From the NCBI GenBank assembly GCA_003602645.1, contig QQSI01000017.1:24040-74465 (forward strand): a stretch of 50,426 nucleotides of DNA, written 5' to 3'. The position numbers and the translations under genes were made by a program. The DNA is from Candidatus Poseidoniales archaeon (GTDB lineage Archaea > Thermoplasmatota > Poseidoniia > Poseidoniales > Poseidoniaceae). Below, piece by piece: positions 1-50,426 of this stretch. A model generated the notes under the pieces. It did no database searches, was not told the origin of the DNA, and saw only the letters and a list, made by a program, of their open reading frames with translations. Within the stretch, counting starts at the first letter, position 1. Every line of letters starts with the position of its first letter.

Positions 1-684
1 ATCAAGGGGCTTAATCTGACCATCCATCGAGGCGAAATCCATGTCATCATGGGTCGGAACGGAGCCGGTAAATCCACCCTCGCAAACGTCGTTATGGGCC
101 ATCCAGCCTACGAAATCACCCAGGGGACAATCCACTTTCAGGGCCAACCATTGGAAGAATTAGCAGTCTTTGAACGGGCTAGAGCGGGTATGTTCCTCTC
201 GTTCCAATACCCTGCAGTCATACCTGGTGTCCAAGTTGGAACCTTCCTGAAGAAGTCGGTCGCCTCCGTTCGAGACGATCCTCCGAAGGGCCGTGCTTTC
301 CGAAAAGAACTCAACGGAGCAATGGCGGAATTGGAAATGGACAAAACTTTCCTCTCCCGCTATGTAAACGACGGCTTCAGCGGTGGTGAGAAAAAGCGTT
401 TAGAAATTTTACAAATGCTGCTCCTCAAGCCAAATTTAGCCTTGCTAGACGAAACTGATTCCGGCCTCGATATTGATGCTTTGCGTATTGTTGCGAAAGG
501 CATCAACAAAGTTGCGCCTGAAGCAGGTTGCCTCATTATCACTCACTACCAACGGTTACTGGACCATGTGAAGCCTCATTTTGTTCACGCAATGATTGAT
601 GGCGCAATTGTCAAAACAGGTGGGCCTGAATTGGCGTTAGAACTTGAAGAGCGGGGCTATGATTGGCTCGACGTTGCAGCATGA
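1..684 (+). CDS. sufC: Fe-S cluster assembly ATPase SufC (5' end cut by window edge)
   Basis: Frame is open from nt 1. Walker [13 protein letters not shown] signature FSGGEKKR, Walker [14 protein letters not shown]-loop ITHY. sufB and sufD follow directly. Confidence 0.93.
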
Positions 685-690
685 GGTGAG

Positions 691-2100
691 ATGATGAGTG
701 AGGAAGCATTCGAAGCAGTTGGCGATTATCGCTATGGATTCCACGACCCCGAAAACGCTACGATTCGGTTCGATAAGGGCCTCTCGGAACAGGTTGTCCG
801 TGACATTTCGGCATTGAAAAATGAGCCTGAATGGATGACTGACCTCAGGGTCAAAGCATACCGTCATTTTGAGGCCCGTGCAATGCCAGATTGGGGCAAT
901 TGCAACCTGCTTGAGTCAATCAACTTCGAGAACGTCACCTACTTCCTTCGCTCTTCAGACCAAACTGAAAAGAATTGGGACGACGTACCTGACGACATCA
1001 AGAACACATTCGATCGCTTAGGCATCCCCGAAGCGGAGCAAAAGTGGCTTGGTGGCGTGACTGCTCAATATGAATCAGAAGCAGTCTACCATTCAATCCG
1101 TGAAGATCTAGAGGAGCAGGGTGTCATTTTCCTCGATATGGACACTGGATTGAAAACTCATCCTGAATTGGTGAAGAAATTCTTCGGCACCGTCGTCCCT
1201 CACAGCGATAATAAATTCTCAGCGCTCAACACGGCCGTTTGGTCAGGCGGTTCGTTTATCTATGTTCCAAAAGGGGTCCATGTCGAAATGCCAGTTCAGG
1301 CCTACTTCCGAATCAATGCGAAAAACATGGGGCAATTCGAACGCACGCTCATCATCGCAGATGAGGGCAGCTCCATTCACTATGTAGAAGGCTGCACCGC
1401 TCCAAGTTATTCCACAGATTCACTCCATTCGGCAGTTGTTGAACTGATTGCTATGGAAGGCGCCAAGATTCGATACTCGACGGTTCAAAACTGGTCTAAC
1501 AACGTCTACAACCTCGTCACAAAGCGAGGCGTTGCCCACAAGAACGCAACCGTCGAATGGGTCGACGGTAACATCGGCTCGAAATTAACCATGAAGTACC
1601 CATCCGTTCTCCTCAAAGGCGAAGGTGCTCATGCAGAGGTGATTTCGGTGGCTTATGCAGGTGACGGACAACACCAAGATGCAGGTGCTAAAGTGCACCA
1701 TTTGGCACCCAACACAACCTCTAACATCCTCTCAAAATCGATTTCCAAGAACGGCGGGCGCTCCTCTTATCGTGGAATGCTCCAGGTGATGCCAAAAGCC
1801 TCTGGATGCCGATCAAAAGTTGTTTGTGATGCTCTCATTTTGGATGAATCCTCTCGCTCCGACACCTACCCAACAATGGAGATAGGGAATTCAACAGCTG
1901 ACCTCGAACATGAAGCAAGCGTTTCCAAGGTTTCTGGGGATCAATTGTTCTACCTCATGAGTCGTGGATTTACTGAAGAAGAAGCAATGGGCTTGATCGT
2001 AAACGGCTTCTTTGAACCTTTCACACGAGAGTTGCCAATGGAATATGCAGTTGAACTCAACAAGCTCTTGGAATTGGAGATGGAGGGGTCCATTGGATGA
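691..2100 (+). CDS. sufB: Fe-S cluster assembly scaffold SufB
   Basis: 469 aa. Hallmark block [23 protein letters not shown] and C-terminal [21 protein letters not shown] Shine-Dalgarno just upstream. The stop overlaps the sufD start. Confidence 0.93.
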
Positions 2101-3131
2101 GTTACCAACAAATGGCAGTCCCTCCGCGTTCGGCTCATTTGTGGCGGTATACTCCTTGGCCCCGAATCCACCCAACGAAAGTTGAGGAGCTCCCTGAAGC
2201 AGATGGGATTGCGTTCACAGTCGAAGGACATGATGAAGCATCCTTCACCCGCGATGACACTTCGGCAGACATTGCACGCGTCTTCCTCAAAGAACTCAGA
2301 GGTTCTTCACAACGGTTGACCATTCACGGCACCGGGGAAACGGTTCATGTTCATGCAAGAGCCTCTGGCCACATTGCAGTTGGGCATCTTGACCTCACTG
2401 TCAAAGGCGATGCGACCGTTGTGGTTCATCTGACTGGTGAATCTGGATGGTGTGGTCTTCACATTACGGGCACCGTGCATCCAAATGCAAACCTTGGTTT
2501 CGGGTTCATCAACGAACTCGATTCAAACACCAAACTTTTGCGATGCGATGACTGGGTGGTTGAACGGGATGCTTCGTTTGAAAGCGCCACCCTCTCGGTT
2601 GGTGGCTTCAACTGCAAATCCGATTTACGCACCACCCTCAACGGCACTGGCTCATCAATACGCCAAGCCGTGACCGCCCATGGTCAAGGGGCTCGGCATG
2701 ACGATCACCACATCGAAATCCACCACCTCCATGGACATACTGACTCTGATTTGGTGACCAATGCTGCTTGCTCCGGAAGCAGCCATTTCATCGCCACGGG
2801 TTTGTTAACCATTGCAGAAGGTGCCGATGGTTCAGATGCCGGGCAGGTGTTCAGGAATCTCTTGCTCTCGGAAAAAGCCCGAGCGGAAGCAATTCCCGAG
2901 CTCGAAGTATTAGCCGACGATGTCTCCGCCGCCCACGGGGCTGCCAGTGCCCCCATCGATCCTTCTCAACTGCATTACCTGATGTCTCGGGGTCTCAGTC
3001 CAGAAGAATCAGAATCAATGATTGTCAACGGATTCCTTATTGATGCATTTTCAAATCTCAACAATGATGCCTTAACCGAACAAGTACGTACACGCTTGAC
3101 GGTGCATCTTGAATGTGAACTCAAGCGGTGA
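2097..3131 (+). CDS. sufD: Fe-S cluster assembly protein SufD (short form)
   Basis: ATGA overlap with the sufB stop. SufB/D-type beta-helix C-terminus ([24 protein letters not shown]). Position between sufB and sufS. Confidence 0.85.
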
Positions 3132-3135
3132 TTGC

Positions 3136-4329
3136 ATGGCTTTGCGGGACGACTTTCCAATTCTTCAACGTCAGGTCCATGGCCATCCCTTGGTCTACCT
3201 TGATAATGCTGCAACCACTCAAAAACCTCAAGTTGTCATCGATGCGATGAACGATTACTACACTCAATCAAACGCCAATGTCCACAGGGCTGTGCACACC
3301 TTGGCTGGCGAAGCAACCGATGGCTACGAAGGCTGCCGTACGAGACTCAAGACGTGGTTCAACGCTGAGCGTGCCATTCTCACAAGCGGGACAACAGAGG
3401 CCATCAACCTGGTTGCGCATGCATGGGGTCGGGCCAAACTCACCAAAGGCGATGCAATCGTATTGACGGAAATGGAACATCACTCAGACATCGTGCCGTG
3501 GCAAATGTTAGCAGAAGAACGAGGCGTGGAGATTCGATATGTTCCCGTGTTGGATGATTATTCATTGGATATGGAGGTCTACGAAGCATCGCTTGAAGGG
3601 GCGAAATTGGTCTGTGTGGTCCATACCTCGAACGTCTTAGGGGTCCGAAATCCACTCGAAAAAATCATCCAACTCGCTCACGATGTCGGAGCCAAGGTGC
3701 TCATCGATGCCGCTCAAGGTGTCCCTCATGATCGCATTGATTTTGCGGCATTTGGCCCTGATTTTATGGCCTTTTCTGCGCACAAAATGTGTGGGCCTAC
3801 CGGAATTGGCGCTCTTTTGGTCCAACCCGATGTCTTCGAAGAAATGGAACCGTTCATGGGTGGCGGTGATATGATTCAGACGGTGACCACCGAGGGGTCA
3901 ACCTACCAAACGAATGAACATAAGTTCGAAGCAGGAACGCCCAGAATCGCAGAAGCGATTGGTTGGGATGCAGCGTTTGGATGGATGGAACAATTAGATC
4001 TTGAGCAAGAACACAAGCGTCTCCTCGAAATAGCGAGGTACACGGCCAAGGAATTACGCTCACTTGGTATGACTGTGTATGGTCGCCATGATGATCAGGA
4101 CAGTGCGGTCGTTTCCTTTTTGCACCCCTCGCTTCACAGTGAAGACCTTGCACATCTCCTTGATGCAGTAGGATTCGCAGTTCGAACGGGGCACCACTGC
4201 GCTCAACCACTTTTGAATCGGCTTGGGATCTCAAGCACCGTACGAGCATCGTTTTATTTTTACAACACCATGGATGAAGCGAAATCCTTTGTTGCTCAGG
4301 TCAAGAAAATTTTGGAGCGATTTGCATGA
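3136..4329 (+). CDS. sufS: Cysteine desulfurase SufS (class V PLP enzyme)
   Basis: HRAVHTLAGEAT, PLP-lysine block SAHKMCGPTGIGAL, catalytic Cys block RTGHHCAQPL. The ATG at 3136 lies just past the sufD stop; the ORF track begins at 3109. Confidence 0.92.
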   Translation: MALRDDFPILQRQVHGHPLVYLDNAATTQKPQVVIDAMNDYYTQSNANVHRAVHTLAGEATDGYEGCRTRLKTWFNAERAILTSGTTEAINLVAHAWGRAKLTKGDAIVLTEMEHHSDIVPWQMLAEERGVEIRYVPVLDDYSLDMEVYEASLEGAKLVCVVHTSNVLGVRNPLEKIIQLAHDVGAKVLIDAAQGVPHDRIDFAAFGPDFMAFSAHKMCGPTGIGALLVQPDVFEEMEPFMGGGDMIQTVTTEGSTYQTNEHKFEAGTPRIAEAIGWDAAFGWMEQLDLEQEHKRLLEIARYTAKELRSLGMTVYGRHDDQDSAVVSFLHPSLHSEDLAHLLDAVGFAVRTGHHCAQPLLNRLGISSTVRASFYFYNTMDEAKSFVAQVKKILERFA

Positions 4330-4739
4330 CCTACCCTACCCAACTGGTTGAGTTGATCGAAGAATTCCAAGACATTGAAGATCAGATGGAAAGGCTGGAA
4401 ATGGTCTTTGAAATGGCGGACGAAGTCGTTGTGCTCCCCACTGAGTCTTGGAGCGACAAAACCCGAATCGTCGGTTGTCAATCTGAAGCCCATGTCGATG
4501 TTATGCTTCAAGAGGGGAAGGTTCTGATTTCGGGCGGTGCTGATTCACAACTGGTTCAGGGACTTATGGGCATCCTCACGATCGCAATCAACGGCAGTGC
4601 ACCTGCCCAAGCATTGTTGCTTTCTCCTGACTTTGCGCAGGAAATGGGGATTTTGAATTCCCTCTCACCGAGTCGTTCCAATGGGTTTAGAAACATGTTC
4701 GACAAGGTCATGGTAGAAATCCGTGGTTTGGAGGCATAG
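4326..4739 (+). CDS. sufE: Sulfur acceptor SufE
   Basis: ATGA overlap with the sufS stop. SufE active-site context IVGCQSEAHV. 137 aa. Confidence 0.88.
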   Translation: MTYPTQLVELIEEFQDIEDQMERLEMVFEMADEVVVLPTESWSDKTRIVGCQSEAHVDVMLQEGKVLISGGADSQLVQGLMGILTIAINGSAPAQALLLSPDFAQEMGILNSLSPSRSNGFRNMFDKVMVEIRGLEA

Positions 4740-4741
4740 TG

Positions 4742-5059
4742 ATGGTCGAGAAAGAGGAAGTTATGCGCCATTTGGACGAAGTTGAAGATCCCGAATTGGA
4801 ACTTTCCATCGTCGAATTAGGCCTTGTTTATGATGTCCGCTTTGAATCAAAAGACGAGGGGCTCCATGCAGAAATCGATCTTACGCTCACTTCACCGGGC
4901 TGCCCAGCAGCTCCCGAAATCATGGCTGCGACCCATCGGGCCGCACTTCTTACCGACGGACTCGATTCAGTCCATATCAACCTCGTCTGGTCCCCACGCT
5001 GGGATCCAAAAATCCACGCTACTGAAGACGCTCGAATGGATATGGGCATTTGGGATTGA
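4742..5059 (+). CDS. DUF59/MIP18-family Fe-S assembly protein (SufT-like)
   Basis: DPELELSIVELGLVYDV and TLTSPGCPAAPEI motifs typical of DUF59. Last gene of the suf cluster. ATG at 4742 (track start 4739 is GTG). Confidence 0.85.
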   Translation: MVEKEEVMRHLDEVEDPELELSIVELGLVYDVRFESKDEGLHAEIDLTLTSPGCPAAPEIMAATHRAALLTDGLDSVHINLVWSPRWDPKIHATEDARMDMGIWD

Positions 5060-5061
5060 TT

Positions 5062-6213
5062 TCACCGCTTCACAACAATGGTCAGCAAATCACCATCTTT
5101 GAGCAGATGGTCGAGTCCAACACGTTGCCAATCGAATTTAGCACTCGGGCCCTTGACTCGAGCGTATCTGAATTTTCTCACGAAATCTCTGTGCAGTTTG
5201 TTACAAATGTGTTCGACGGTTGAATCGTCTTTCACGATGAGGGGCTCCTCCAAATCAGCCTCTTGTCCCTGAGGCTTCAAAAACACCCTCATGAACCCTA
5301 GATTGTCGTAGATGAAATCTTTGAGTTCATCCAACCCAATTTCCTTGAATGCAGAAATTCGCATCACTGGCCAATCCTCGGGAAGATTTGAACGTGCATG
5401 CATCAATTCTTCTTCGGTGGCAATGTCGATTTTGTTGATGGCGATCACTGCTTTTTCATAGATCCGATTTTGGGCCAAACAGTCGACAATTTGCTCGGCA
5501 GTTGTGTCGTTTCGTAAAGTCACAATCGCTGAGGTGAAGCCGAACGAGCGAATGATTTCACCCATCTCTTCATTGGTGAGGTGCGTTTGTTCTACGGTTG
5601 TTCGAACATCAATTCCACCTCTTTCGGTTCGTTTGATGAACACAGGGGGGCGAGTTTCATTCAACCGCAACCCAGCATTGTGTAGTTCTCTGTGAAGGAC
5701 GTTGAAGTGAGCGTCTTGGAACGGGTCGACAATGTAGAGCACCATGTCTGCGCTGCGAATCACGTTGAGGATTTCTCGGCCCCGACCTTTTCCTTCTGCT
5801 GCACCTTTGATCAATCCTGGCAAATCCAAAATCTGAATCTTTGCACCGCGGTGTTCCATGACGCCGGGAATGCAAGTAAGGGTTGTAAACGCATATCCCG
5901 CAGCTTCCGAGTGAGCATCGGTCACCTTAGAGATCAGGGTTGATTTACCAACCGATGGGAAACCAACCAGAGCAACGGTAGCATCACCTGATTTCTTGAC
6001 CTCAAACCCCTTGCCACCACCGCTGGCTTTGGAGTGAGCGTGTGCTTTCTCTTCTTTGATTTTCAACTGTGCGATTTTCGCTTTCAGTTTGCCTATGTGA
6101 GCGTTGGTTGCCTTGTTTTTTTGGGTCTTGTCGATTTCAGCGCGAATCAAATCGATTTGCTCCTTAATCGTGGCCACAACAACACCCTCTAAACGCAACG
6201 GCGCGCTGCACAT
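5062..6213 (-). CDS. DRG-family (developmentally regulated) GTP-binding protein with C-terminal TGS domain
   Basis: G1 GFPSVGKSTL, G3 DLPGLIKGAAEGKGRG, G4 NKID. The N-terminal coiled region ATIKEQIDLIRAEIDKTQKNK is typical of archaeal/eukaryal DRG. The true start may be the GTG at 6177. Confidence 0.9.
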   Translation of the reverse strand: MCSAPLRLEGVVVATIKEQIDLIRAEIDKTQKNKATNAHIGKLKAKIAQLKIKEEKAHAHSKASGGGKGFEVKKSGDATVALVGFPSVGKSTLISKVTDAHSEAAGYAFTTLTCIPGVMEHRGAKIQILDLPGLIKGAAEGKGRGREILNVIRSADMVLYIVDPFQDAHFNVLHRELHNAGLRLNETRPPVFIKRTERGGIDVRTTVEQTHLTNEEMGEIIRSFGFTSAIVTLRNDTTAEQIVDCLAQNRIYEKAVIAINKIDIATEEELMHARSNLPEDWPVMRISAFKEIGLDELKDFIYDNLGFMRVFLKPQGQEADLEEPLIVKDDSTVEHICNKLHRDFVRKFRYARVKGPSAKFDWQRVGLDHLLKDGDLLTIVVKR

Positions 6214-6310
6214 TCTTCAATGCTGTTGCCTGTTCAAAAAAGGAAAAGGAGTTTCTTTCCTCTCCTCAAAGGCCGATGGCATCAAACGGGTCGGATGTTT
6301 GGGGTAGAGC

Positions 6311-6991
6311 ATGGGCCTTGAGTTGGTGCTCCTTTTGGTGAATCGTCCTGCGTTGCAAACGCTCGTTGATTTGTCATGGCAAGCCCTCTATTCTGGAATG
6401 GAAAAGGGAGAATTTCGACAGATCCGCCCGTCTGCTGATTCAAGGTTGAAACGATCTTTTGACATCGATGCTGAAGCAGAACTCCTCGATTGGATGGATT
6501 CGTGTACCGTCGAAGGTAATCCCACCACGATCGATGCCCTTTCAGATCTTCGCGACGGAGCAACTGGACTGCTCCATCTCATGCATTATGCGAGTCCCGG
6601 TTCATGGGAGGTGTGGGAAGGCCGCGCTTTTCTTTATCTCGATGTTGCTACCGGTAAACCAGTTCCTCACGTTGACGCTCTATACAGCGAAGACATTTGG
6701 AATGAAACAACGCGTCGCCTTGCGGGTCTTCCCGAAGATGAGTTTGCAGAATCGGTTTGTCTTGATTGGATGGATCGGCGAAAGGAACTTGGTGAAACCC
6801 TTGATGAGAAAGAGGACCCTAAGATTGTTCCAACCTATGAAGCGCATAATCGAGCCAGTCGCACTCTGGTTCACGCCGTCACCCGCTGGCTTGGAGAGCC
6901 TGACCTTGTTGGGATCATCGGGCGTGAACACCTACCTGCTAAGGAATGGGGCCATGGGCCATGGAATCTCGAAGGGTTCCTACAAGCCTGA
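6311..6991 (+). CDS. Hypothetical acidic protein (226 aa) with a duplicated LDWMD motif
   Basis: Long ORF with an ATG start and ordinary soluble-protein composition. I recognise no family. It sits directly upstream of grpE. Confidence 0.55.
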   Translation: MGLELVLLLVNRPALQTLVDLSWQALYSGMEKGEFRQIRPSADSRLKRSFDIDAEAELLDWMDSCTVEGNPTTIDALSDLRDGATGLLHLMHYASPGSWEVWEGRAFLYLDVATGKPVPHVDALYSEDIWNETTRRLAGLPEDEFAESVCLDWMDRRKELGETLDEKEDPKIVPTYEAHNRASRTLVHAVTRWLGEPDLVGIIGREHLPAKEWGHGPWNLEGFLQA

Positions 6992-7029
6992 ACGAGGGGT
7001 TCAAAGACCACTTGATGCACGGTCGGTGC

Positions 7030-7578
7030 ATGAGCGAAGACGATGTTGTGGATGACGAAGTTCCAATCATCGAAGAAGGTATGGAAACCATGGACCTTGC
7101 GGACGAGGCCGAAATTGAAATTGAAGACCCCTTGGAAGTCGCCCTTGCTCGTGCAGAAACTGCGGAGAAAGAAATCGCATACAAGGACGCAGAAATACAA
7201 AATGTACGAAAGCGCCTCATGGCAGAGAAAGCAGAATTGATTCAATACAGTGGCATGGGCCTTGCCCGCCGAATGTTAACCGTTTTGAGCGATGTTGATC
7301 GGGCACTTGCTAATGTTGGAGAGGATGATGAAGGCGTCCTGGCACAAGGTTTACGTTTGACGAGAAACAAAATGTGGCATGAACTTCAAGCCGATGGTGT
7401 CCTAGCGATTGAAGCTAAAGGGCAAAAGTTTGATCCAGCAAAGATGGAGGCAATCACAACGATTCCAGCATCAGAAGCGTTTGAGGCTGGCCATGTAGTT
7501 GATGTCCTCGAGGCTGGTTACATGTACAAACAACGTGTTCTCACAGCTGCGCGCGTTGTTGTAGCCTCAGAAGATTGA
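7030..7578 (+). CDS. grpE: Nucleotide exchange factor GrpE
   Basis: Acidic N-terminus, then a coiled coil (EIAYKDAEIQNVRKRLMAEKAELIQY), LSDVDRALAN and a C-terminal beta domain (FDPAKMEAI...VLEAGYMYKQRVLTAARVVV). ATG at 7030 avoids overlap with the upstream ORF. Confidence 0.88.
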   Translation: MSEDDVVDDEVPIIEEGMETMDLADEAEIEIEDPLEVALARAETAEKEIAYKDAEIQNVRKRLMAEKAELIQYSGMGLARRMLTVLSDVDRALANVGEDDEGVLAQGLRLTRNKMWHELQADGVLAIEAKGQKFDPAKMEAITTIPASEAFEAGHVVDVLEAGYMYKQRVLTAARVVVASED

Positions 7579-7617
7579 GGACCAAACCTTCATCAGCGAT
7601 GGTGTGAAAGGCCCACC

Positions 7618-7902
7618 ATGGTCAAGAAATTAGCAGGAAAGGCAGCAGGGGCCGCAAGCAAGGCCGCCAAGACTGCTGCAAAGGAAGCCGCGGGTAGCAT
7701 CAAGCGAAACGTCGTTGATGAAGCTACAAAACCGCTTAAGGATGCAGCAAAGAAAAAAGTCAGTGCACTTTCTGAATCTGTCAAAGAAAAAGCAGAGGCG
7801 AAGGTCCGAGATGTTGTCAAAGAACAAATCAAAAAGGATGCTAAAAAGAAACTCTTTGGTAAGAAAAAATCATCCAGCATGGACGCCAGTTTCAAACGTT
7901 GA
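7618..7902 (+). CDS. Small Lys/Ala/Glu-rich low-complexity protein (94 aa)
   Basis: ATG-initiated ORF with the amphipathic repeat-like composition KAAKTAAKEAAG...KEKAEAKVRDVVKEQIKKDAKKK. The opposite-strand ORF 7593..7919 has a shadow-ORF composition. The 3' end overlaps the nadM 3' end by 33 nt. Confidence 0.45.
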   Translation: MVKKLAGKAAGAASKAAKTAAKEAAGSIKRNVVDEATKPLKDAAKKKVSALSESVKEKAEAKVRDVVKEQIKKDAKKKLFGKKKSSSMDASFKR

Positions 7903-8418
7903 GAGTCGGAATAACGCATCGTTGGTGATCAACCAATCGACCACTTCCTTTGGAACGCTTGCACAAAGAACTTCAACAACAGCATCGTCATCATACACAG
8001 TTGAGAGCATTTTTGCAGTTTGACGAACCCTCCAACCTTCCAAGCGTTCCCGTTCGTTTAATTCCACATTATGAACAGGGAAGTTTGCCTCCTCATAGAG
8101 GGTTGAGGTCGTTGCATCAGAGGTGACCAACATGCCTTCACCGTGGTGTTGACGAGCGTGGTCAACCCAATTTGGAGGGTCGTTGATGTCTTCGATGGTG
8201 CATACTTGTACTTCAAACTCAACAGATTCCGACCAGGCTCGAATCATAGCCTCTCTGTCCTGAGCAGACCATGGATTGTTCGGTTCCCATTCTGCTTGAG
8301 CCGAGCCAATCGCAATCATGACGGGTTCATCAGGGTAAAGTTCGGCTGCCTTCCTCACAAGGAAGGCATGACCGTTGTGAAAGGGTTGAAAGCGACCAAG
8401 AACGATTGCTGCAGCCAT
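7870..8418 (-). CDS. nadM: Nicotinamide-nucleotide adenylyltransferase (archaeal type)
   Basis: N-terminal GRFQPFHNGH nucleotidyltransferase motif. About 180 aa, matching archaeal NMNAT. Confidence 0.88.
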   Translation of the reverse strand: MAAAIVLGRFQPFHNGHAFLVRKAAELYPDEPVMIAIGSAQAEWEPNNPWSAQDREAMIRAWSESVEFEVQVCTIEDINDPPNWVDHARQHHGEGMLVTSDATTSTLYEEANFPVHNVELNERERLEGWRVRQTAKMLSTVYDDDAVVEVLCASVPKEVVDWLITNDALFRLSTFETGVHAG

Positions 8419-8427
8419 GTCGAACCC

Positions 8428-9672
8428 TCAAAAATAGGCGGCAACATCCACTGGTGGGAGATCATGACCACAAGCTCGGAAGCATTCGAGCATTCTGACG
8501 CATCCTTCAATCATCTCCTCGACAGGTGTTTCTCCCATTGAACCAACCCTGAACATTTTTCCCTTCAAGTGGTCCTGTGCACCAATCACTTGAGTGTTAA
8601 ATTCGTCTTTGAGACGTGTCCGCCAGGTGTCATCAATTCCTTCAGGATACATGATTGCCGTCACAGATGCGCTTCGACCTGATGCATCAGCAAGGAGCTC
8701 GAAGCCAAGGTCGGTGAACAATGATCGAACCCCTTTGGCCATGTGGGCGCATCGGTTCCATCTTACCTCATTCGTTTCCTCTTGAAGTCCCTTCAGAGCA
8801 GCACTCCACCCCATGACGAGGTTGATCGCAGGCGTCCATGGGGTTTGATCGTCATCTCCTTTTTTCAGTGCGGGAATCATGTCGAAGTAATACAATGGAT
8901 TTGTATCGCCTTGTTTTCGAATCGTTTCCACTCGCTCCACAAAGTTTTGATTAATGGCCACCGCAGCAATTCCTGACGGTCCTGCTGTGCATTTTTGTGC
9001 GCCCATGACGACGGCTTCTGCGTTCCACTCCAGAGGATGAACAGGCATGCCACCGACGGAGGTAATGCCGTCAAGAATGAATGGAGTTTCATGGCGTGTG
9101 CACATTTCAGCGATTGATTCGGCATCCTGGGTGATTCCAGTGCTCGTTTCATTGTGGCAAATGAGAACTGCCTCGTAGCACTTTCGTTCAAGTTGCCGTT
9201 CGATTTCTCCAAGATCGAAAGCCCTTCCCCATTCACTCTTGAGGTGTTTGACATTGCAGAATCGCTTACAAATTTCTGCGACACGCTCGCCAAACTTTCC
9301 ATTTGTTGGGACGAGGACGAGATCGTTAGGTCGGAACCGATTCGCAATGACCATCTCCATGGCCGCTGTGCCACTCCCTGACACGACAATCACCTTGTAG
9401 CCATCTTCACCTTCCCAAGATTGTGATTTTCGCAAAGGCGAGGAAGGACTGAGGTTGAATGCATATCGAAGACCAGAATTCAGCTTCGCCATTTCGTCTC
9501 GAAACTCTGCACCTCTTGCTGTCATCACAGGGGTCGCCATCGCATCTAAGCATGGTTGACCCATACGCACCGGGCCGGGTACAAGAAAGCAATCTTCTTC
9601 ATATCCCATTGGTCGTTGCACTGCTCGGAGGTTTTTCAACACACTACCTCCCAAGCCTTCCTTCCTCACCAT
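8428..9672 (-). CDS. Class V aminotransferase (serine-pyruvate / alanine-glyoxylate / phosphoserine aminotransferase-like)
   Basis: LVPGPV N-terminal motif, SGSGTAAMEMVIAN, DGITSVGG, PLP-lysine block GAQKCTAGPSGIA. The start is uncertain: ATG at 9672 or 9609. The track start at 9816 would overlap pdxT. Confidence 0.85.
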   Translation of the reverse strand: MVRKEGLGGSVLKNLRAVQRPMGYEEDCFLVPGPVRMGQPCLDAMATPVMTARGAEFRDEMAKLNSGLRYAFNLSPSSPLRKSQSWEGEDGYKVIVVSGSGTAAMEMVIANRFRPNDLVLVPTNGKFGERVAEICKRFCNVKHLKSEWGRAFDLGEIERQLERKCYEAVLICHNETSTGITQDAESIAEMCTRHETPFILDGITSVGGMPVHPLEWNAEAVVMGAQKCTAGPSGIAAVAINQNFVERVETIRKQGDTNPLYYFDMIPALKKGDDDQTPWTPAINLVMGWSAALKGLQEETNEVRWNRCAHMAKGVRSLFTDLGFELLADASGRSASVTAIMYPEGIDDTWRTRLKDEFNTQVIGAQDHLKGKMFRVGSMGETPVEEMIEGCVRMLECFRACGHDLPPVDVAAYF

Positions 9673-9730
9673 CCATTGCGAAGGTATGAGAATCCGTTGC
9701 CCTCTTAGGGTGGGCCCGTTTGGTTGTGCT

Positions 9731-10411
9731 ATGGTGCGTGTTGGCTTGGCCATGTTACAAGGCGCTCGCCATGAACACATCGAGGCCCTGCACGGTGCGG
9801 CTTTGGAATTGGGCATCCAAGTCGAAGTTGTAGAACTGCGGCGGGGAGATCAAGTGGACGGAAATTTAGACGCCCTCGTCTTACCTGGAGGAGAATCGAC
9901 CGCAATGAGGAAAGCAAGTGAGAGCGAGGCTTTGCTCCCAGCCCTGTATACGTGGATGGACCAACATCCGAACCGCCCAGTCTTAGGAACCTGCGCGGGC
10001 GCCATCCTTCTAGCATCACCGGGGGGCGAAAAAGAACCTTACATTGCGACAACTGTTTCTCGAAATGCGTGGGGTCGCCAACGCCAATCGTTTGAAGCCT
10101 CGCTTTCAGTTGATCTTGAAGTGCCAGATGGTTCAGTTTGCGACCCGCATATCGCTCAAGCAGATCGCTTCAATCATCGCCCCCTTCCGGTAGGTCCAAT
10201 CGATGGTTCAAACGAAGGTGACGCATTCCATGGCGTGTTCATTCGAGCTCCTCGGTTTGAGTCCTCTTCAGTCCAATGTCAAGCAATCGTTCATCTGGAT
10301 ACAGAAGTTGTGGGTGTCCTTGATGGTGCTCGTATGGCCCTGACTTTTCACCCTGAATTAACCACTGACCGAAGATTCCACCGCTGGCTTCTCGACCGTG
10401 CTGAAGACTGA
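9731..10411 (+). CDS. pdxT: Pyridoxal 5'-phosphate synthase glutaminase subunit PdxT
   Basis: MVRVGLAMLQGARHEHIEAL start, PGGESTAM, nucleophile GTCAGAILLA, FHPELT catalytic His. No pdxS in the window. Confidence 0.88.
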   Translation: MVRVGLAMLQGARHEHIEALHGAALELGIQVEVVELRRGDQVDGNLDALVLPGGESTAMRKASESEALLPALYTWMDQHPNRPVLGTCAGAILLASPGGEKEPYIATTVSRNAWGRQRQSFEASLSVDLEVPDGSVCDPHIAQADRFNHRPLPVGPIDGSNEGDAFHGVFIRAPRFESSSVQCQAIVHLDTEVVGVLDGARMALTFHPELTTDRRFHRWLLDRAED

Positions 10412-10472
10412 TTCTCATCCAAGAACCAACGACGGTTTGAAACCACATCGCTGGTTGGACAGTTTGAGTTCT

Positions 10473-11558
10473 ATGGCAACCTTGCTACCAATGGCGACCG
10501 AAATTCTCCCTGCGGAAGAGGGGGAAGCGGAAGGCTGTGTGCAATGTCAAATGGGAAGTAAACTTGTCCTCTTCGTGACTGGTAAATGTCATTGGGGGTG
10601 CGATTACTGTCCCCTCTCGGATAACCGTCGTGAATCGCCTGATATGTTTGCTAACGAACGTCGCTGCTCCACTTGGGATGAAGTGATTGAGGAAGGTCGT
10701 GCAATGAGAGCAACAGGGACCGGGATTACCGGTGGCGATCCGATGCTGGATTTGGAACGATCTCTCGAAGCTGTCAAGCAACTCAAAGCAGCCTTTGGCG
10801 AAAAACATCACATCCACCTTTACACCTCAATCCCATTCCAAATCGAGCATGCATCACGGTTCGGTGATGCTGGTCTTGATGAAATTCGATTCCATCTGCT
10901 TGATGGTACGGTTGGCAAATATCTTGCAGTGATGCAGGCATGTGTTGATGCTGGGATTGAGGTGGGTGTTGAGTTGCCGTGTGAGCCAGACAAAGAGCAA
11001 CAATTGTTTGCTTTGCTCAATCAGTTGCACGATTCCCCAGTTTCATTCCTCAACCTCAACGAACTTGAAATCACGGTTGGCAATCAAGACAATATGGATG
11101 TTCGAGGGTTCAATCTGAGCGGGGGAATCACTGCCGCAGCGGAAGGATCAGCCGATTTGGCCTTACGCCTCAAAGATGCAGCTCAACCTCTGGACTTCCA
11201 CCTCAAATTTTGTTCTGCACGCTACAAAGATGCAGGTCAATTGAGGGCGCGATTCCGTCGAAGAGGCCAAGCAACCCTACGTCCATATGAAGTGTTAAGT
11301 GAAGACGACACCATTATGTTCGGGGCAATCCCAACTTTGCTTGATGATGCTCAAGATGATGTTGCAGAATTGAAGAAGGCATTGAATATTTTAGACGGTT
11401 GGATTCGCTACAATGCTCAATTTGAACGCATTGAACTTCCGCTTTCGTTAGCCGAAGAATTAGCACCCATCCTGTCTGTGCCCGTTTTGTTGGTGGAGGT
11501 GCACCCAACACACGACCGGCTCGAAGTCGGCATGGTTCACCTCAATGATCATCGCTGA
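10473..11558 (+). CDS. Radical SAM protein (COG2108-like, related to pyruvate formate-lyase activating enzymes)
   Basis: CX3CX2C cluster CHWGCDYC preceded by CVQC, and a GGDP SAM-binding motif. ATG at 10473 (track start 10398 is a GTG overlapping pdxT). Confidence 0.8.
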   Translation: MATLLPMATEILPAEEGEAEGCVQCQMGSKLVLFVTGKCHWGCDYCPLSDNRRESPDMFANERRCSTWDEVIEEGRAMRATGTGITGGDPMLDLERSLEAVKQLKAAFGEKHHIHLYTSIPFQIEHASRFGDAGLDEIRFHLLDGTVGKYLAVMQACVDAGIEVGVELPCEPDKEQQLFALLNQLHDSPVSFLNLNELEITVGNQDNMDVRGFNLSGGITAAAEGSADLALRLKDAAQPLDFHLKFCSARYKDAGQLRARFRRRGQATLRPYEVLSEDDTIMFGAIPTLLDDAQDDVAELKKALNILDGWIRYNAQFERIELPLSLAEELAPILSVPVLLVEVHPTHDRLEVGMVHLNDHR

Positions 11559-11586
11559 ATAGGGTCCAAGGAAGCCAACGGCGAGG

Positions 11587-11593
11587 CTTATAT
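11587..11593 (+). promoter_or_regulatory. TATA-like box for tRNA-Val
   Basis: TTATATC ~30 nt upstream of the mature 5' end at 11622. Confidence 0.4.
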
Positions 11594-11621
11594 CATCGGT
11601 GCTTTAGGACAGGCTACCTTA

Positions 11622-11697
11622 GGGCTCGTGGTCTAGGGGTTATGACGTCGCCTTCACATGGCGAAGATCGCCGGTTCAATTCCGGCCGAGCCCACCA
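11622..11697 (+). tRNA. tRNA-Val (anticodon CAC), with genomically encoded CCA
   Basis: Acceptor GGGCTCG/CGAGCCC. Anticodon stem TCGCC/GGCGA with loop TTCACAT. T-arm GCCGG-TTCAATT-CCGGC. Discriminator A, then CCA. Confidence 0.9.
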
Positions 11698-11863
11698 ATT
11701 GATGTCGGAGGCCGAATTGCTCCAGTTCCAACTGTTCTGCAATCCAGTGAAAGGCACACCGATGTGTTTTGAATTTCTTGAAATTTCAGTGTTGTGTTCC
11801 GGCTAAAAAATTTCATGACATTTATCCATCATCTTCAATAGAACACAGCCTTTCATTGACGAC

Positions 11864-13330
11864 ATGGGCCTCTTGGACCAAGCAGATTTCTCTGTTTTCA
11901 AGCAGGCAGAGACTTGGAAGGCTTTTGGCATCGCAGCCTTGATGTTTGTCTCCATATCGTTTGCAGCCCTTTCCATGTTTGACAGCATGGATGAAGTGTT
12001 TGCCTCCGATGCGGATCCCATCCCAATCCCAAACCTGACTTACGAATCCCTCAACCGAACTGGGATTGAGTCAGATGTGACAAACGAAACCGGTTGGATC
12101 AATCTTGATGACCATCGCGGTGACATCATTATCCTTGATTTCATGGCTCACGATTGCAGCAACTGTCACAAGGTGCAAGAACACATCGAGGAGAACATGA
12201 ATGATTGGATGGAAATGGCCAACGCATCGGGAAATACCCTCAAAATCTTTGGTTATGGTGCGTGGTATGATGAAGCGCTCGAGTACCTGAATGAAACATC
12301 AGGATCATATCATGTTCCAGCCTATCCAACAGGTTTGGGCAGCACCAACGCCGCACAAATTGCAAACAATTCAACCACAGATCCAGTGCGCCTCTTCACC
12401 ACAGGGGGTACAGGGCAAATTCCAATTGTGATGGTGCTCGATTCCGAGGGTTACATCATCGCGAAAGAAGCTACTGGTACCCCGAAAGACAAATGGTCAA
12501 AATTTGATGGGGTCCTCGAAAAGGCGCTCACTGGAACCGTTGAAGACACCATAGATTCACGCATTGCTTGGGAAGAACCCGGGACATCCTATGTCGCAGT
12601 CTTCGTGCTCGGCATGGTGCTCTCTATTCTCGTGTACTTCTCTCCATGTGCCTTCCCAGTCTTGCCTGGCTTCATCTCATATTACCTCTCATTAGGGGCG
12701 CGAGAAGATGAACTGATTGCTGAAGGGAAACTAAAAACAAAAATGCCTTCTTCGTGGGTCATCGGTTTGCTTTCTGGTTTTGGCATGTGGACTTTCTTTG
12801 GCATTATTGGCATCCTCGCCATTGTCATGGGTGAGGCCTTTGCTGCCTCTGGATTGATTCATTGGATTGCAATCTTCATTGCTGTGCTATTGGTGGTTTT
12901 GGGATGCATGATGCTGATTGGGATCACATCCAAGCTGATGGGCTTTGTTGATCGTTTCGTAAGCAAATACAGCACAACCGAAGCCGACGAAACGTTCACT
13001 CCACGGCGAAACATGTACCTCTATGGATTTGGGTACGCTGCGGCATCCATCGATTGCACAGCAGCAGCAGTCCTGCCATTTGTTCTCTACTTGAGCACGC
13101 TTGGTCGATCAGCAATTGGCGTTGGAATTGGCGGGTTGATGCTTGGCTTGTTGGTGTTGATGATTTTTGTTACCGTCACCGTGGGCATGGGTCGCCAGGT
13201 GATGATCAACTTCCTCCGCCGCTCGACAGGCATGATCAAAATGGTTGGTTCCTGGATGATGATCATGGCTGGTATTAGCCTCACCCTTTACCTAACGAAC
13301 TCTCCTTTGGTCAGCTTTATCTTTGGCTGA
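11864..13330 (+). CDS. Thioredoxin-like (CxxC) domain fused to a CcdA/DsbD-type thiol-disulfide transmembrane electron transporter
   Basis: N-terminal signal anchor. Redox motif DFMAHDCSNCHKV. The CcdA motif FSPCAFPVLPGFISYY is followed by multiple TM helices. Confidence 0.85.
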   Translation: MGLLDQADFSVFKQAETWKAFGIAALMFVSISFAALSMFDSMDEVFASDADPIPIPNLTYESLNRTGIESDVTNETGWINLDDHRGDIIILDFMAHDCSNCHKVQEHIEENMNDWMEMANASGNTLKIFGYGAWYDEALEYLNETSGSYHVPAYPTGLGSTNAAQIANNSTTDPVRLFTTGGTGQIPIVMVLDSEGYIIAKEATGTPKDKWSKFDGVLEKALTGTVEDTIDSRIAWEEPGTSYVAVFVLGMVLSILVYFSPCAFPVLPGFISYYLSLGAREDELIAEGKLKTKMPSSWVIGLLSGFGMWTFFGIIGILAIVMGEAFAASGLIHWIAIFIAVLLVVLGCMMLIGITSKLMGFVDRFVSKYSTTEADETFTPRRNMYLYGFGYAAASIDCTAAAVLPFVLYLSTLGRSAIGVGIGGLMLGLLVLMIFVTVTVGMGRQVMINFLRRSTGMIKMVGSWMMIMAGISLTLYLTNSPLVSFIFG

Positions 13331-14089
13331 TCATGGTTCCATTGCAGCATCGAAGCGAGCCGCATACTCATCTGTTGCCACCCTGTCGAGCACTGGTTTC
13401 ATCCAGTACTTCCACACGAGGTAGGCATAGAGCAAGCCCGTAACGACATCCCATAGGTAGTGTTGTTTGGTGAACATGGTTGACAAAATCAGCATAGCCC
13501 AAGCGAAGAGAAGAATGCCTTGGGCCACTTTGACTTTCGGAGTGTGAGATGGGTACCAATAACGGAGGATGAGAACGACTTGTGTGCTCTGGACCACATG
13601 AAGAGAAGGCCATGAATTCCAAGGGGTGTCAATCGAGTGCATGAAGGCATAGAATGGATGCCAAAAATCCCCATCTTGAAGTTGGTCTTGGATCGGACCT
13701 CGCAAGTCGATTTCCACCGGGAAAAGGAGAAAAGCAGCAAAGACAAACCAGCAACTGATGGTCATCATTTGATGAAAAATAATGTTCTGTCGCCACATAT
13801 TATCATTTTTGTTACCAAGAAATGCAGCGGCTGGATAGTAAAAGTAGAGCGTGATGTAAGGGATGAACATCCATGGGATGAAGGCTAAATTAGTGTCAAA
13901 GGCAATCTCTGGATCAAAGGCAGTCCTCTGCAAATAGTTGGAGAGGTGGTTGATTGATGTATAGGGTATTGCGTTGAACACACCCATCATCAGAACAATT
14001 AGGATTGTGAGTCTGCGCTTTCCCCATGTAGAACGCTTGGTCCAATGGTGCTTCCAGAACCACCATGGTTCGCTACCGAGAGCTTTCAT
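13331..14089 (-). CDS. PAP2_3 / sphingomyelin-synthase-like lipid phosphotransferase family membrane protein
   Basis: Polytopic membrane protein with SWPSLHVVQS and KQHYLWDVVTG (SxH and HYxxDV motifs). ATG at 14089; the track start 14134 is TTG. Confidence 0.7.
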   Translation of the reverse strand: MKALGSEPWWFWKHHWTKRSTWGKRRLTILIVLMMGVFNAIPYTSINHLSNYLQRTAFDPEIAFDTNLAFIPWMFIPYITLYFYYPAAAFLGNKNDNMWRQNIIFHQMMTISCWFVFAAFLLFPVEIDLRGPIQDQLQDGDFWHPFYAFMHSIDTPWNSWPSLHVVQSTQVVLILRYWYPSHTPKVKVAQGILLFAWAMLILSTMFTKQHYLWDVVTGLLYAYLVWKYWMKPVLDRVATDEYAARFDAAMEP

Positions 14090-14139
14090 GGCTCCTCGTG
14101 GTTTGCTTTGTGGTGTAAATATAGCGCCGTCCAATCAAA

Positions 14140-15099
14140 TCAAATTGGAGTTTCTCGCTGCCGTTTCGCAGCTTGAACTGCGTTGAACATCTCAAGGGCT
14201 TGTTCCATTCGCACTTGCTTTTGGCGTTCGCTTTCCATCGCAAGACGCTGAGATCGTTCATCCTCACTTCGCCACAATGCCTCAAGGGTTCGCAGCTCCT
14301 TCAATTTAGCCTCTGCCTCGAGGGTTTGATCGCCTCGAATCTTAGCACGTGCTACTTCAATTTCACATTCGATTGTTCGTAAAGCGACCGCTTGGCGCAT
14401 CTCAATCGCTTCTTGGGTTGCTTCAGCGTTCACACGCTCATGACCGAGGTGTTGCTGTGTAGCGCGTTGGTGCGCTGCGAGGCGTTCGTTAGATGTCACA
14501 TCTGTGACAAGATATGCATTGTGGAATGTCAGTCCTAAGGCTGCCAGATGGGGGCGTAAAAGAACCTCGGCCTTCATTGCGAATGAGGACTGAAACAACT
14601 CGTCTCGGAAGGATTCATTGCCATTGCTTGTAGCGTAAGCTGTTGCGATGAGACGGTGATTAAGATGCTCGTGGAGAAGGTGAGTCAAATCCTTACGCGT
14701 GATGGTGGGTGCGTGGTTTGCGAAATAATTCAACATCTTTGGCAGATCCTCTTTGAGCATTTGTAGCCGAAGACGGACATGGCCACTGAATTCTTCACCA
14801 TCTTCGTTGATCACTTGATACGGCACTGCCAAGTCAAATGGACCTGTCATCCCGAACAGGACATGTCGCTCGGCTGCTGTTGCCCTCATTAGGGAGGCGA
14901 GGTAGCGTGGAAATCCTCCTCCAATTTGACTGATGCTTTGGTCGGAGAAAATTGGACTCAATTGGCCATTAACGATGAACGTGCACGCTTCGTTCGGTTT
15001 CAGTGTGACCCGACGGGTTCGCCAAGTTTTGATGTCATTACCATCGATCAGTCGTGCTAAAATGTCGGGCGATGTTCTCCATTTGTATGTGTGGGCCAT
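14140..15099 (-). CDS. SPFH/band-7-like domain protein with a C-terminal coiled coil
   Basis: The N-terminal ~190 aa resemble COG4260-type SPFH proteins (VTLKPNEACTFIVNGQLSPIF...). The C-terminal E/A/R/Q-rich heptad region is flotillin-like. 2 nt downstream of the preceding gene. Confidence 0.6.
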   Translation of the reverse strand: MAHTYKWRTSPDILARLIDGNDIKTWRTRRVTLKPNEACTFIVNGQLSPIFSDQSISQIGGGFPRYLASLMRATAAERHVLFGMTGPFDLAVPYQVINEDGEEFSGHVRLRLQMLKEDLPKMLNYFANHAPTITRKDLTHLLHEHLNHRLIATAYATSNGNESFRDELFQSSFAMKAEVLLRPHLAALGLTFHNAYLVTDVTSNERLAAHQRATQQHLGHERVNAEATQEAIEMRQAVALRTIECEIEVARAKIRGDQTLEAEAKLKELRTLEALWRSEDERSQRLAMESERQKQVRMEQALEMFNAVQAAKRQRETPI

Positions 15100-15101
15100 T
15101 T

Positions 15102-15656
15102 CTATTTCCTCCTCTTCCTTTGTCGTAATCCATCGAGAATCATGATTCGTTCAGAAAAAAGACCACCAGAACTTGTCACCATTTGTTGGCAGCGATGAAT
15201 CAGGCGCTCGATCTCCTCGGATTCACCCTGATGACCGTACTTTCGTTCGGCTGCGTTCGCTATGTTGGTCGCTTTGGTCACCATGGTGATCACTTGGTGG
15301 TCGTGATGGATCAAACGCTTGAGATCGGTGTTACTCAAAATCCGTTGACCTGAAAAAAAGGAACGCGAAAGTCCGGATGAGGCTTTTGACACATCTTCAA
15401 TGAAGATGTCAAGGGTGGAGCAGCATCTTTTAGCGGCCATTGCCAATTCGATTCGAGAGGCTGTGGCAGCAGCGTCGTGGAGGTTTGTCATGTGATTACG
15501 AGTTCTGCGAGCAGCCCGAATCAGTTCATTCCTGATCGCTTTATCTGCCGCCCTGCGTTTTCCTTTTGTGTAGCCCTCATACCCTGCCAATACCGCCTGC
15601 AAACCACGAAGGTACGGGAGCGCATCAATCGGAGTGACCACCATGTTCAATACCAT
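15102..15656 (-). CDS. Hypothetical all-helical basic protein (184 aa)
   Basis: ATG start, no TM segment, no family recognised. Its stop lies 2 nt from the SPFH-like gene start, so the two are probably co-translated. Confidence 0.55.
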   Translation of the reverse strand: MVLNMVVTPIDALPYLRGLQAVLAGYEGYTKGKRRAADKAIRNELIRAARRTRNHMTNLHDAAATASRIELAMAAKRCCSTLDIFIEDVSKASSGLSRSFFSGQRILSNTDLKRLIHHDHQVITMVTKATNIANAAERKYGHQGESEEIERLIHRCQQMVTSSGGLFSERIMILDGLRQRKRRK

Positions 15657-15714
15657 ATTGTACTCTGTTGAGCAAGTATATGATGCAAGGGCTTGGGCAC
15701 CTCAGGGGTCCCAG

Positions 15715-16356
15715 TCATTCCTCTTCAATCACAGCAATCATGGAGTCCCATGTGATGACCCGATCTGCAATGAGTTCGGCCTCTTCTGGATCATGGGTCA
15801 CATGGATGGATGCAATCGAACGTTGCTTGAGCCATTGACGCGTTTGAACCGCTAATGACCTTCGGGTTTCCAAATCCAAAGCTGAAAACGGCTCATCCAA
15901 CAAAAGAACCTCTGGATCACCTAACAACGCCCGAACCAAAGCCACACGTTGTGCTTCCCCTCCTGACAAGGATTCAACCGCTCGGGTTTCGAAACCACCC
16001 AGTTCCACGGAGATTAATTCTTGTTCAATTCGTTTCTTTTTTTCCTGCTTGGTGAGTGGCTCACTAAAACCAAGTGCTATGTTTCCTGCTGTGTTGAGGT
16101 GTGGGTACAGAATTGGATTTTGAAACAAATAACCGATCGATTCTGTGCCACGCTGATGAGCGATTCGTATGGTCCCGCTATCTGCTTTCTCCAATCCGAC
16201 AATGCATCGAAGAAGCGTGGATTTTCCACAGCCACTGGGTCCCAAAATGGCAACAATTTCGTTCGCGTTGAGTTGAAGCGACAATCCTTCAAAGACCTTG
16301 ACTTCATCAAAATTCTTGGAACTTCGTTCAATCTTTAGCACGAATTCTTTTTCCAT
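15715..16356 (-). CDS. ABC transporter ATPase (ThiQ/FbpC-like, no C-terminal regulatory domain)
   Basis: Walker A GPSGCGKST, signature LSGGEAQRV, Walker B LLLDEPFSALD, H-loop VTHD. Abuts the permease gene. Confidence 0.9.
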   Translation of the reverse strand: MEKEFVLKIERSSKNFDEVKVFEGLSLQLNANEIVAILGPSGCGKSTLLRCIVGLEKADSGTIRIAHQRGTESIGYLFQNPILYPHLNTAGNIALGFSEPLTKQEKKKRIEQELISVELGGFETRAVESLSGGEAQRVALVRALLGDPEVLLLDEPFSALDLETRRSLAVQTRQWLKQRSIASIHVTHDPEEAELIADRVITWDSMIAVIEEE

Positions 16357-18105
16357 TCAAAATCCTCCTCCTTCACCTTCATGCCTGAACCGCTCAGCCA
16401 CCAAAAACAAAAGGAATGTGATAGCCATGAGCACCGTTGCCGCGGCCATTGCGGCTGGTTGGACGAGCGGATCGAACTTTGGTCTTGACATCAACTGATC
16501 AACGACAACAGACAATGTGTCCCAAGAACCAGCTCGAACAAGCAACCATGATGCTCCAAATTCTCCCAAGGAAAAGGCGAGGGTAAGCGATGAGGCCACG
16601 ACCGCAGGTCCGCGCACAAAGGAAAAGTGACCGTGGTACCATGTTTGGTATCGGTTAAGGTTCAACACCTGAGCCTGTTCAATCCACTTTGTTTCAACAG
16701 AACGTATGGCTGGAAGCATCACTCTCACAACAAAGGGAGTGGTGAGGATCACATGCGGCACCACTGGCAGGTAACCCCATTGAAAGAGTTCAGGCATTAA
16801 CCTAAGGACGCCAAGAAGAACGCCCAGGCCAACCATAACTGCCGACACTGCTAACGGCAACAGCGTCAAAACATCCAATGCTTTGGCAGTTTTGAACCTC
16901 TTTTCCTTTTCAAGAGCATGAATAGTGGAAGCCAAAAACCAGCCCGTTGGCAAAGCAACACACAACGTGCACAAAGCATAGAGCAGTGAATTAGCAAGTG
17001 CGTCACCAATGCCCATGGTGGCTAAGTCCCCACTCCAAGCAGCGCTCCAACCTTCGAGGCTCCAATCGTAAGAAAATCCTGAACCGAAATTCCCTTTGCG
17101 AACTTTGAAGGATGCAATCAATGCTGTCAACAATGGTGCCATGGCAAAGACAACACCTGCGTAGACGATGATTTTAGCACCCGGCGGGGGACGGCCTCGC
17201 AGCGATCTAGCGTTCCCCTCAGAGACCAACGAAAAACGGGTTGAATGTCGTTGTTGCATGCTTGAAGTCATGTAGAGTGCGAACAGCAGGATCAAAAATT
17301 GAATCATCGATGCAGACATGACAATTTCGCTTGTGTCCACTCGATAGCCTTCGATGCCCGCAGACCCACCATAGGTTGCCATAAGGGATTCCAAGGTGTT
17401 GTTGAACGGTGAAAGCCATTTGACGAGCGCAAATGAAGTGAATGAAAACAGAAAACTCAACGACGCAGCACACAGAACTGCGGGTCCCAATACCGGCCAC
17501 CATAGGTGTCGCAGGCGGCCGAATCGGGTTTTGCCTTGGCCGAGCAGGGTAAGTTGTTCTTCCCATGCAGGGTTCAGGCGAGCCAATGTTGGTTCAACAA
17601 ATCGGATCATCAGGGAGAGGTTGAACCAGGCATGAGCAAACACAAGGGCAATGAAATGCCCGGGGTGATCCCATCCAGTCAAGCGTGCAAGCTCGCCGAT
17701 GACACCTGTTTCTGTTCGCAGATCAATGCCAATCTGAAACAAGGCGCTTTCGCTGTTGGTGAGCAGTAAAAAACCCATTGCAGCAACAATTGCAGGCATG
17801 ACAAAAGGCACTGAAAAAAGGGCCCTTAGACCGCGGGCGTTTTTCCATTCATATCGGCCCAAACACCAAGCGATAGGCAAGCCGAGGAGTACAGTCAGCA
17901 TCGCAGAAACCGATGCTTCCAACAGCGTGTAGGTTAGTGCTTCGGCTCCACCGTAGACTTCATCGAAGCGCATCAAAGCCTCGAAAGGAGTATGACCCGT
18001 CACGAAGGCCAATCTTCTCAATGCATAGATGAATGGCAAACTGGCCAAAAAGAGGTAAGCACTCACTACGCTTGCTCTTAACAACCACACAGAGGATCGA
18101 AGCAT
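16357..18105 (-). CDS. ABC transporter permease with duplicated domains (ThiP/FbpB-like)
   Basis: About 580 aa with two tandem 6-TM permease halves, typical of thiamine and Fe(III) importers. ATG at 18105 (track start 18126 is TTG). Confidence 0.85.
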   Translation of the reverse strand: MLRSSVWLLRASVVSAYLFLASLPFIYALRRLAFVTGHTPFEALMRFDEVYGGAEALTYTLLEASVSAMLTVLLGLPIAWCLGRYEWKNARGLRALFSVPFVMPAIVAAMGFLLLTNSESALFQIGIDLRTETGVIGELARLTGWDHPGHFIALVFAHAWFNLSLMIRFVEPTLARLNPAWEEQLTLLGQGKTRFGRLRHLWWPVLGPAVLCAASLSFLFSFTSFALVKWLSPFNNTLESLMATYGGSAGIEGYRVDTSEIVMSASMIQFLILLFALYMTSSMQQRHSTRFSLVSEGNARSLRGRPPPGAKIIVYAGVVFAMAPLLTALIASFKVRKGNFGSGFSYDWSLEGWSAAWSGDLATMGIGDALANSLLYALCTLCVALPTGWFLASTIHALEKEKRFKTAKALDVLTLLPLAVSAVMVGLGVLLGVLRLMPELFQWGYLPVVPHVILTTPFVVRVMLPAIRSVETKWIEQAQVLNLNRYQTWYHGHFSFVRGPAVVASSLTLAFSLGEFGASWLLVRAGSWDTLSVVVDQLMSRPKFDPLVQPAAMAAATVLMAITFLLFLVAERFRHEGEGGGF

Positions 18106-18122
18106 GGTCGAGGGTTCCCTCC

Positions 18123-19238
18123 TCAAGCTTGTTCAGTTGCGGTTTTCCACGCATCTAACCAGTTGTCCATATTCTCTTCGATTTCCTCATAGGTCATGGT
18201 CGTGACAGCACTTGGCACGTCTGCGTGGTAGCGGTAACCATTGGTTTCCGGAAGGTCTGTGCCCTCAAGTACCGAATACATGAGGTTGTTTTCGGGCATG
18301 TTGACGTTGACTTCATTCGAGAGCAAGAATTCCATGAACTGATTCGCTCCATCAATCTGTGCTGCACCGTTGATGATGCCTGCATACTCGATCTGGTGGA
18401 AACTTGCATGGTCCAAAACTAGTGAGGTCGAATGTGTGTAATTCTCTGCGTAGTATGCTTCTACCCCTGGTGAGTGGCAGTACGATACCGTCATCCAAGC
18501 ATCGCCAATGTAGCCTTCAGTGTACTCTCCGTAACCTCCTGTGTAGTGGGTTTCGTAGGCTTCAGTCCAACCCGTGGTAATGATTGCGTCGTTGTCCACC
18601 ATGTCGGTCCACCACGCCATAGCATCAGCATTGCCCTGCTGGTCGAAGTATTCCACAGATGCGACCAAGAAAGCCCGCCCAGGCGAGGAGGTCACGGGAG
18701 AAGGAAACGCAACCTTGCCTTTCCATTCCTCTCCTGTCAACTGCTCAAGACTTGTTGGAACGGACATGTTTGCCTCACTCAAAGCGTCTTCATCATAATT
18801 CAGACATACATCTCCCTGGTCAAAAGGAAGCGCAAGTGGCCCGTCGTAGAAACTTGAGGCTGAACTGGAAATATTTTCTGCTGATGCATCGTAGGCTTGA
18901 AGCAGACAGTTTGCGATTGCGGTTGGCAGGTATGTGTTGTCTAAGCCGATCATCAAATCTGCCTGTTGTGCCTCTTTCGTCAACATCATCTGATCGAGGA
19001 TTCCTCCTGCGTCATCGACTTTGATCATCTCAACCTCGATTCCGGTGTTGTTGGTAAATTCATCAGTGAGAGCATCCGACAATGCGGTAATATCGTATGT
19101 CAAAATTCGCAGGACGCCATCATCGGCATGTCCCGCAGGCAGGACCACACATTCTTCTGTGGAATCGGTTTGTTCGATGCAACCAGCCAATGGTGCTCCA
19201 AAAAGAACAATCAGAACCATCACAAATGCTGCTTTCAT
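18123..19238 (-). CDS. ABC substrate-binding protein (ThiB/TbpA-like), lipobox-type signal
   Basis: Signal MKAAFVMVLIVLFGAPLAGC. Acidic periplasmic-binding-protein-like body. ATGA overlap with the upstream regulator gene. Confidence 0.8.
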   Translation of the reverse strand: MKAAFVMVLIVLFGAPLAGCIEQTDSTEECVVLPAGHADDGVLRILTYDITALSDALTDEFTNNTGIEVEMIKVDDAGGILDQMMLTKEAQQADLMIGLDNTYLPTAIANCLLQAYDASAENISSSASSFYDGPLALPFDQGDVCLNYDEDALSEANMSVPTSLEQLTGEEWKGKVAFPSPVTSSPGRAFLVASVEYFDQQGNADAMAWWTDMVDNDAIITTGWTEAYETHYTGGYGEYTEGYIGDAWMTVSYCHSPGVEAYYAENYTHSTSLVLDHASFHQIEYAGIINGAAQIDGANQFMEFLLSNEVNVNMPENNLMYSVLEGTDLPETNGYRYHADVPSAVTTMTYEEIEENMDNWLDAWKTATEQA

Positions 19239-20101
19239 GATTGCTCCCCCGTGATTAGAGGCGCAATTTGATGCGTTCTGTCGATGAGTTCAAGCGGATT
19301 GTGTGCGAAGATGTAAAGCGAAGGCTCCCAGCCAAAAGCACCTTCATCGAGAAGGACATCGTGTTTTGCACTGCGTCCTTGAACCTTGCCTTTTGGAGCT
19401 AATCCGAATGCATAGCCAAGCTGCTCACAGGCGTCTTTTATTCGTTCCACATCGACACCAAGGTCGGTGAGTGGTGGTCTAATGTTTAACGCTGAAACTT
19501 TTCCTTCATCTTGGGCATGTACTTCCAGAAGCAATTCAGCGAGGTGTTTCGATGTTCCAAAGGATGGCGTCTCGTGATGGCGCAGTACGCCATCGACCAA
19601 TGTGATTCGACCCGGGAATGCTGCCACTTCATCGGTCGCGAATGCACCATGAATGCATGCGGCTATGTTAAGCCCAACCGCTGGAATCACGTTTCGAATC
19701 CGCTTCACATCCAATCGGCTCGCAGCCCATTCGAGTCTTCTGAGCAGTGCGCGCTGTTCTTGCCCGGCGTCAAGGTCAGTCCCAGTCAATGTTTTGTCAA
19801 ATCGGAGTGTGTGGTTTCCAGTGAATTGGAGTTCAACAATCAGGCGCTGACGCAACACACTGGTGTTTGGCCCCATTGATGAGAGCGCTTGAGAAAGTTC
19901 GTTTCCCCAGCTGTCAACCGTCGCTTCATCTGCCGTTGCGCCAAGCCCACGCGGTGATTTTTGCATTTGTCGAGAAATCGTGCTCTGAGTTGAACCTAAG
20001 ATCTCCGCAATTTCAGTTTGCGACCAACCTTTCGTCCTCAAATCCTTTGCCACATGCTGCTGAAGGCGTTCAAGCCATTTGTCGCCAATTATACCAAGCA
20101 T
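19235..20101 (-). CDS. HTH domain fused to a ThiN-like domain (ThiR-like thiamine regulator, or ThiN thiamine-phosphate synthase)
   Basis: N-terminal HTH GWSQTEIAEILGSTQSTISR. The C-terminal ~200 aa are ThiN-like (NVIPAVGLNIAACIHGA...). Heads the ABC importer operon. ATG at 20101; an alternative GTG lies at 20122. Confidence 0.7.
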   Translation of the reverse strand: MLGIIGDKWLERLQQHVAKDLRTKGWSQTEIAEILGSTQSTISRQMQKSPRGLGATADEATVDSWGNELSQALSSMGPNTSVLRQRLIVELQFTGNHTLRFDKTLTGTDLDAGQEQRALLRRLEWAASRLDVKRIRNVIPAVGLNIAACIHGAFATDEVAAFPGRITLVDGVLRHHETPSFGTSKHLAELLLEVHAQDEGKVSALNIRPPLTDLGVDVERIKDACEQLGYAFGLAPKGKVQGRSAKHDVLLDEGAFGWEPSLYIFAHNPLELIDRTHQIAPLITGEQS

Positions 20102-20126
20102 ATTTGCCCCTCGAGACTCCACTTAT

Positions 20127-20158
20127 TCAATGTTGTTCATTGATTATGCAATGTGCAT
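20127..20158 (-). promoter_or_regulatory. Two adjacent inverted repeats immediately upstream of the ThiR-like gene (candidate operator / promoter region)
   Basis: tcaatg-ttgtt-cattga at 20127-20143 and atgca-atg-tgcat at 20146-20158. Both overlap an ATAATCAA A/T box on the minus strand. Confidence 0.35.
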
Positions 20159-20199
20159 GAGTTTTGAGTATGGCTTCAAAAGCTGCGATCGCTGTCAAT

Positions 20200-20766
20200 C
20201 TAACCGTTGATAACTTTGCCTAAATCGCTGTATGTCGCCTGTCTTTCTTCCTTTGAAAGGACTGCTCTGCCCGATGGAGAAGGCATCACCCAGACCTCAA
20301 CTCCATCAAGGATCTCAGGCCATTGTTCTGGGCGCAGATCCGTTGGTTGGATGCCATGGCTGCAACGTGGCAATTGGTGGTCGAAAAGATGCTTCCATTG
20401 ACGTTTTCCAATGAAGCATACACGTTTTAGTGACCCGTTCATGCTAATTGCATATTTTTCTATTCGTTTCATGAATATCGGGATATTTTGGCGCATGAAA
20501 TCCCTCGAAACCTGTTGTGCATCATTTCCGGGTGTTTCCAGAACATCACAAAACCCAAAACCATGAGTCTGCACCAAACGGTCGTCTTGATTGGCCTCAG
20601 GATGCCCAATGAGGCCAGCCGTGTGCAAGAGGGTCCAGAAGTGATTCGAGGGGTTAGCAAAATAGTGGCCTGAGTTCCATGTGGCCATTGAAGGATTGTG
20701 ACCGATGAAAATGGTGTGGCAGGAAGGATCGCCCGGACGAGGGAGTTTTGCCATGTACCGTGCCAT
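20200..20766 (-). CDS. mug: G:T/U mismatch-specific uracil-DNA glycosylase (UDG family 2, Mug-like)
   Basis: IFIGHNPS (the GINPG-equivalent catalytic motif) and MPSPSGRA (the NPSGLS-equivalent). About 190 aa. Confidence 0.75.
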   Translation of the reverse strand: MARYMAKLPRPGDPSCHTIFIGHNPSMATWNSGHYFANPSNHFWTLLHTAGLIGHPEANQDDRLVQTHGFGFCDVLETPGNDAQQVSRDFMRQNIPIFMKRIEKYAISMNGSLKRVCFIGKRQWKHLFDHQLPRCSHGIQPTDLRPEQWPEILDGVEVWVMPSPSGRAVLSKEERQATYSDLGKVING

Positions 20767-20877
20767 GATTTTGCGACGACACAATGTGTGATGTAGTTTT
20801 CAGATGGACTCCATGTCTTTTCTACCACAGCCTTCTAAGAGCCCCCGCGATGCCAACAACACGGGAGGATAGCCTTG

Positions 20878-22302
20878 ATGGAACTTGATGCGTTTATCAA
20901 TCGATTGTGCGAACGAATCCTCAGTTACATGGAAGATGCAGAAAAACCCGGTAAGGTCGTGAATTACGCACCTGCTGAATCGCTTTCCAAAACCACAGAC
21001 GTTCACCTCCCGCTTGAAGGGCGCGGTGCAAACGCTGTTTTCGATGACATCGATGAATTCCTCCGTCATTGTGTCAAAACAAACCGTGCTGAATTCATGA
21101 ACCCCTTGTGGGGTGGGCTGAGCACCACCGGATTTGCGGGCGAAGTGATTTCAGCCCTTACTAACACCTCGATGTACACATACGAACTGGCTCCCTTTGC
21201 GACCCTCATCGAGCAAGCAATACTCAAACGAATGGGTGAGTTGGTTGGATTTTCCGGTGGTGCAGGTACCCTCGCCACTGGGGGCTCAAATGGCAACATG
21301 CTCGGCATGCTTTGTGCGAGGGAGGTTGCCTTCCCCTCTTCGACTCATCGAGGGATTGACGGGACAAAAATGGCTGCGTTCGTGTCTGCGGAATCTCATT
21401 ACTCTGTATTGATGTCGGCAAATGTGATTGGAATTGGGCATCAAAATTTATTCAAGGTCCAGTGTGACGAAGACGGAAGAATGAACCCAGCATCGCTTCA
21501 AGAGGAAATAAGCCGTGCCCGCAAATCTGGCCTGACGCCCTTCTGTGTTGTTTCGACTTCAGGGACGACGGTCCGTGGTGCATTTGACCCGCTAAAAGCC
21601 ATTGGAGAAATTGCTCACAAGGAAGGGATGTGGCATCACGTTGATGCTGCTTGGGGTGGTTCAGCAATGTTCTCAGCCTCCCTTTCGAATCTAATGGCGG
21701 GCGTTGAATTTGCCGACAGTGTCTGTTGGGATGCTCACAAAATGATGGGGCTTCCTCTGATCTGCAGTGCTTTTTTGGTCAAACAGGCTGATGTGCTTGC
21801 CAAAGTCTGCGCTCATGGCAATGTCGCCCACTACTTGTTCCATGAAAGCAGCAAACAGCACGACCTTGGAAGGTATTCCCTCCAGTGCGGTCGCAGAAAT
21901 GATGCGCTGAAATTGTGGCTTGCATGGAGAGAATGCGGTGATGCAGGTTGGGCAGCACTCGTCGAACGCTACGTCGAACTTGCTCAGTACCTCGAAAACA
22001 ATGTGAAAAAGCACCCACGTCTCGAAATGATGTCATCGCGCCAATGGACCAATGTCTGTTTTCGTTACATGCCAACAAAACCTGGCCTCGATCTCAACGA
22101 ACTGAATTCAGAACTTCGATTGCGCCTCATGCAAAACGCTGATTTCATGGTGAGCCGCTCAAACATCGGAGATGCAGTTGTTCTCCGCTCGGTAATTTCT
22201 AACCCGGGGATTACCGAACAAACTTTGGATGGATTCCTTACAGAAGTCGTGCGCATAGGCACTGATGTAGAGAATGGCTTGCCTCGAGAGTCGGTGCACT
22301 GA
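20878..22302 (+). CDS. Group II PLP-dependent decarboxylase, GAD/CSAD-like
   Basis: NTSMYTYELAPFATLIEQAILKRMGELVGF and SVCWDAHKMMGLPLICSAFLV (PLP-Lys) are close to the animal GAD65/CSAD blocks. GGGAGGA SD lies 9 nt before the ATG at 20878. Confidence 0.88.
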   Translation: MELDAFINRLCERILSYMEDAEKPGKVVNYAPAESLSKTTDVHLPLEGRGANAVFDDIDEFLRHCVKTNRAEFMNPLWGGLSTTGFAGEVISALTNTSMYTYELAPFATLIEQAILKRMGELVGFSGGAGTLATGGSNGNMLGMLCAREVAFPSSTHRGIDGTKMAAFVSAESHYSVLMSANVIGIGHQNLFKVQCDEDGRMNPASLQEEISRARKSGLTPFCVVSTSGTTVRGAFDPLKAIGEIAHKEGMWHHVDAAWGGSAMFSASLSNLMAGVEFADSVCWDAHKMMGLPLICSAFLVKQADVLAKVCAHGNVAHYLFHESSKQHDLGRYSLQCGRRNDALKLWLAWRECGDAGWAALVERYVELAQYLENNVKKHPRLEMMSSRQWTNVCFRYMPTKPGLDLNELNSELRLRLMQNADFMVSRSNIGDAVVLRSVISNPGITEQTLDGFLTEVVRIGTDVENGLPRESVH

Positions 22303-22355
22303 AACGGGATGATTGGGGACGCTTGGTTAATGGCGAACCCCCTCCTAGCCAGGGC

Positions 22356-22811
22356 ATGGCAGGTGTGTTTCCTTCAATTCAGGGGAAGAATCTGAACAAA
22401 GTTGCGAAGACCGTTCCTGATGATTTCATCACACAGCACCTCATCGCAATCGTCGCTTTTCAGCAATGGCATCAGCAAAATGTTGACGAAACCATTGAAT
22501 TCCTGGAGAAAAACGCTCTTGACGAGCGCTTTGAGATCATAGAAATTCCAGTGATTCAGAAGACCACACGGTTTCGGGAGTTCCGTCTTGATGCTCTCAT
22601 GAGGGCTGCAATTCGTGACCAAAGAATTCGAAATCGAACCATTACTGTTTATTTGGACAAAAAAGCATTCATGACTTCTCTTGACATAGAGCGTGATTCG
22701 TCAATTCATTGGTTCGTCATTCACCGCCATACCAACACCATCTTGTTGCGAGGTGAAGGCGTCATCACATCCAATGATCTCGAACGGATTGCCGAAACGC
22801 CAGAGGCGTAG
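22356..22811 (+). CDS. Hypothetical protein (151 aa)
   Basis: ORF downstream of the decarboxylase gene. No recognisable motifs. ATG at 22356 (track start 22323 is TTG). Confidence 0.5.
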   Translation: MAGVFPSIQGKNLNKVAKTVPDDFITQHLIAIVAFQQWHQQNVDETIEFLEKNALDERFEIIEIPVIQKTTRFREFRLDALMRAAIRDQRIRNRTITVYLDKKAFMTSLDIERDSSIHWFVIHRHTNTILLRGEGVITSNDLERIAETPEA

Positions 22812-22899
22812 AGTGCGAACACATTTTGTTTACGCGAGCCTAGGCTCATCGGTGCGCTGACATACGACCTTTTTTGAGTGTAGACGGTCGCTCAGAAGC

Positions 22900-24558
22900 A
22901 TGGAAGAGGTGAAGACTTTGGCAACAGAGCCAAAAAAGGTTCGTTTTTCCATGGACACCGCCTTTCTTGCCCTTGGTGCAATCGCCTCAATTTTGCAGCC
23001 AATCATCCTCCTGCTTTCCGGAAAAGATGTCACCGATGCTATATGGCCACATGCGTACAGAGCCCTTCAGGCAACGATGTTCCTGCGGGAGAACATCACC
23101 TTACTGTTCTTCCTTGGCCTGATGCTCTTCTTCACCTCATTCCTTGCTGTAAATTCGATTCTGAAAGGTCGACCCTTGAATCAAAATATACGTCGTTTTC
23201 TTCTGTTCATTCTTGGTTTATTTTCCGGTTTAACGGCCCTGTACTTCCTTCTGGATATCTTTTACCTTCGTGGAGCTTTTCTCCTTCTCCCGACTTTGTA
23301 CGGCATGATTTTGCTCAGCACATTACTCGCCGTTGGTGGATTGCCGAGGTTACCAGACGGTGCCTCAAAGGGAGAATTTTTTTCCAGTGGAGCACATCTT
23401 TGTGCCATTTTCTTTGCCGCTTGGTTGGTCATGCCAGGTGTCCCGGCGATGATCGGCATCGCACCCTCCCCTCCTGAGGCCCCTCGCATTGGATATGGGG
23501 CAGATCCTGGACCATTTGACACAACGATGTCGGTGCACCCTTATGCGATGCCTGAACTTGTTGCCGATGTCATTCTTGAGGAGGAGCAAGACATCGAATT
23601 TTCAGTCTATCTCACCCTTCCGCAAATATCGCAAGTGATTCCGTTGGATGAAATCCCTCTTGCTTTGTTGAGCCACGGTTGGGGCTATCCTGTGTACGAG
23701 GAATACACAGACTGGATCACCCACCTTTCAGCGCGTGGGATTGCGGTGGCTTTTGTCCAATATCCATCACACATCGACCCCCCCATTCCTGCTGGTTTGG
23801 AAGGCATTGATGTGGAAGGCGCATCGAATTATCCACACCATGAATACCGAGCTATGGCCATTGCTGCTGCCCTGGATACCGTTCAGGATTTGGCTTTAGG
23901 TGATGACCGGCACCCAAGCGTTGATGCTGCAATTGGCAATGTCACCATCAATCCCAGCCATCTTTGGATTGGAGGACATAGCCTAGGTGGCGCATATTCC
24001 TTTATTCAATTATATGAAGCGATGGAGCGAGGTTGGGGCAATTCCACATTGTTCGTTGACATCGAATCTGGCTGGACACGACCGAACCAAGCCTCGCTCC
24101 AGCCAAACTTTTCACGGATGCCGGCAGATGCGATGGTACACATCGCTCGTGGCGTAGATGACATGACCGTCGATGCCTGTTACAGCGTACATCATCAACA
24201 AGCGTTCGCTGATTTAGAAGATGACCATGTCTTGTACATTGAATTACAAAGCGATTTGTACGGCTTTCCAAGATTGGTTGGTTCGCATTATCTACCCACT
24301 GACTCGGTTCACGACCGGCTTGCTGATTACGGGGTGTACCGTAGGATTGATGCTCAAGCGGACTGGGTCTTTGCCCGCACTCAAGGGGATCACATTACCG
24401 AAAACTGGGCTTACAACCACCTCGTCGATAGCGATTTGCTTCGTTCGATGGGCGAATGGTCTGATGGTACGCCGGTGTTGCCACTCTTGGTCTACAAAGA
24501 CGCTCTTCATACGGAGAAAAAATTTGCATATTGTGAAACTTTTGAAGGGGTGCTGTGA
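22900..24558 (+). CDS. Membrane-tethered alpha/beta hydrolase (lipase/esterase-like)
   Basis: The N-terminal ~190 aa carry about 5-6 TM helices. The C-terminal domain has LLSHGWGY (oxyanion region) and the nucleophile elbow GGHSLGG. Confidence 0.75.
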   Translation: MEEVKTLATEPKKVRFSMDTAFLALGAIASILQPIILLLSGKDVTDAIWPHAYRALQATMFLRENITLLFFLGLMLFFTSFLAVNSILKGRPLNQNIRRFLLFILGLFSGLTALYFLLDIFYLRGAFLLLPTLYGMILLSTLLAVGGLPRLPDGASKGEFFSSGAHLCAIFFAAWLVMPGVPAMIGIAPSPPEAPRIGYGADPGPFDTTMSVHPYAMPELVADVILEEEQDIEFSVYLTLPQISQVIPLDEIPLALLSHGWGYPVYEEYTDWITHLSARGIAVAFVQYPSHIDPPIPAGLEGIDVEGASNYPHHEYRAMAIAAALDTVQDLALGDDRHPSVDAAIGNVTINPSHLWIGGHSLGGAYSFIQLYEAMERGWGNSTLFVDIESGWTRPNQASLQPNFSRMPADAMVHIARGVDDMTVDACYSVHHQQAFADLEDDHVLYIELQSDLYGFPRLVGSHYLPTDSVHDRLADYGVYRRIDAQADWVFARTQGDHITENWAYNHLVDSDLLRSMGEWSDGTPVLPLLVYKDALHTEKKFAYCETFEGVL

Positions 24559-24586
24559 ATCATCCCATACATGAATGTTGATTGAG

Positions 24587-24593
24587 TTTAAAG
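24587..24593 (+). promoter_or_regulatory. TATA-like box for gcvT (leaderless transcript predicted)
   Basis: TTTAAAG centred ~26 nt upstream of the ATG at 24616. No SD is present. Confidence 0.4.
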
Positions 24594-24615
24594 AGCGCCT
24601 GACCTTCCAACGAAC

Positions 24616-25734
24616 ATGAGCGATGGAGCCCCTGTGCGCACAGCCCTGTATGACGAACACGTGGCCCTTGAAGCAAACCTCGTGGATTTTCATGGATTCG
24701 AATTGCCAATTTGGTACTCCAGCATTAAGGAAGAACACCTTGCAACTCGCGCAACGGCTGGATTGTTTGATGTGTCCCACATGGGTTCGTTCCGATTCAG
24801 CGGTGCAGATGTCAAGGGTTGGTTAGAAGGTCTCGCCACACAACGTGTGACAGCGATTGCACCTCCACGGTGCGCCTACACCCATTTTCTCGATGATGAT
24901 GGCCTGCTCATTGATGACATGATTTTTGCTGTTGTATCCGATACGGAAATTCTTGGTGTACCAAACGCTTCAATGATTGATGTCATGTGGACATGGTTCA
25001 CAAGCCACCTTCCAGAGAACGGTTCAATTCAACTTGAAAATCTCTCTGATGCGACCTCAATTATGGCTTTGCAAGGGCCAAATGCGAAGTCGATTCTCAG
25101 CGACGTGTTGGGTGAGTCAAACCATGTTGGACGATTCAAGTGGCAAGCGATCGGTGGCAATGCTCTTTCCATTACAGGGTGGCTCCAAGGAACGGGCTAC
25201 ACAGGTGAGGCAGGGTATGAGATCTTTGTTCCAAACGAAGACGCTCCTCGTCTCTGGCGGGCGCTGATCAACGCTGGGGCAGTCCCGGTCGGACTTGGTG
25301 CTCGAGACACATTGCGTCTCGAAAAAGGATACCTTCTTTCAGGAGTTGACTTCTGTTGGCCACCCCTCGCAGAGGGCGATGATGCATCGTTCCTTGCAAG
25401 GGATTCGTGGGAAACCAATGTGCCATTTGGTTTGGATTTGGAGCACGAGTTCATCGGAAAGCACCGCGTGACCTCTCATGAAGAGTCTGATCCACGCTGG
25501 TGGGGCATCCGCTACATCGAGAAAGGACCATTGCCGCGGCCTGGTAAAGCCGTAACTCTCCTTGACGGTACTCCAATTGGCGCCCTTACATCGGGCGCCC
25601 CTGCACCAAGTTTAGACAATGTCGGGGTTGGAATTGGTTACATGGCATCGGTCAAAGAAGGCGACGAAATTTTGATTGTTGCGAGCCCAAGAAAGTCGGT
25701 GAAAGCCGTCGTTGTTCGACCGCCGTTCCTTTGA
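24616..25734 (+). CDS. gcvT: Glycine cleavage system aminomethyltransferase (T protein)
   Basis: RTALYDEHVALEANLVDFHGFELPIWY, LFDVSHMG, GYTGEAGYEIF, ARDTLRLE blocks. Confidence 0.93.
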   Translation: MSDGAPVRTALYDEHVALEANLVDFHGFELPIWYSSIKEEHLATRATAGLFDVSHMGSFRFSGADVKGWLEGLATQRVTAIAPPRCAYTHFLDDDGLLIDDMIFAVVSDTEILGVPNASMIDVMWTWFTSHLPENGSIQLENLSDATSIMALQGPNAKSILSDVLGESNHVGRFKWQAIGGNALSITGWLQGTGYTGEAGYEIFVPNEDAPRLWRALINAGAVPVGLGARDTLRLEKGYLLSGVDFCWPPLAEGDDASFLARDSWETNVPFGLDLEHEFIGKHRVTSHEESDPRWWGIRYIEKGPLPRPGKAVTLLDGTPIGALTSGAPAPSLDNVGVGIGYMASVKEGDEILIVASPRKSVKAVVVRPPFL

Positions 25735-26874
25735 TCATACAAGGCGCTCGAAGGCTTCGACAAACGCCTCTTGCTGCTTTGCGCCTAAGTTCAGGAGTGT
25801 TACCGTCTTCTCACGCTGCGCCAGAAGCTCAGATGCGATAGCTTGGACATCCCCCCACTGGGCGATACCCCCAAGATGCTCATTCTCGCAAACCTCACCC
25901 ATCAAGCAATCGGAATTGACCAAGGTTGGGACTCCAAAGGATGCAGCATCGAACATTTTCACTGGTAAGGCACCTTGCAAGATGTTGCCCCTGTTGGGAT
26001 TGTACATGGCATACATCACATCGACGTCCTTGATCAATTCTGCAAATCCATCCCCATCAAATGCGAGGCTCAGATTGAGATCAACGCCAAGACGAGGGGC
26101 TTCGCTTAACAGATGTTCATGAACAACATCTACTGATGTTCCGTCACCTGCGATTTTAATCGATGGCCTGCTTTCCTTAGGGAGATGCTCAATGGCTTGA
26201 GTCAGCAGTTGGAACGGTTCTAATTCACGAACCCTACCGAGGTACCCAACGGTCCAATCCTCGTTCCTTTCGTTTTGTTTTTGCTGGTCATCACACCCTT
26301 CAGGACGGTTCTCCACGACCATCGCCTTGATCCCGTGTGATTGTAGATATTCTCGAAAACCAGGATGTACCCCGTTCTCGATCGCACCAGAGCTGACGAC
26401 CACGAGGTTGGCTTTTCGAATGTTCTTCAGGTTTCTTTTTTCCACCCGACCTGCTAGAAAGGCCCGAAGGGTTGAATTTGAATGGCCCATCCTTAACCAG
26501 GTGTGTTGCAAATCATGCATGTCAAACACCAATGGAAGTCCAACTTTTTTCTTGAGTTCCACGCCAATGTTGAGTGTGTCGGCATCATGGCAATACACGC
26601 AATCTGGAGGATTTGTCAGGAGGGTTTTTTTCACCGTTTTTGCAAAGGCTCGAAGGCCACGCAGGGTGCTTATTTTGGAACCATAGGTGTGCGTGCCAAT
26701 ATGGTAGCGCATCACCCGGACTCCATCTATGATTTCGCTCATCGGTGAGCCTTGCTGTCGGTCGAAGGCATGAACGGTAACTTGGTGGCCGTTCGAAGCC
26801 AAAAGTCGAGCGCTTCGCATCACCCGCGGGTCGGGTGAGCAGGCGTTGCTAACCACCATTGCGACGCTCGCCAT
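25735..26874 (-). CDS. GT-B fold glycosyltransferase (family 4-like)
   Basis: 379 aa. N-terminal MVVSNACSPDPRV... and a C-terminal donor-binding region ...PVKMFDAASFGVPTLV. Its stop abuts the gcvT stop. Confidence 0.8.
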   Translation of the reverse strand: MASVAMVVSNACSPDPRVMRSARLLASNGHQVTVHAFDRQQGSPMSEIIDGVRVMRYHIGTHTYGSKISTLRGLRAFAKTVKKTLLTNPPDCVYCHDADTLNIGVELKKKVGLPLVFDMHDLQHTWLRMGHSNSTLRAFLAGRVEKRNLKNIRKANLVVVSSGAIENGVHPGFREYLQSHGIKAMVVENRPEGCDDQQKQNERNEDWTVGYLGRVRELEPFQLLTQAIEHLPKESRPSIKIAGDGTSVDVVHEHLLSEAPRLGVDLNLSLAFDGDGFAELIKDVDVMYAMYNPNRGNILQGALPVKMFDAASFGVPTLVNSDCLMGEVCENEHLGGIAQWGDVQAIASELLAQREKTVTLLNLGAKQQEAFVEAFERLV

Positions 26875-26964
26875 AATGCATCCAACCTGCGCAAGAACAT
26901 GAGGTATTCGGCGTTTGTTCGGCTGAGCCCCAAAGGGCGATTATTATGGCCGTTCCGCGCTCAG

Positions 26965-26970
26965 TTTATA
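26965..26970 (+). promoter_or_regulatory. TATA-like box for gcvPA-gcvPB (leaderless transcript predicted)
   Basis: TTTATA ~31 nt upstream of the ATG at 26999. No SD is present. Confidence 0.4.
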
Positions 26971-26998
26971 CTACACCCAAGTCCGAGGTTCGATTGCT

Positions 26999-28375
26999 AT
27001 GGTTGACCAACTCCCAAATCTGGGCCGCGAGGCCGAAATGCTTGCCACTATGGGGATGTCCTCAATGGAGGATTTATTCTCTGATATTCCGGAGGAAGTT
27101 CGCATGCGTGGAACACTCCCTCTCCCTGACGCTCAGTCGGAAGAAGAGATCATTGCAGATGCCCGGAGACTGCTCGGCTCGAACGTCGCATTAGGCGAAA
27201 GGGTCTCGTTTTTGGGTGCTGGACTTTACCGGAATTATGTCCCGGCGTCGGTGTTTCAATTGATCACCAGGGGCGAATTCCTAACCTCCTACACGCCTTA
27301 CCAACCGGAGGTCAGCCAAGGCATGCTCCAGGCTATGTGGGAATTCCAAACCCTGATCTCAGAACTTGTTGGCCTCCCTATCGCCAACCTTTCGCTTTAC
27401 GATGGCTCGACGGCTGCCGCCGAAGCCATCACATGCAGCGTGCGTGTTCATGGTCGAAAAGCCACACAAAAGAACACCGTCTATGTTTCAGAACTCACCC
27501 CACCAGATCGAATGTCGGTGATGCAGAACTACTGCCAAGGTGCAGAAATCAAAATCAAAATGCTGCGTCACAATCCAGACGGAACCCTAAATTTGTCTTC
27601 CGCCAAAGAGGCAGCAGGATCGTGTGGTGTCTATGTTGAACAGCCAAATCCAATCGGCGTGCTTGACGGTGGTTTGCCTCTGCTAAAGGAAATCATCGGG
27701 GAGCACACGGCGCTCATTGTTGGTGTCCAACCTATCTCTCTTGGGATTGTTGAAGCACCCGGTAATTACGGTGCAGACATCGTTGTTGGCGAAGGACAGC
27801 CTCTTGGTAGTCCAATTACTGGAGGCGGGCCAATCTACGGCATTTTCGCTTGCAGCAAACCCTACCTTCGACTGATGCCAGGGCGCATCGTTGGTCGAAG
27901 CATCGATGTTGACGGTAAAGAGGCATACTGTCTGACGCTCTCTACCCGTGAACAGCACATCCGACGTCATCGAGCAACATCAAACATCTGCACAAATGAA
28001 ACCCTCATTGCGCTCATGGGTGCGATGCACATGGCGTTGCTTGGACCTGAAGGCTTGCATGATCTGGCTGTCCGTAACATGGCTGCCTGCACCCTCGGGA
28101 AACAGAAGTTGGCGGCCATTCACGGTGTGAGCCTGCCTCATCAATCAAGTCACCACTTCCAAGAATTCGTCATAGAGTTGCCCGGTCAAGCCAGCGACTG
28201 CCTTGCTTACCTCGACAGCGTTGGAATCGTTGGTGGCTTCGACTTGGCTCGCTGGTATGCAAACCGCCCGAACTGGTTGCTTGTGTCCTTTACAGATCAA
28301 TCCCGTGCTAATGAAATTGAATTGCTTGCAGCACACATCGAAGCATGGGCGGCAAGTCAGGGGGTGAGTGCATGA
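26999..28375 (+). CDS. gcvPA: Glycine dehydrogenase (decarboxylating) subunit 1
   Basis: N-terminus REAEMLATMGMSSMEDLFSDIP, then FLTSYTPYQPEVSQGMLQAMWEFQTLI. ATGA-type overlap with gcvPB. Confidence 0.93.
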   Translation: MVDQLPNLGREAEMLATMGMSSMEDLFSDIPEEVRMRGTLPLPDAQSEEEIIADARRLLGSNVALGERVSFLGAGLYRNYVPASVFQLITRGEFLTSYTPYQPEVSQGMLQAMWEFQTLISELVGLPIANLSLYDGSTAAAEAITCSVRVHGRKATQKNTVYVSELTPPDRMSVMQNYCQGAEIKIKMLRHNPDGTLNLSSAKEAAGSCGVYVEQPNPIGVLDGGLPLLKEIIGEHTALIVGVQPISLGIVEAPGNYGADIVVGEGQPLGSPITGGGPIYGIFACSKPYLRLMPGRIVGRSIDVDGKEAYCLTLSTREQHIRRHRATSNICTNETLIALMGAMHMALLGPEGLHDLAVRNMAACTLGKQKLAAIHGVSLPHQSSHHFQEFVIELPGQASDCLAYLDSVGIVGGFDLARWYANRPNWLLVSFTDQSRANEIELLAAHIEAWAASQGVSA

Positions 28376-29871
28376 GTCACCTGTTCGATCACCACGGGGC
28401 CCCAGGCAAGGGTTATTCTCAACCCGCTCCGGTTCTTCCTGCTACAGAAATCAGCGTTCCCTCCTCCCTTGTTCGCAAGCAAGCAGCAAGATGGCCACGA
28501 ATTTCAGAGCCTGAGATGGTCCGCCACTACACTTGGCTGTCAAAGCGGAACTTCGGTATTGATACCGGATTCTATCCACTCGGTTCGTGCACTATGAAAC
28601 ACAATCCAAGAATCAACGAAGTCATTGCTCAACTTCCAGGTATTGCTGACATACACCCGCATCAACCCGAACATCACCTTCAGGGCTTGTTGTCCATCTA
28701 TCACGAGATGCAGCACATGCTCGAGGTGTGTGCTGGAATGGATCAAGTAACCCTCCAACCCGTGGCAGGTGCTCAAGGAGAATTCACCGCAGTTCGTTGC
28801 ATTCAGGAATACTTCCGATTGCGTGGTGAAGACCAACGAACGAAAGTGATTGTGCCCGATTCAGCACACGGAACCAATCCAGCAAGCGCTGCAATGTGTG
28901 GTTTTGAAATCGTTGAAATCCCAAGCCGAACAGACGGCCGCATTGACCTTGATGCCTTGCGGGCTGTAGCTGATGAGACCACTGCGGTGATGATGATCAC
29001 AAATCCAAACACCCTCGGACTGTTCGAAGCTGACATCCTCGAAGCCTCTGCCATTGTTCATGATGTTGGCGGGCAGATGTACTACGATGGTGCGAACTTC
29101 AATGCTATCCTGGGCATTACTTCACCGGGATTGATGGGCTTCGATGCTGTGCATTTCAACCTGCACAAGACCTTCAGTCAGCCGCACGGTGGTGGCGGGC
29201 CAGGTTCTGGTCCAATTGGAGTCAAAGCCCATTTGGCAGATTTCTTACCAGGTCCAATTGTCAAGAAGCGCCCCATCATGGGCGATGAGGCAAAGCATGC
29301 CATAGAGGACATGTGGTTTGGTTGGTACGAACCAGTTCACAGCATTGGTAAAGTTCAGCAATGGCACGGCAACGCAGGCGCAGTGATTCGATGTTGGGCC
29401 TATTACCGTCGATACGGGAACGGTCTCAAAACCATGTCTGAGCATGCTGTTCTCAATGCAAATTACCTGCGTCATGCCCTCCATAGAGAAGCCGAAAAAG
29501 CAGGTGTCTCTGACATGATTGTCGACGGTGCTGAAACAGATGTGGCAAAACACGAATTCACAATTTCACTTGGTCCGGCAAAAGAAAGCCACGGCATCTC
29601 AGCAATGGACATCGCCAAGGGTTTGCTGGACATGGGTTACATGGCACCGACCGTCTATTTCCCACTCGTCGTCCCTGAATGCATGATGATTGAACCAACT
29701 GAAACCGAAAGCAAGGAAACGCTCGATACCTTTGCAGAAGATTTCGCCAAGGTGCTTCAAGTCGATGCTGAAACGTTACATGCAGCGCCGATCACAACTC
29801 CTGTTCGACGCGTCGATGAGGTCTACGCTGCACGTAATTTGTGCTTGCGCCACCCGTACGACGAAGATTGA
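28372..29871 (+). CDS. gcvPB: Glycine dehydrogenase (decarboxylating) subunit 2
   Basis: GSCTMKHNP and the PLP-lysine block HFNLHKTFSQPHGGGGPG. The ATG at 28372 overlaps the gcvPA TGA. Confidence 0.93.
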   Translation: MSHLFDHHGAPGKGYSQPAPVLPATEISVPSSLVRKQAARWPRISEPEMVRHYTWLSKRNFGIDTGFYPLGSCTMKHNPRINEVIAQLPGIADIHPHQPEHHLQGLLSIYHEMQHMLEVCAGMDQVTLQPVAGAQGEFTAVRCIQEYFRLRGEDQRTKVIVPDSAHGTNPASAAMCGFEIVEIPSRTDGRIDLDALRAVADETTAVMMITNPNTLGLFEADILEASAIVHDVGGQMYYDGANFNAILGITSPGLMGFDAVHFNLHKTFSQPHGGGGPGSGPIGVKAHLADFLPGPIVKKRPIMGDEAKHAIEDMWFGWYEPVHSIGKVQQWHGNAGAVIRCWAYYRRYGNGLKTMSEHAVLNANYLRHALHREAEKAGVSDMIVDGAETDVAKHEFTISLGPAKESHGISAMDIAKGLLDMGYMAPTVYFPLVVPECMMIEPTETESKETLDTFAEDFAKVLQVDAETLHAAPITTPVRRVDEVYAARNLCLRHPYDED

Positions 29872-29915
29872 AATCAAAGCGAATGCCGTAAATACGGTAG
29901 CAGGTTGGGCAGAGT

Positions 29916-30584
29916 ATGGAACTGCGTGACTTCTCCAAAAGAGGTTGGACGCGCGTCAAGTTGGAATCGAGGGCCTCCGTTGCATTGTTTCCAATTGCAT
30001 GGGGGCTTCTGCCCATCGCTTTCGGGTGGCTTATGTGGTTCACCGGAACCAACGTGGATTGGGTCCCCTACCTTGGTGTTGCAGGAATGCTTCTCATTAT
30101 GATGGGCGGACTTGCAGGTCTTTCCTCACGCATGGGGTCTCTTGGAGCAACCAGGGTTGGTATTGGCTTGTTTTGCGTGACCTTCTCCATTGTTGCCTGG
30201 GCGCTTGTCAGCCAAGGTTCGTTTCCTACCGTTGGCGGGCTTGTGTTTTCGTCCGCAGCCGTCATTGCCTTGGTCAAAGGCTTGGATGTCGTGTTCAAAG
30301 ACGGCGGTTATGTGTTTGAGCGACCTTGGAACCCTAAGGTGCGGCTGCCTGTTGATTCACTGTTGGGATGGGAGATCAAAACCACACGGTTCAATCAGCA
30401 ATCGATGGCCGTTAAGCGGTTTGGCTCTAATCAATTCGTAACAATTTACGGCCGCATGGTCAATAATGATGCATATCTGTGCTTTGATGTGCTTGGCTGC
30501 ATCGACAAAAATGAGTTTGAATCGTTGAAGTTCACTATTGATCTCGATGGGTTCGATGAAGCCATGAACGATGCTGAAGAATGA
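29916..30584 (+). CDS. Hypothetical membrane protein (4 TM plus a C-terminal soluble domain)
   Basis: Hydrophobic segments LFPIAWGLLPIAFGWLMWF, VAGMLLIMMGGLAGL, IGLFCVTFSIVAWALV and VGGLVFSSAAVIALV. No family recognised. Confidence 0.6.
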   Translation: MELRDFSKRGWTRVKLESRASVALFPIAWGLLPIAFGWLMWFTGTNVDWVPYLGVAGMLLIMMGGLAGLSSRMGSLGATRVGIGLFCVTFSIVAWALVSQGSFPTVGGLVFSSAAVIALVKGLDVVFKDGGYVFERPWNPKVRLPVDSLLGWEIKTTRFNQQSMAVKRFGSNQFVTIYGRMVNNDAYLCFDVLGCIDKNEFESLKFTIDLDGFDEAMNDAEE

Positions 30585-30654
30585 TGCTTTTCGTCGTTCT
30601 GGGGCAAGAATATCAAGAGACATCTTGATGAACCACCCGCGCCGGCATCGACTC

Positions 30655-31134
30655 ATGGATGTTACCATACTCTTAGGCTCGTCATCTGACCTACCGATAG
30701 CCGAAAAATGTACGAAAATACTCGACCACTTTAGCGTGACCTACCAACTTCGTGTTGCAAGCGCTCACCGCTCACCAGTGTTCGTTGAAGAAATTATCAA
30801 TCAAGCCGAAGAGGATGGCTGTCAAGTCTTCATCGCCATGGCTGGTCTTGCTGCTGCACTTCCTGGTGCAGTTGCGGCATTGACCACCAAGCCAGTCATC
30901 GGTGTGCCGTGCGGTGGCCGTGTGCCATACGACTCGCTTCTTTCGATCGTCCAACTTCCACCCGGTGTTCCAGCAGCAACTGTTGGTGTTGACCGAGGGG
31001 ATAACGCTGGTTACCTTGCTACCCAAATTCTCGCTCTCAAGAACCCGACTTATGCCGCAGCACTCAAACAAAACAAACTCGATCAAGTCGCTCGAGTCAA
31101 GGCTCAGGATGCAGAAGTCAACGGGGGACAGTGA
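30655..31134 (+). CDS. purE: N5-carboxyaminoimidazole ribonucleotide mutase PurE
   Basis: ILLGSSSDLPIAEK, VASAHRSP, AGLAAALPGAVAALTTKPVIGVP. ATG at 30655. Confidence 0.9.
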   Translation: MDVTILLGSSSDLPIAEKCTKILDHFSVTYQLRVASAHRSPVFVEEIINQAEEDGCQVFIAMAGLAAALPGAVAALTTKPVIGVPCGGRVPYDSLLSIVQLPPGVPAATVGVDRGDNAGYLATQILALKNPTYAAALKQNKLDQVARVKAQDAEVNGGQ

Positions 31135-32085
31135 ATGTTCGATACCTCGGAGTTTATCGAGGAATCCATTGCTACACTCCGAGAAACCATTGACGACATT
31201 GCCATTATTGCATGCTCCGGCGGTGTTGATTCGACCGTTGCTGCAGTTATTGCCAACCAAGCTGTTGGTGAACTGCTGCATTGCGTCTATGTCGATACAG
31301 GCTTCATGCGAAAAGGTGAGACCGAGGATATCGAAGCATTGCTGGCCGCCCAAGGCATCAAGAATCTCGTGACCGTTAAGGCAGCAGATCGCTACTTTGA
31401 GGCGCTCCAAGGCGTCACAGAGCCTGAGCAAAAGCGGAAGGTCATCGGTGAATTATTCATCCGGATTTTTGAGGATGAACAGGAAAAGGTTGGAGCGAAA
31501 TACCTTGTTCAAGGCACCATTGCACCGGATTGGATTGAGTCTGGTGGTGGCGTTCGCGACACCATCAAATCGCATCACAACGTTGGTGGTCTTCCCGAAG
31601 ACATGACGCTAACTGTCGTCGAACCTTTGCGCGATTTGTACAAAGACGAAGTTCGTGATTTAGCCAGAGCACTCGAGATCAATGTGGCAGAACGCCAACC
31701 GTTCCCTGGGCCGGGACTTGCTGTTCGTACCCTTGGTGAACTCACACCAGATCGAGTGGCCGTTGTGCGAGAAGCGTGCGCCATTGTTGAAGAAGAATTC
31801 GAGGCAGCTGCGGCCGCAGGTGAAATGGAACTTCCATGGCAATACTTTGCAGCCTTGCTTCCGGTTCGCAGCGTCGGCGTTCATGGCGATGTTCGTGCCT
31901 ATGGTGAAACCATTGTCGTCCGTGCCGTACAATCCATGGACGGTATGTCCGCCCGGTACTCAGAGATTCCTCATAGCATCTTGCAGAAGATCAGCACCCG
32001 AATCACAAACACCGTCAAGGGTGCAGTCAATCGTGTGGTCTATGACATCACCCATAAGCCACCTGGCACAATCGAGTGGGAATAA
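31135..32085 (+). CDS. guaA: GMP synthase subunit B (ATP pyrophosphatase; archaeal split form)
   Basis: PP-loop CSGGVDS, the HHNVGGLPE block and a C-terminal dimerisation domain ending KPPGTIEWE. There is no glutaminase domain, so this is the split archaeal type. Confidence 0.92.
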   Translation: MFDTSEFIEESIATLRETIDDIAIIACSGGVDSTVAAVIANQAVGELLHCVYVDTGFMRKGETEDIEALLAAQGIKNLVTVKAADRYFEALQGVTEPEQKRKVIGELFIRIFEDEQEKVGAKYLVQGTIAPDWIESGGGVRDTIKSHHNVGGLPEDMTLTVVEPLRDLYKDEVRDLARALEINVAERQPFPGPGLAVRTLGELTPDRVAVVREACAIVEEEFEAAAAAGEMELPWQYFAALLPVRSVGVHGDVRAYGETIVVRAVQSMDGMSARYSEIPHSILQKISTRITNTVKGAVNRVVYDITHKPPGTIEWE

Positions 32086-32105
32086 ACTCGGAAGGGTTCA
32101 ATTTA

Positions 32106-32178
32106 CGCCGATTGTGGGGCTCGAACCCACGACCTTGGGATTAACAGTCCCACGCTCCACCAGCTAAGCTAAATCGGC
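32106..32178 (-). tRNA. tRNA-Asn (anticodon GTT)
   Basis: The reverse complement folds as: acceptor GCCGATT/AATCGGC, anticodon arm TGGGA-CTGTTAA-TCCCA, T-arm GTGGG-TTCGAGC-CCCAC, discriminator G. No encoded CCA. Confidence 0.9.
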
Positions 32179-32200
32179 AACCTTGGCCAATCGCCTCCCC

Positions 32201-32205
32201 TTTAT
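32201..32205 (-). promoter_or_regulatory. TATA-like box for tRNA-Asn
   Basis: The minus strand reads CATAAAGG, with ATAAA 23-27 nt upstream of the tRNA 5' end at 32178. Confidence 0.35.
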
Positions 32206-32227
32206 GACGGCTTCGGGGCGTTCACTC

Positions 32228-33547
32228 TCATTCGACGACCTTGATGAGCCGTTGGTTGCCCTCAATTTTTGTCAAGGAGAGGTTCAGGGCGTGGTCAAGG
32301 GCTCTTTTCTGAGAAGGTGAAATTGGCTGGTTATGATGAATCTCACACCAAGCACTCCCACTTTGAAGTTCTCCGCCCTTTGCGGTAAGAAGGACACAAC
32401 CGACCGCAGAATCAATGGTATCTTCAATGTTGAAACGTCCAGCACCGTGTTCACGGAGCACTTCCGCAATCAGCATTGAATCAATGGATTCAACCCAACC
32501 ACCGCTTTTTGATTTGAATACTGTGACATGGCGCGCAGATTCAAGCACTGATTTTGGATCTTCCAACAATTCTGATGCCGCTTGGGGCGTCACACCTTGT
32601 GCGATGCACATGCGTTCAAACCGCTTAGCAGCGGTGCCATTGCTAAGCGACTGACTGATGCGTTGTTCGCCTTCCAATTGAGTTGAGACTAAGCCAAGGA
32701 GTGCCAGGATGGCTCCACCTTGCAAGGCCACAAGGTCGTGTGTGTCCTTTGTCCCCCGTCCATTCAACACCTCGACGCTCTCCAACACCTCGAGCGCATT
32801 GCCAATATGGCTACCAATCGGTTCGTCCATCTCGGTGATCTGGGCGATGGTATTGATGCCCAACCCCTTTGCGGTGTTGACCATTGAACGGGCCAATTCC
32901 GTTGCTTGCTCTTCGGTTTTCATGAATGCAGCTTTGCCGCATTTGACATCAAGCACAAGTGCCTTAAGTCCCTCAGCCGCCTTTTTCGATACGATTGATG
33001 CGGTGATGAGAGGAACGCTGTCGACGGTGTTGCTGACGTCTCGGATGGCGTACAAAAGGCCGTCAGCAGGCGCTATGGCATCATTTTGTGCTGCTATGCA
33101 ACATCCAATTGCATCCACGCAATCCCTCATTTCCGAGGGGGTGAGCTGGCAATTGAATCCGGGGATGGATTCCAATTTGTCAATTGTTCCGCCGGTGTGG
33201 CCAAGCCCACGGCCGGCTAACATGGGCACTTCCACACCACATGCTGCAAGGGCTGGCGCTAGCATCAGCGACATTTTGTCACCGACACCGCCAGTGCTGT
33301 GTTTGTCAGCAATAGGTCGGCCTTTGTCCCAAGTGAGCACAGCACCTGAGTGCATCATGCCCTTGGTGAGCGACACCGTTTCTTTGACTGAAATACCATG
33401 CTTGTGTACGGCTTTGAGCCAGAGGGTGATGGTGTCCACAGGTAATTTTCGTTGAGCGACTGCATCGATGAACGCTGCGAGGTCTTTGGGGTCCATTTCT
33501 CGCCCATGGTCTACGGCGTTGCATAAACGGGATACAAGATCGCTCAT
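32228..33547 (-). CDS. deoA: Thymidine / pyrimidine-nucleoside phosphorylase
   Basis: 439 aa. HSTGGVGDK and AGRGLGHTGGTIDKLE motifs. Its ATG overlaps the stop of the upstream oxygenase gene (ATGA). Confidence 0.9.
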   Translation of the reverse strand: MSDLVSRLCNAVDHGREMDPKDLAAFIDAVAQRKLPVDTITLWLKAVHKHGISVKETVSLTKGMMHSGAVLTWDKGRPIADKHSTGGVGDKMSLMLAPALAACGVEVPMLAGRGLGHTGGTIDKLESIPGFNCQLTPSEMRDCVDAIGCCIAAQNDAIAPADGLLYAIRDVSNTVDSVPLITASIVSKKAAEGLKALVLDVKCGKAAFMKTEEQATELARSMVNTAKGLGINTIAQITEMDEPIGSHIGNALEVLESVEVLNGRGTKDTHDLVALQGGAILALLGLVSTQLEGEQRISQSLSNGTAAKRFERMCIAQGVTPQAASELLEDPKSVLESARHVTVFKSKSGGWVESIDSMLIAEVLREHGAGRFNIEDTIDSAVGCVLLTAKGGELQSGSAWCEIHHNQPISPSQKRALDHALNLSLTKIEGNQRLIKVVE

Positions 33548-34512
33548 GCTTCATCCTCTGGTTCTGCCAGACCAATCTCGACCAAACGTTGATGCAAGTA
33601 GGCACCCGCAGTGATGGATGGATAGAGAGGTTTGCCTCCTGTTTGGGCGATGAATTCCGGGCGAGGCGTCAAATCAATGTCATTGCGAGGATGCACAAAC
33701 ATCGGCATCGAGAATCTCCGACTGGTCGTGTCTTTGGGATTCACCACTCGGTGGGTCGTTGACTGGAACAAACCATTGGTGAGGTTTTGGAGCATGTCAC
33801 CCGAATCGACGATGATATAGCGTGCATCACCTTCCACTTCAATCCAACTTCCATCATGGTCCATCACTTGGAGGCCATCAGCGGTTGCTGTGACAAGCAA
33901 GGTGATTAGATTGATGTCTTCGTGAGCGGCAGATCGAACAGCGCCCGCAGGTGCGTGTTCGCCCACCGGAGGATAGTGTATGATTCGCATGATGGTGTTT
34001 CCTTCTTGGCTCATTTCCCCTAGCCAATGTTCTTGATGGCCCAAGTAAAGGCTGCATGCTCCAAGAATTCGTTGAGCCAGTCCTTCCATTCGATTGAATA
34101 AGTCATCGATCACACCTTTGAATTCGGGTGCATCTGCTTCTGGCCATACGTTGGCTGGGTAGGTTGGTTGTGGTCCTTCACCAGTGTGCGTTCTTCCATT
34201 TTGCCAGAATTCTTTCAGATCAGGTGCATCGTTATCCTTTGCGTGTTCGACACCGAAGGCTGTGTAGCCGCGTTGATGCGAAATTTCTGGCTGTAAATAG
34301 CGTTGTTTGGTGGTCTTTGGTAATGAGAAAAAGACATCACTTTGCTCATAGGATTGTTCAATCAGGTCCAAATCAATCCCGTGATTTTTGAGAGCAAAGA
34401 AACCGATGTCCTTCAGTGAATCTCCAACGGCTTGAACAAAGCGCTCCTGCTGGTGCTTATCTCCAAGTAGATCGGCGAAATCAACCGTTGGTATTCGGCG
34501 GCTCACATTCAT
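33544..34512 (-). CDS. 2-oxoglutarate/Fe(II)-dependent oxygenase (IPNS/DIOX_N-type)
   Basis: N-terminal IPTVDFADL. Fe ligands HED (AAHEDINLITLL) and a distal H (STTHRVVNP). 2OG-binding RFS. Its ATG overlaps the BI-1 stop (TGATG). Confidence 0.85.
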   Translation of the reverse strand: MNVSRRIPTVDFADLLGDKHQQERFVQAVGDSLKDIGFFALKNHGIDLDLIEQSYEQSDVFFSLPKTTKQRYLQPEISHQRGYTAFGVEHAKDNDAPDLKEFWQNGRTHTGEGPQPTYPANVWPEADAPEFKGVIDDLFNRMEGLAQRILGACSLYLGHQEHWLGEMSQEGNTIMRIIHYPPVGEHAPAGAVRSAAHEDINLITLLVTATADGLQVMDHDGSWIEVEGDARYIIVDSGDMLQNLTNGLFQSTTHRVVNPKDTTSRRFSMPMFVHPRNDIDLTPRPEFIAQTGGKPLYPSITAGAYLHQRLVEIGLAEPEDEA

Positions 34513-35258
34513 CACTGATCCCTAATCTTAGAGAGGAGTCTTAGCATTTCGAAGTAGACCCAAATAACGGTGATTAACAATCCGAATGCAGCCCACCATT
34601 CACCAGATTTTGGTGAGTTGTTGCTGATACCGCGCTCAATAAAGTGAAAGTCGAGGATCAGATTGAGTGATGCAACACCAAGAATGAACAAAGTCAACAG
34701 AATACCCAGAGGTCCCGAGGAATGGAGGAAGGGTACGCCTAAATTTGTGAACAGCGACAGAACGATTGACACCATGTACATGGCGAACACGCCGATCGTG
34801 AGGGTGATGACGACGGCTTGGAATGCAGGTGTCGCTTTAATGATTTTAGTTGACCAAAGGAAATACATGACGCCGATGATACAGACTGTGCCTAAGCCAG
34901 CCTGCAAGACAATTCCGGAATATGCTCCTTCATACACAAACGATACTCCACCAATGAGCATACCTTCAAACAAGGCGTAACAGATCGCCCCTGGTGCTGG
35001 ATTTTTTGGCCTCGCAAAAATCATCACCAATGCGGTGATGAGACCACCCACGAATCCAATTCCCGAGAGAAGGGCCATTGCCAAAAGGTTTCCAGATGCG
35101 CCTAAAGAAACGGTCACTAGGGCAGTAAGGATTGTGATGCCAAACAGAACGCCAATCTTCTGCATTGTCCCTTCATAGGACATGGTTTCGTAGCCGGGGA
35201 TGTTGCTCCAAAAATTGTTGGACAACACTGGGTTGCTCGTCGAGGTGACTGCTCGCAT
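34512..35258 (-). CDS. Bax inhibitor-1/YccA-family membrane protein
   Basis: N-terminus MRAVTSTSNPVLS is typical of the BaxI_1 family. 6-7 TM helices and a charged C-terminus LRLLSKIRDQ. ATG at 35258; the track start 35288 is TTG. Confidence 0.75.
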   Translation of the reverse strand: MRAVTSTSNPVLSNNFWSNIPGYETMSYEGTMQKIGVLFGITILTALVTVSLGASGNLLAMALLSGIGFVGGLITALVMIFARPKNPAPGAICYALFEGMLIGGVSFVYEGAYSGIVLQAGLGTVCIIGVMYFLWSTKIIKATPAFQAVVITLTIGVFAMYMVSIVLSLFTNLGVPFLHSSGPLGILLTLFILGVASLNLILDFHFIERGISNNSPKSGEWWAAFGLLITVIWVYFEMLRLLSKIRDQ

Positions 35259-35284
35259 GGCGTGAAATGCCAAGAGGTCCCTTG

Positions 35285-38200
35285 TCAATCTTGTGACGTT
35301 TCAGCATGTGCATTGACTTGTTCTTGGTAGTACACTTGCAACTGGTCCATCGACCATCCTTGGTCCAAGTAGGTGCGAACCATTGCCTCGTCCCAGCCAG
35401 GAACCCTTGCGAGATCGGCTTGAGTGACTTCAACTGCCGTTGCATCATCTGTCGAGCCGCTGCCGTCGAGGACTGGAGTTTGCCATCCGTCGGTCGAAAC
35501 CGGTTCAGCAGCGAGGGCGTCGTGCTGTGCCGCATTCAGAGTGATCAAATCCTTTGTTTCTTCAGCTTCCTGTTCGATTGAACGAAGGATTTTGAAGGCA
35601 CCAAAAGCCAGGATTACACCAGCAAGCATGAGCATGAGCATCAAATTTGAGCCCAGATTCGTTTCATCGCTGGCACTTGGTGTGGACTTGGCCAATCGCT
35701 GTTCTGTCGAGCAGCCTTCGACGTTCACCGACAAACCAGCGTCTGTGTTTGGACAGGTATCATCGGCGTTGATGACTCCATCAGCATCATCGTCGAGAGA
35801 GCCATTGTCCACTGGAGTGGTTGTGCCACTCGCATCATCAATGCCCCCGAGGTCGCACCCAAGAACTTCTGATTCATTGACGCCATCGTTGTCGGCATCT
35901 GCAAGCAACAGGGCATCTCCGGGGTAGACATCTGCTATGGTCGGGTCGAGCGCTGTTGACTGAGCCCATGCGACTTCAGTGCCATCAGGGATACAATCTC
36001 CGTCGGTATCTGCGTTGGTTGGGTGGCTGCCAAGGTCGTATTCCAATTCGTTCGAGAGTCCGTCACCATCAGCATCGTACAAGCCCTCCATCATGTTCGG
36101 TCCAGGGAGTGTTCTTGTGGTTCGGTTGAGGCCATTCGCCACTTCCCAAATATCAGGCAATCCGTCTTGATCTGTGTCCGTGACATTATCGAGGCGGTTC
36201 CAATCATCGAACCATGCCATTCGGAACGGTGCAGCAACTTCTGCAGAGGTGAGCACTACGCCCATCTCTCGGTTGCGGTTGACCGCAGAGTTGCCCCAGT
36301 TGATTGATGAAATCAGGACGGTTTCCTGGTCGATGATGAGGCCCTTGTTGTGCAGCTTAGACACATCATCATCTTCACCCATAACGACCGCTGCAACATC
36401 AAGACCATCGCTTGAGTTCCATACTTCGTTGAAGGTGTCCACAACGTCTTGTATATCCTGGTCCAAGTAGGCGCCATTGATGATCAAACGAACGGATACG
36501 CCATCTTCGGCTGATTGACGAAGAGCAGTGAATATTGGATTGTCTCCCCAGCCCCACGACCAGTCCATGTCTAGGTATTGTAAGGACAAGAGCAATTCAT
36601 CCTCTGCACTTCCAATCAATTCAACCAACCCTTCGATGCAGTTGTCCGGGCAGGTGAGCAGTTCTCCATTCACGGTTGCAGTGATGGGGGATGCACGGTC
36701 GCCGTCAACCGGGGTTGCCGCCGGCATGTTCCAACCATTTGGCTCGTCTGAAGCGGATGCAGGTGTGATGTGCTGTCGCAATGGTTCCTCATCGAAGGCC
36801 ATTTGTTGAAGAACGATGGTTGCAAGTTCGACGTTTTCGATCAATGCACCCCAGTCCATGTTTCCACGGACTCCTGGTGCAGGCATTGAGGAGTTTTTCC
36901 AATTTCCTGAGGAAATCCAAACGCTGGTTCCGTCGCGAACGGCTACCTTGCTGTGAATGTAAGCATAAGGCTCGTCGCCCCCATCACCGAACCAGTATGT
37001 GGTGACACCAGCCTTGACAAGTTCACTCGCGATGCCGTATTGGTTGATCATGTCAAAGTTTGACCAGAAGCCTTGAGACCCTGCATCAAGCACCACAGTG
37101 ACATCGACGCCACGGTTCTGTGCGTCGATTAATGCCTGAGCCAACCGCGGTTCTGAGAGTTGGTACACATGGACATTGAGGCTGGTTGTCGCCCCTTCAA
37201 TCCAATCGAGGACGTCAAGCAGACCATCGGTTGGGCCAATCAAAGGCGTGACGATGGATTCTCCAGAGAAATCTTGGTCCTCACAGAAGGTGCTTCCGCC
37301 AAGGCGTCCCCAGCGCTCGTGCCAGTCAACAACTTGGTCGGTGTCATCAAGCAATCCGCATCCATCACCGCGGTGATAGATGATGAGGTCGATGCCCGTT
37401 GTAGGCTCGACCAAACTGATGCCACTCCAACCCTGGACATCGACCGGACCGTTGCCGTATACGATGGTATCGGCAAGGGCTCCAGATGGGCCCATCACAT
37501 GGAGTGCTGCTCCGTCATTCGGAAGCGTTGGTGGATCTGTGAAGGCTGATGCGAACCCTTGGATCATGCCATCCTCGTAGACACTGAGGCCGTTTGGATC
37601 AGCGGCAAAAATAACTGCACTTCCAGCAGGTATGGTGATGTCTGCGAAGGTGAAATCATCAGTGCCACCTGATGTAACTACGCTGAACGTCCACCCGTCA
37701 AGATAAGCGGTGTTCTCGCCCATATTGCTCAGTTCAAAGAATTCAGTGTTTGAGGAAATACTGGTCTTACCTTCGCTCATCAAGCGGGTAAACTTGATGT
37801 CATTAATTTGTGCGAATTGCGAAGCATTTGGCTCTTCTGCTCCCGGACTTGGCCACATTGTGTGCACCCAAGAAGCCGCAGCGTCCGCACCAGGCATCAT
37901 GGTTTGACAATCGCTGACAATGCTCCACTGCACTGTTTCAATCGGGACTCCATCAGGGTTGGAAAGAGTAAACGAATCTCCGAGACCAGTCAGCATGGAT
38001 TTATCCATCAAGAACACAGCGCGTGCTCCAGGCTGGACAAGTGTTGCGTCCCACCCTTCAGTGGCGTTCCACATTGAATCGGCTCGAATGAACCGTCGAT
38101 CTTGATCTATGGTATCAATTCGCCAGCGACTAAGGTTGAGCACATCATCGCCCGTGTTTTTGAATTCAATCCAGTCTTCAAGCGGTTCAATTGAATCATC

Positions 38201-40213
38201 ATCGCAAGAGGCAAGAACTTCAGTAACAATGACGCTTTCTGACTCGGTGTAGACGGGCCAAACTGGGTTGATTTTCCCGGGGCTGACCCAAGCAGAAAGC
38301 AACCACTCTGCACCAGTTCCTGCGCTCGTCCCGTTAGGGCCAGCGCCAGCATGGGTGCTGTTTGGTGCGATGAGGGATTCACCTTCAACAGTGGAAGACC
38401 AGCCGATAGTGTCCATCACCGCACCAGTGGCGTCCACTAATCCAATCGAGTCGGGTGTGGTGTGCTTGAGGTAGAAACTGCTGGTTCCGTTGAGGGCAAT
38501 TAAAGCGACCCCGCCGGGTTGAATCACCGATGTCGATTGAAGTGGCATGTTATACTGGTGCAGGGTTAATGTTCTGCTTGCAGCCTGAAGTTTCCAGCCT
38601 CCAACATCGATGGCTTGGTCGCCTTCATTCTTGAGTTCCAACCATTCGCCAAGAGGCCATGGTTGAGAATCGCTGCCGATGCCATCTGGCATGACTTCTG
38701 AAAAGAAGACATTACCTGTGTTGTCCATTGCGCCGGGCTCAGGTTGACCAGGCGTCATCCACGGTGATGGTACCCACGGGTCCGTTGGATTTTCTGCTGG
38801 AATAAGCGAAACATTTCCTCCGTAATCAGTGGCGTACCAAGCAGCGTCAACGATGCTTCCTGTTGCATCTGCAAGCATGAGATGATTGTAAAAATTCCAT
38901 AGTTCTGTCCCCGTGGTAAATTGAACAATTCTTCGGCCATCTGCTTCAATGATGGCGCCAGCTTGCGTGTCATTGCTGACGAGCGTTGCTGGGTCCAATA
39001 AGGTTACATTGCCCATGCCGTCGATGATGGACCAGCCACTCAAATCGATGTCAGTTGGACCATCATTGAACAGTTCTAACCATTCTCCATCTGGGAATGG
39101 TGTTCCATCTGCGGAACTGTTTGAAAGCAATTCTGTCATTTTTAGAGGCGAAGTGGCCGTCACAATCTGGTCGAGTTGAGGTGGGTTCGGTGCGTTTGGC
39201 GTTGGGTATGCAGCGTAGACCATGTAGGTCGAAGATTGGTCGTTGACCAGTGAGAATCCTGGTTCGTTATCGGTCCATGCGACCTGTTCAGAGATGCTCC
39301 CATTGGGCCATTTTAGGTCGAGGGCTTCGACTCCATTATTGAGCATGCTTGATCCTGAACCGTTGACTGCAATGATGCGGGTGCTGCCGGGAGCAATCAT
39401 GTAGCCCGTGCTTGTTGCGTCGACGAGGTGTGATTCATTGAACAACAGCACCTTACCAGCTTGGTCTTGAATGCTCCAACCGGTGAGGTCGATATCGGAT
39501 GAACCAGTGTTGATGACTTCGACCCATTCGCCACCGGGCCACATGTCACCGTCAAAACTTGGCCAAGCATCAGCCATCACTTCGTTGATGTGGAGGTCGG
39601 ATGGGACAATAGTGGGCCCTCCTGTGCCGCTCCCAGTGTTGATTCCACCGGGTGTGGGGTTGTTTGTCGAAACCCAATCGTTGGTTGCACCAGTGGCATC
39701 CTCTTCGAAGCTTACACCGGACGGTGCTCCACTGCTGGAGAAGGTCCACGTTGCTTGGTCAATGTTGACTCCAGATGCGGTGTGCAAGGTCAGGATGTCG
39801 TTGGTGTTGGCAAGATAGAACATGCTGTTGGAAAGTCCGTTGCGTGAGATGACCATGTATTCACCGGGGGAAAGTTCCCATGAAGCAGAATTGTTGGCAT
39901 CGTAATCAACAATTGTGGTGGAGTTGAAGTAGAGCGTTTTGGATGCTTTATTTGTGGCGTACCAACCGAGAACATCAACGGTTGTGTTCCCGCTGTTGAA
40001 CACTTCAAACCACTCGCCGCCCGGCCATGCTGCATCGTCATATCCATTGGGGTTTGGCAAGGCTTCGTTGAGGCAGATGTCACCTGAGCAGGCTGTCGAA
40101 CGAGCCGATGTCATCACCGGGGTTTGGTCATCAAGGTCAATGGTGACAACGGTTCCAACCGTGGAAAAAACCAACAGAAGCGCGAGCAGGACGGGGCGGA
40201 GTTTAGAGATCAT
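35285..40213 (-). CDS. Giant surface protein (1642 aa): signal peptide, 6 lamin-tail domains, dual-HKD phospholipase-D/nuclease-superfamily domain, TSP3-like Ca-binding repeats, TM anchor, cytoplasmic tail
   Basis: AGGTGA SD 5 nt before the ATG. Six repeats of the LTD signature (xNEvl...GEW[FVL]E[VL]xN...D[LV]xGW). HKD1 YIHSKVAVRD...ISSGNW and HKD2 KLHNKGLIID...ISSINW. DxDxDG repeats. TM LMLMLMLAGVILAFGAFKIL. Confidence 0.9.
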   Translation of the reverse strand: MISKLRPVLLALLLVFSTVGTVVTIDLDDQTPVMTSARSTACSGDICLNEALPNPNGYDDAAWPGGEWFEVFNSGNTTVDVLGWYATNKASKTLYFNSTTIVDYDANNSASWELSPGEYMVISRNGLSNSMFYLANTNDILTLHTASGVNIDQATWTFSSSGAPSGVSFEEDATGATNDWVSTNNPTPGGINTGSGTGGPTIVPSDLHINEVMADAWPSFDGDMWPGGEWVEVINTGSSDIDLTGWSIQDQAGKVLLFNESHLVDATSTGYMIAPGSTRIIAVNGSGSSMLNNGVEALDLKWPNGSISEQVAWTDNEPGFSLVNDQSSTYMVYAAYPTPNAPNPPQLDQIVTATSPLKMTELLSNSSADGTPFPDGEWLELFNDGPTDIDLSGWSIIDGMGNVTLLDPATLVSNDTQAGAIIEADGRRIVQFTTGTELWNFYNHLMLADATGSIVDAAWYATDYGGNVSLIPAENPTDPWVPSPWMTPGQPEPGAMDNTGNVFFSEVMPDGIGSDSQPWPLGEWLELKNEGDQAIDVGGWKLQAASRTLTLHQYNMPLQSTSVIQPGGVALIALNGTSSFYLKHTTPDSIGLVDATGAVMDTIGWSSTVEGESLIAPNSTHAGAGPNGTSAGTGAEWLLSAWVSPGKINPVWPVYTESESVIVTEVLASCDDDSIEPLEDWIEFKNTGDDVLNLSRWRIDTIDQDRRFIRADSMWNATEGWDATLVQPGARAVFLMDKSMLTGLGDSFTLSNPDGVPIETVQWSIVSDCQTMMPGADAAASWVHTMWPSPGAEEPNASQFAQINDIKFTRLMSEGKTSISSNTEFFELSNMGENTAYLDGWTFSVVTSGGTDDFTFADITIPAGSAVIFAADPNGLSVYEDGMIQGFASAFTDPPTLPNDGAALHVMGPSGALADTIVYGNGPVDVQGWSGISLVEPTTGIDLIIYHRGDGCGLLDDTDQVVDWHERWGRLGGSTFCEDQDFSGESIVTPLIGPTDGLLDVLDWIEGATTSLNVHVYQLSEPRLAQALIDAQNRGVDVTVVLDAGSQGFWSNFDMINQYGIASELVKAGVTTYWFGDGGDEPYAYIHSKVAVRDGTSVWISSGNWKNSSMPAPGVRGNMDWGALIENVELATIVLQQMAFDEEPLRQHITPASASDEPNGWNMPAATPVDGDRASPITATVNGELLTCPDNCIEGLVELIGSAEDELLLSLQYLDMDWSWGWGDNPIFTALRQSAEDGVSVRLIINGAYLDQDIQDVVDTFNEVWNSSDGLDVAAVVMGEDDDVSKLHNKGLIIDQETVLISSINWGNSAVNRNREMGVVLTSAEVAAPFRMAWFDDWNRLDNVTDTDQDGLPDIWEVANGLNRTTRTLPGPNMMEGLYDADGDGLSNELEYDLGSHPTNADTDGDCIPDGTEVAWAQSTALDPTIADVYPGDALLLADADNDGVNESEVLGCDLGGIDDASGTTTPVDNGSLDDDADGVINADDTCPNTDAGLSVNVEGCSTEQRLAKSTPSASDETNLGSNLMLMLMLAGVILAFGAFKILRSIEQEAEETKDLITLNAAQHDALAAEPVSTDGWQTPVLDGSGSTDDATAVEVTQADLARVPGWDEAMVRTYLDQGWSMDQLQVYYQEQVNAHAETSQD
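35744..36184 (-). repeat. Thrombospondin type-3-like Ca-binding repeats (DxDxDGxxDxxE)
   Basis: DTDQDGLPDIWE, DADGDGLSNELE, DTDGDCIPDGTE, DADNDGVNESE, DDDADGVINADDTCP. Confidence 0.75.
36329..36955 (-). other. Two HxKxxxxD (HKD) catalytic motifs of the PLD superfamily
   Basis: HKD1 HSKVAVRD is encoded at 36932-36955 (His1087). HKD2 HNKGLIID is encoded at 36329-36352 (His1288). Each is followed by IS[SG][IG]NW. Confidence 0.8.
37409..40078 (-). repeat. Array of six diverged lamin-tail-domain (LTD) coding repeats
   Basis: Approximate modules at 39704-40078, 39239-39595, 38774-39145, 38369-38710, 37844-38233 and 37409-37801. Their core motifs are GGEWFEVFNSG, GGEWVEVINTG, DGEWLELFNDG, LGEWLELKNEG, EDWIEFKNTG and TEFFELSNMG. 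Confidence 0.75.
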
Positions 40214-40292
40214 AGACTCACCTATACCCCGACGTGATGGTCAAAGGGCATAGGGCTTGTGCCTGCGAACCATGGTGGATTTTGCCAGCAGT

Positions 40293-41804
40293 TCACAGGA
40301 ATCCTGCGTTGTCAACGAGGTTCTTGAACATCAAAATCATAATCGGAACGAGAATTACGCCCATGGCGTGACTTCGTCGAATGCCAAGGCGAGGTGGTAA
40401 CAATCCAATCATCGTTCCAACAATCAAGACTGACAAGCCAATGAAACCGGTGCTGACGAAGACTAAGGCTCCGACGAACAAAATGACGCTCATGATCATC
40501 TGCTGGAGGGGGATTGCTGCGTGAAGCCGGAGCATTCCCTGGCCAACATAGCGCATTATTGGCATGGACATAAGACCGGCTGCGAGGGTGATCGCCAGAA
40601 GGCGGATGAAGTCAGCAGTCGGCTCGAGGTTGCTCCATGTGTCAACAGGGTACATCGCTTTGAGCGCCAAAGTTGCACCTGAGCGTGAGCGACTAATGAT
40701 GTACAAGAAACCTAGGACGCAGACCGTGACTGCCGTGTTGACCGCAGAAAGAATAGCAATGATTTCCAAATCCTGTTTGGTCTGAGGCCCTTCAACACCA
40801 TCCTCGGATTCTGCTTTTGCAATCTCGAGAAGTTCATCATCGCTCATTTCGGTCAGTCGGCGAGTTTCCCAATCCATTCCATAGCCGGCTTTTCCTTGTA
40901 CTTTCGCAACAACGTTTCGCCCCCCCATCACCAACACGGTGGCTTGGGATGCAGTCATTCCGGGAAGCACGCCCATGGATGCACCTGCCACACCAGACCA
41001 AAAGCAAGGTACGAGGAGTGGCTTTGCAGGCGGTAAATCCCAGTTTTCTTTTTGAGGGGGTAGGTGAGATGTTGTGGCGTAAATATCGAGTAAATTTGCG
41101 ATGCCAAACAGTCCGGCGAGGCCTGGCAGCAACAGACTGGCCCCGGGCATGTTGATCGGCGAACTTGCAGGGAGAGCGGTCGGGCCAATGATGGTCCATC
41201 CAAACAATCCCGCAAGAAGGAAAAATGCAGTTGCAGTGAAAAATCCGGCAAATCGTGAATCAGTACTAAACATCCCACCTGTCAAAGTTTGCAACCACAT
41301 CGGCCAATCAAGCCGGGTGGTTTCAGTGGCCAGCAGCAAGGCAGAAATCACCAAGAGAATGAAGGGAAGCATGGTTCGAAGGGAATCATACCAACCCAAT
41401 TCAGGGCCAAAGGCGATTCGAGCGAGAACAATCAACGGCAAGGAGAGGAACAGACCGAGTTGGGAGCCACGAGCTGACCACGCAACCCCACGAGCAGCGT
41501 TGCCTGAGAGCAGCATGCGGTGGCCCGGCAATAACGACAGGGCTTGGTCCGCATCCGGTGCCCCCATGAGCGCTGATGGGATGTAATTGAGGAACGTGTG
41601 CACTGTTCCTGTCGATACAATGATTCCAGCAACGGCGGAAAGTGGGATGCCCAATGCCAACAAACTTGGTGACAACGCTAACAGAATCAACGCCACATTG
41701 TTGACGTGGAACCCGGGAATGATGCCCGTTAAGGAGCCCATGAACACTCCAAAGAACAGAGCGAAGAGCATCCACCCAAGTTCGTAAAAATAAGCGTCCA
41801 ACAT
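40293..41804 (-). CDS. TctA-family (DUF112) transporter large-subunit-like permease
   Basis: 503 aa, about 12 TM. The N-terminal G-rich helix GVFMGSLTGIIPGFHV and a second-half duplicate GVAGASMGVLPGMT are characteristic of TctA. GAGGTGG SD lies inside the upstream gene end. No tctB or tctC is nearby. Confidence 0.7.
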   Translation of the reverse strand: MLDAYFYELGWMLFALFFGVFMGSLTGIIPGFHVNNVALILLALSPSLLALGIPLSAVAGIIVSTGTVHTFLNYIPSALMGAPDADQALSLLPGHRMLLSGNAARGVAWSARGSQLGLFLSLPLIVLARIAFGPELGWYDSLRTMLPFILLVISALLLATETTRLDWPMWLQTLTGGMFSTDSRFAGFFTATAFFLLAGLFGWTIIGPTALPASSPINMPGASLLLPGLAGLFGIANLLDIYATTSHLPPQKENWDLPPAKPLLVPCFWSGVAGASMGVLPGMTASQATVLVMGGRNVVAKVQGKAGYGMDWETRRLTEMSDDELLEIAKAESEDGVEGPQTKQDLEIIAILSAVNTAVTVCVLGFLYIISRSRSGATLALKAMYPVDTWSNLEPTADFIRLLAITLAAGLMSMPIMRYVGQGMLRLHAAIPLQQMIMSVILFVGALVFVSTGFIGLSVLIVGTMIGLLPPRLGIRRSHAMGVILVPIMILMFKNLVDNAGFL

Positions 41805-41813
41805 TGTTCCACC

Positions 41814-43613
41814 TCACGAGTTAGGGTTGCTGTCTTGCTCCAATTCTGAGCGATCGTCTTCGCCATCCCCGTCGGTGTCTGGGTTGTTGACGTTCATGCC
41901 ATTGGCGCTCTCAAGAGAGTCCGCCACTCGATCACCATCGCTGTCCAATGCGTCAGCACCGTCGAGGGTGTAGACCAGGGACACTTCGTTCGGGTGTTCG
42001 ACCTGACGCAACCGTCCTGACCATGTCATTGAGATGTTTGAGTGGAGGTCATCGGTGCCAATTGGATTGAGGTCGAGGTTGAGTCGAAGGGATTGTGAAG
42101 ATCCATCCCTGTAGAGGAACCAGCCGTCGTCTTCTTGCACGGCTTTTCCGTTGATCAATACATGCGTGTTTTTGGCGTACCCCCACTGAGTGGCGCCGTC
42201 GTCCCAAAGCAGGCTTTGAGGAGCAGGTGGTTCACCCACAAGTTGGTAATTTTGAACCATGAGGCGCATCATCATCTTTTCATCGTCCCATGAAACGGTG
42301 ACGTTGGCAATGAGTCCTTGACCGGATTCAATCCAGTTGGTCCGCGTCGACGGGAACGACATGGCAACTCGCGTTTGGCCAAAAGTGTAGGTCTGGCTAT
42401 CGACAAAATACCCATCGGTGTCCAGTGGTTCAAAGGCGTACTGCATGAAGGTACTGAGTGTGTAGACTTTGTTTGGCGTCTCAAGCATAGAGGCTGGGTT
42501 CGCCGAGAGCATGGCTTGCATGGACATTGCAGTCATGGGGTCGATGAGGTTGGTGCCATTGCCGTTGTTTGCATCGATGCACCACATGCTGCGGTCATCG
42601 TTCCACATCAACCGTCCCGTGGCTTCGTATGCAGAGCCGTTGTATCCATTGGTTTCAGCGTTAGAAATGTCTTCATCGGTTGGTAGGATGCAAATCATGT
42701 TGCCGTTTGGTCCAAAGAGGGTCCACTGATCGTTATTGATTAGGACCGTTCCTGCCATTGAGACCATGCTTCCTGATTCGTAACTCCATGTCGATTCACC
42801 AGCCCATTCAAGTTGGTTAGGTTGGGGTGTATAACCATCGACAAGAATAATTTCAGGCCCCTGAGTCAAAAACGCCCATCGGAGATTGGTTTCTTGGTAA
42901 CTGAGCATACCGGTCACTTCGACTTTGGAATCGGCTTCGATCCACACGCCAGGTGCTGATTGGATGAGCAACTGAAGTTGATGCGCAGCGTTTCCTGGAT
43001 GGTCGGTGATGTAGGCGGAGGTGTAAATTGCATCCTTATTGATCGCTTCGCTGATGAATCCTGTAATGGTGACAATCTCTCCCGAATAGACTTCTGGCTC
43101 AACGGCTAGATCGCTCAGAGTAAGGCGTTGGACTTCTGGTAAACCTGATGACTCCCACCAAATGGCGCCGGCCCCGGTTGATTGAAGGTAGAATCGTCCG
43201 TTGTAATCGACCACGGCCCCCATCACGGTGACGTTGGTACCTATCGGAGGTTTCTCTCCAGTTGAATACCAGCGAACGCTGATGACTCCAGTGTCGTCCT
43301 CAACAACCAAGTCAACTCGGTCTTCACCGCTGCCATACCGGTCCTCAATCCATGAAATGACGGTACCTTCGACCAGAACAGTCTCGCGGTTGTGGTTGAC
43401 CAAATCTTCAACCAAAACCACCTGTGGTTCCCTGACCATGGCGTACCAGTTGAGCGATGCCACCAAGAAAACAGCAAGTGCAAACATCACCCAAAGTTTC
43501 TGACCACGGGTCGCTGGATCATCGTCGGTAATTTTGAGCATGATGTCCTTGAGAGCATCGGCCATGGTGTGGTCAACCCAACTCCAGCCATAGCCGTTTG
43601 CACGGGGGAGCAT
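41814..43613 (-). CDS. N-terminally membrane-anchored protein with three OB-fold-like modules, a beta-rich domain and C-terminal TSP3-like repeats
   Basis: TM KLWVMFALAVFLVASLNWYAMV. OB-like pattern VLVEGTVISWIE...DLVVEDDTGVISVRW...GTNVTVMGAVVDYNGRFYLQ, plus two weaker copies. C-terminus DSDGDRVADS...NPDTDGDGEDDRSE. Confidence 0.65.
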   Translation of the reverse strand: MLPRANGYGWSWVDHTMADALKDIMLKITDDDPATRGQKLWVMFALAVFLVASLNWYAMVREPQVVLVEDLVNHNRETVLVEGTVISWIEDRYGSGEDRVDLVVEDDTGVISVRWYSTGEKPPIGTNVTVMGAVVDYNGRFYLQSTGAGAIWWESSGLPEVQRLTLSDLAVEPEVYSGEIVTITGFISEAINKDAIYTSAYITDHPGNAAHQLQLLIQSAPGVWIEADSKVEVTGMLSYQETNLRWAFLTQGPEIILVDGYTPQPNQLEWAGESTWSYESGSMVSMAGTVLINNDQWTLFGPNGNMICILPTDEDISNAETNGYNGSAYEATGRLMWNDDRSMWCIDANNGNGTNLIDPMTAMSMQAMLSANPASMLETPNKVYTLSTFMQYAFEPLDTDGYFVDSQTYTFGQTRVAMSFPSTRTNWIESGQGLIANVTVSWDDEKMMMRLMVQNYQLVGEPPAPQSLLWDDGATQWGYAKNTHVLINGKAVQEDDGWFLYRDGSSQSLRLNLDLNPIGTDDLHSNISMTWSGRLRQVEHPNEVSLVYTLDGADALDSDGDRVADSLESANGMNVNNPDTDGDGEDDRSELEQDSNPNS

Positions 43614-43647
43614 CGTGACATTCTCCCGAAATGAGCCATTTTTGCGG

Positions 43648-43672
43648 GGTCCACTTTTTTAATGCGTGGACC
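43648..43672. promoter_or_regulatory. Perfect 7-bp inverted repeat flanking a T6AA box in the divergent intergenic region (candidate bidirectional promoter/operator)
   Basis: ggtccac-ttttttaatgc-gtggacc. It lies between the OB-fold gene (ATG 43613, minus strand) and the HD gene (ATG 43689, plus strand). Confidence 0.4.
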
Positions 43673-43688
43673 GAGGGGGTGGTTGGGG

Positions 43689-44990
43689 ATGGCGATGAGG
43701 GACCGCGTGATTCGTGATGAAATTCACAAAGATATCTTGGTGCCTGCCCGCCATGCAACCATCATCGACACTAAGGAATTCCAACGTCTTCGAAACATCC
43801 AGCAACTTTCAACATGTGAATATGTTTTTCCTGCTGCAAACCACAACCGCTTCGCTCATTCCCTCGGAGCCTACCATTTGGCTGGGCAACTCACTGCTTC
43901 TCTCCAAGAGGTTCAACCGGGGATTCTCAGCGATGAAGACGCAGAATTGGTTCAATTAGCAGCCCTGCTCCATGACATTGGCCACCCACCTTTCTCCCAT
44001 GTTTTGGAAACGCCGGATGTCTACGCAACATACCATTCTCACGAACATTGGGGCCGTGTGTTGTTGGAATCAAGTGACACAGAGGTCGGCGCAGCAGTTA
44101 CCAATGTGCTCGGCGAGGCTCGAACTGAACGGCTGTTCGCCCTCATGGACGGTGCATCGGAGCATGCAGGTGAAGCAATTCCCCCGTTCATGAAAGAAAT
44201 TGTATCAAGCCAACTGGACGTCGATCGGATGGATTACATGGTCCGTGATCAAGCGAACACAGGCGCGCAAATTGGTGGTTTTGACATCGCCCGAGTTCTG
44301 CGTGCTCTTCGTGTGGGCGATGACGGGCATTTCTTCGTCAAATCGTGGGGTCTTCCCGCCATTGAAGCTTATCTGGTGACGCGATACCACATGTATCACC
44401 AAGTGTACTTTCACAAGGTCAACATGTTGACCCAGAATTACCTCGTGAAGATGCTCTCGAGGGCCCGTGCATTGGCTGAACAAGGGGAACTCACTCTTTC
44501 TTTGGCCCTGCAAAAAATGCTGCTCGACAAAAACTTAGACGCCCAAGGCTATGCAAGTCTGAATGATGCACACATTCGTGTCGCCATTCCCGAATGGGCA
44601 GAACATGAAGACGAAATTCTCTCAAATTATGCCATGAAGATGATGTCGAGGCGAGGTTTTCACAAGTCCCTTCGCATTGAAGGCCTCACCACGGAAATGG
44701 TGGGTGTTGTCCGAGATCGAATCGAAGCGGAGGTGGCGGAGGCTGGTTACGATCCTGCTTCTGAGGTGATTTATGCTCGGATTTCTAAGAAAGGGTACAA
44801 GCCATACGCCCAAGGCATTCGAATTGAGGATGGCGGAGATGCTTCAGAACATTCTCCCCTCATTCGCTCGCTCACTCAACCAAATGAACGCGCCTTGATT
44901 TTCGTTCCAGAGGCAATACGGGACGGGCTTGAACAACGCGTTCGTGAATGGATCAAACCCTCCCAATCATCGCTTGTTCATTTCGAGTGA
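43689..44990 (+). CDS. HD-domain phosphohydrolase (COG1078, SAMHD1/dNTP triphosphohydrolase-like)
   Basis: RVIRDEIHKDI, RFAHSLGAYHLA, LLHDIGHPPFSH, DVDRMDYMVRD. ATG at 43689 or 43695 lies ~30 nt downstream of an A/T box. The track start 43662 sits inside that box. Confidence 0.85.
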   Translation: MAMRDRVIRDEIHKDILVPARHATIIDTKEFQRLRNIQQLSTCEYVFPAANHNRFAHSLGAYHLAGQLTASLQEVQPGILSDEDAELVQLAALLHDIGHPPFSHVLETPDVYATYHSHEHWGRVLLESSDTEVGAAVTNVLGEARTERLFALMDGASEHAGEAIPPFMKEIVSSQLDVDRMDYMVRDQANTGAQIGGFDIARVLRALRVGDDGHFFVKSWGLPAIEAYLVTRYHMYHQVYFHKVNMLTQNYLVKMLSRARALAEQGELTLSLALQKMLLDKNLDAQGYASLNDAHIRVAIPEWAEHEDEILSNYAMKMMSRRGFHKSLRIEGLTTEMVGVVRDRIEAEVAEAGYDPASEVIYARISKKGYKPYAQGIRIEDGGDASEHSPLIRSLTQPNERALIFVPEAIRDGLEQRVREWIKPSQSSLVHFE

Positions 44991-45031
44991 AGCGGATAAC
45001 TTGATGAGTTTGACCAAGTCCAGCAACACAG

Positions 45032-45105
45032 GGGCCTGTAGCTTAGTCGGTTAGAGCGCCCGGCTCATAACCGGGAGGCCAGGGGTTCAACTCCCTTCGG
45101 GCCCA
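45032..45105 (+). tRNA. tRNA with CAU anticodon (elongator Met, or Ile2 if C34 is modified)
   Basis: Acceptor GGGCCTG/CGGGCCC (one G-U pair), anticodon arm CCCGG-CTCATAA-CCGGG, T-arm AGGGG-TTCAACT-CCCTT, discriminator A. The G1-C72 pair argues against an initiator tRNA. Confidence 0.85.
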
Positions 45106-45120
45106 CCTTGAAATTGGCTG

Positions 45121-45145
45121 TTTTTATTGCCTATGCACAGTTTTT
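45121..45145 (+). terminator. Two oligo-T tracts downstream of the tRNA (candidate archaeal terminators)
   Basis: T5 at 45121-45125 and T5 at 45141-45145, 16-40 nt after the tRNA 3' end. Confidence 0.35.
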
Positions 45146-45257
45146 ATCTCGGATATTGGAGAAAAATAATTTCCCCTTTCAAGAGGATTTCTTTCCCATT
45201 TTATCACAACGGTTATGAGTGTCGCATCAGTGGCGTTGTCTGTTAGGTGAAGTTAGT

Positions 45258-46181
45258 ATGATGAAGCGTGCCGTGTTCATTCTTGCCCTTTATGTCGGTT
45301 CCTTGATGTTGGTCGCAGTACCAGCAGCAGCACAAGCCCCTACTGCGGCTATTTCATTATCCTGTGCTCCAATCTCCATTAACGTGGAAGTGAAGCCCGG
45401 TTCTACCTACTCAGGATTCACCACTTGCACTGCAAGCAACCCAACCACCTATCAAGAAAAAATCAGCATTCTGGTGACGAGCGATGGCCTTGCGACGGCA
45501 TCACCCGGTGACATGTACATCGGTGGAAATCAAGAAGTGGACTTCCAAATTTCTGTTCGGGCTACACCTTACTTGACCATGCAAAGCCGAACATTGTCCG
45601 TTTCTGCAACCGTCCAAGAAATCAACAGTTTGCCGCCGGTCAACACGGCTTCCTCGCAGAACAACATGATCGTCAACATCATGCAGTATTCTCTGGTTCA
45701 GGTGGAAGCAGTTGAGCCATTCGTTCAACTCATGCCAAAGAAGGACAAGAACTTCGAATTCAAGGTCTATAACCTCGGCAATCAAATTGACTTCATGAAG
45801 GTCGGTGTGACCGATGCGAGCCGAGATGACCTCGAACAGGCAGGATTCACCATCAACTTGCCAGCAGTGAAGGTCCAAATCGACGCCATCCCAACAGCAA
45901 CAAACGTCCGAGTGATGGCACGAACACCGAAAACACAAGGCTGGAGCGATGCTTACCACGTGCTTGACTTCTACGCTGAATCGGAATTCGCCTGCAACAA
46001 CGGCGGTTGTATCCGTGAGTCACAGATGATCACTGTCTATGTCCGTGGTGTCTATCTCCCAGGTTTCGAAGTTATTCCAGCTCTTTCCATGCTCGCTCTT
46101 GCAGCAGCAGTTGTCGGCCGCCGTATGACCGGTAGCGAAGACGAAGAAGGGGAATGGCGTGAAGCCGCTCCCGGTCTGTGA
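45258..46181 (+). CDS. Secreted two-Ig-like-domain protein with a PGF-CTERM-like anchor followed by an acidic tail
   Basis: GGTGA SD 8 nt before the ATG at 45258. Signal MMKRAVFILALYVGSLMLVAVPAAAQA. C-terminus LPGFEVIPALSMLALAAAVVGRR plus a 19-aa acidic extension. Confidence 0.75.
   Translation: MMKRAVFILALYVGSLMLVAVPAAAQAPTAAISLSCAPISINVEVKPGSTYSGFTTCTASNPTTYQEKISILVTSDGLATASPGDMYIGGNQEVDFQISVRATPYLTMQSRTLSVSATVQEINSLPPVNTASSQNNMIVNIMQYSLVQVEAVEPFVQLMPKKDKNFEFKVYNLGNQIDFMKVGVTDASRDDLEQAGFTINLPAVKVQIDAIPTATNVRVMARTPKTQGWSDAYHVLDFYAESEFACNNGGCIRESQMITVYVRGVYLPGFEVIPALSMLALAAAVVGRRMTGSEDEEGEWREAAPGL
46059..46124 (+). other. PGF-CTERM-like sorting signal (PGF, hydrophobic helix, RR)
   Basis: Encodes PGFEVIPALSMLALAAAVVGRR. 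The canonical signal would end here, but the ORF continues for another 19 codons. Confidence 0.55.
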
Positions 46182-46281
46182 CGGCTTGTTGCGATGCCCC
46201 TTGCAATAGGGTTGCACATGACCCTTACAGGGGTTGGTTTGATAATCCCCAGTGCCCAAGGTACCTCTAACAGGGATTTCT

Positions 46282-47517
46282 ATGAGTGGATTACTGGACA
46301 AAGCGACCGCCGCAAAAGAAGCAGAACCAGTCGAAGCCGTGAAGGTTGAACCGGCACCTACTCCAAAAAAATCCAACGGTGAGTCAAAGGGTTTGATGTC
46401 AGCATCTACCTCATCATCTTCTGACAGCTCTCCAATGGATTACCTTCAACAAGCAGGTTGGGGCATCATTGTTCTTGCTGGAATTCTTTCACTACGTGGT
46501 GGTGAGCTTGGATTAGTTGTCGTTTCAGTAGTCGCACTCATTGGTGTTCTATGCTTGGTTCAGTTTGAGCGAATGAAGCCTGAACTTTCCACGGTTAAGA
46601 TTGCAGTTTCTGTTGTTTTGGCTGTCATTATCGCCTTGGGCCCGTACGCAGCTCTGGCTATTATCCCTGCGGATTCATCAATGGCACTCACTCAAATTGA
46701 GGTAGATCAAGATAGCGATGAACTCACGTTTTATGTGCGTGGAAGCTTTGATTCGTCATCCGTTACAATTACCTCAGAGGGCACAGAACTTTGGACTGGA
46801 TCCGAATCATTGAGTAATGATTTTGCTAAATTCAGAGTTCCGATCAGTGAATTCTTCGAGGGTAACGCTCAGAACAACCTAGGTGAATCAATCAAGGTCT
46901 ACGAGATAAACGTAGAAGCCAACGACGGACAAACCCAAACCAGAATCATCACTCCAAGTTTCCTCAATCGGGAAGTTCTCAATTCGGGTTCAAAGATTAC
47001 AATGGTCACGAAAACAACAACCACTGGCAGTGGGAATACTGGGAGTACTACAACTGAGGTTGACGGCATTCTTGTTGAATCCATTGTCGGACTTTTCGGC
47101 GAATCGGAAACAACAGAAGATGGTGGCGAGCATAGTATGTCCACGGTGACAAATTACCTTCCAGTATTTTCTGATTACACGATACAACTCAAAGTGCTAA
47201 AAGGGAGCAGTATGAAATGGCAGTCTCCGATGATTACTGTCAACGGGGCACAGGGTACATGGTCAGGAATATCCGGATCTGAATCTGGTAGTATTGACCG
47301 CTGGATGGGTCTACCTGGCACAGGTTATGATGACGAAACAGGGGCAATTGAAATCCTGAAGCGAGACGATTTCCATGATGGTGATGGGTGCTACACCTTC
47401 CAACTGATCGTTACGAACGAATACTTCACCGGTGAATCGGCCGTTCAAACAAGCAACAGCCGATGGGACCTATCATGGGATGCCGATGAGGACAATGCCG
47501 AAATGACGACTTGCTGA
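46282..47517 (+). CDS. Hypothetical membrane protein (cytoplasmic Ser/Lys-rich N-terminus, 3 TM, extracellular beta-rich domain)
   Basis: TM segments GWGIIVLAGILSL, LGLVVVSVVALIGVLCLV and IAVSVVLAVIIALGPYAALAII. ATG at 46282 (track start 46252 is GTG). Confidence 0.65.
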   Translation: MSGLLDKATAAKEAEPVEAVKVEPAPTPKKSNGESKGLMSASTSSSSDSSPMDYLQQAGWGIIVLAGILSLRGGELGLVVVSVVALIGVLCLVQFERMKPELSTVKIAVSVVLAVIIALGPYAALAIIPADSSMALTQIEVDQDSDELTFYVRGSFDSSSVTITSEGTELWTGSESLSNDFAKFRVPISEFFEGNAQNNLGESIKVYEINVEANDGQTQTRIITPSFLNREVLNSGSKITMVTKTTTTGSGNTGSTTTEVDGILVESIVGLFGESETTEDGGEHSMSTVTNYLPVFSDYTIQLKVLKGSSMKWQSPMITVNGAQGTWSGISGSESGSIDRWMGLPGTGYDDETGAIEILKRDDFHDGDGCYTFQLIVTNEYFTGESAVQTSNSRWDLSWDADEDNAEMTTC

Positions 47518-47607
47518 ACAGTTCGTTTGTTGTACGTTTCAAACCGCTGATGTATTGTATGCGTATGGAGTGCAAGGTATGAAAGGTAAATGGGGTGACA
47601 CAGCCCC

Positions 47608-50355
47608 ATGGCAAGTCGTCGTGTTGTCTTGATGATCCTCATGGTTCTGCTCTTTTACCTTCCATTGAGCGCTGTGGGAAATGAGAGTTCACCTCCAGTT
47701 GAGCAGTTCGGTCATGCGTTTGAAGAAGTGGTGGTTGCCGATAGTTCAGATTTACTCGCAGAGCCAAGAGATTTGGAATTCCATCCTGGTACCCCCAATC
47801 AATTGTGGATTGCCAATCGAGCGACAGACAGCATCACAATTGTCGATAACACCGGCCTTGAGAATCAAACTTCTGAAAATCGACGTGACTCTCACCGAAA
47901 CCACTTCCTCGAAGAAGTCAGTGCCATCGCCTTCGGCGCCTATCATCCTGAATTTGACTGGCAATGGGGGTCTGCCCAAGAATCCGCCAACACCTACTGT
48001 GGACAGGGTTCTCCAAACAATTTCATGGGTCCTACGTTGTGGCCTTCTTCGCTGACTCATTTCGCAAGAGAACACCAAAATGACGCTCTTCTTGGCAGCC
48101 ATATTGACATGAACCATGAATCTCCATTCGGTGTTGGAATCGCTCACGATTCAGACAATGCCTACTGGTACAATGATGGCTACTATGGGGAACTTGTCTA
48201 CTACGATTTCCAAGAAGATCATGACACTGGGATGGATGACCACTCCGACGGGATCGTTCGTCGATACTCTGACGTGCAACTGTCGCATGTTCTTGGTACG
48301 CCAGGCCACATGATTCTTGATGATGATTCAGGCATCCTTTACATCGCCGATCCTGGAGCAAACCGTGTCCTCTGGGTGAACACAGATGATTCAACCTACA
48401 CCACTCAGGACATCATGAGCGATTCATCGCGATTAGAACCGCTTCAGGAATACTCACGGATTGCAGGCATCGAATGGGGTGTGTTGGACACAGGACTCAA
48501 CCGCCCCTCAGGAATTGCACTCACTGGTGACCAACTTTTTGTCTCACAAAACGGGGATGGTACCATCACAGCGTACGATCTAAGCGCTGACGGAAAGAGT
48601 GCGGTTGAGGCAGGGTCGATTCAAACGACAGCATCCTCGATCATGGGTCTGGAACTTGGCCCTAATGGACACCTGTACTATGTTGATAATGTCCAAGACG
48701 AGGTTGTACGCATCGATCCATACACCGATGGTGATGGTGATGGTGTGGTGGACGTCGATGACAATTGCCCCCTTATTGCCAATGTCGCTCAATTGAACCA
48801 CGACGGCGATTCACTCGGTGATGTGTGTGACGGTGACGACGATAACGATGGCTATCTCGATGAAAATGACGCTTGTCCTCAAGGCTTAACCAACTGGATT
48901 GCAAACAGCATGTCAGATTATGACATGGATGGCTGCCGAGATTCCACTGAGGACTTCGATGATGATGGTGATGGTGTCATCGACATCCGAGATGATTGTC
49001 CGACTGGTGACTTAGATTGGCTTTCATCATCGAGCACGGATTATGACCAAGATGGGTGTCAAGATTTGGGTGAGGACCATGACGATGATGATGATGGAAT
49101 CTGCGATGGTGAACTGAACCTCACGGGATTCTGTGTTGCATCGAGTGTAGGCACTGATGTCTGTCCAACAAGTTCCCTTTCATTCACTTCCATGCCCTCC
49201 ACTGATGCTGACCAAGATGGTTGTGAGGATCGCACTGAGGATGAAGACGATGACAACGATGCTTTGATTGACAAGTATGACGATTGCCCCGATGAGTACG
49301 GACTGAGCGACAAAGGCCGGCTGTTTGGCTGTCCCGATGCCGATGGCGATGGCTATGCCAACACCATTGATGAATTTCCATCTGAGCCAACTCAATGGTC
49401 TGACCTTGACGAGGATGGATATGGAGATGTTACGAATGGAATGAACGGGGACGCCTGTCCAGCAGCCTTTGGCACATCAACTGAAGACAGACTTGGTTGC
49501 GTTGACTCCGACAATGACGGGTGGTCGAATGCAGATTCAACATGGCTTGTAACTTCAGGTGCGGATGCTTTCCCCAATGAAGCCTCTCAACACTTGGACC
49601 AAGACGGAGACGGATATGGTGATTCGCCTCTAGGGTTCCAGCCAGATGAGTGCATCGACATGCCTGGTGCCTCATTCGAGGACCGCTTTGGCTGCATTGA
49701 CAGCGATAACGATGGCTGGTCCGATGAGGGCGATGATCTACCACTCGAACCTACGCAGCACCGCGATTTTGACGGTGATGGCTACGGCGATAACCCGCTT
49801 GGCTCTGAACCTGATGCGTGTCCAAACGTAGCTGGCGAATCGACTCAGATTCCGTTTGGTTGCTCGGACAGCGATGGCGATGGTTGGGCAGATGAGGTTG
49901 ATTTTGACGCCAATAACAATCTTGTGTGGTCTGACGTGGATGGAGATCAATATCCTGACCAGCAGGGCGCCACAAAGATGGACAGTTGCATCGAAGACCC
50001 TGGTGACTCATACCTCGATCGGTTTGGCTGCCCGGACACTGATGGCGACGGTTGGTCGGATGCCTCGGATGAATATCCAAATGATTCGACCCGCTATGCC
50101 TCATCCGCCCTGACTTCTAATCTCCTTGTGGTGGTTGGTGTTGCTCTGCTTTCTGCTCTGGTACTCGGTCTCTTATTCGTACGACGAAAGCAACAACATG
50201 ATGGCCGTTCAGGCGAAATCAATCCTCCTCTCGCGGTACCTTTCATGGAACAAGCCACACCCAGCGGTCCACCAATTCCTGACAGTGGATTGCCCGCAGG
50301 TTGGACTTCAGAACAATGGGCTTGGTACGGGGAAGACTACCTCAAAAACCAGTGA
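47608..50355 (+). CDS. Surface protein (915 aa): signal peptide, NHL-like beta-propeller, long TSP3-type Ca-binding repeat region, TM anchor, short cytoplasmic tail
   Basis: GGTGA SD ~10 nt upstream. NHL-like blades (GHMILDDDSGILYIADPGANRVLWV, NRPSGIALTGDQLFVSQNGDGTITAYD, GPNGHLYYVDNVQDEVVRID). Many DxDxDG motifs. TM LLVVVGVALLSALVLGLLFV followed by RRK. Confidence 0.88.
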   Translation: MASRRVVLMILMVLLFYLPLSAVGNESSPPVEQFGHAFEEVVVADSSDLLAEPRDLEFHPGTPNQLWIANRATDSITIVDNTGLENQTSENRRDSHRNHFLEEVSAIAFGAYHPEFDWQWGSAQESANTYCGQGSPNNFMGPTLWPSSLTHFAREHQNDALLGSHIDMNHESPFGVGIAHDSDNAYWYNDGYYGELVYYDFQEDHDTGMDDHSDGIVRRYSDVQLSHVLGTPGHMILDDDSGILYIADPGANRVLWVNTDDSTYTTQDIMSDSSRLEPLQEYSRIAGIEWGVLDTGLNRPSGIALTGDQLFVSQNGDGTITAYDLSADGKSAVEAGSIQTTASSIMGLELGPNGHLYYVDNVQDEVVRIDPYTDGDGDGVVDVDDNCPLIANVAQLNHDGDSLGDVCDGDDDNDGYLDENDACPQGLTNWIANSMSDYDMDGCRDSTEDFDDDGDGVIDIRDDCPTGDLDWLSSSSTDYDQDGCQDLGEDHDDDDDGICDGELNLTGFCVASSVGTDVCPTSSLSFTSMPSTDADQDGCEDRTEDEDDDNDALIDKYDDCPDEYGLSDKGRLFGCPDADGDGYANTIDEFPSEPTQWSDLDEDGYGDVTNGMNGDACPAAFGTSTEDRLGCVDSDNDGWSNADSTWLVTSGADAFPNEASQHLDQDGDGYGDSPLGFQPDECIDMPGASFEDRFGCIDSDNDGWSDEGDDLPLEPTQHRDFDGDGYGDNPLGSEPDACPNVAGESTQIPFGCSDSDGDGWADEVDFDANNNLVWSDVDGDQYPDQQGATKMDSCIEDPGDSYLDRFGCPDTDGDGWSDASDEYPNDSTRYASSALTSNLLVVVGVALLSALVLGLLFVRRKQQHDGRSGEINPPLAVPFMEQATPSGPPIPDSGLPAGWTSEQWAWYGEDYLKNQ
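49321..50100 (+). repeat. About 4.5 tandem diverged ~55-codon repeats (FGCxDxDGDGW...DxDGDGYGD...CP...G)
   Basis: Units begin LFGCPDADGDGY, LGCVDSDNDGW, FGCIDSDNDGW, FGCSDSDGDGW and FGCPDTDGDGW. Each unit contains two Ca-binding-like DxDxDG loops. Confidence 0.8.
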
Positions 50356-50426
50356 CGACCCGTGTGTGTTTTGGCGATGTCGTAGGTGTCTGTGAAACAG
50401 ATGTTGATAAGTCAATTTAGAATTCT

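Follow-up and report, generated by a model that had tools for sequence, protein, structure and literature searches.

An envelope apparatus for the uptake of extracellular DNA may be encoded by a gene cluster of Marine Group II archaea

What might an archaeon of the open water do with a string of genes that joins large surface proteins and a permease to an enzyme of thymidine catabolism? The question is raised by six open reading frames, all co-directional on the minus strand, at positions 32228-43613 of a stretch of 50,426 nucleotides (hereafter the window) from a Candidatus Poseidoniaceae archaeon (Marine Group IIa, MGIIa), a member of a group of abundant marine plankton archaea. A first-pass annotation of the window had proposed a system that scavenges extracellular DNA, the TctA-like permease importing the small products. 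I consider it somewhat better than an even bet (probability about 0.55) that the cluster encodes an envelope apparatus for the capture, processing and import of extracellular DNA, wired to the catabolism of pyrimidine deoxynucleosides. Gene order, domain identities, fold class, conservation of catalytic motifs and linkage across lineages are directly established; I infer the activities, the substrate, co-transcription and the use of uptake for nutrition, recombination or both.

Genes, junctions and domains

Every reading frame and junction was read directly, and the six genes with their short junctions stand as first described, except for the start of the first gene. This gene, encoding a membrane-anchored array of OB-fold modules, occupies 41814-43565 on the minus strand when counted from a conserved ATG (583 aa). 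Its reading frame reaches 43613 (599 aa), the start given earlier, but the first 16 codons of the longer frame are unconserved as coding, so the ATG at 43565 is most likely the true one. The stop codon (41814-41816) is followed after 9 nt by the ATG of the TctA-like gene (41804), ahead of which GAGGTGG overlaps that stop codon. A spacer of 79 nt containing AGGTGA precedes the ATG (40213) of a surface protein with lamin-tail domains (LTDs) and a PLD-family domain, and a gap of 26 nt separates this gene from the ATG (35258) of a BI-1 gene. The last two junctions are overlaps: TGATG at 34512 between the BI-1 and 2OG oxygenase genes, and ATGA at 33544-33547 between the latter and the thymidine phosphorylase gene. 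In an alignment of 13 loci, the 79-nt spacer holds a conserved motif that may be an internal promoter, so the LTD/PLD gene may have a transcript of its own. The same alignment delimits a divergent control region (43566-43661, assigned to neither strand) between the OB gene and an HD gene, with two conserved elements: a TTAAAAA box immediately next to the start codon of the HD gene and, about 28 nt before the ATG of the OB gene, the motif GCAAnGnCTAwG. Of the shared region proposed earlier, the box was recovered, but a search of 43540-43700 gave no inverted repeat.

The OB protein begins with a short, highly conserved N-terminus, predicted to be cytoplasmic, followed by a single hydrophobic segment (one TM helix, 43434-43490), about five OB-like beta-barrel modules, predicted to be extracellular, and an Asp-rich C-terminal tail of the TSP3 calcium-binding type. 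The protein of the window has no significant Pfam match (PF01336, E = 0.15), but PF01336 is matched weakly in 12 of the 12 homologues tested (best 1.1e-5), and so is DUF4131, at the region of the TM helix and first OB module. Profile searches match the modules to the nucleic-acid-binding families PF01336 and PF13742, with CcmE among the weak matches. An AlphaFold (AF2) model (pLDDT 75.4) has five modules of five beta strands each, rather than the three proposed earlier, and Foldseek aligned it only to multi-OB DNA binders (HIN-200, RPA70, CTC1, Teb1, LEF-3, RADX and TEBP; E 6e-12 to 1e-5). The OB identity is upheld, and the modules, far from modelling as folds foreign to nucleic acids, belong to a nucleic-acid-binding structural class.

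The LTD/PLD protein (35285-40213, minus strand; 1642 aa) is a type-I surface protein that consists, in order, of a signal or N-terminal hydrophobic segment, six lamin-tail domains (Pfam LTD, six stretches, 5.4e-69), a dual-HKD domain (PLDc_2, two stretches, 2.5e-34), TSP3 repeats, a TM anchor (35588-35644) and, by hydropathy, a cytoplasmic tail of about 100 aa. The HKD domain (residues 970-1350; 36164-37306, minus strand) contains the motifs HSKVAVRD (36932-36955) and HNKGLIID (36329-36352), and in 10 diverse sequences drawn from MGIIa and MGIIb neither of the two HxKx4D...GxN motifs varies. Would it cut nucleic acids or lipids? Searched as a profile against the PDB, the domain matches Nuc (3.1e-15), Zucchini/MitoPLD (2e-13) and NucT (1.4e-10) about ten orders of magnitude better than lipid-acting enzymes (PssA 9e-4, PLD1 4e-3), and among NCBIfam models DrmC (1.2e-24) and NucT (3.7e-11) score far above cardiolipin synthase. 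An identity as lipid PLD or cardiolipin synthase, against which the first-pass annotation had asked that the domain be checked, is disfavored by the nuclease matches of 3e-15 to 1e-10. Judged by profile, the domain finds its nearest relatives in Nuc, NucT and Zucchini, all of them nucleases, although substrate is not readable from sequence in the PLD superfamily and the nuclease activity is a predicted one. Those nucleases share the HxKx4D...GxN motifs and are the best matches among solved structures; each has a single HKD in about 155-200 aa and works as a homodimer, whereas the MGII protein, membrane-anchored and with six LTDs, carries both HKD halves on one polypeptide.

The remaining domain assignments of the first pass (TctA, BI-1, 2OG oxygenase, thymidine phosphorylase, HD), like those of the six LTDs and the dual-HKD PLD domain, were confirmed by Pfam and NCBIfam. 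The BI-1/YccA-type protein (34512-35258, minus strand; BaxI_1 6.3e-62) has seven TM segments. The 2OG-Fe(II) oxygenase (33544-34512, minus strand; DIOX_N 1.5e-27, 2OG-FeII_Oxy 1.5e-18) resembles the uncharacterized structure 3oox (8e-57) and a thymine dioxygenase (5c3p, 6e-31), fungal thymine-7-hydroxylase being its nearest characterized solved enzyme. The last gene (32228-33547, minus strand) encodes a thymidine/pyrimidine-nucleoside phosphorylase (NF004490, 428 bits, cutoff 269; TIGR02644, 420.8 bits, cutoff 409). On the plus strand, transcribed divergently, lies an HD gene (43662-44990; Pfam HD and HD_assoc_2) resembling SAMHD1/EF1143-type dNTP triphosphohydrolases, with the dNTPase EF1143 (2o6i, 3.5e-45) and SAMHD1 (about 1e-27) as best solved relatives. 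It is followed by g45219 (45219-46181, plus strand), which encodes a surface protein with no Pfam match and a PGF-CTERM-like archaeosortase signal (LPGFEV, then TM, then GRR).

Conservation and linkage

Conservation of the gene neighborhood, a check proposed in the first pass, came out in favor of the cluster: its order recurs in all 60 Poseidoniaceae loci with enough sequence to judge, and linkage of a core is retained in MGIIb (Thalassarchaeaceae). The six-gene arrangement is not chance. By itself, the order of the six genes says little, because the whole region, unrelated flanking genes included, is syntenic across MGIIa. Flanking genes without evident connection to the cluster (among them a GMP synthase subunit, g45219 and g46252) are just as syntenic in 48 species representatives. 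The gene g45219 is kept beside OB-TctA in 64 of 64 MGIIa loci whose TctA is at least 75% identical, in 8 of 9 at 60-75% and in 15 of 15 from MGIIb.

MGIIb is more telling. BI-1, present in 60/60 MGIIa loci, is found in 0/15 from MGIIb; the oxygenase (0/15) is specific to MGIIa, and the HD gene (0/17) is a neighbor only there. Thymidine phosphorylase is present in 60/60 MGIIa loci and 13/15 MGIIb loci, the latter figure holding also for its joint retention with LTD/PLD. Because MGIIb lacks BI-1, the oxygenase and the HD gene, the single locus of six genes plus HD gene proposed earlier shrinks to a conserved core of four: OB, TctA, LTD/PLD and thymidine phosphorylase. In MGIIb the phosphorylase gene directly abuts the LTD/PLD gene, its start overlapping the LTD/PLD stop in one locus (L113). 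Several MGIIb loci have an LTD/PLD protein that has gained a PhoX phosphatase, and a weakly CD36-like protein (a lipid-handling family) lies between TctA and LTD/PLD. A phosphatase step is needed to turn nucleotides into nucleosides. I take the linkage that survived gene loss to speak for DNA uptake, and the gain of PhoX for a coupling to nucleoside catabolism.

The PhoX fusion would also fit generic scavenging of phosphorus, in which the HKD enzyme attacks organic phosphoesters or phospholipids of particles or of prey membranes. The ligands of the OB modules would then be glycans or polyanions other than nucleic acids, the cargo of TctA would be organic acids, and thymidine phosphorylase would be present by coincidence. 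The PLD superfamily has many lipid enzymes, oligosaccharides and haem are further ligands of OB folds (with CcmE among the weak matches), the CD36-like insertion points the same way, and LTDs were proposed to target proteins to membranes (PMC6085458 and PMC8289736, jointly). I regard this account as decidedly improbable, given the similarity of the HKD profile to nucleases, the matches of the OB modules to PF01336, PF13742 and DNA-binding structures, the retention of thymidine phosphorylase in both MGII families and genetic results from Methanococcus that point to DNA (PMC10133366).

The first two genes travel more widely than the rest. The OB gene lies directly upstream of TctA in 115 of the 115 Poseidoniales loci with upstream sequence long enough to judge, and in 7 of 9 informative contexts elsewhere: a Thermoplasmata contig (gap of 1 nt; OB PF01336 1.4e-10, DUF4131 2.4e-5), two metagenomic archaeal contigs of unassigned lineage, two contigs from a DPANN-dominated group with TctA of about 400 aa (preceded by a mini-OB of 112-117 aa) and two cyanobacterial plasmids (OB PF01336 41-44 bits, above the Pfam cutoff). 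The two genes thus form a widely conserved module that occurs in Thermoplasmata, DPANN archaea and cyanobacteria. Pairs outside Poseidoniales are found without the LTD/PLD nuclease or thymidine phosphorylase and mostly without an adjacent nuclease; a Cylindrospermopsis plasmid has the order OB, TctA, NERD nuclease-related gene, which I count as independent convergence in favor of DNA uptake.

Is there then a system beyond the pair? Perhaps only OB and TctA cooperate, the other genes being held in place by the stable gene order of the streamlined Poseidoniales. The equally syntenic flanks with no obvious link would be so explained, as would the absence of three genes from MGIIb, the two MGIIb loci (L115, L122) where OB-TctA has neither LTD/PLD nor thymidine phosphorylase near it, the unrelated neighbors of the pair elsewhere (gas vesicle genes, PolD, AlaRS) and the possible promoter in the 79-nt spacer. 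Yet translational coupling is favored by junctions at which start and stop codons overlap or genes lie 9-26 nt apart, the MGIIb phosphorylase gene came to overlap LTD/PLD after gene loss instead of drifting away, a different nuclease-related gene follows the pair in a cyanobacterium, and the predicted functions make one coherent chain. I find the restriction to the pair rather unlikely.

A precedent for the OB/TctA pair

The TctA-like gene (40293-41804, minus strand; 503 aa; PF01970 2.3e-40) encodes a polytopic membrane protein with at least 11 hydrophobic segments; neither TctB nor TctC accompanies it. The gene is the best conserved of the cluster, with identities of 78-97% within MGIIa and of 51-53% to its MGIIb counterparts. 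In a search of 72,556 plasmids the only matches were the two cyanobacterial OB-linked TctA genes, and no canonical plasmid-borne tctA was matched even at E = 1e-3; the protein is strongly divergent from canonical TctA.

To my knowledge, an OB/TctA-like pair is the only gene pair so far proven necessary for DNA uptake by archaea. In-frame deletion of either MMJJ_13020 or MMJJ_13030, adjacent genes encoding a single-TM OB-fold protein and a TctA-like protein, abolished natural transformation of M. maripaludis, and both deletions were complemented (Fonseca 2023, PMC10133366). Natural transformation of Methanoculleus thermophilus likewise needs a TctA-like homologue, and a secreted nuclease was among the hits of the M. 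maripaludis screen (PMC10133366). In both Methanococcus and MGII the pair is made up of neighboring genes that agree in direction and order, the second a TctA-family polytopic protein with no TctB/TctC, and in both a nuclease is implicated alongside. The MGII architecture matches that of the Methanococcus pair at the level of Pfam families, of topology and of the order of the genes. The claim that the MGII combination was undescribed therefore does not hold for the OB/TctA pair, whose architecture had been reported (PMC10133366). There are differences as well: the MGII OB protein is far larger, with its 583 aa, about five modules and calcium-binding tail; the nuclease-type gene is within the cluster and encodes an LTD/PLD-family surface protein, as against a thermonuclease; and the MGII pair is linked to thymidine phosphorylase.

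The Methanococcus phenotype could be an indirect effect, and it does not follow that the TctA-like protein is a channel. Extracellular digestion might be complete, the TctA-like protein importing small anionic or neutral products such as nucleotides, nucleosides and phosphate esters, with the OB protein as substrate-binding subunit in the place of TctC and no polymer crossing the membrane. PF01970 is a family of secondary transporters of small organic anions, the extracytoplasmic binding protein of canonical TTT systems is absent from archaea (PMC10133366), the MGIIb PhoX fusion and the phosphorylase gene point to full breakdown into nucleosides, and the cluster has no recombination or pilus genes (nor has the window any type IV pilus genes). 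Such an importer would leave unexplained why the equivalent M. maripaludis pair is essential for transformation with plasmid DNA; moreover, about five RPA-like OB folds suit a polymer and not a mononucleotide, and the divergence from canonical TctA is strong. I consider import of small products alone unlikely. Because transformation of M. maripaludis depends on a pair of this architecture, it is more likely that the permease moves DNA, alone or as part of a translocator, and in this respect the scavenging proposal of the first pass, upheld as to OB modules, HKD domain and linkage, needs revision.

A possible path for DNA into the cell

The modular logic of the cluster mirrors that of ComEC/Rec2, the bacterial competence channel, which likewise combines a nuclease and a polytopic channel in the membrane with an extracytoplasmic OB domain beside a TM anchor, and the weak but consistent DUF4131 matches of the MGII TM-plus-OB region are to the OB domain of ComEC (PMC5031224). 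The components are nonetheless unrelated: MGII lacks the Competence (PF03772) and metallo-beta-lactamase domains of ComEC, its membrane part is of the TctA family, its nuclease-type domain is of the PLD family and on a separate protein, and three polypeptides take the place of one. The extracellular nuclease ExeM combines LTD, OB and nuclease domains, its LTD being reported as dispensable for degradation of extracellular DNA, and 'DNA-degradation loci' of Izemoplasmatales place an LTD-nuclease protein beside transporters (PMC6085458 and PMC8289736, jointly). The MGII cluster shares with ExeM, NucH and Xds the surface or secreted LTDs, OB-type modules and nuclease domain, and with the Izemoplasmatales loci a setting beside transporters or phosphatases for use of extracellular DNA. 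It differs in its archaeal host, in a dual-HKD PLD fold in place of an EEP or thermonuclease domain, in OB modules on a separate membrane protein and in a TctA-like transporter instead of an ABC transporter. With TctABC it shares the TctA (PF01970) membrane component, but its partner is an OB-fold protein in place of TctB/TctC.

In the proposed apparatus for DNA uptake, the LTD array and the calcium-binding repeats of the surface protein would keep DNA bound to the outside of the cell, and the Nuc-type dual-HKD domain of that protein would cut it. Just outside the membrane, the RPA-like string of OB folds would bind single-stranded or fragmented DNA and pass it to the TctA-like protein, which would be the translocator or an indispensable component of one. 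Imported DNA would be recombined or degraded, thymidine phosphorylase yielding thymine and deoxyribose-1-phosphate; in MGIIa only, the thymine-hydroxylase-like 2OG oxygenase and the dNTPase-like HD enzyme may further process bases and nucleotides. The cluster suggests that these archaea of the plankton would capture, cut, import and consume the DNA of seawater.

Arrangement of the cluster and its surroundings

Six ORFs are found on the minus strand where the first-pass annotation had placed the genes of a candidate system for scavenging extracellular nucleic acids: those for an OB-array protein (41814-43613), a TctA-like protein (40293-41804), a 1642-aa LTD/PLD surface protein (35285-40213), a BI-1 protein (34512-35288), a 2OG oxygenase (33544-34515), and thymidine phosphorylase (32228-33547). 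The five junctions between them, read directly from the sequence, have the spacings claimed: 9 nt from the OB gene to the TctA-like gene, with GAGGTGG overlapping the OB stop codon; 79 nt, with AGGTGA, from there to the LTD/PLD gene; 26 nt to the BI-1 gene; a TGATG overlap to the oxygenase gene; and an ATGA overlap to thymidine phosphorylase. The overlaps and short gaps suggest that the genes are coupled in translation or transcription. Named homologues assign the window to Candidatus Poseidoniaceae, the family of Marine Group IIa (MGIIa). One MGIIa sublineage has a gap of about 430 nt (L042-L046, L078, and L081; e.g., L045 19120-19551) where the window has a 1-nt overlap of BI-1 and oxygenase, suggesting that a small gene has been inserted there or that a separate promoter is present.

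The start of the OB gene had been set at 43613 but is most likely 43565 instead, because all homologues align from Met17 of the 599-aa ORF, and the first 16 codons are not conserved as coding and contain in-frame stops in homologues. The 16-codon extension of the longest ORF (43566-43613) overlaps a conserved non-coding sequence, GCAAnGnCTAwG, which precedes the conserved ATG by about 28 nt and may act as a TATA-like element, the transcript then being leaderless or having a short leader. No inverted repeat of the kind previously described was found in the region between the OB gene and its divergent neighbor, the HD gene (43662-44990, plus strand); a TTAAAAA box adjoins the HD start codon and is kept across loci. 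The 79-nt spacer between the TctA-like and LTD/PLD genes (40214-40292) carries, some 40 nt before the LTD/PLD ATG, a motif, ...AAG(C/T)nnTATGCCCTT(T/A)GACC... (that is, ...TATGCCCTT(T/A)GACC...). It is kept across several MGIIa genera, while the surrounding spacer sequence diverges, and could act as a regulatory site or as a promoter inside the cluster.

The cluster is bracketed by tRNA-Asn(GTT) (32105-32179, minus strand), which follows thymidine phosphorylase on that strand after 48 nt, and tRNA-Met(CAT) (45032-45107, plus strand), just past the HD gene. The flanking genes are ordinary and unrelated: a glycine cleavage system, PurE and a GMP synthase subunit, UDG, TSP3-repeat surface proteins, and a binding-protein-dependent ABC transporter beside a ThiN gene. 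The ORF at 45219-46181 (plus strand) encodes a 320-aa protein, without a match in Pfam, whose ectodomain is rich in beta structure; it also has a signal or TM segment and, at its C-terminus, a tail (LPGFEV, TM, GRR) that looks like a PGF-CTERM archaeosortase signal. It stays adjacent to the OB-TctA pair in MGIIa and in MGIIb (15/15), the sister family Thalassarchaeaceae.

Conservation across Poseidoniales

The proteins of the window were mapped by tblastn onto 130 Poseidoniales loci, and counts refer to loci with enough sequence to judge. The MGIIa group consists of loci with TctA at least 75% identical to that of the window, and the MGIIb group (assigned to Thalassarchaeaceae from named homologues) has TctA 51-53% and OB about 32% identical. 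Six-gene order was rejected as sufficient evidence of function: flanking genes are just as syntenic within MGIIa, so synteny there proves little alone, and MGIIb and contexts outside Poseidoniales were therefore used. The OB gene is present in all loci of both groups (80/80 in MGIIa and 20/20 in MGIIb). The LTD/PLD gene (61/61 and 13/15, respectively) and thymidine phosphorylase (60/60 and 13/15) are nearly as constant, and BI-1 and the oxygenase (each 60/60 and 0/15) and the HD gene (70/70 and 0/17) are confined to MGIIa. The MGIIb comparison therefore leaves a conserved core of OB, TctA, LTD/PLD, and thymidine phosphorylase. Of the six-gene system with its HD neighbor, as first drawn, these four genes stand, in MGIIa and most of MGIIb; the other three, absent from every MGIIb locus, are on this comparison additions of MGIIa.

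At the MGIIb locus L113, the start of thymidine phosphorylase overlaps the stop of a 1026-aa protein with two LTD and two PLDc_2 domains, and at L117 a single 1527-aa protein (12613-17196) combines two LTDs, a PhoX alkaline phosphatase (1.3e-29), and a dual-HKD pair of PLDc_2 domains. Three more loci (L118, L135, and L137), judged by tblastn position, have a similar PhoX-fused protein. The fusion would supply the nucleotide-dephosphorylating step that was missing from the original scheme.

MGIIb also has, between TctA and LTD/PLD, a protein of 889-926 aa (L113 9686-12376; L117 9735-12515; L115 9734-12403) with a weak N-terminal match to the CD36 family (PF01130 1e-9; LIMP-2 0.09), a family rarely reported in archaea. 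The window gene at 47608-50355, similar in size and topology, was considered as its counterpart and rejected as not homologous. In two MGIIb loci, OB, TctA, and the CD36-like gene occur without LTD/PLD or thymidine phosphorylase. Such loci fit the view that there is no functional unit beyond the OB-TctA pair, the remaining genes being merely neighbors; the retention of the four-gene core in most of MGIIb and the close linkage at L113 fit it poorly, and I regard it as fairly unlikely.

Domains of the surface protein and the enzymes

Searches with Pfam and NCBIfam profiles confirm the domain content originally attributed to the cluster. The 1642-aa protein matches LTD over six stretches (5.4e-69) and PLDc_2 over two (2.5e-34), and hydropathy shows a hydrophobic segment at its N-terminus and an anchor at its C-terminus. 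Its two HxKx4D...GxN motifs (H1087/K1089/D1094 and H1288/K1290/D1295) are invariant in 10 MGIIa and MGIIb sequences of 42-90% identity. A profile of the HKD domain, searched against all PDB sequences, scored best with the endonuclease Nuc (3.1e-15), followed by Zucchini/MitoPLD (2e-13), NucT (1.4e-10), a 391-aa "phospholipase" (5e-10), polyphosphate kinase (1e-4), PssA (9e-4), and PLD1 and PLD3 (4e-3). NCBIfam gives a similar order (DrmC 1.2e-24 and NucT 3.7e-11, versus cardiolipin synthase 1.1e-4). By these profile scores, which are not a phylogeny, the domain resembles the nuclease clade more than it does lipid PLD, cardiolipin synthase, or PS synthase, and the clustering with lipid-acting enzymes that had been named as counting against a nuclease did not emerge. 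That the cluster serves instead to scavenge lipids or phosphoesters in general is a reading to which the PhoX fusion might lend itself; given the ranking of Nuc and NucT, I consider it quite improbable.

The protein nonetheless differs from known nucleases of either kind. Nuc is a homodimer of small subunits with one HKD each, whereas here two HKD halves are fused as a pseudo-dimer in one anchored chain of 1642 aa. LTDs do occur in ExeM-type extracellular nucleases, as had been stated: ExeM consists of an LTD, OB modules, and a nuclease domain, and it degrades extracellular DNA even without the LTD, although full activity in vitro requires it (PMC6085458). LTD-nuclease proteins are also found in the "DNA-degradation loci" of Izemoplasmatales (PMC8289736). 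ExeM and NucH, however, join the LTD in one secreted protein to an EEP (PF03372) or thermonuclease domain, while the catalytic domain here is PLDc_2, and no EEP or SNase domain was detected in the window protein by Pfam profiles.

Thymidine phosphorylase is well assigned (NF004490, 428 bits against a cutoff of 269; TIGR02644, 420.8 against 409.05), with Glycos_trans_3N, Glycos_transf_3, and PYNP_C all present. The oxygenase matches DIOX_N (1.5e-27) and 2OG-FeII_Oxy (1.5e-18). Its top matches in PDB are two proteins of unknown function (3oox, 8e-57; 3on7, 2.4e-40), and the best characterized one is fungal thymine-7-hydroxylase (5c3p, 6e-31), which outscores IPNS, ACC oxidase, and plant dioxygenases. 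A role in oxidizing thymine would fit well beside thymidine phosphorylase, but it is no more than a lead. The BI-1/YccA protein (BaxI_1, 6.3e-62) has no evident role in the cluster. NCBIfam gave no matches to the TctA-like, BI-1, or oxygenase proteins. The divergent HD gene, earlier called SAMHD1-like, is indeed predicted to encode a dNTPase-family enzyme of the EF1143/SAMHD1 type.

The OB/TctA-like pair and its proposed role in DNA uptake

By hydropathy, the OB-array protein spans the membrane with a single TM helix, close to its N-terminus. By itself it has no significant Pfam match (PF01336, an OB-fold family, E = 0.15), and weak matches to PF01336 (best 1.1e-5) and DUF4131 (best 3.6e-4) appear in all 12 of the homologues searched. 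With 12 close homologues, AlphaFold gave a poor first model (pLDDT 45); when Thalassarchaeaceae homologues were added, to make 37 MGIIa and MGIIb sequences, pLDDT rose to 75.4. The second model has an N-terminal helix and the TM helix followed by five successive five-strand beta modules, and two of these show the classical OB topology, with a helix after strand 3 and before strand 4. Foldseek matched the model in PDB only to multi-OB nucleic-acid binders (E 6e-12 to 1e-5): HIN-200 bound to dsDNA, RPA70, CTC1, Teb1, baculovirus LEF-3, RADX, TEBP-alpha, and Pyrococcus RPA. The weak family matches, the model, and the Foldseek results thus support the OB-fold-like modules first proposed, and their number, given then as three, is in the model probably five.

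The TctA-like protein (PF01970 2.3e-40, 139 bits against a cutoff of 28.9) has at least 11 hydrophobic or TM segments by hydropathy. Canonical TTT transporters comprise TctA, TctB, and periplasmic TctC, whereas only TctA is seen here: as had been claimed, no TctB or TctC partner (PF07331 or PF03401) was found in a scan of the genes between about 11.8 and 50.4 kb of the window, the ORFs at 13331-14134 and 15102-15656 excepted. Nor is the cluster of the ComEC/Rec2 type, which has a Competence domain (PF03772) with or without Lactamase_B, neither of which Pfam finds in any protein of the cluster. The likeness to ComEC is confined to the weak matches of the OB protein to DUF4131, the TM-plus-OB domain of ComEC (PMC5031224).

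An exhaustive search with the TctA-like protein of the window gave 1364 representative clusters, those outside MGII being 31-39% identical, and OB genes recur beside them. On a Thermoplasmata contig, a 314-aa single-TM protein with three OB modules (PF01336 1.4e-10, DUF4131 2.4e-5) ends 1 nt before TctA, and two more metagenomic archaeal contigs have upstream single-TM OB proteins of 447 and 239 aa. In a DPANN-dominated group with TctA of about 400 aa, OB proteins of 112-117 aa abut TctA on two contigs. Against 72,556 plasmids, the window TctA matched, even at E = 1e-3, only two, both cyanobacterial, where the upstream protein scores 41-44 bits with PF01336 and in one case is annotated as an OB-fold nucleic acid binding protein. 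They come from Pseudanabaena and Cylindrospermopsis curvispora (NZ_CP060823, 3204-7382), and in the latter the gene directly after TctA encodes a NERD nuclease-related protein. One distant TctA context lacks an OB gene and one more could not be judged. To judge from these neighborhoods, OB/TctA is a conserved cross-domain pair. The pairs of the DPANN-dominated group (L143 4655-6203 and L144 4661-6197) lie beside genes for DNA polymerase D subunits, Hef/XPF, and LigT.

How archaea carry DNA across the membrane is a question on which the locus bears. Archaea are not known to have ComEC, and their sole genetic candidates for DNA transport are the OB-fold/TctA-like pair of Methanococcus. Two adjacent genes were recovered from transformation-defective mutants in a transposon screen of M. 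maripaludis JJ (Fonseca et al., 2023, PMC10133366); in-frame deletion of either abolished natural transformation, each was complemented in trans, and deletion of the TctA-like homologue in Methanoculleus thermophilus had the same effect. The screen also recovered a secreted thermonuclease and an archaeosortase-family gene, and the authors proposed the TctA-like protein as the missing archaeal DNA transporter (PMC10133366). MMJJ_13020 and MMJJ_13030 have the same architecture as the first two genes of the window, by domains, topology, and gene order rather than by alignment: a PF01970 polytopic protein, an adjacent single-TM OB protein (9-nt gap), and no TctB or TctC seen in the scanned genes. 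Cluster look-ups for 20 representatives and a profile search of the roughly 400-aa TctA homologues gave only MAG-derived archaeal proteins (Woesearchaeota, Nanoarchaeota, Aenigmarchaeota, Hydrothermarchaeales, and Thermoplasmata), none from Methanococcus. An OB/TctA pair of this architecture has been described before, whereas the first-pass annotation knew of no description of the combination as a system. Full-text search for TctA, OB-fold, and archaea matched that one paper (PMC10133366), and no later mechanistic follow-up was found in the literature, nor anything on Poseidoniales with thymidine phosphorylase, nor, for Marine Group II with extracellular DNA or nucleases, anything on this locus.

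The reading I consider best supported, at a probability of about 0.55, is that the cluster is an apparatus for the capture, processing, and import of extracellular DNA. The surface LTD/Nuc-type enzyme would cut DNA, the RPA-like OB array would bind it at the membrane, the TctA-like protein would translocate it or be essential for translocation, and thymidine phosphorylase (with the oxygenase in MGIIa) would catabolize the pyrimidine deoxynucleosides released. The permease might instead import only small products, as its place beside a nuclease-type enzyme and thymidine phosphorylase would allow; the transformation phenotype in Methanococcus and an OB array of the type that binds polymers disfavor this, and I think it distinctly unlikely. 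The scavenging scheme is partly supported: its logic survives and gains evidence, and its system boundary, permease cargo, and claim to be unprecedented call for revision. A wider proposal is possible, and I hold it only tentatively: that the OB/TctA-like pair is a ComEC-independent DNA importer in Euryarchaeota, Thermoplasmatota, DPANN, and some cyanobacteria, hard-wired in Poseidoniales to thymidine catabolism and to a giant Nuc-type nuclease on the cell surface, with PhoX or without, so that dissolved DNA is routinely imported and consumed.

What is already known is the OB/TctA-like pair, defined so far by genetics, and bacterial LTD-nuclease DNA-degradation loci. What appears new is the physical coupling of the pair, order-wide in Poseidoniales, to a surface enzyme with LTDs and a dual HKD, sometimes fused with PhoX, and to thymidine phosphorylase, and the presence of the pair in DPANN archaea and cyanobacteria, once with a NERD gene after it. 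The tight clustering with a nuclease-type enzyme, sometimes a phosphatase, and thymidine phosphorylase adds a separate, comparative line of evidence that nucleic acid is what the pair handles, and the pairing with a different nuclease-related gene on the Cylindrospermopsis plasmid is further evidence of that kind. Poseidoniales rank with the most abundant archaea in surface seawater, and dissolved DNA is a large oceanic pool of P, N, and C. If the reading is confirmed, Marine Group II archaea would turn out to consume dissolved DNA, and the OB/TctA-like module could be used as a gene marker for competence or DNA foraging in the genomes of archaea and some bacteria. The wider proposal, if true, would reveal the long-sought archaeal DNA transporter and a previously unrecognized sink for marine extracellular DNA.
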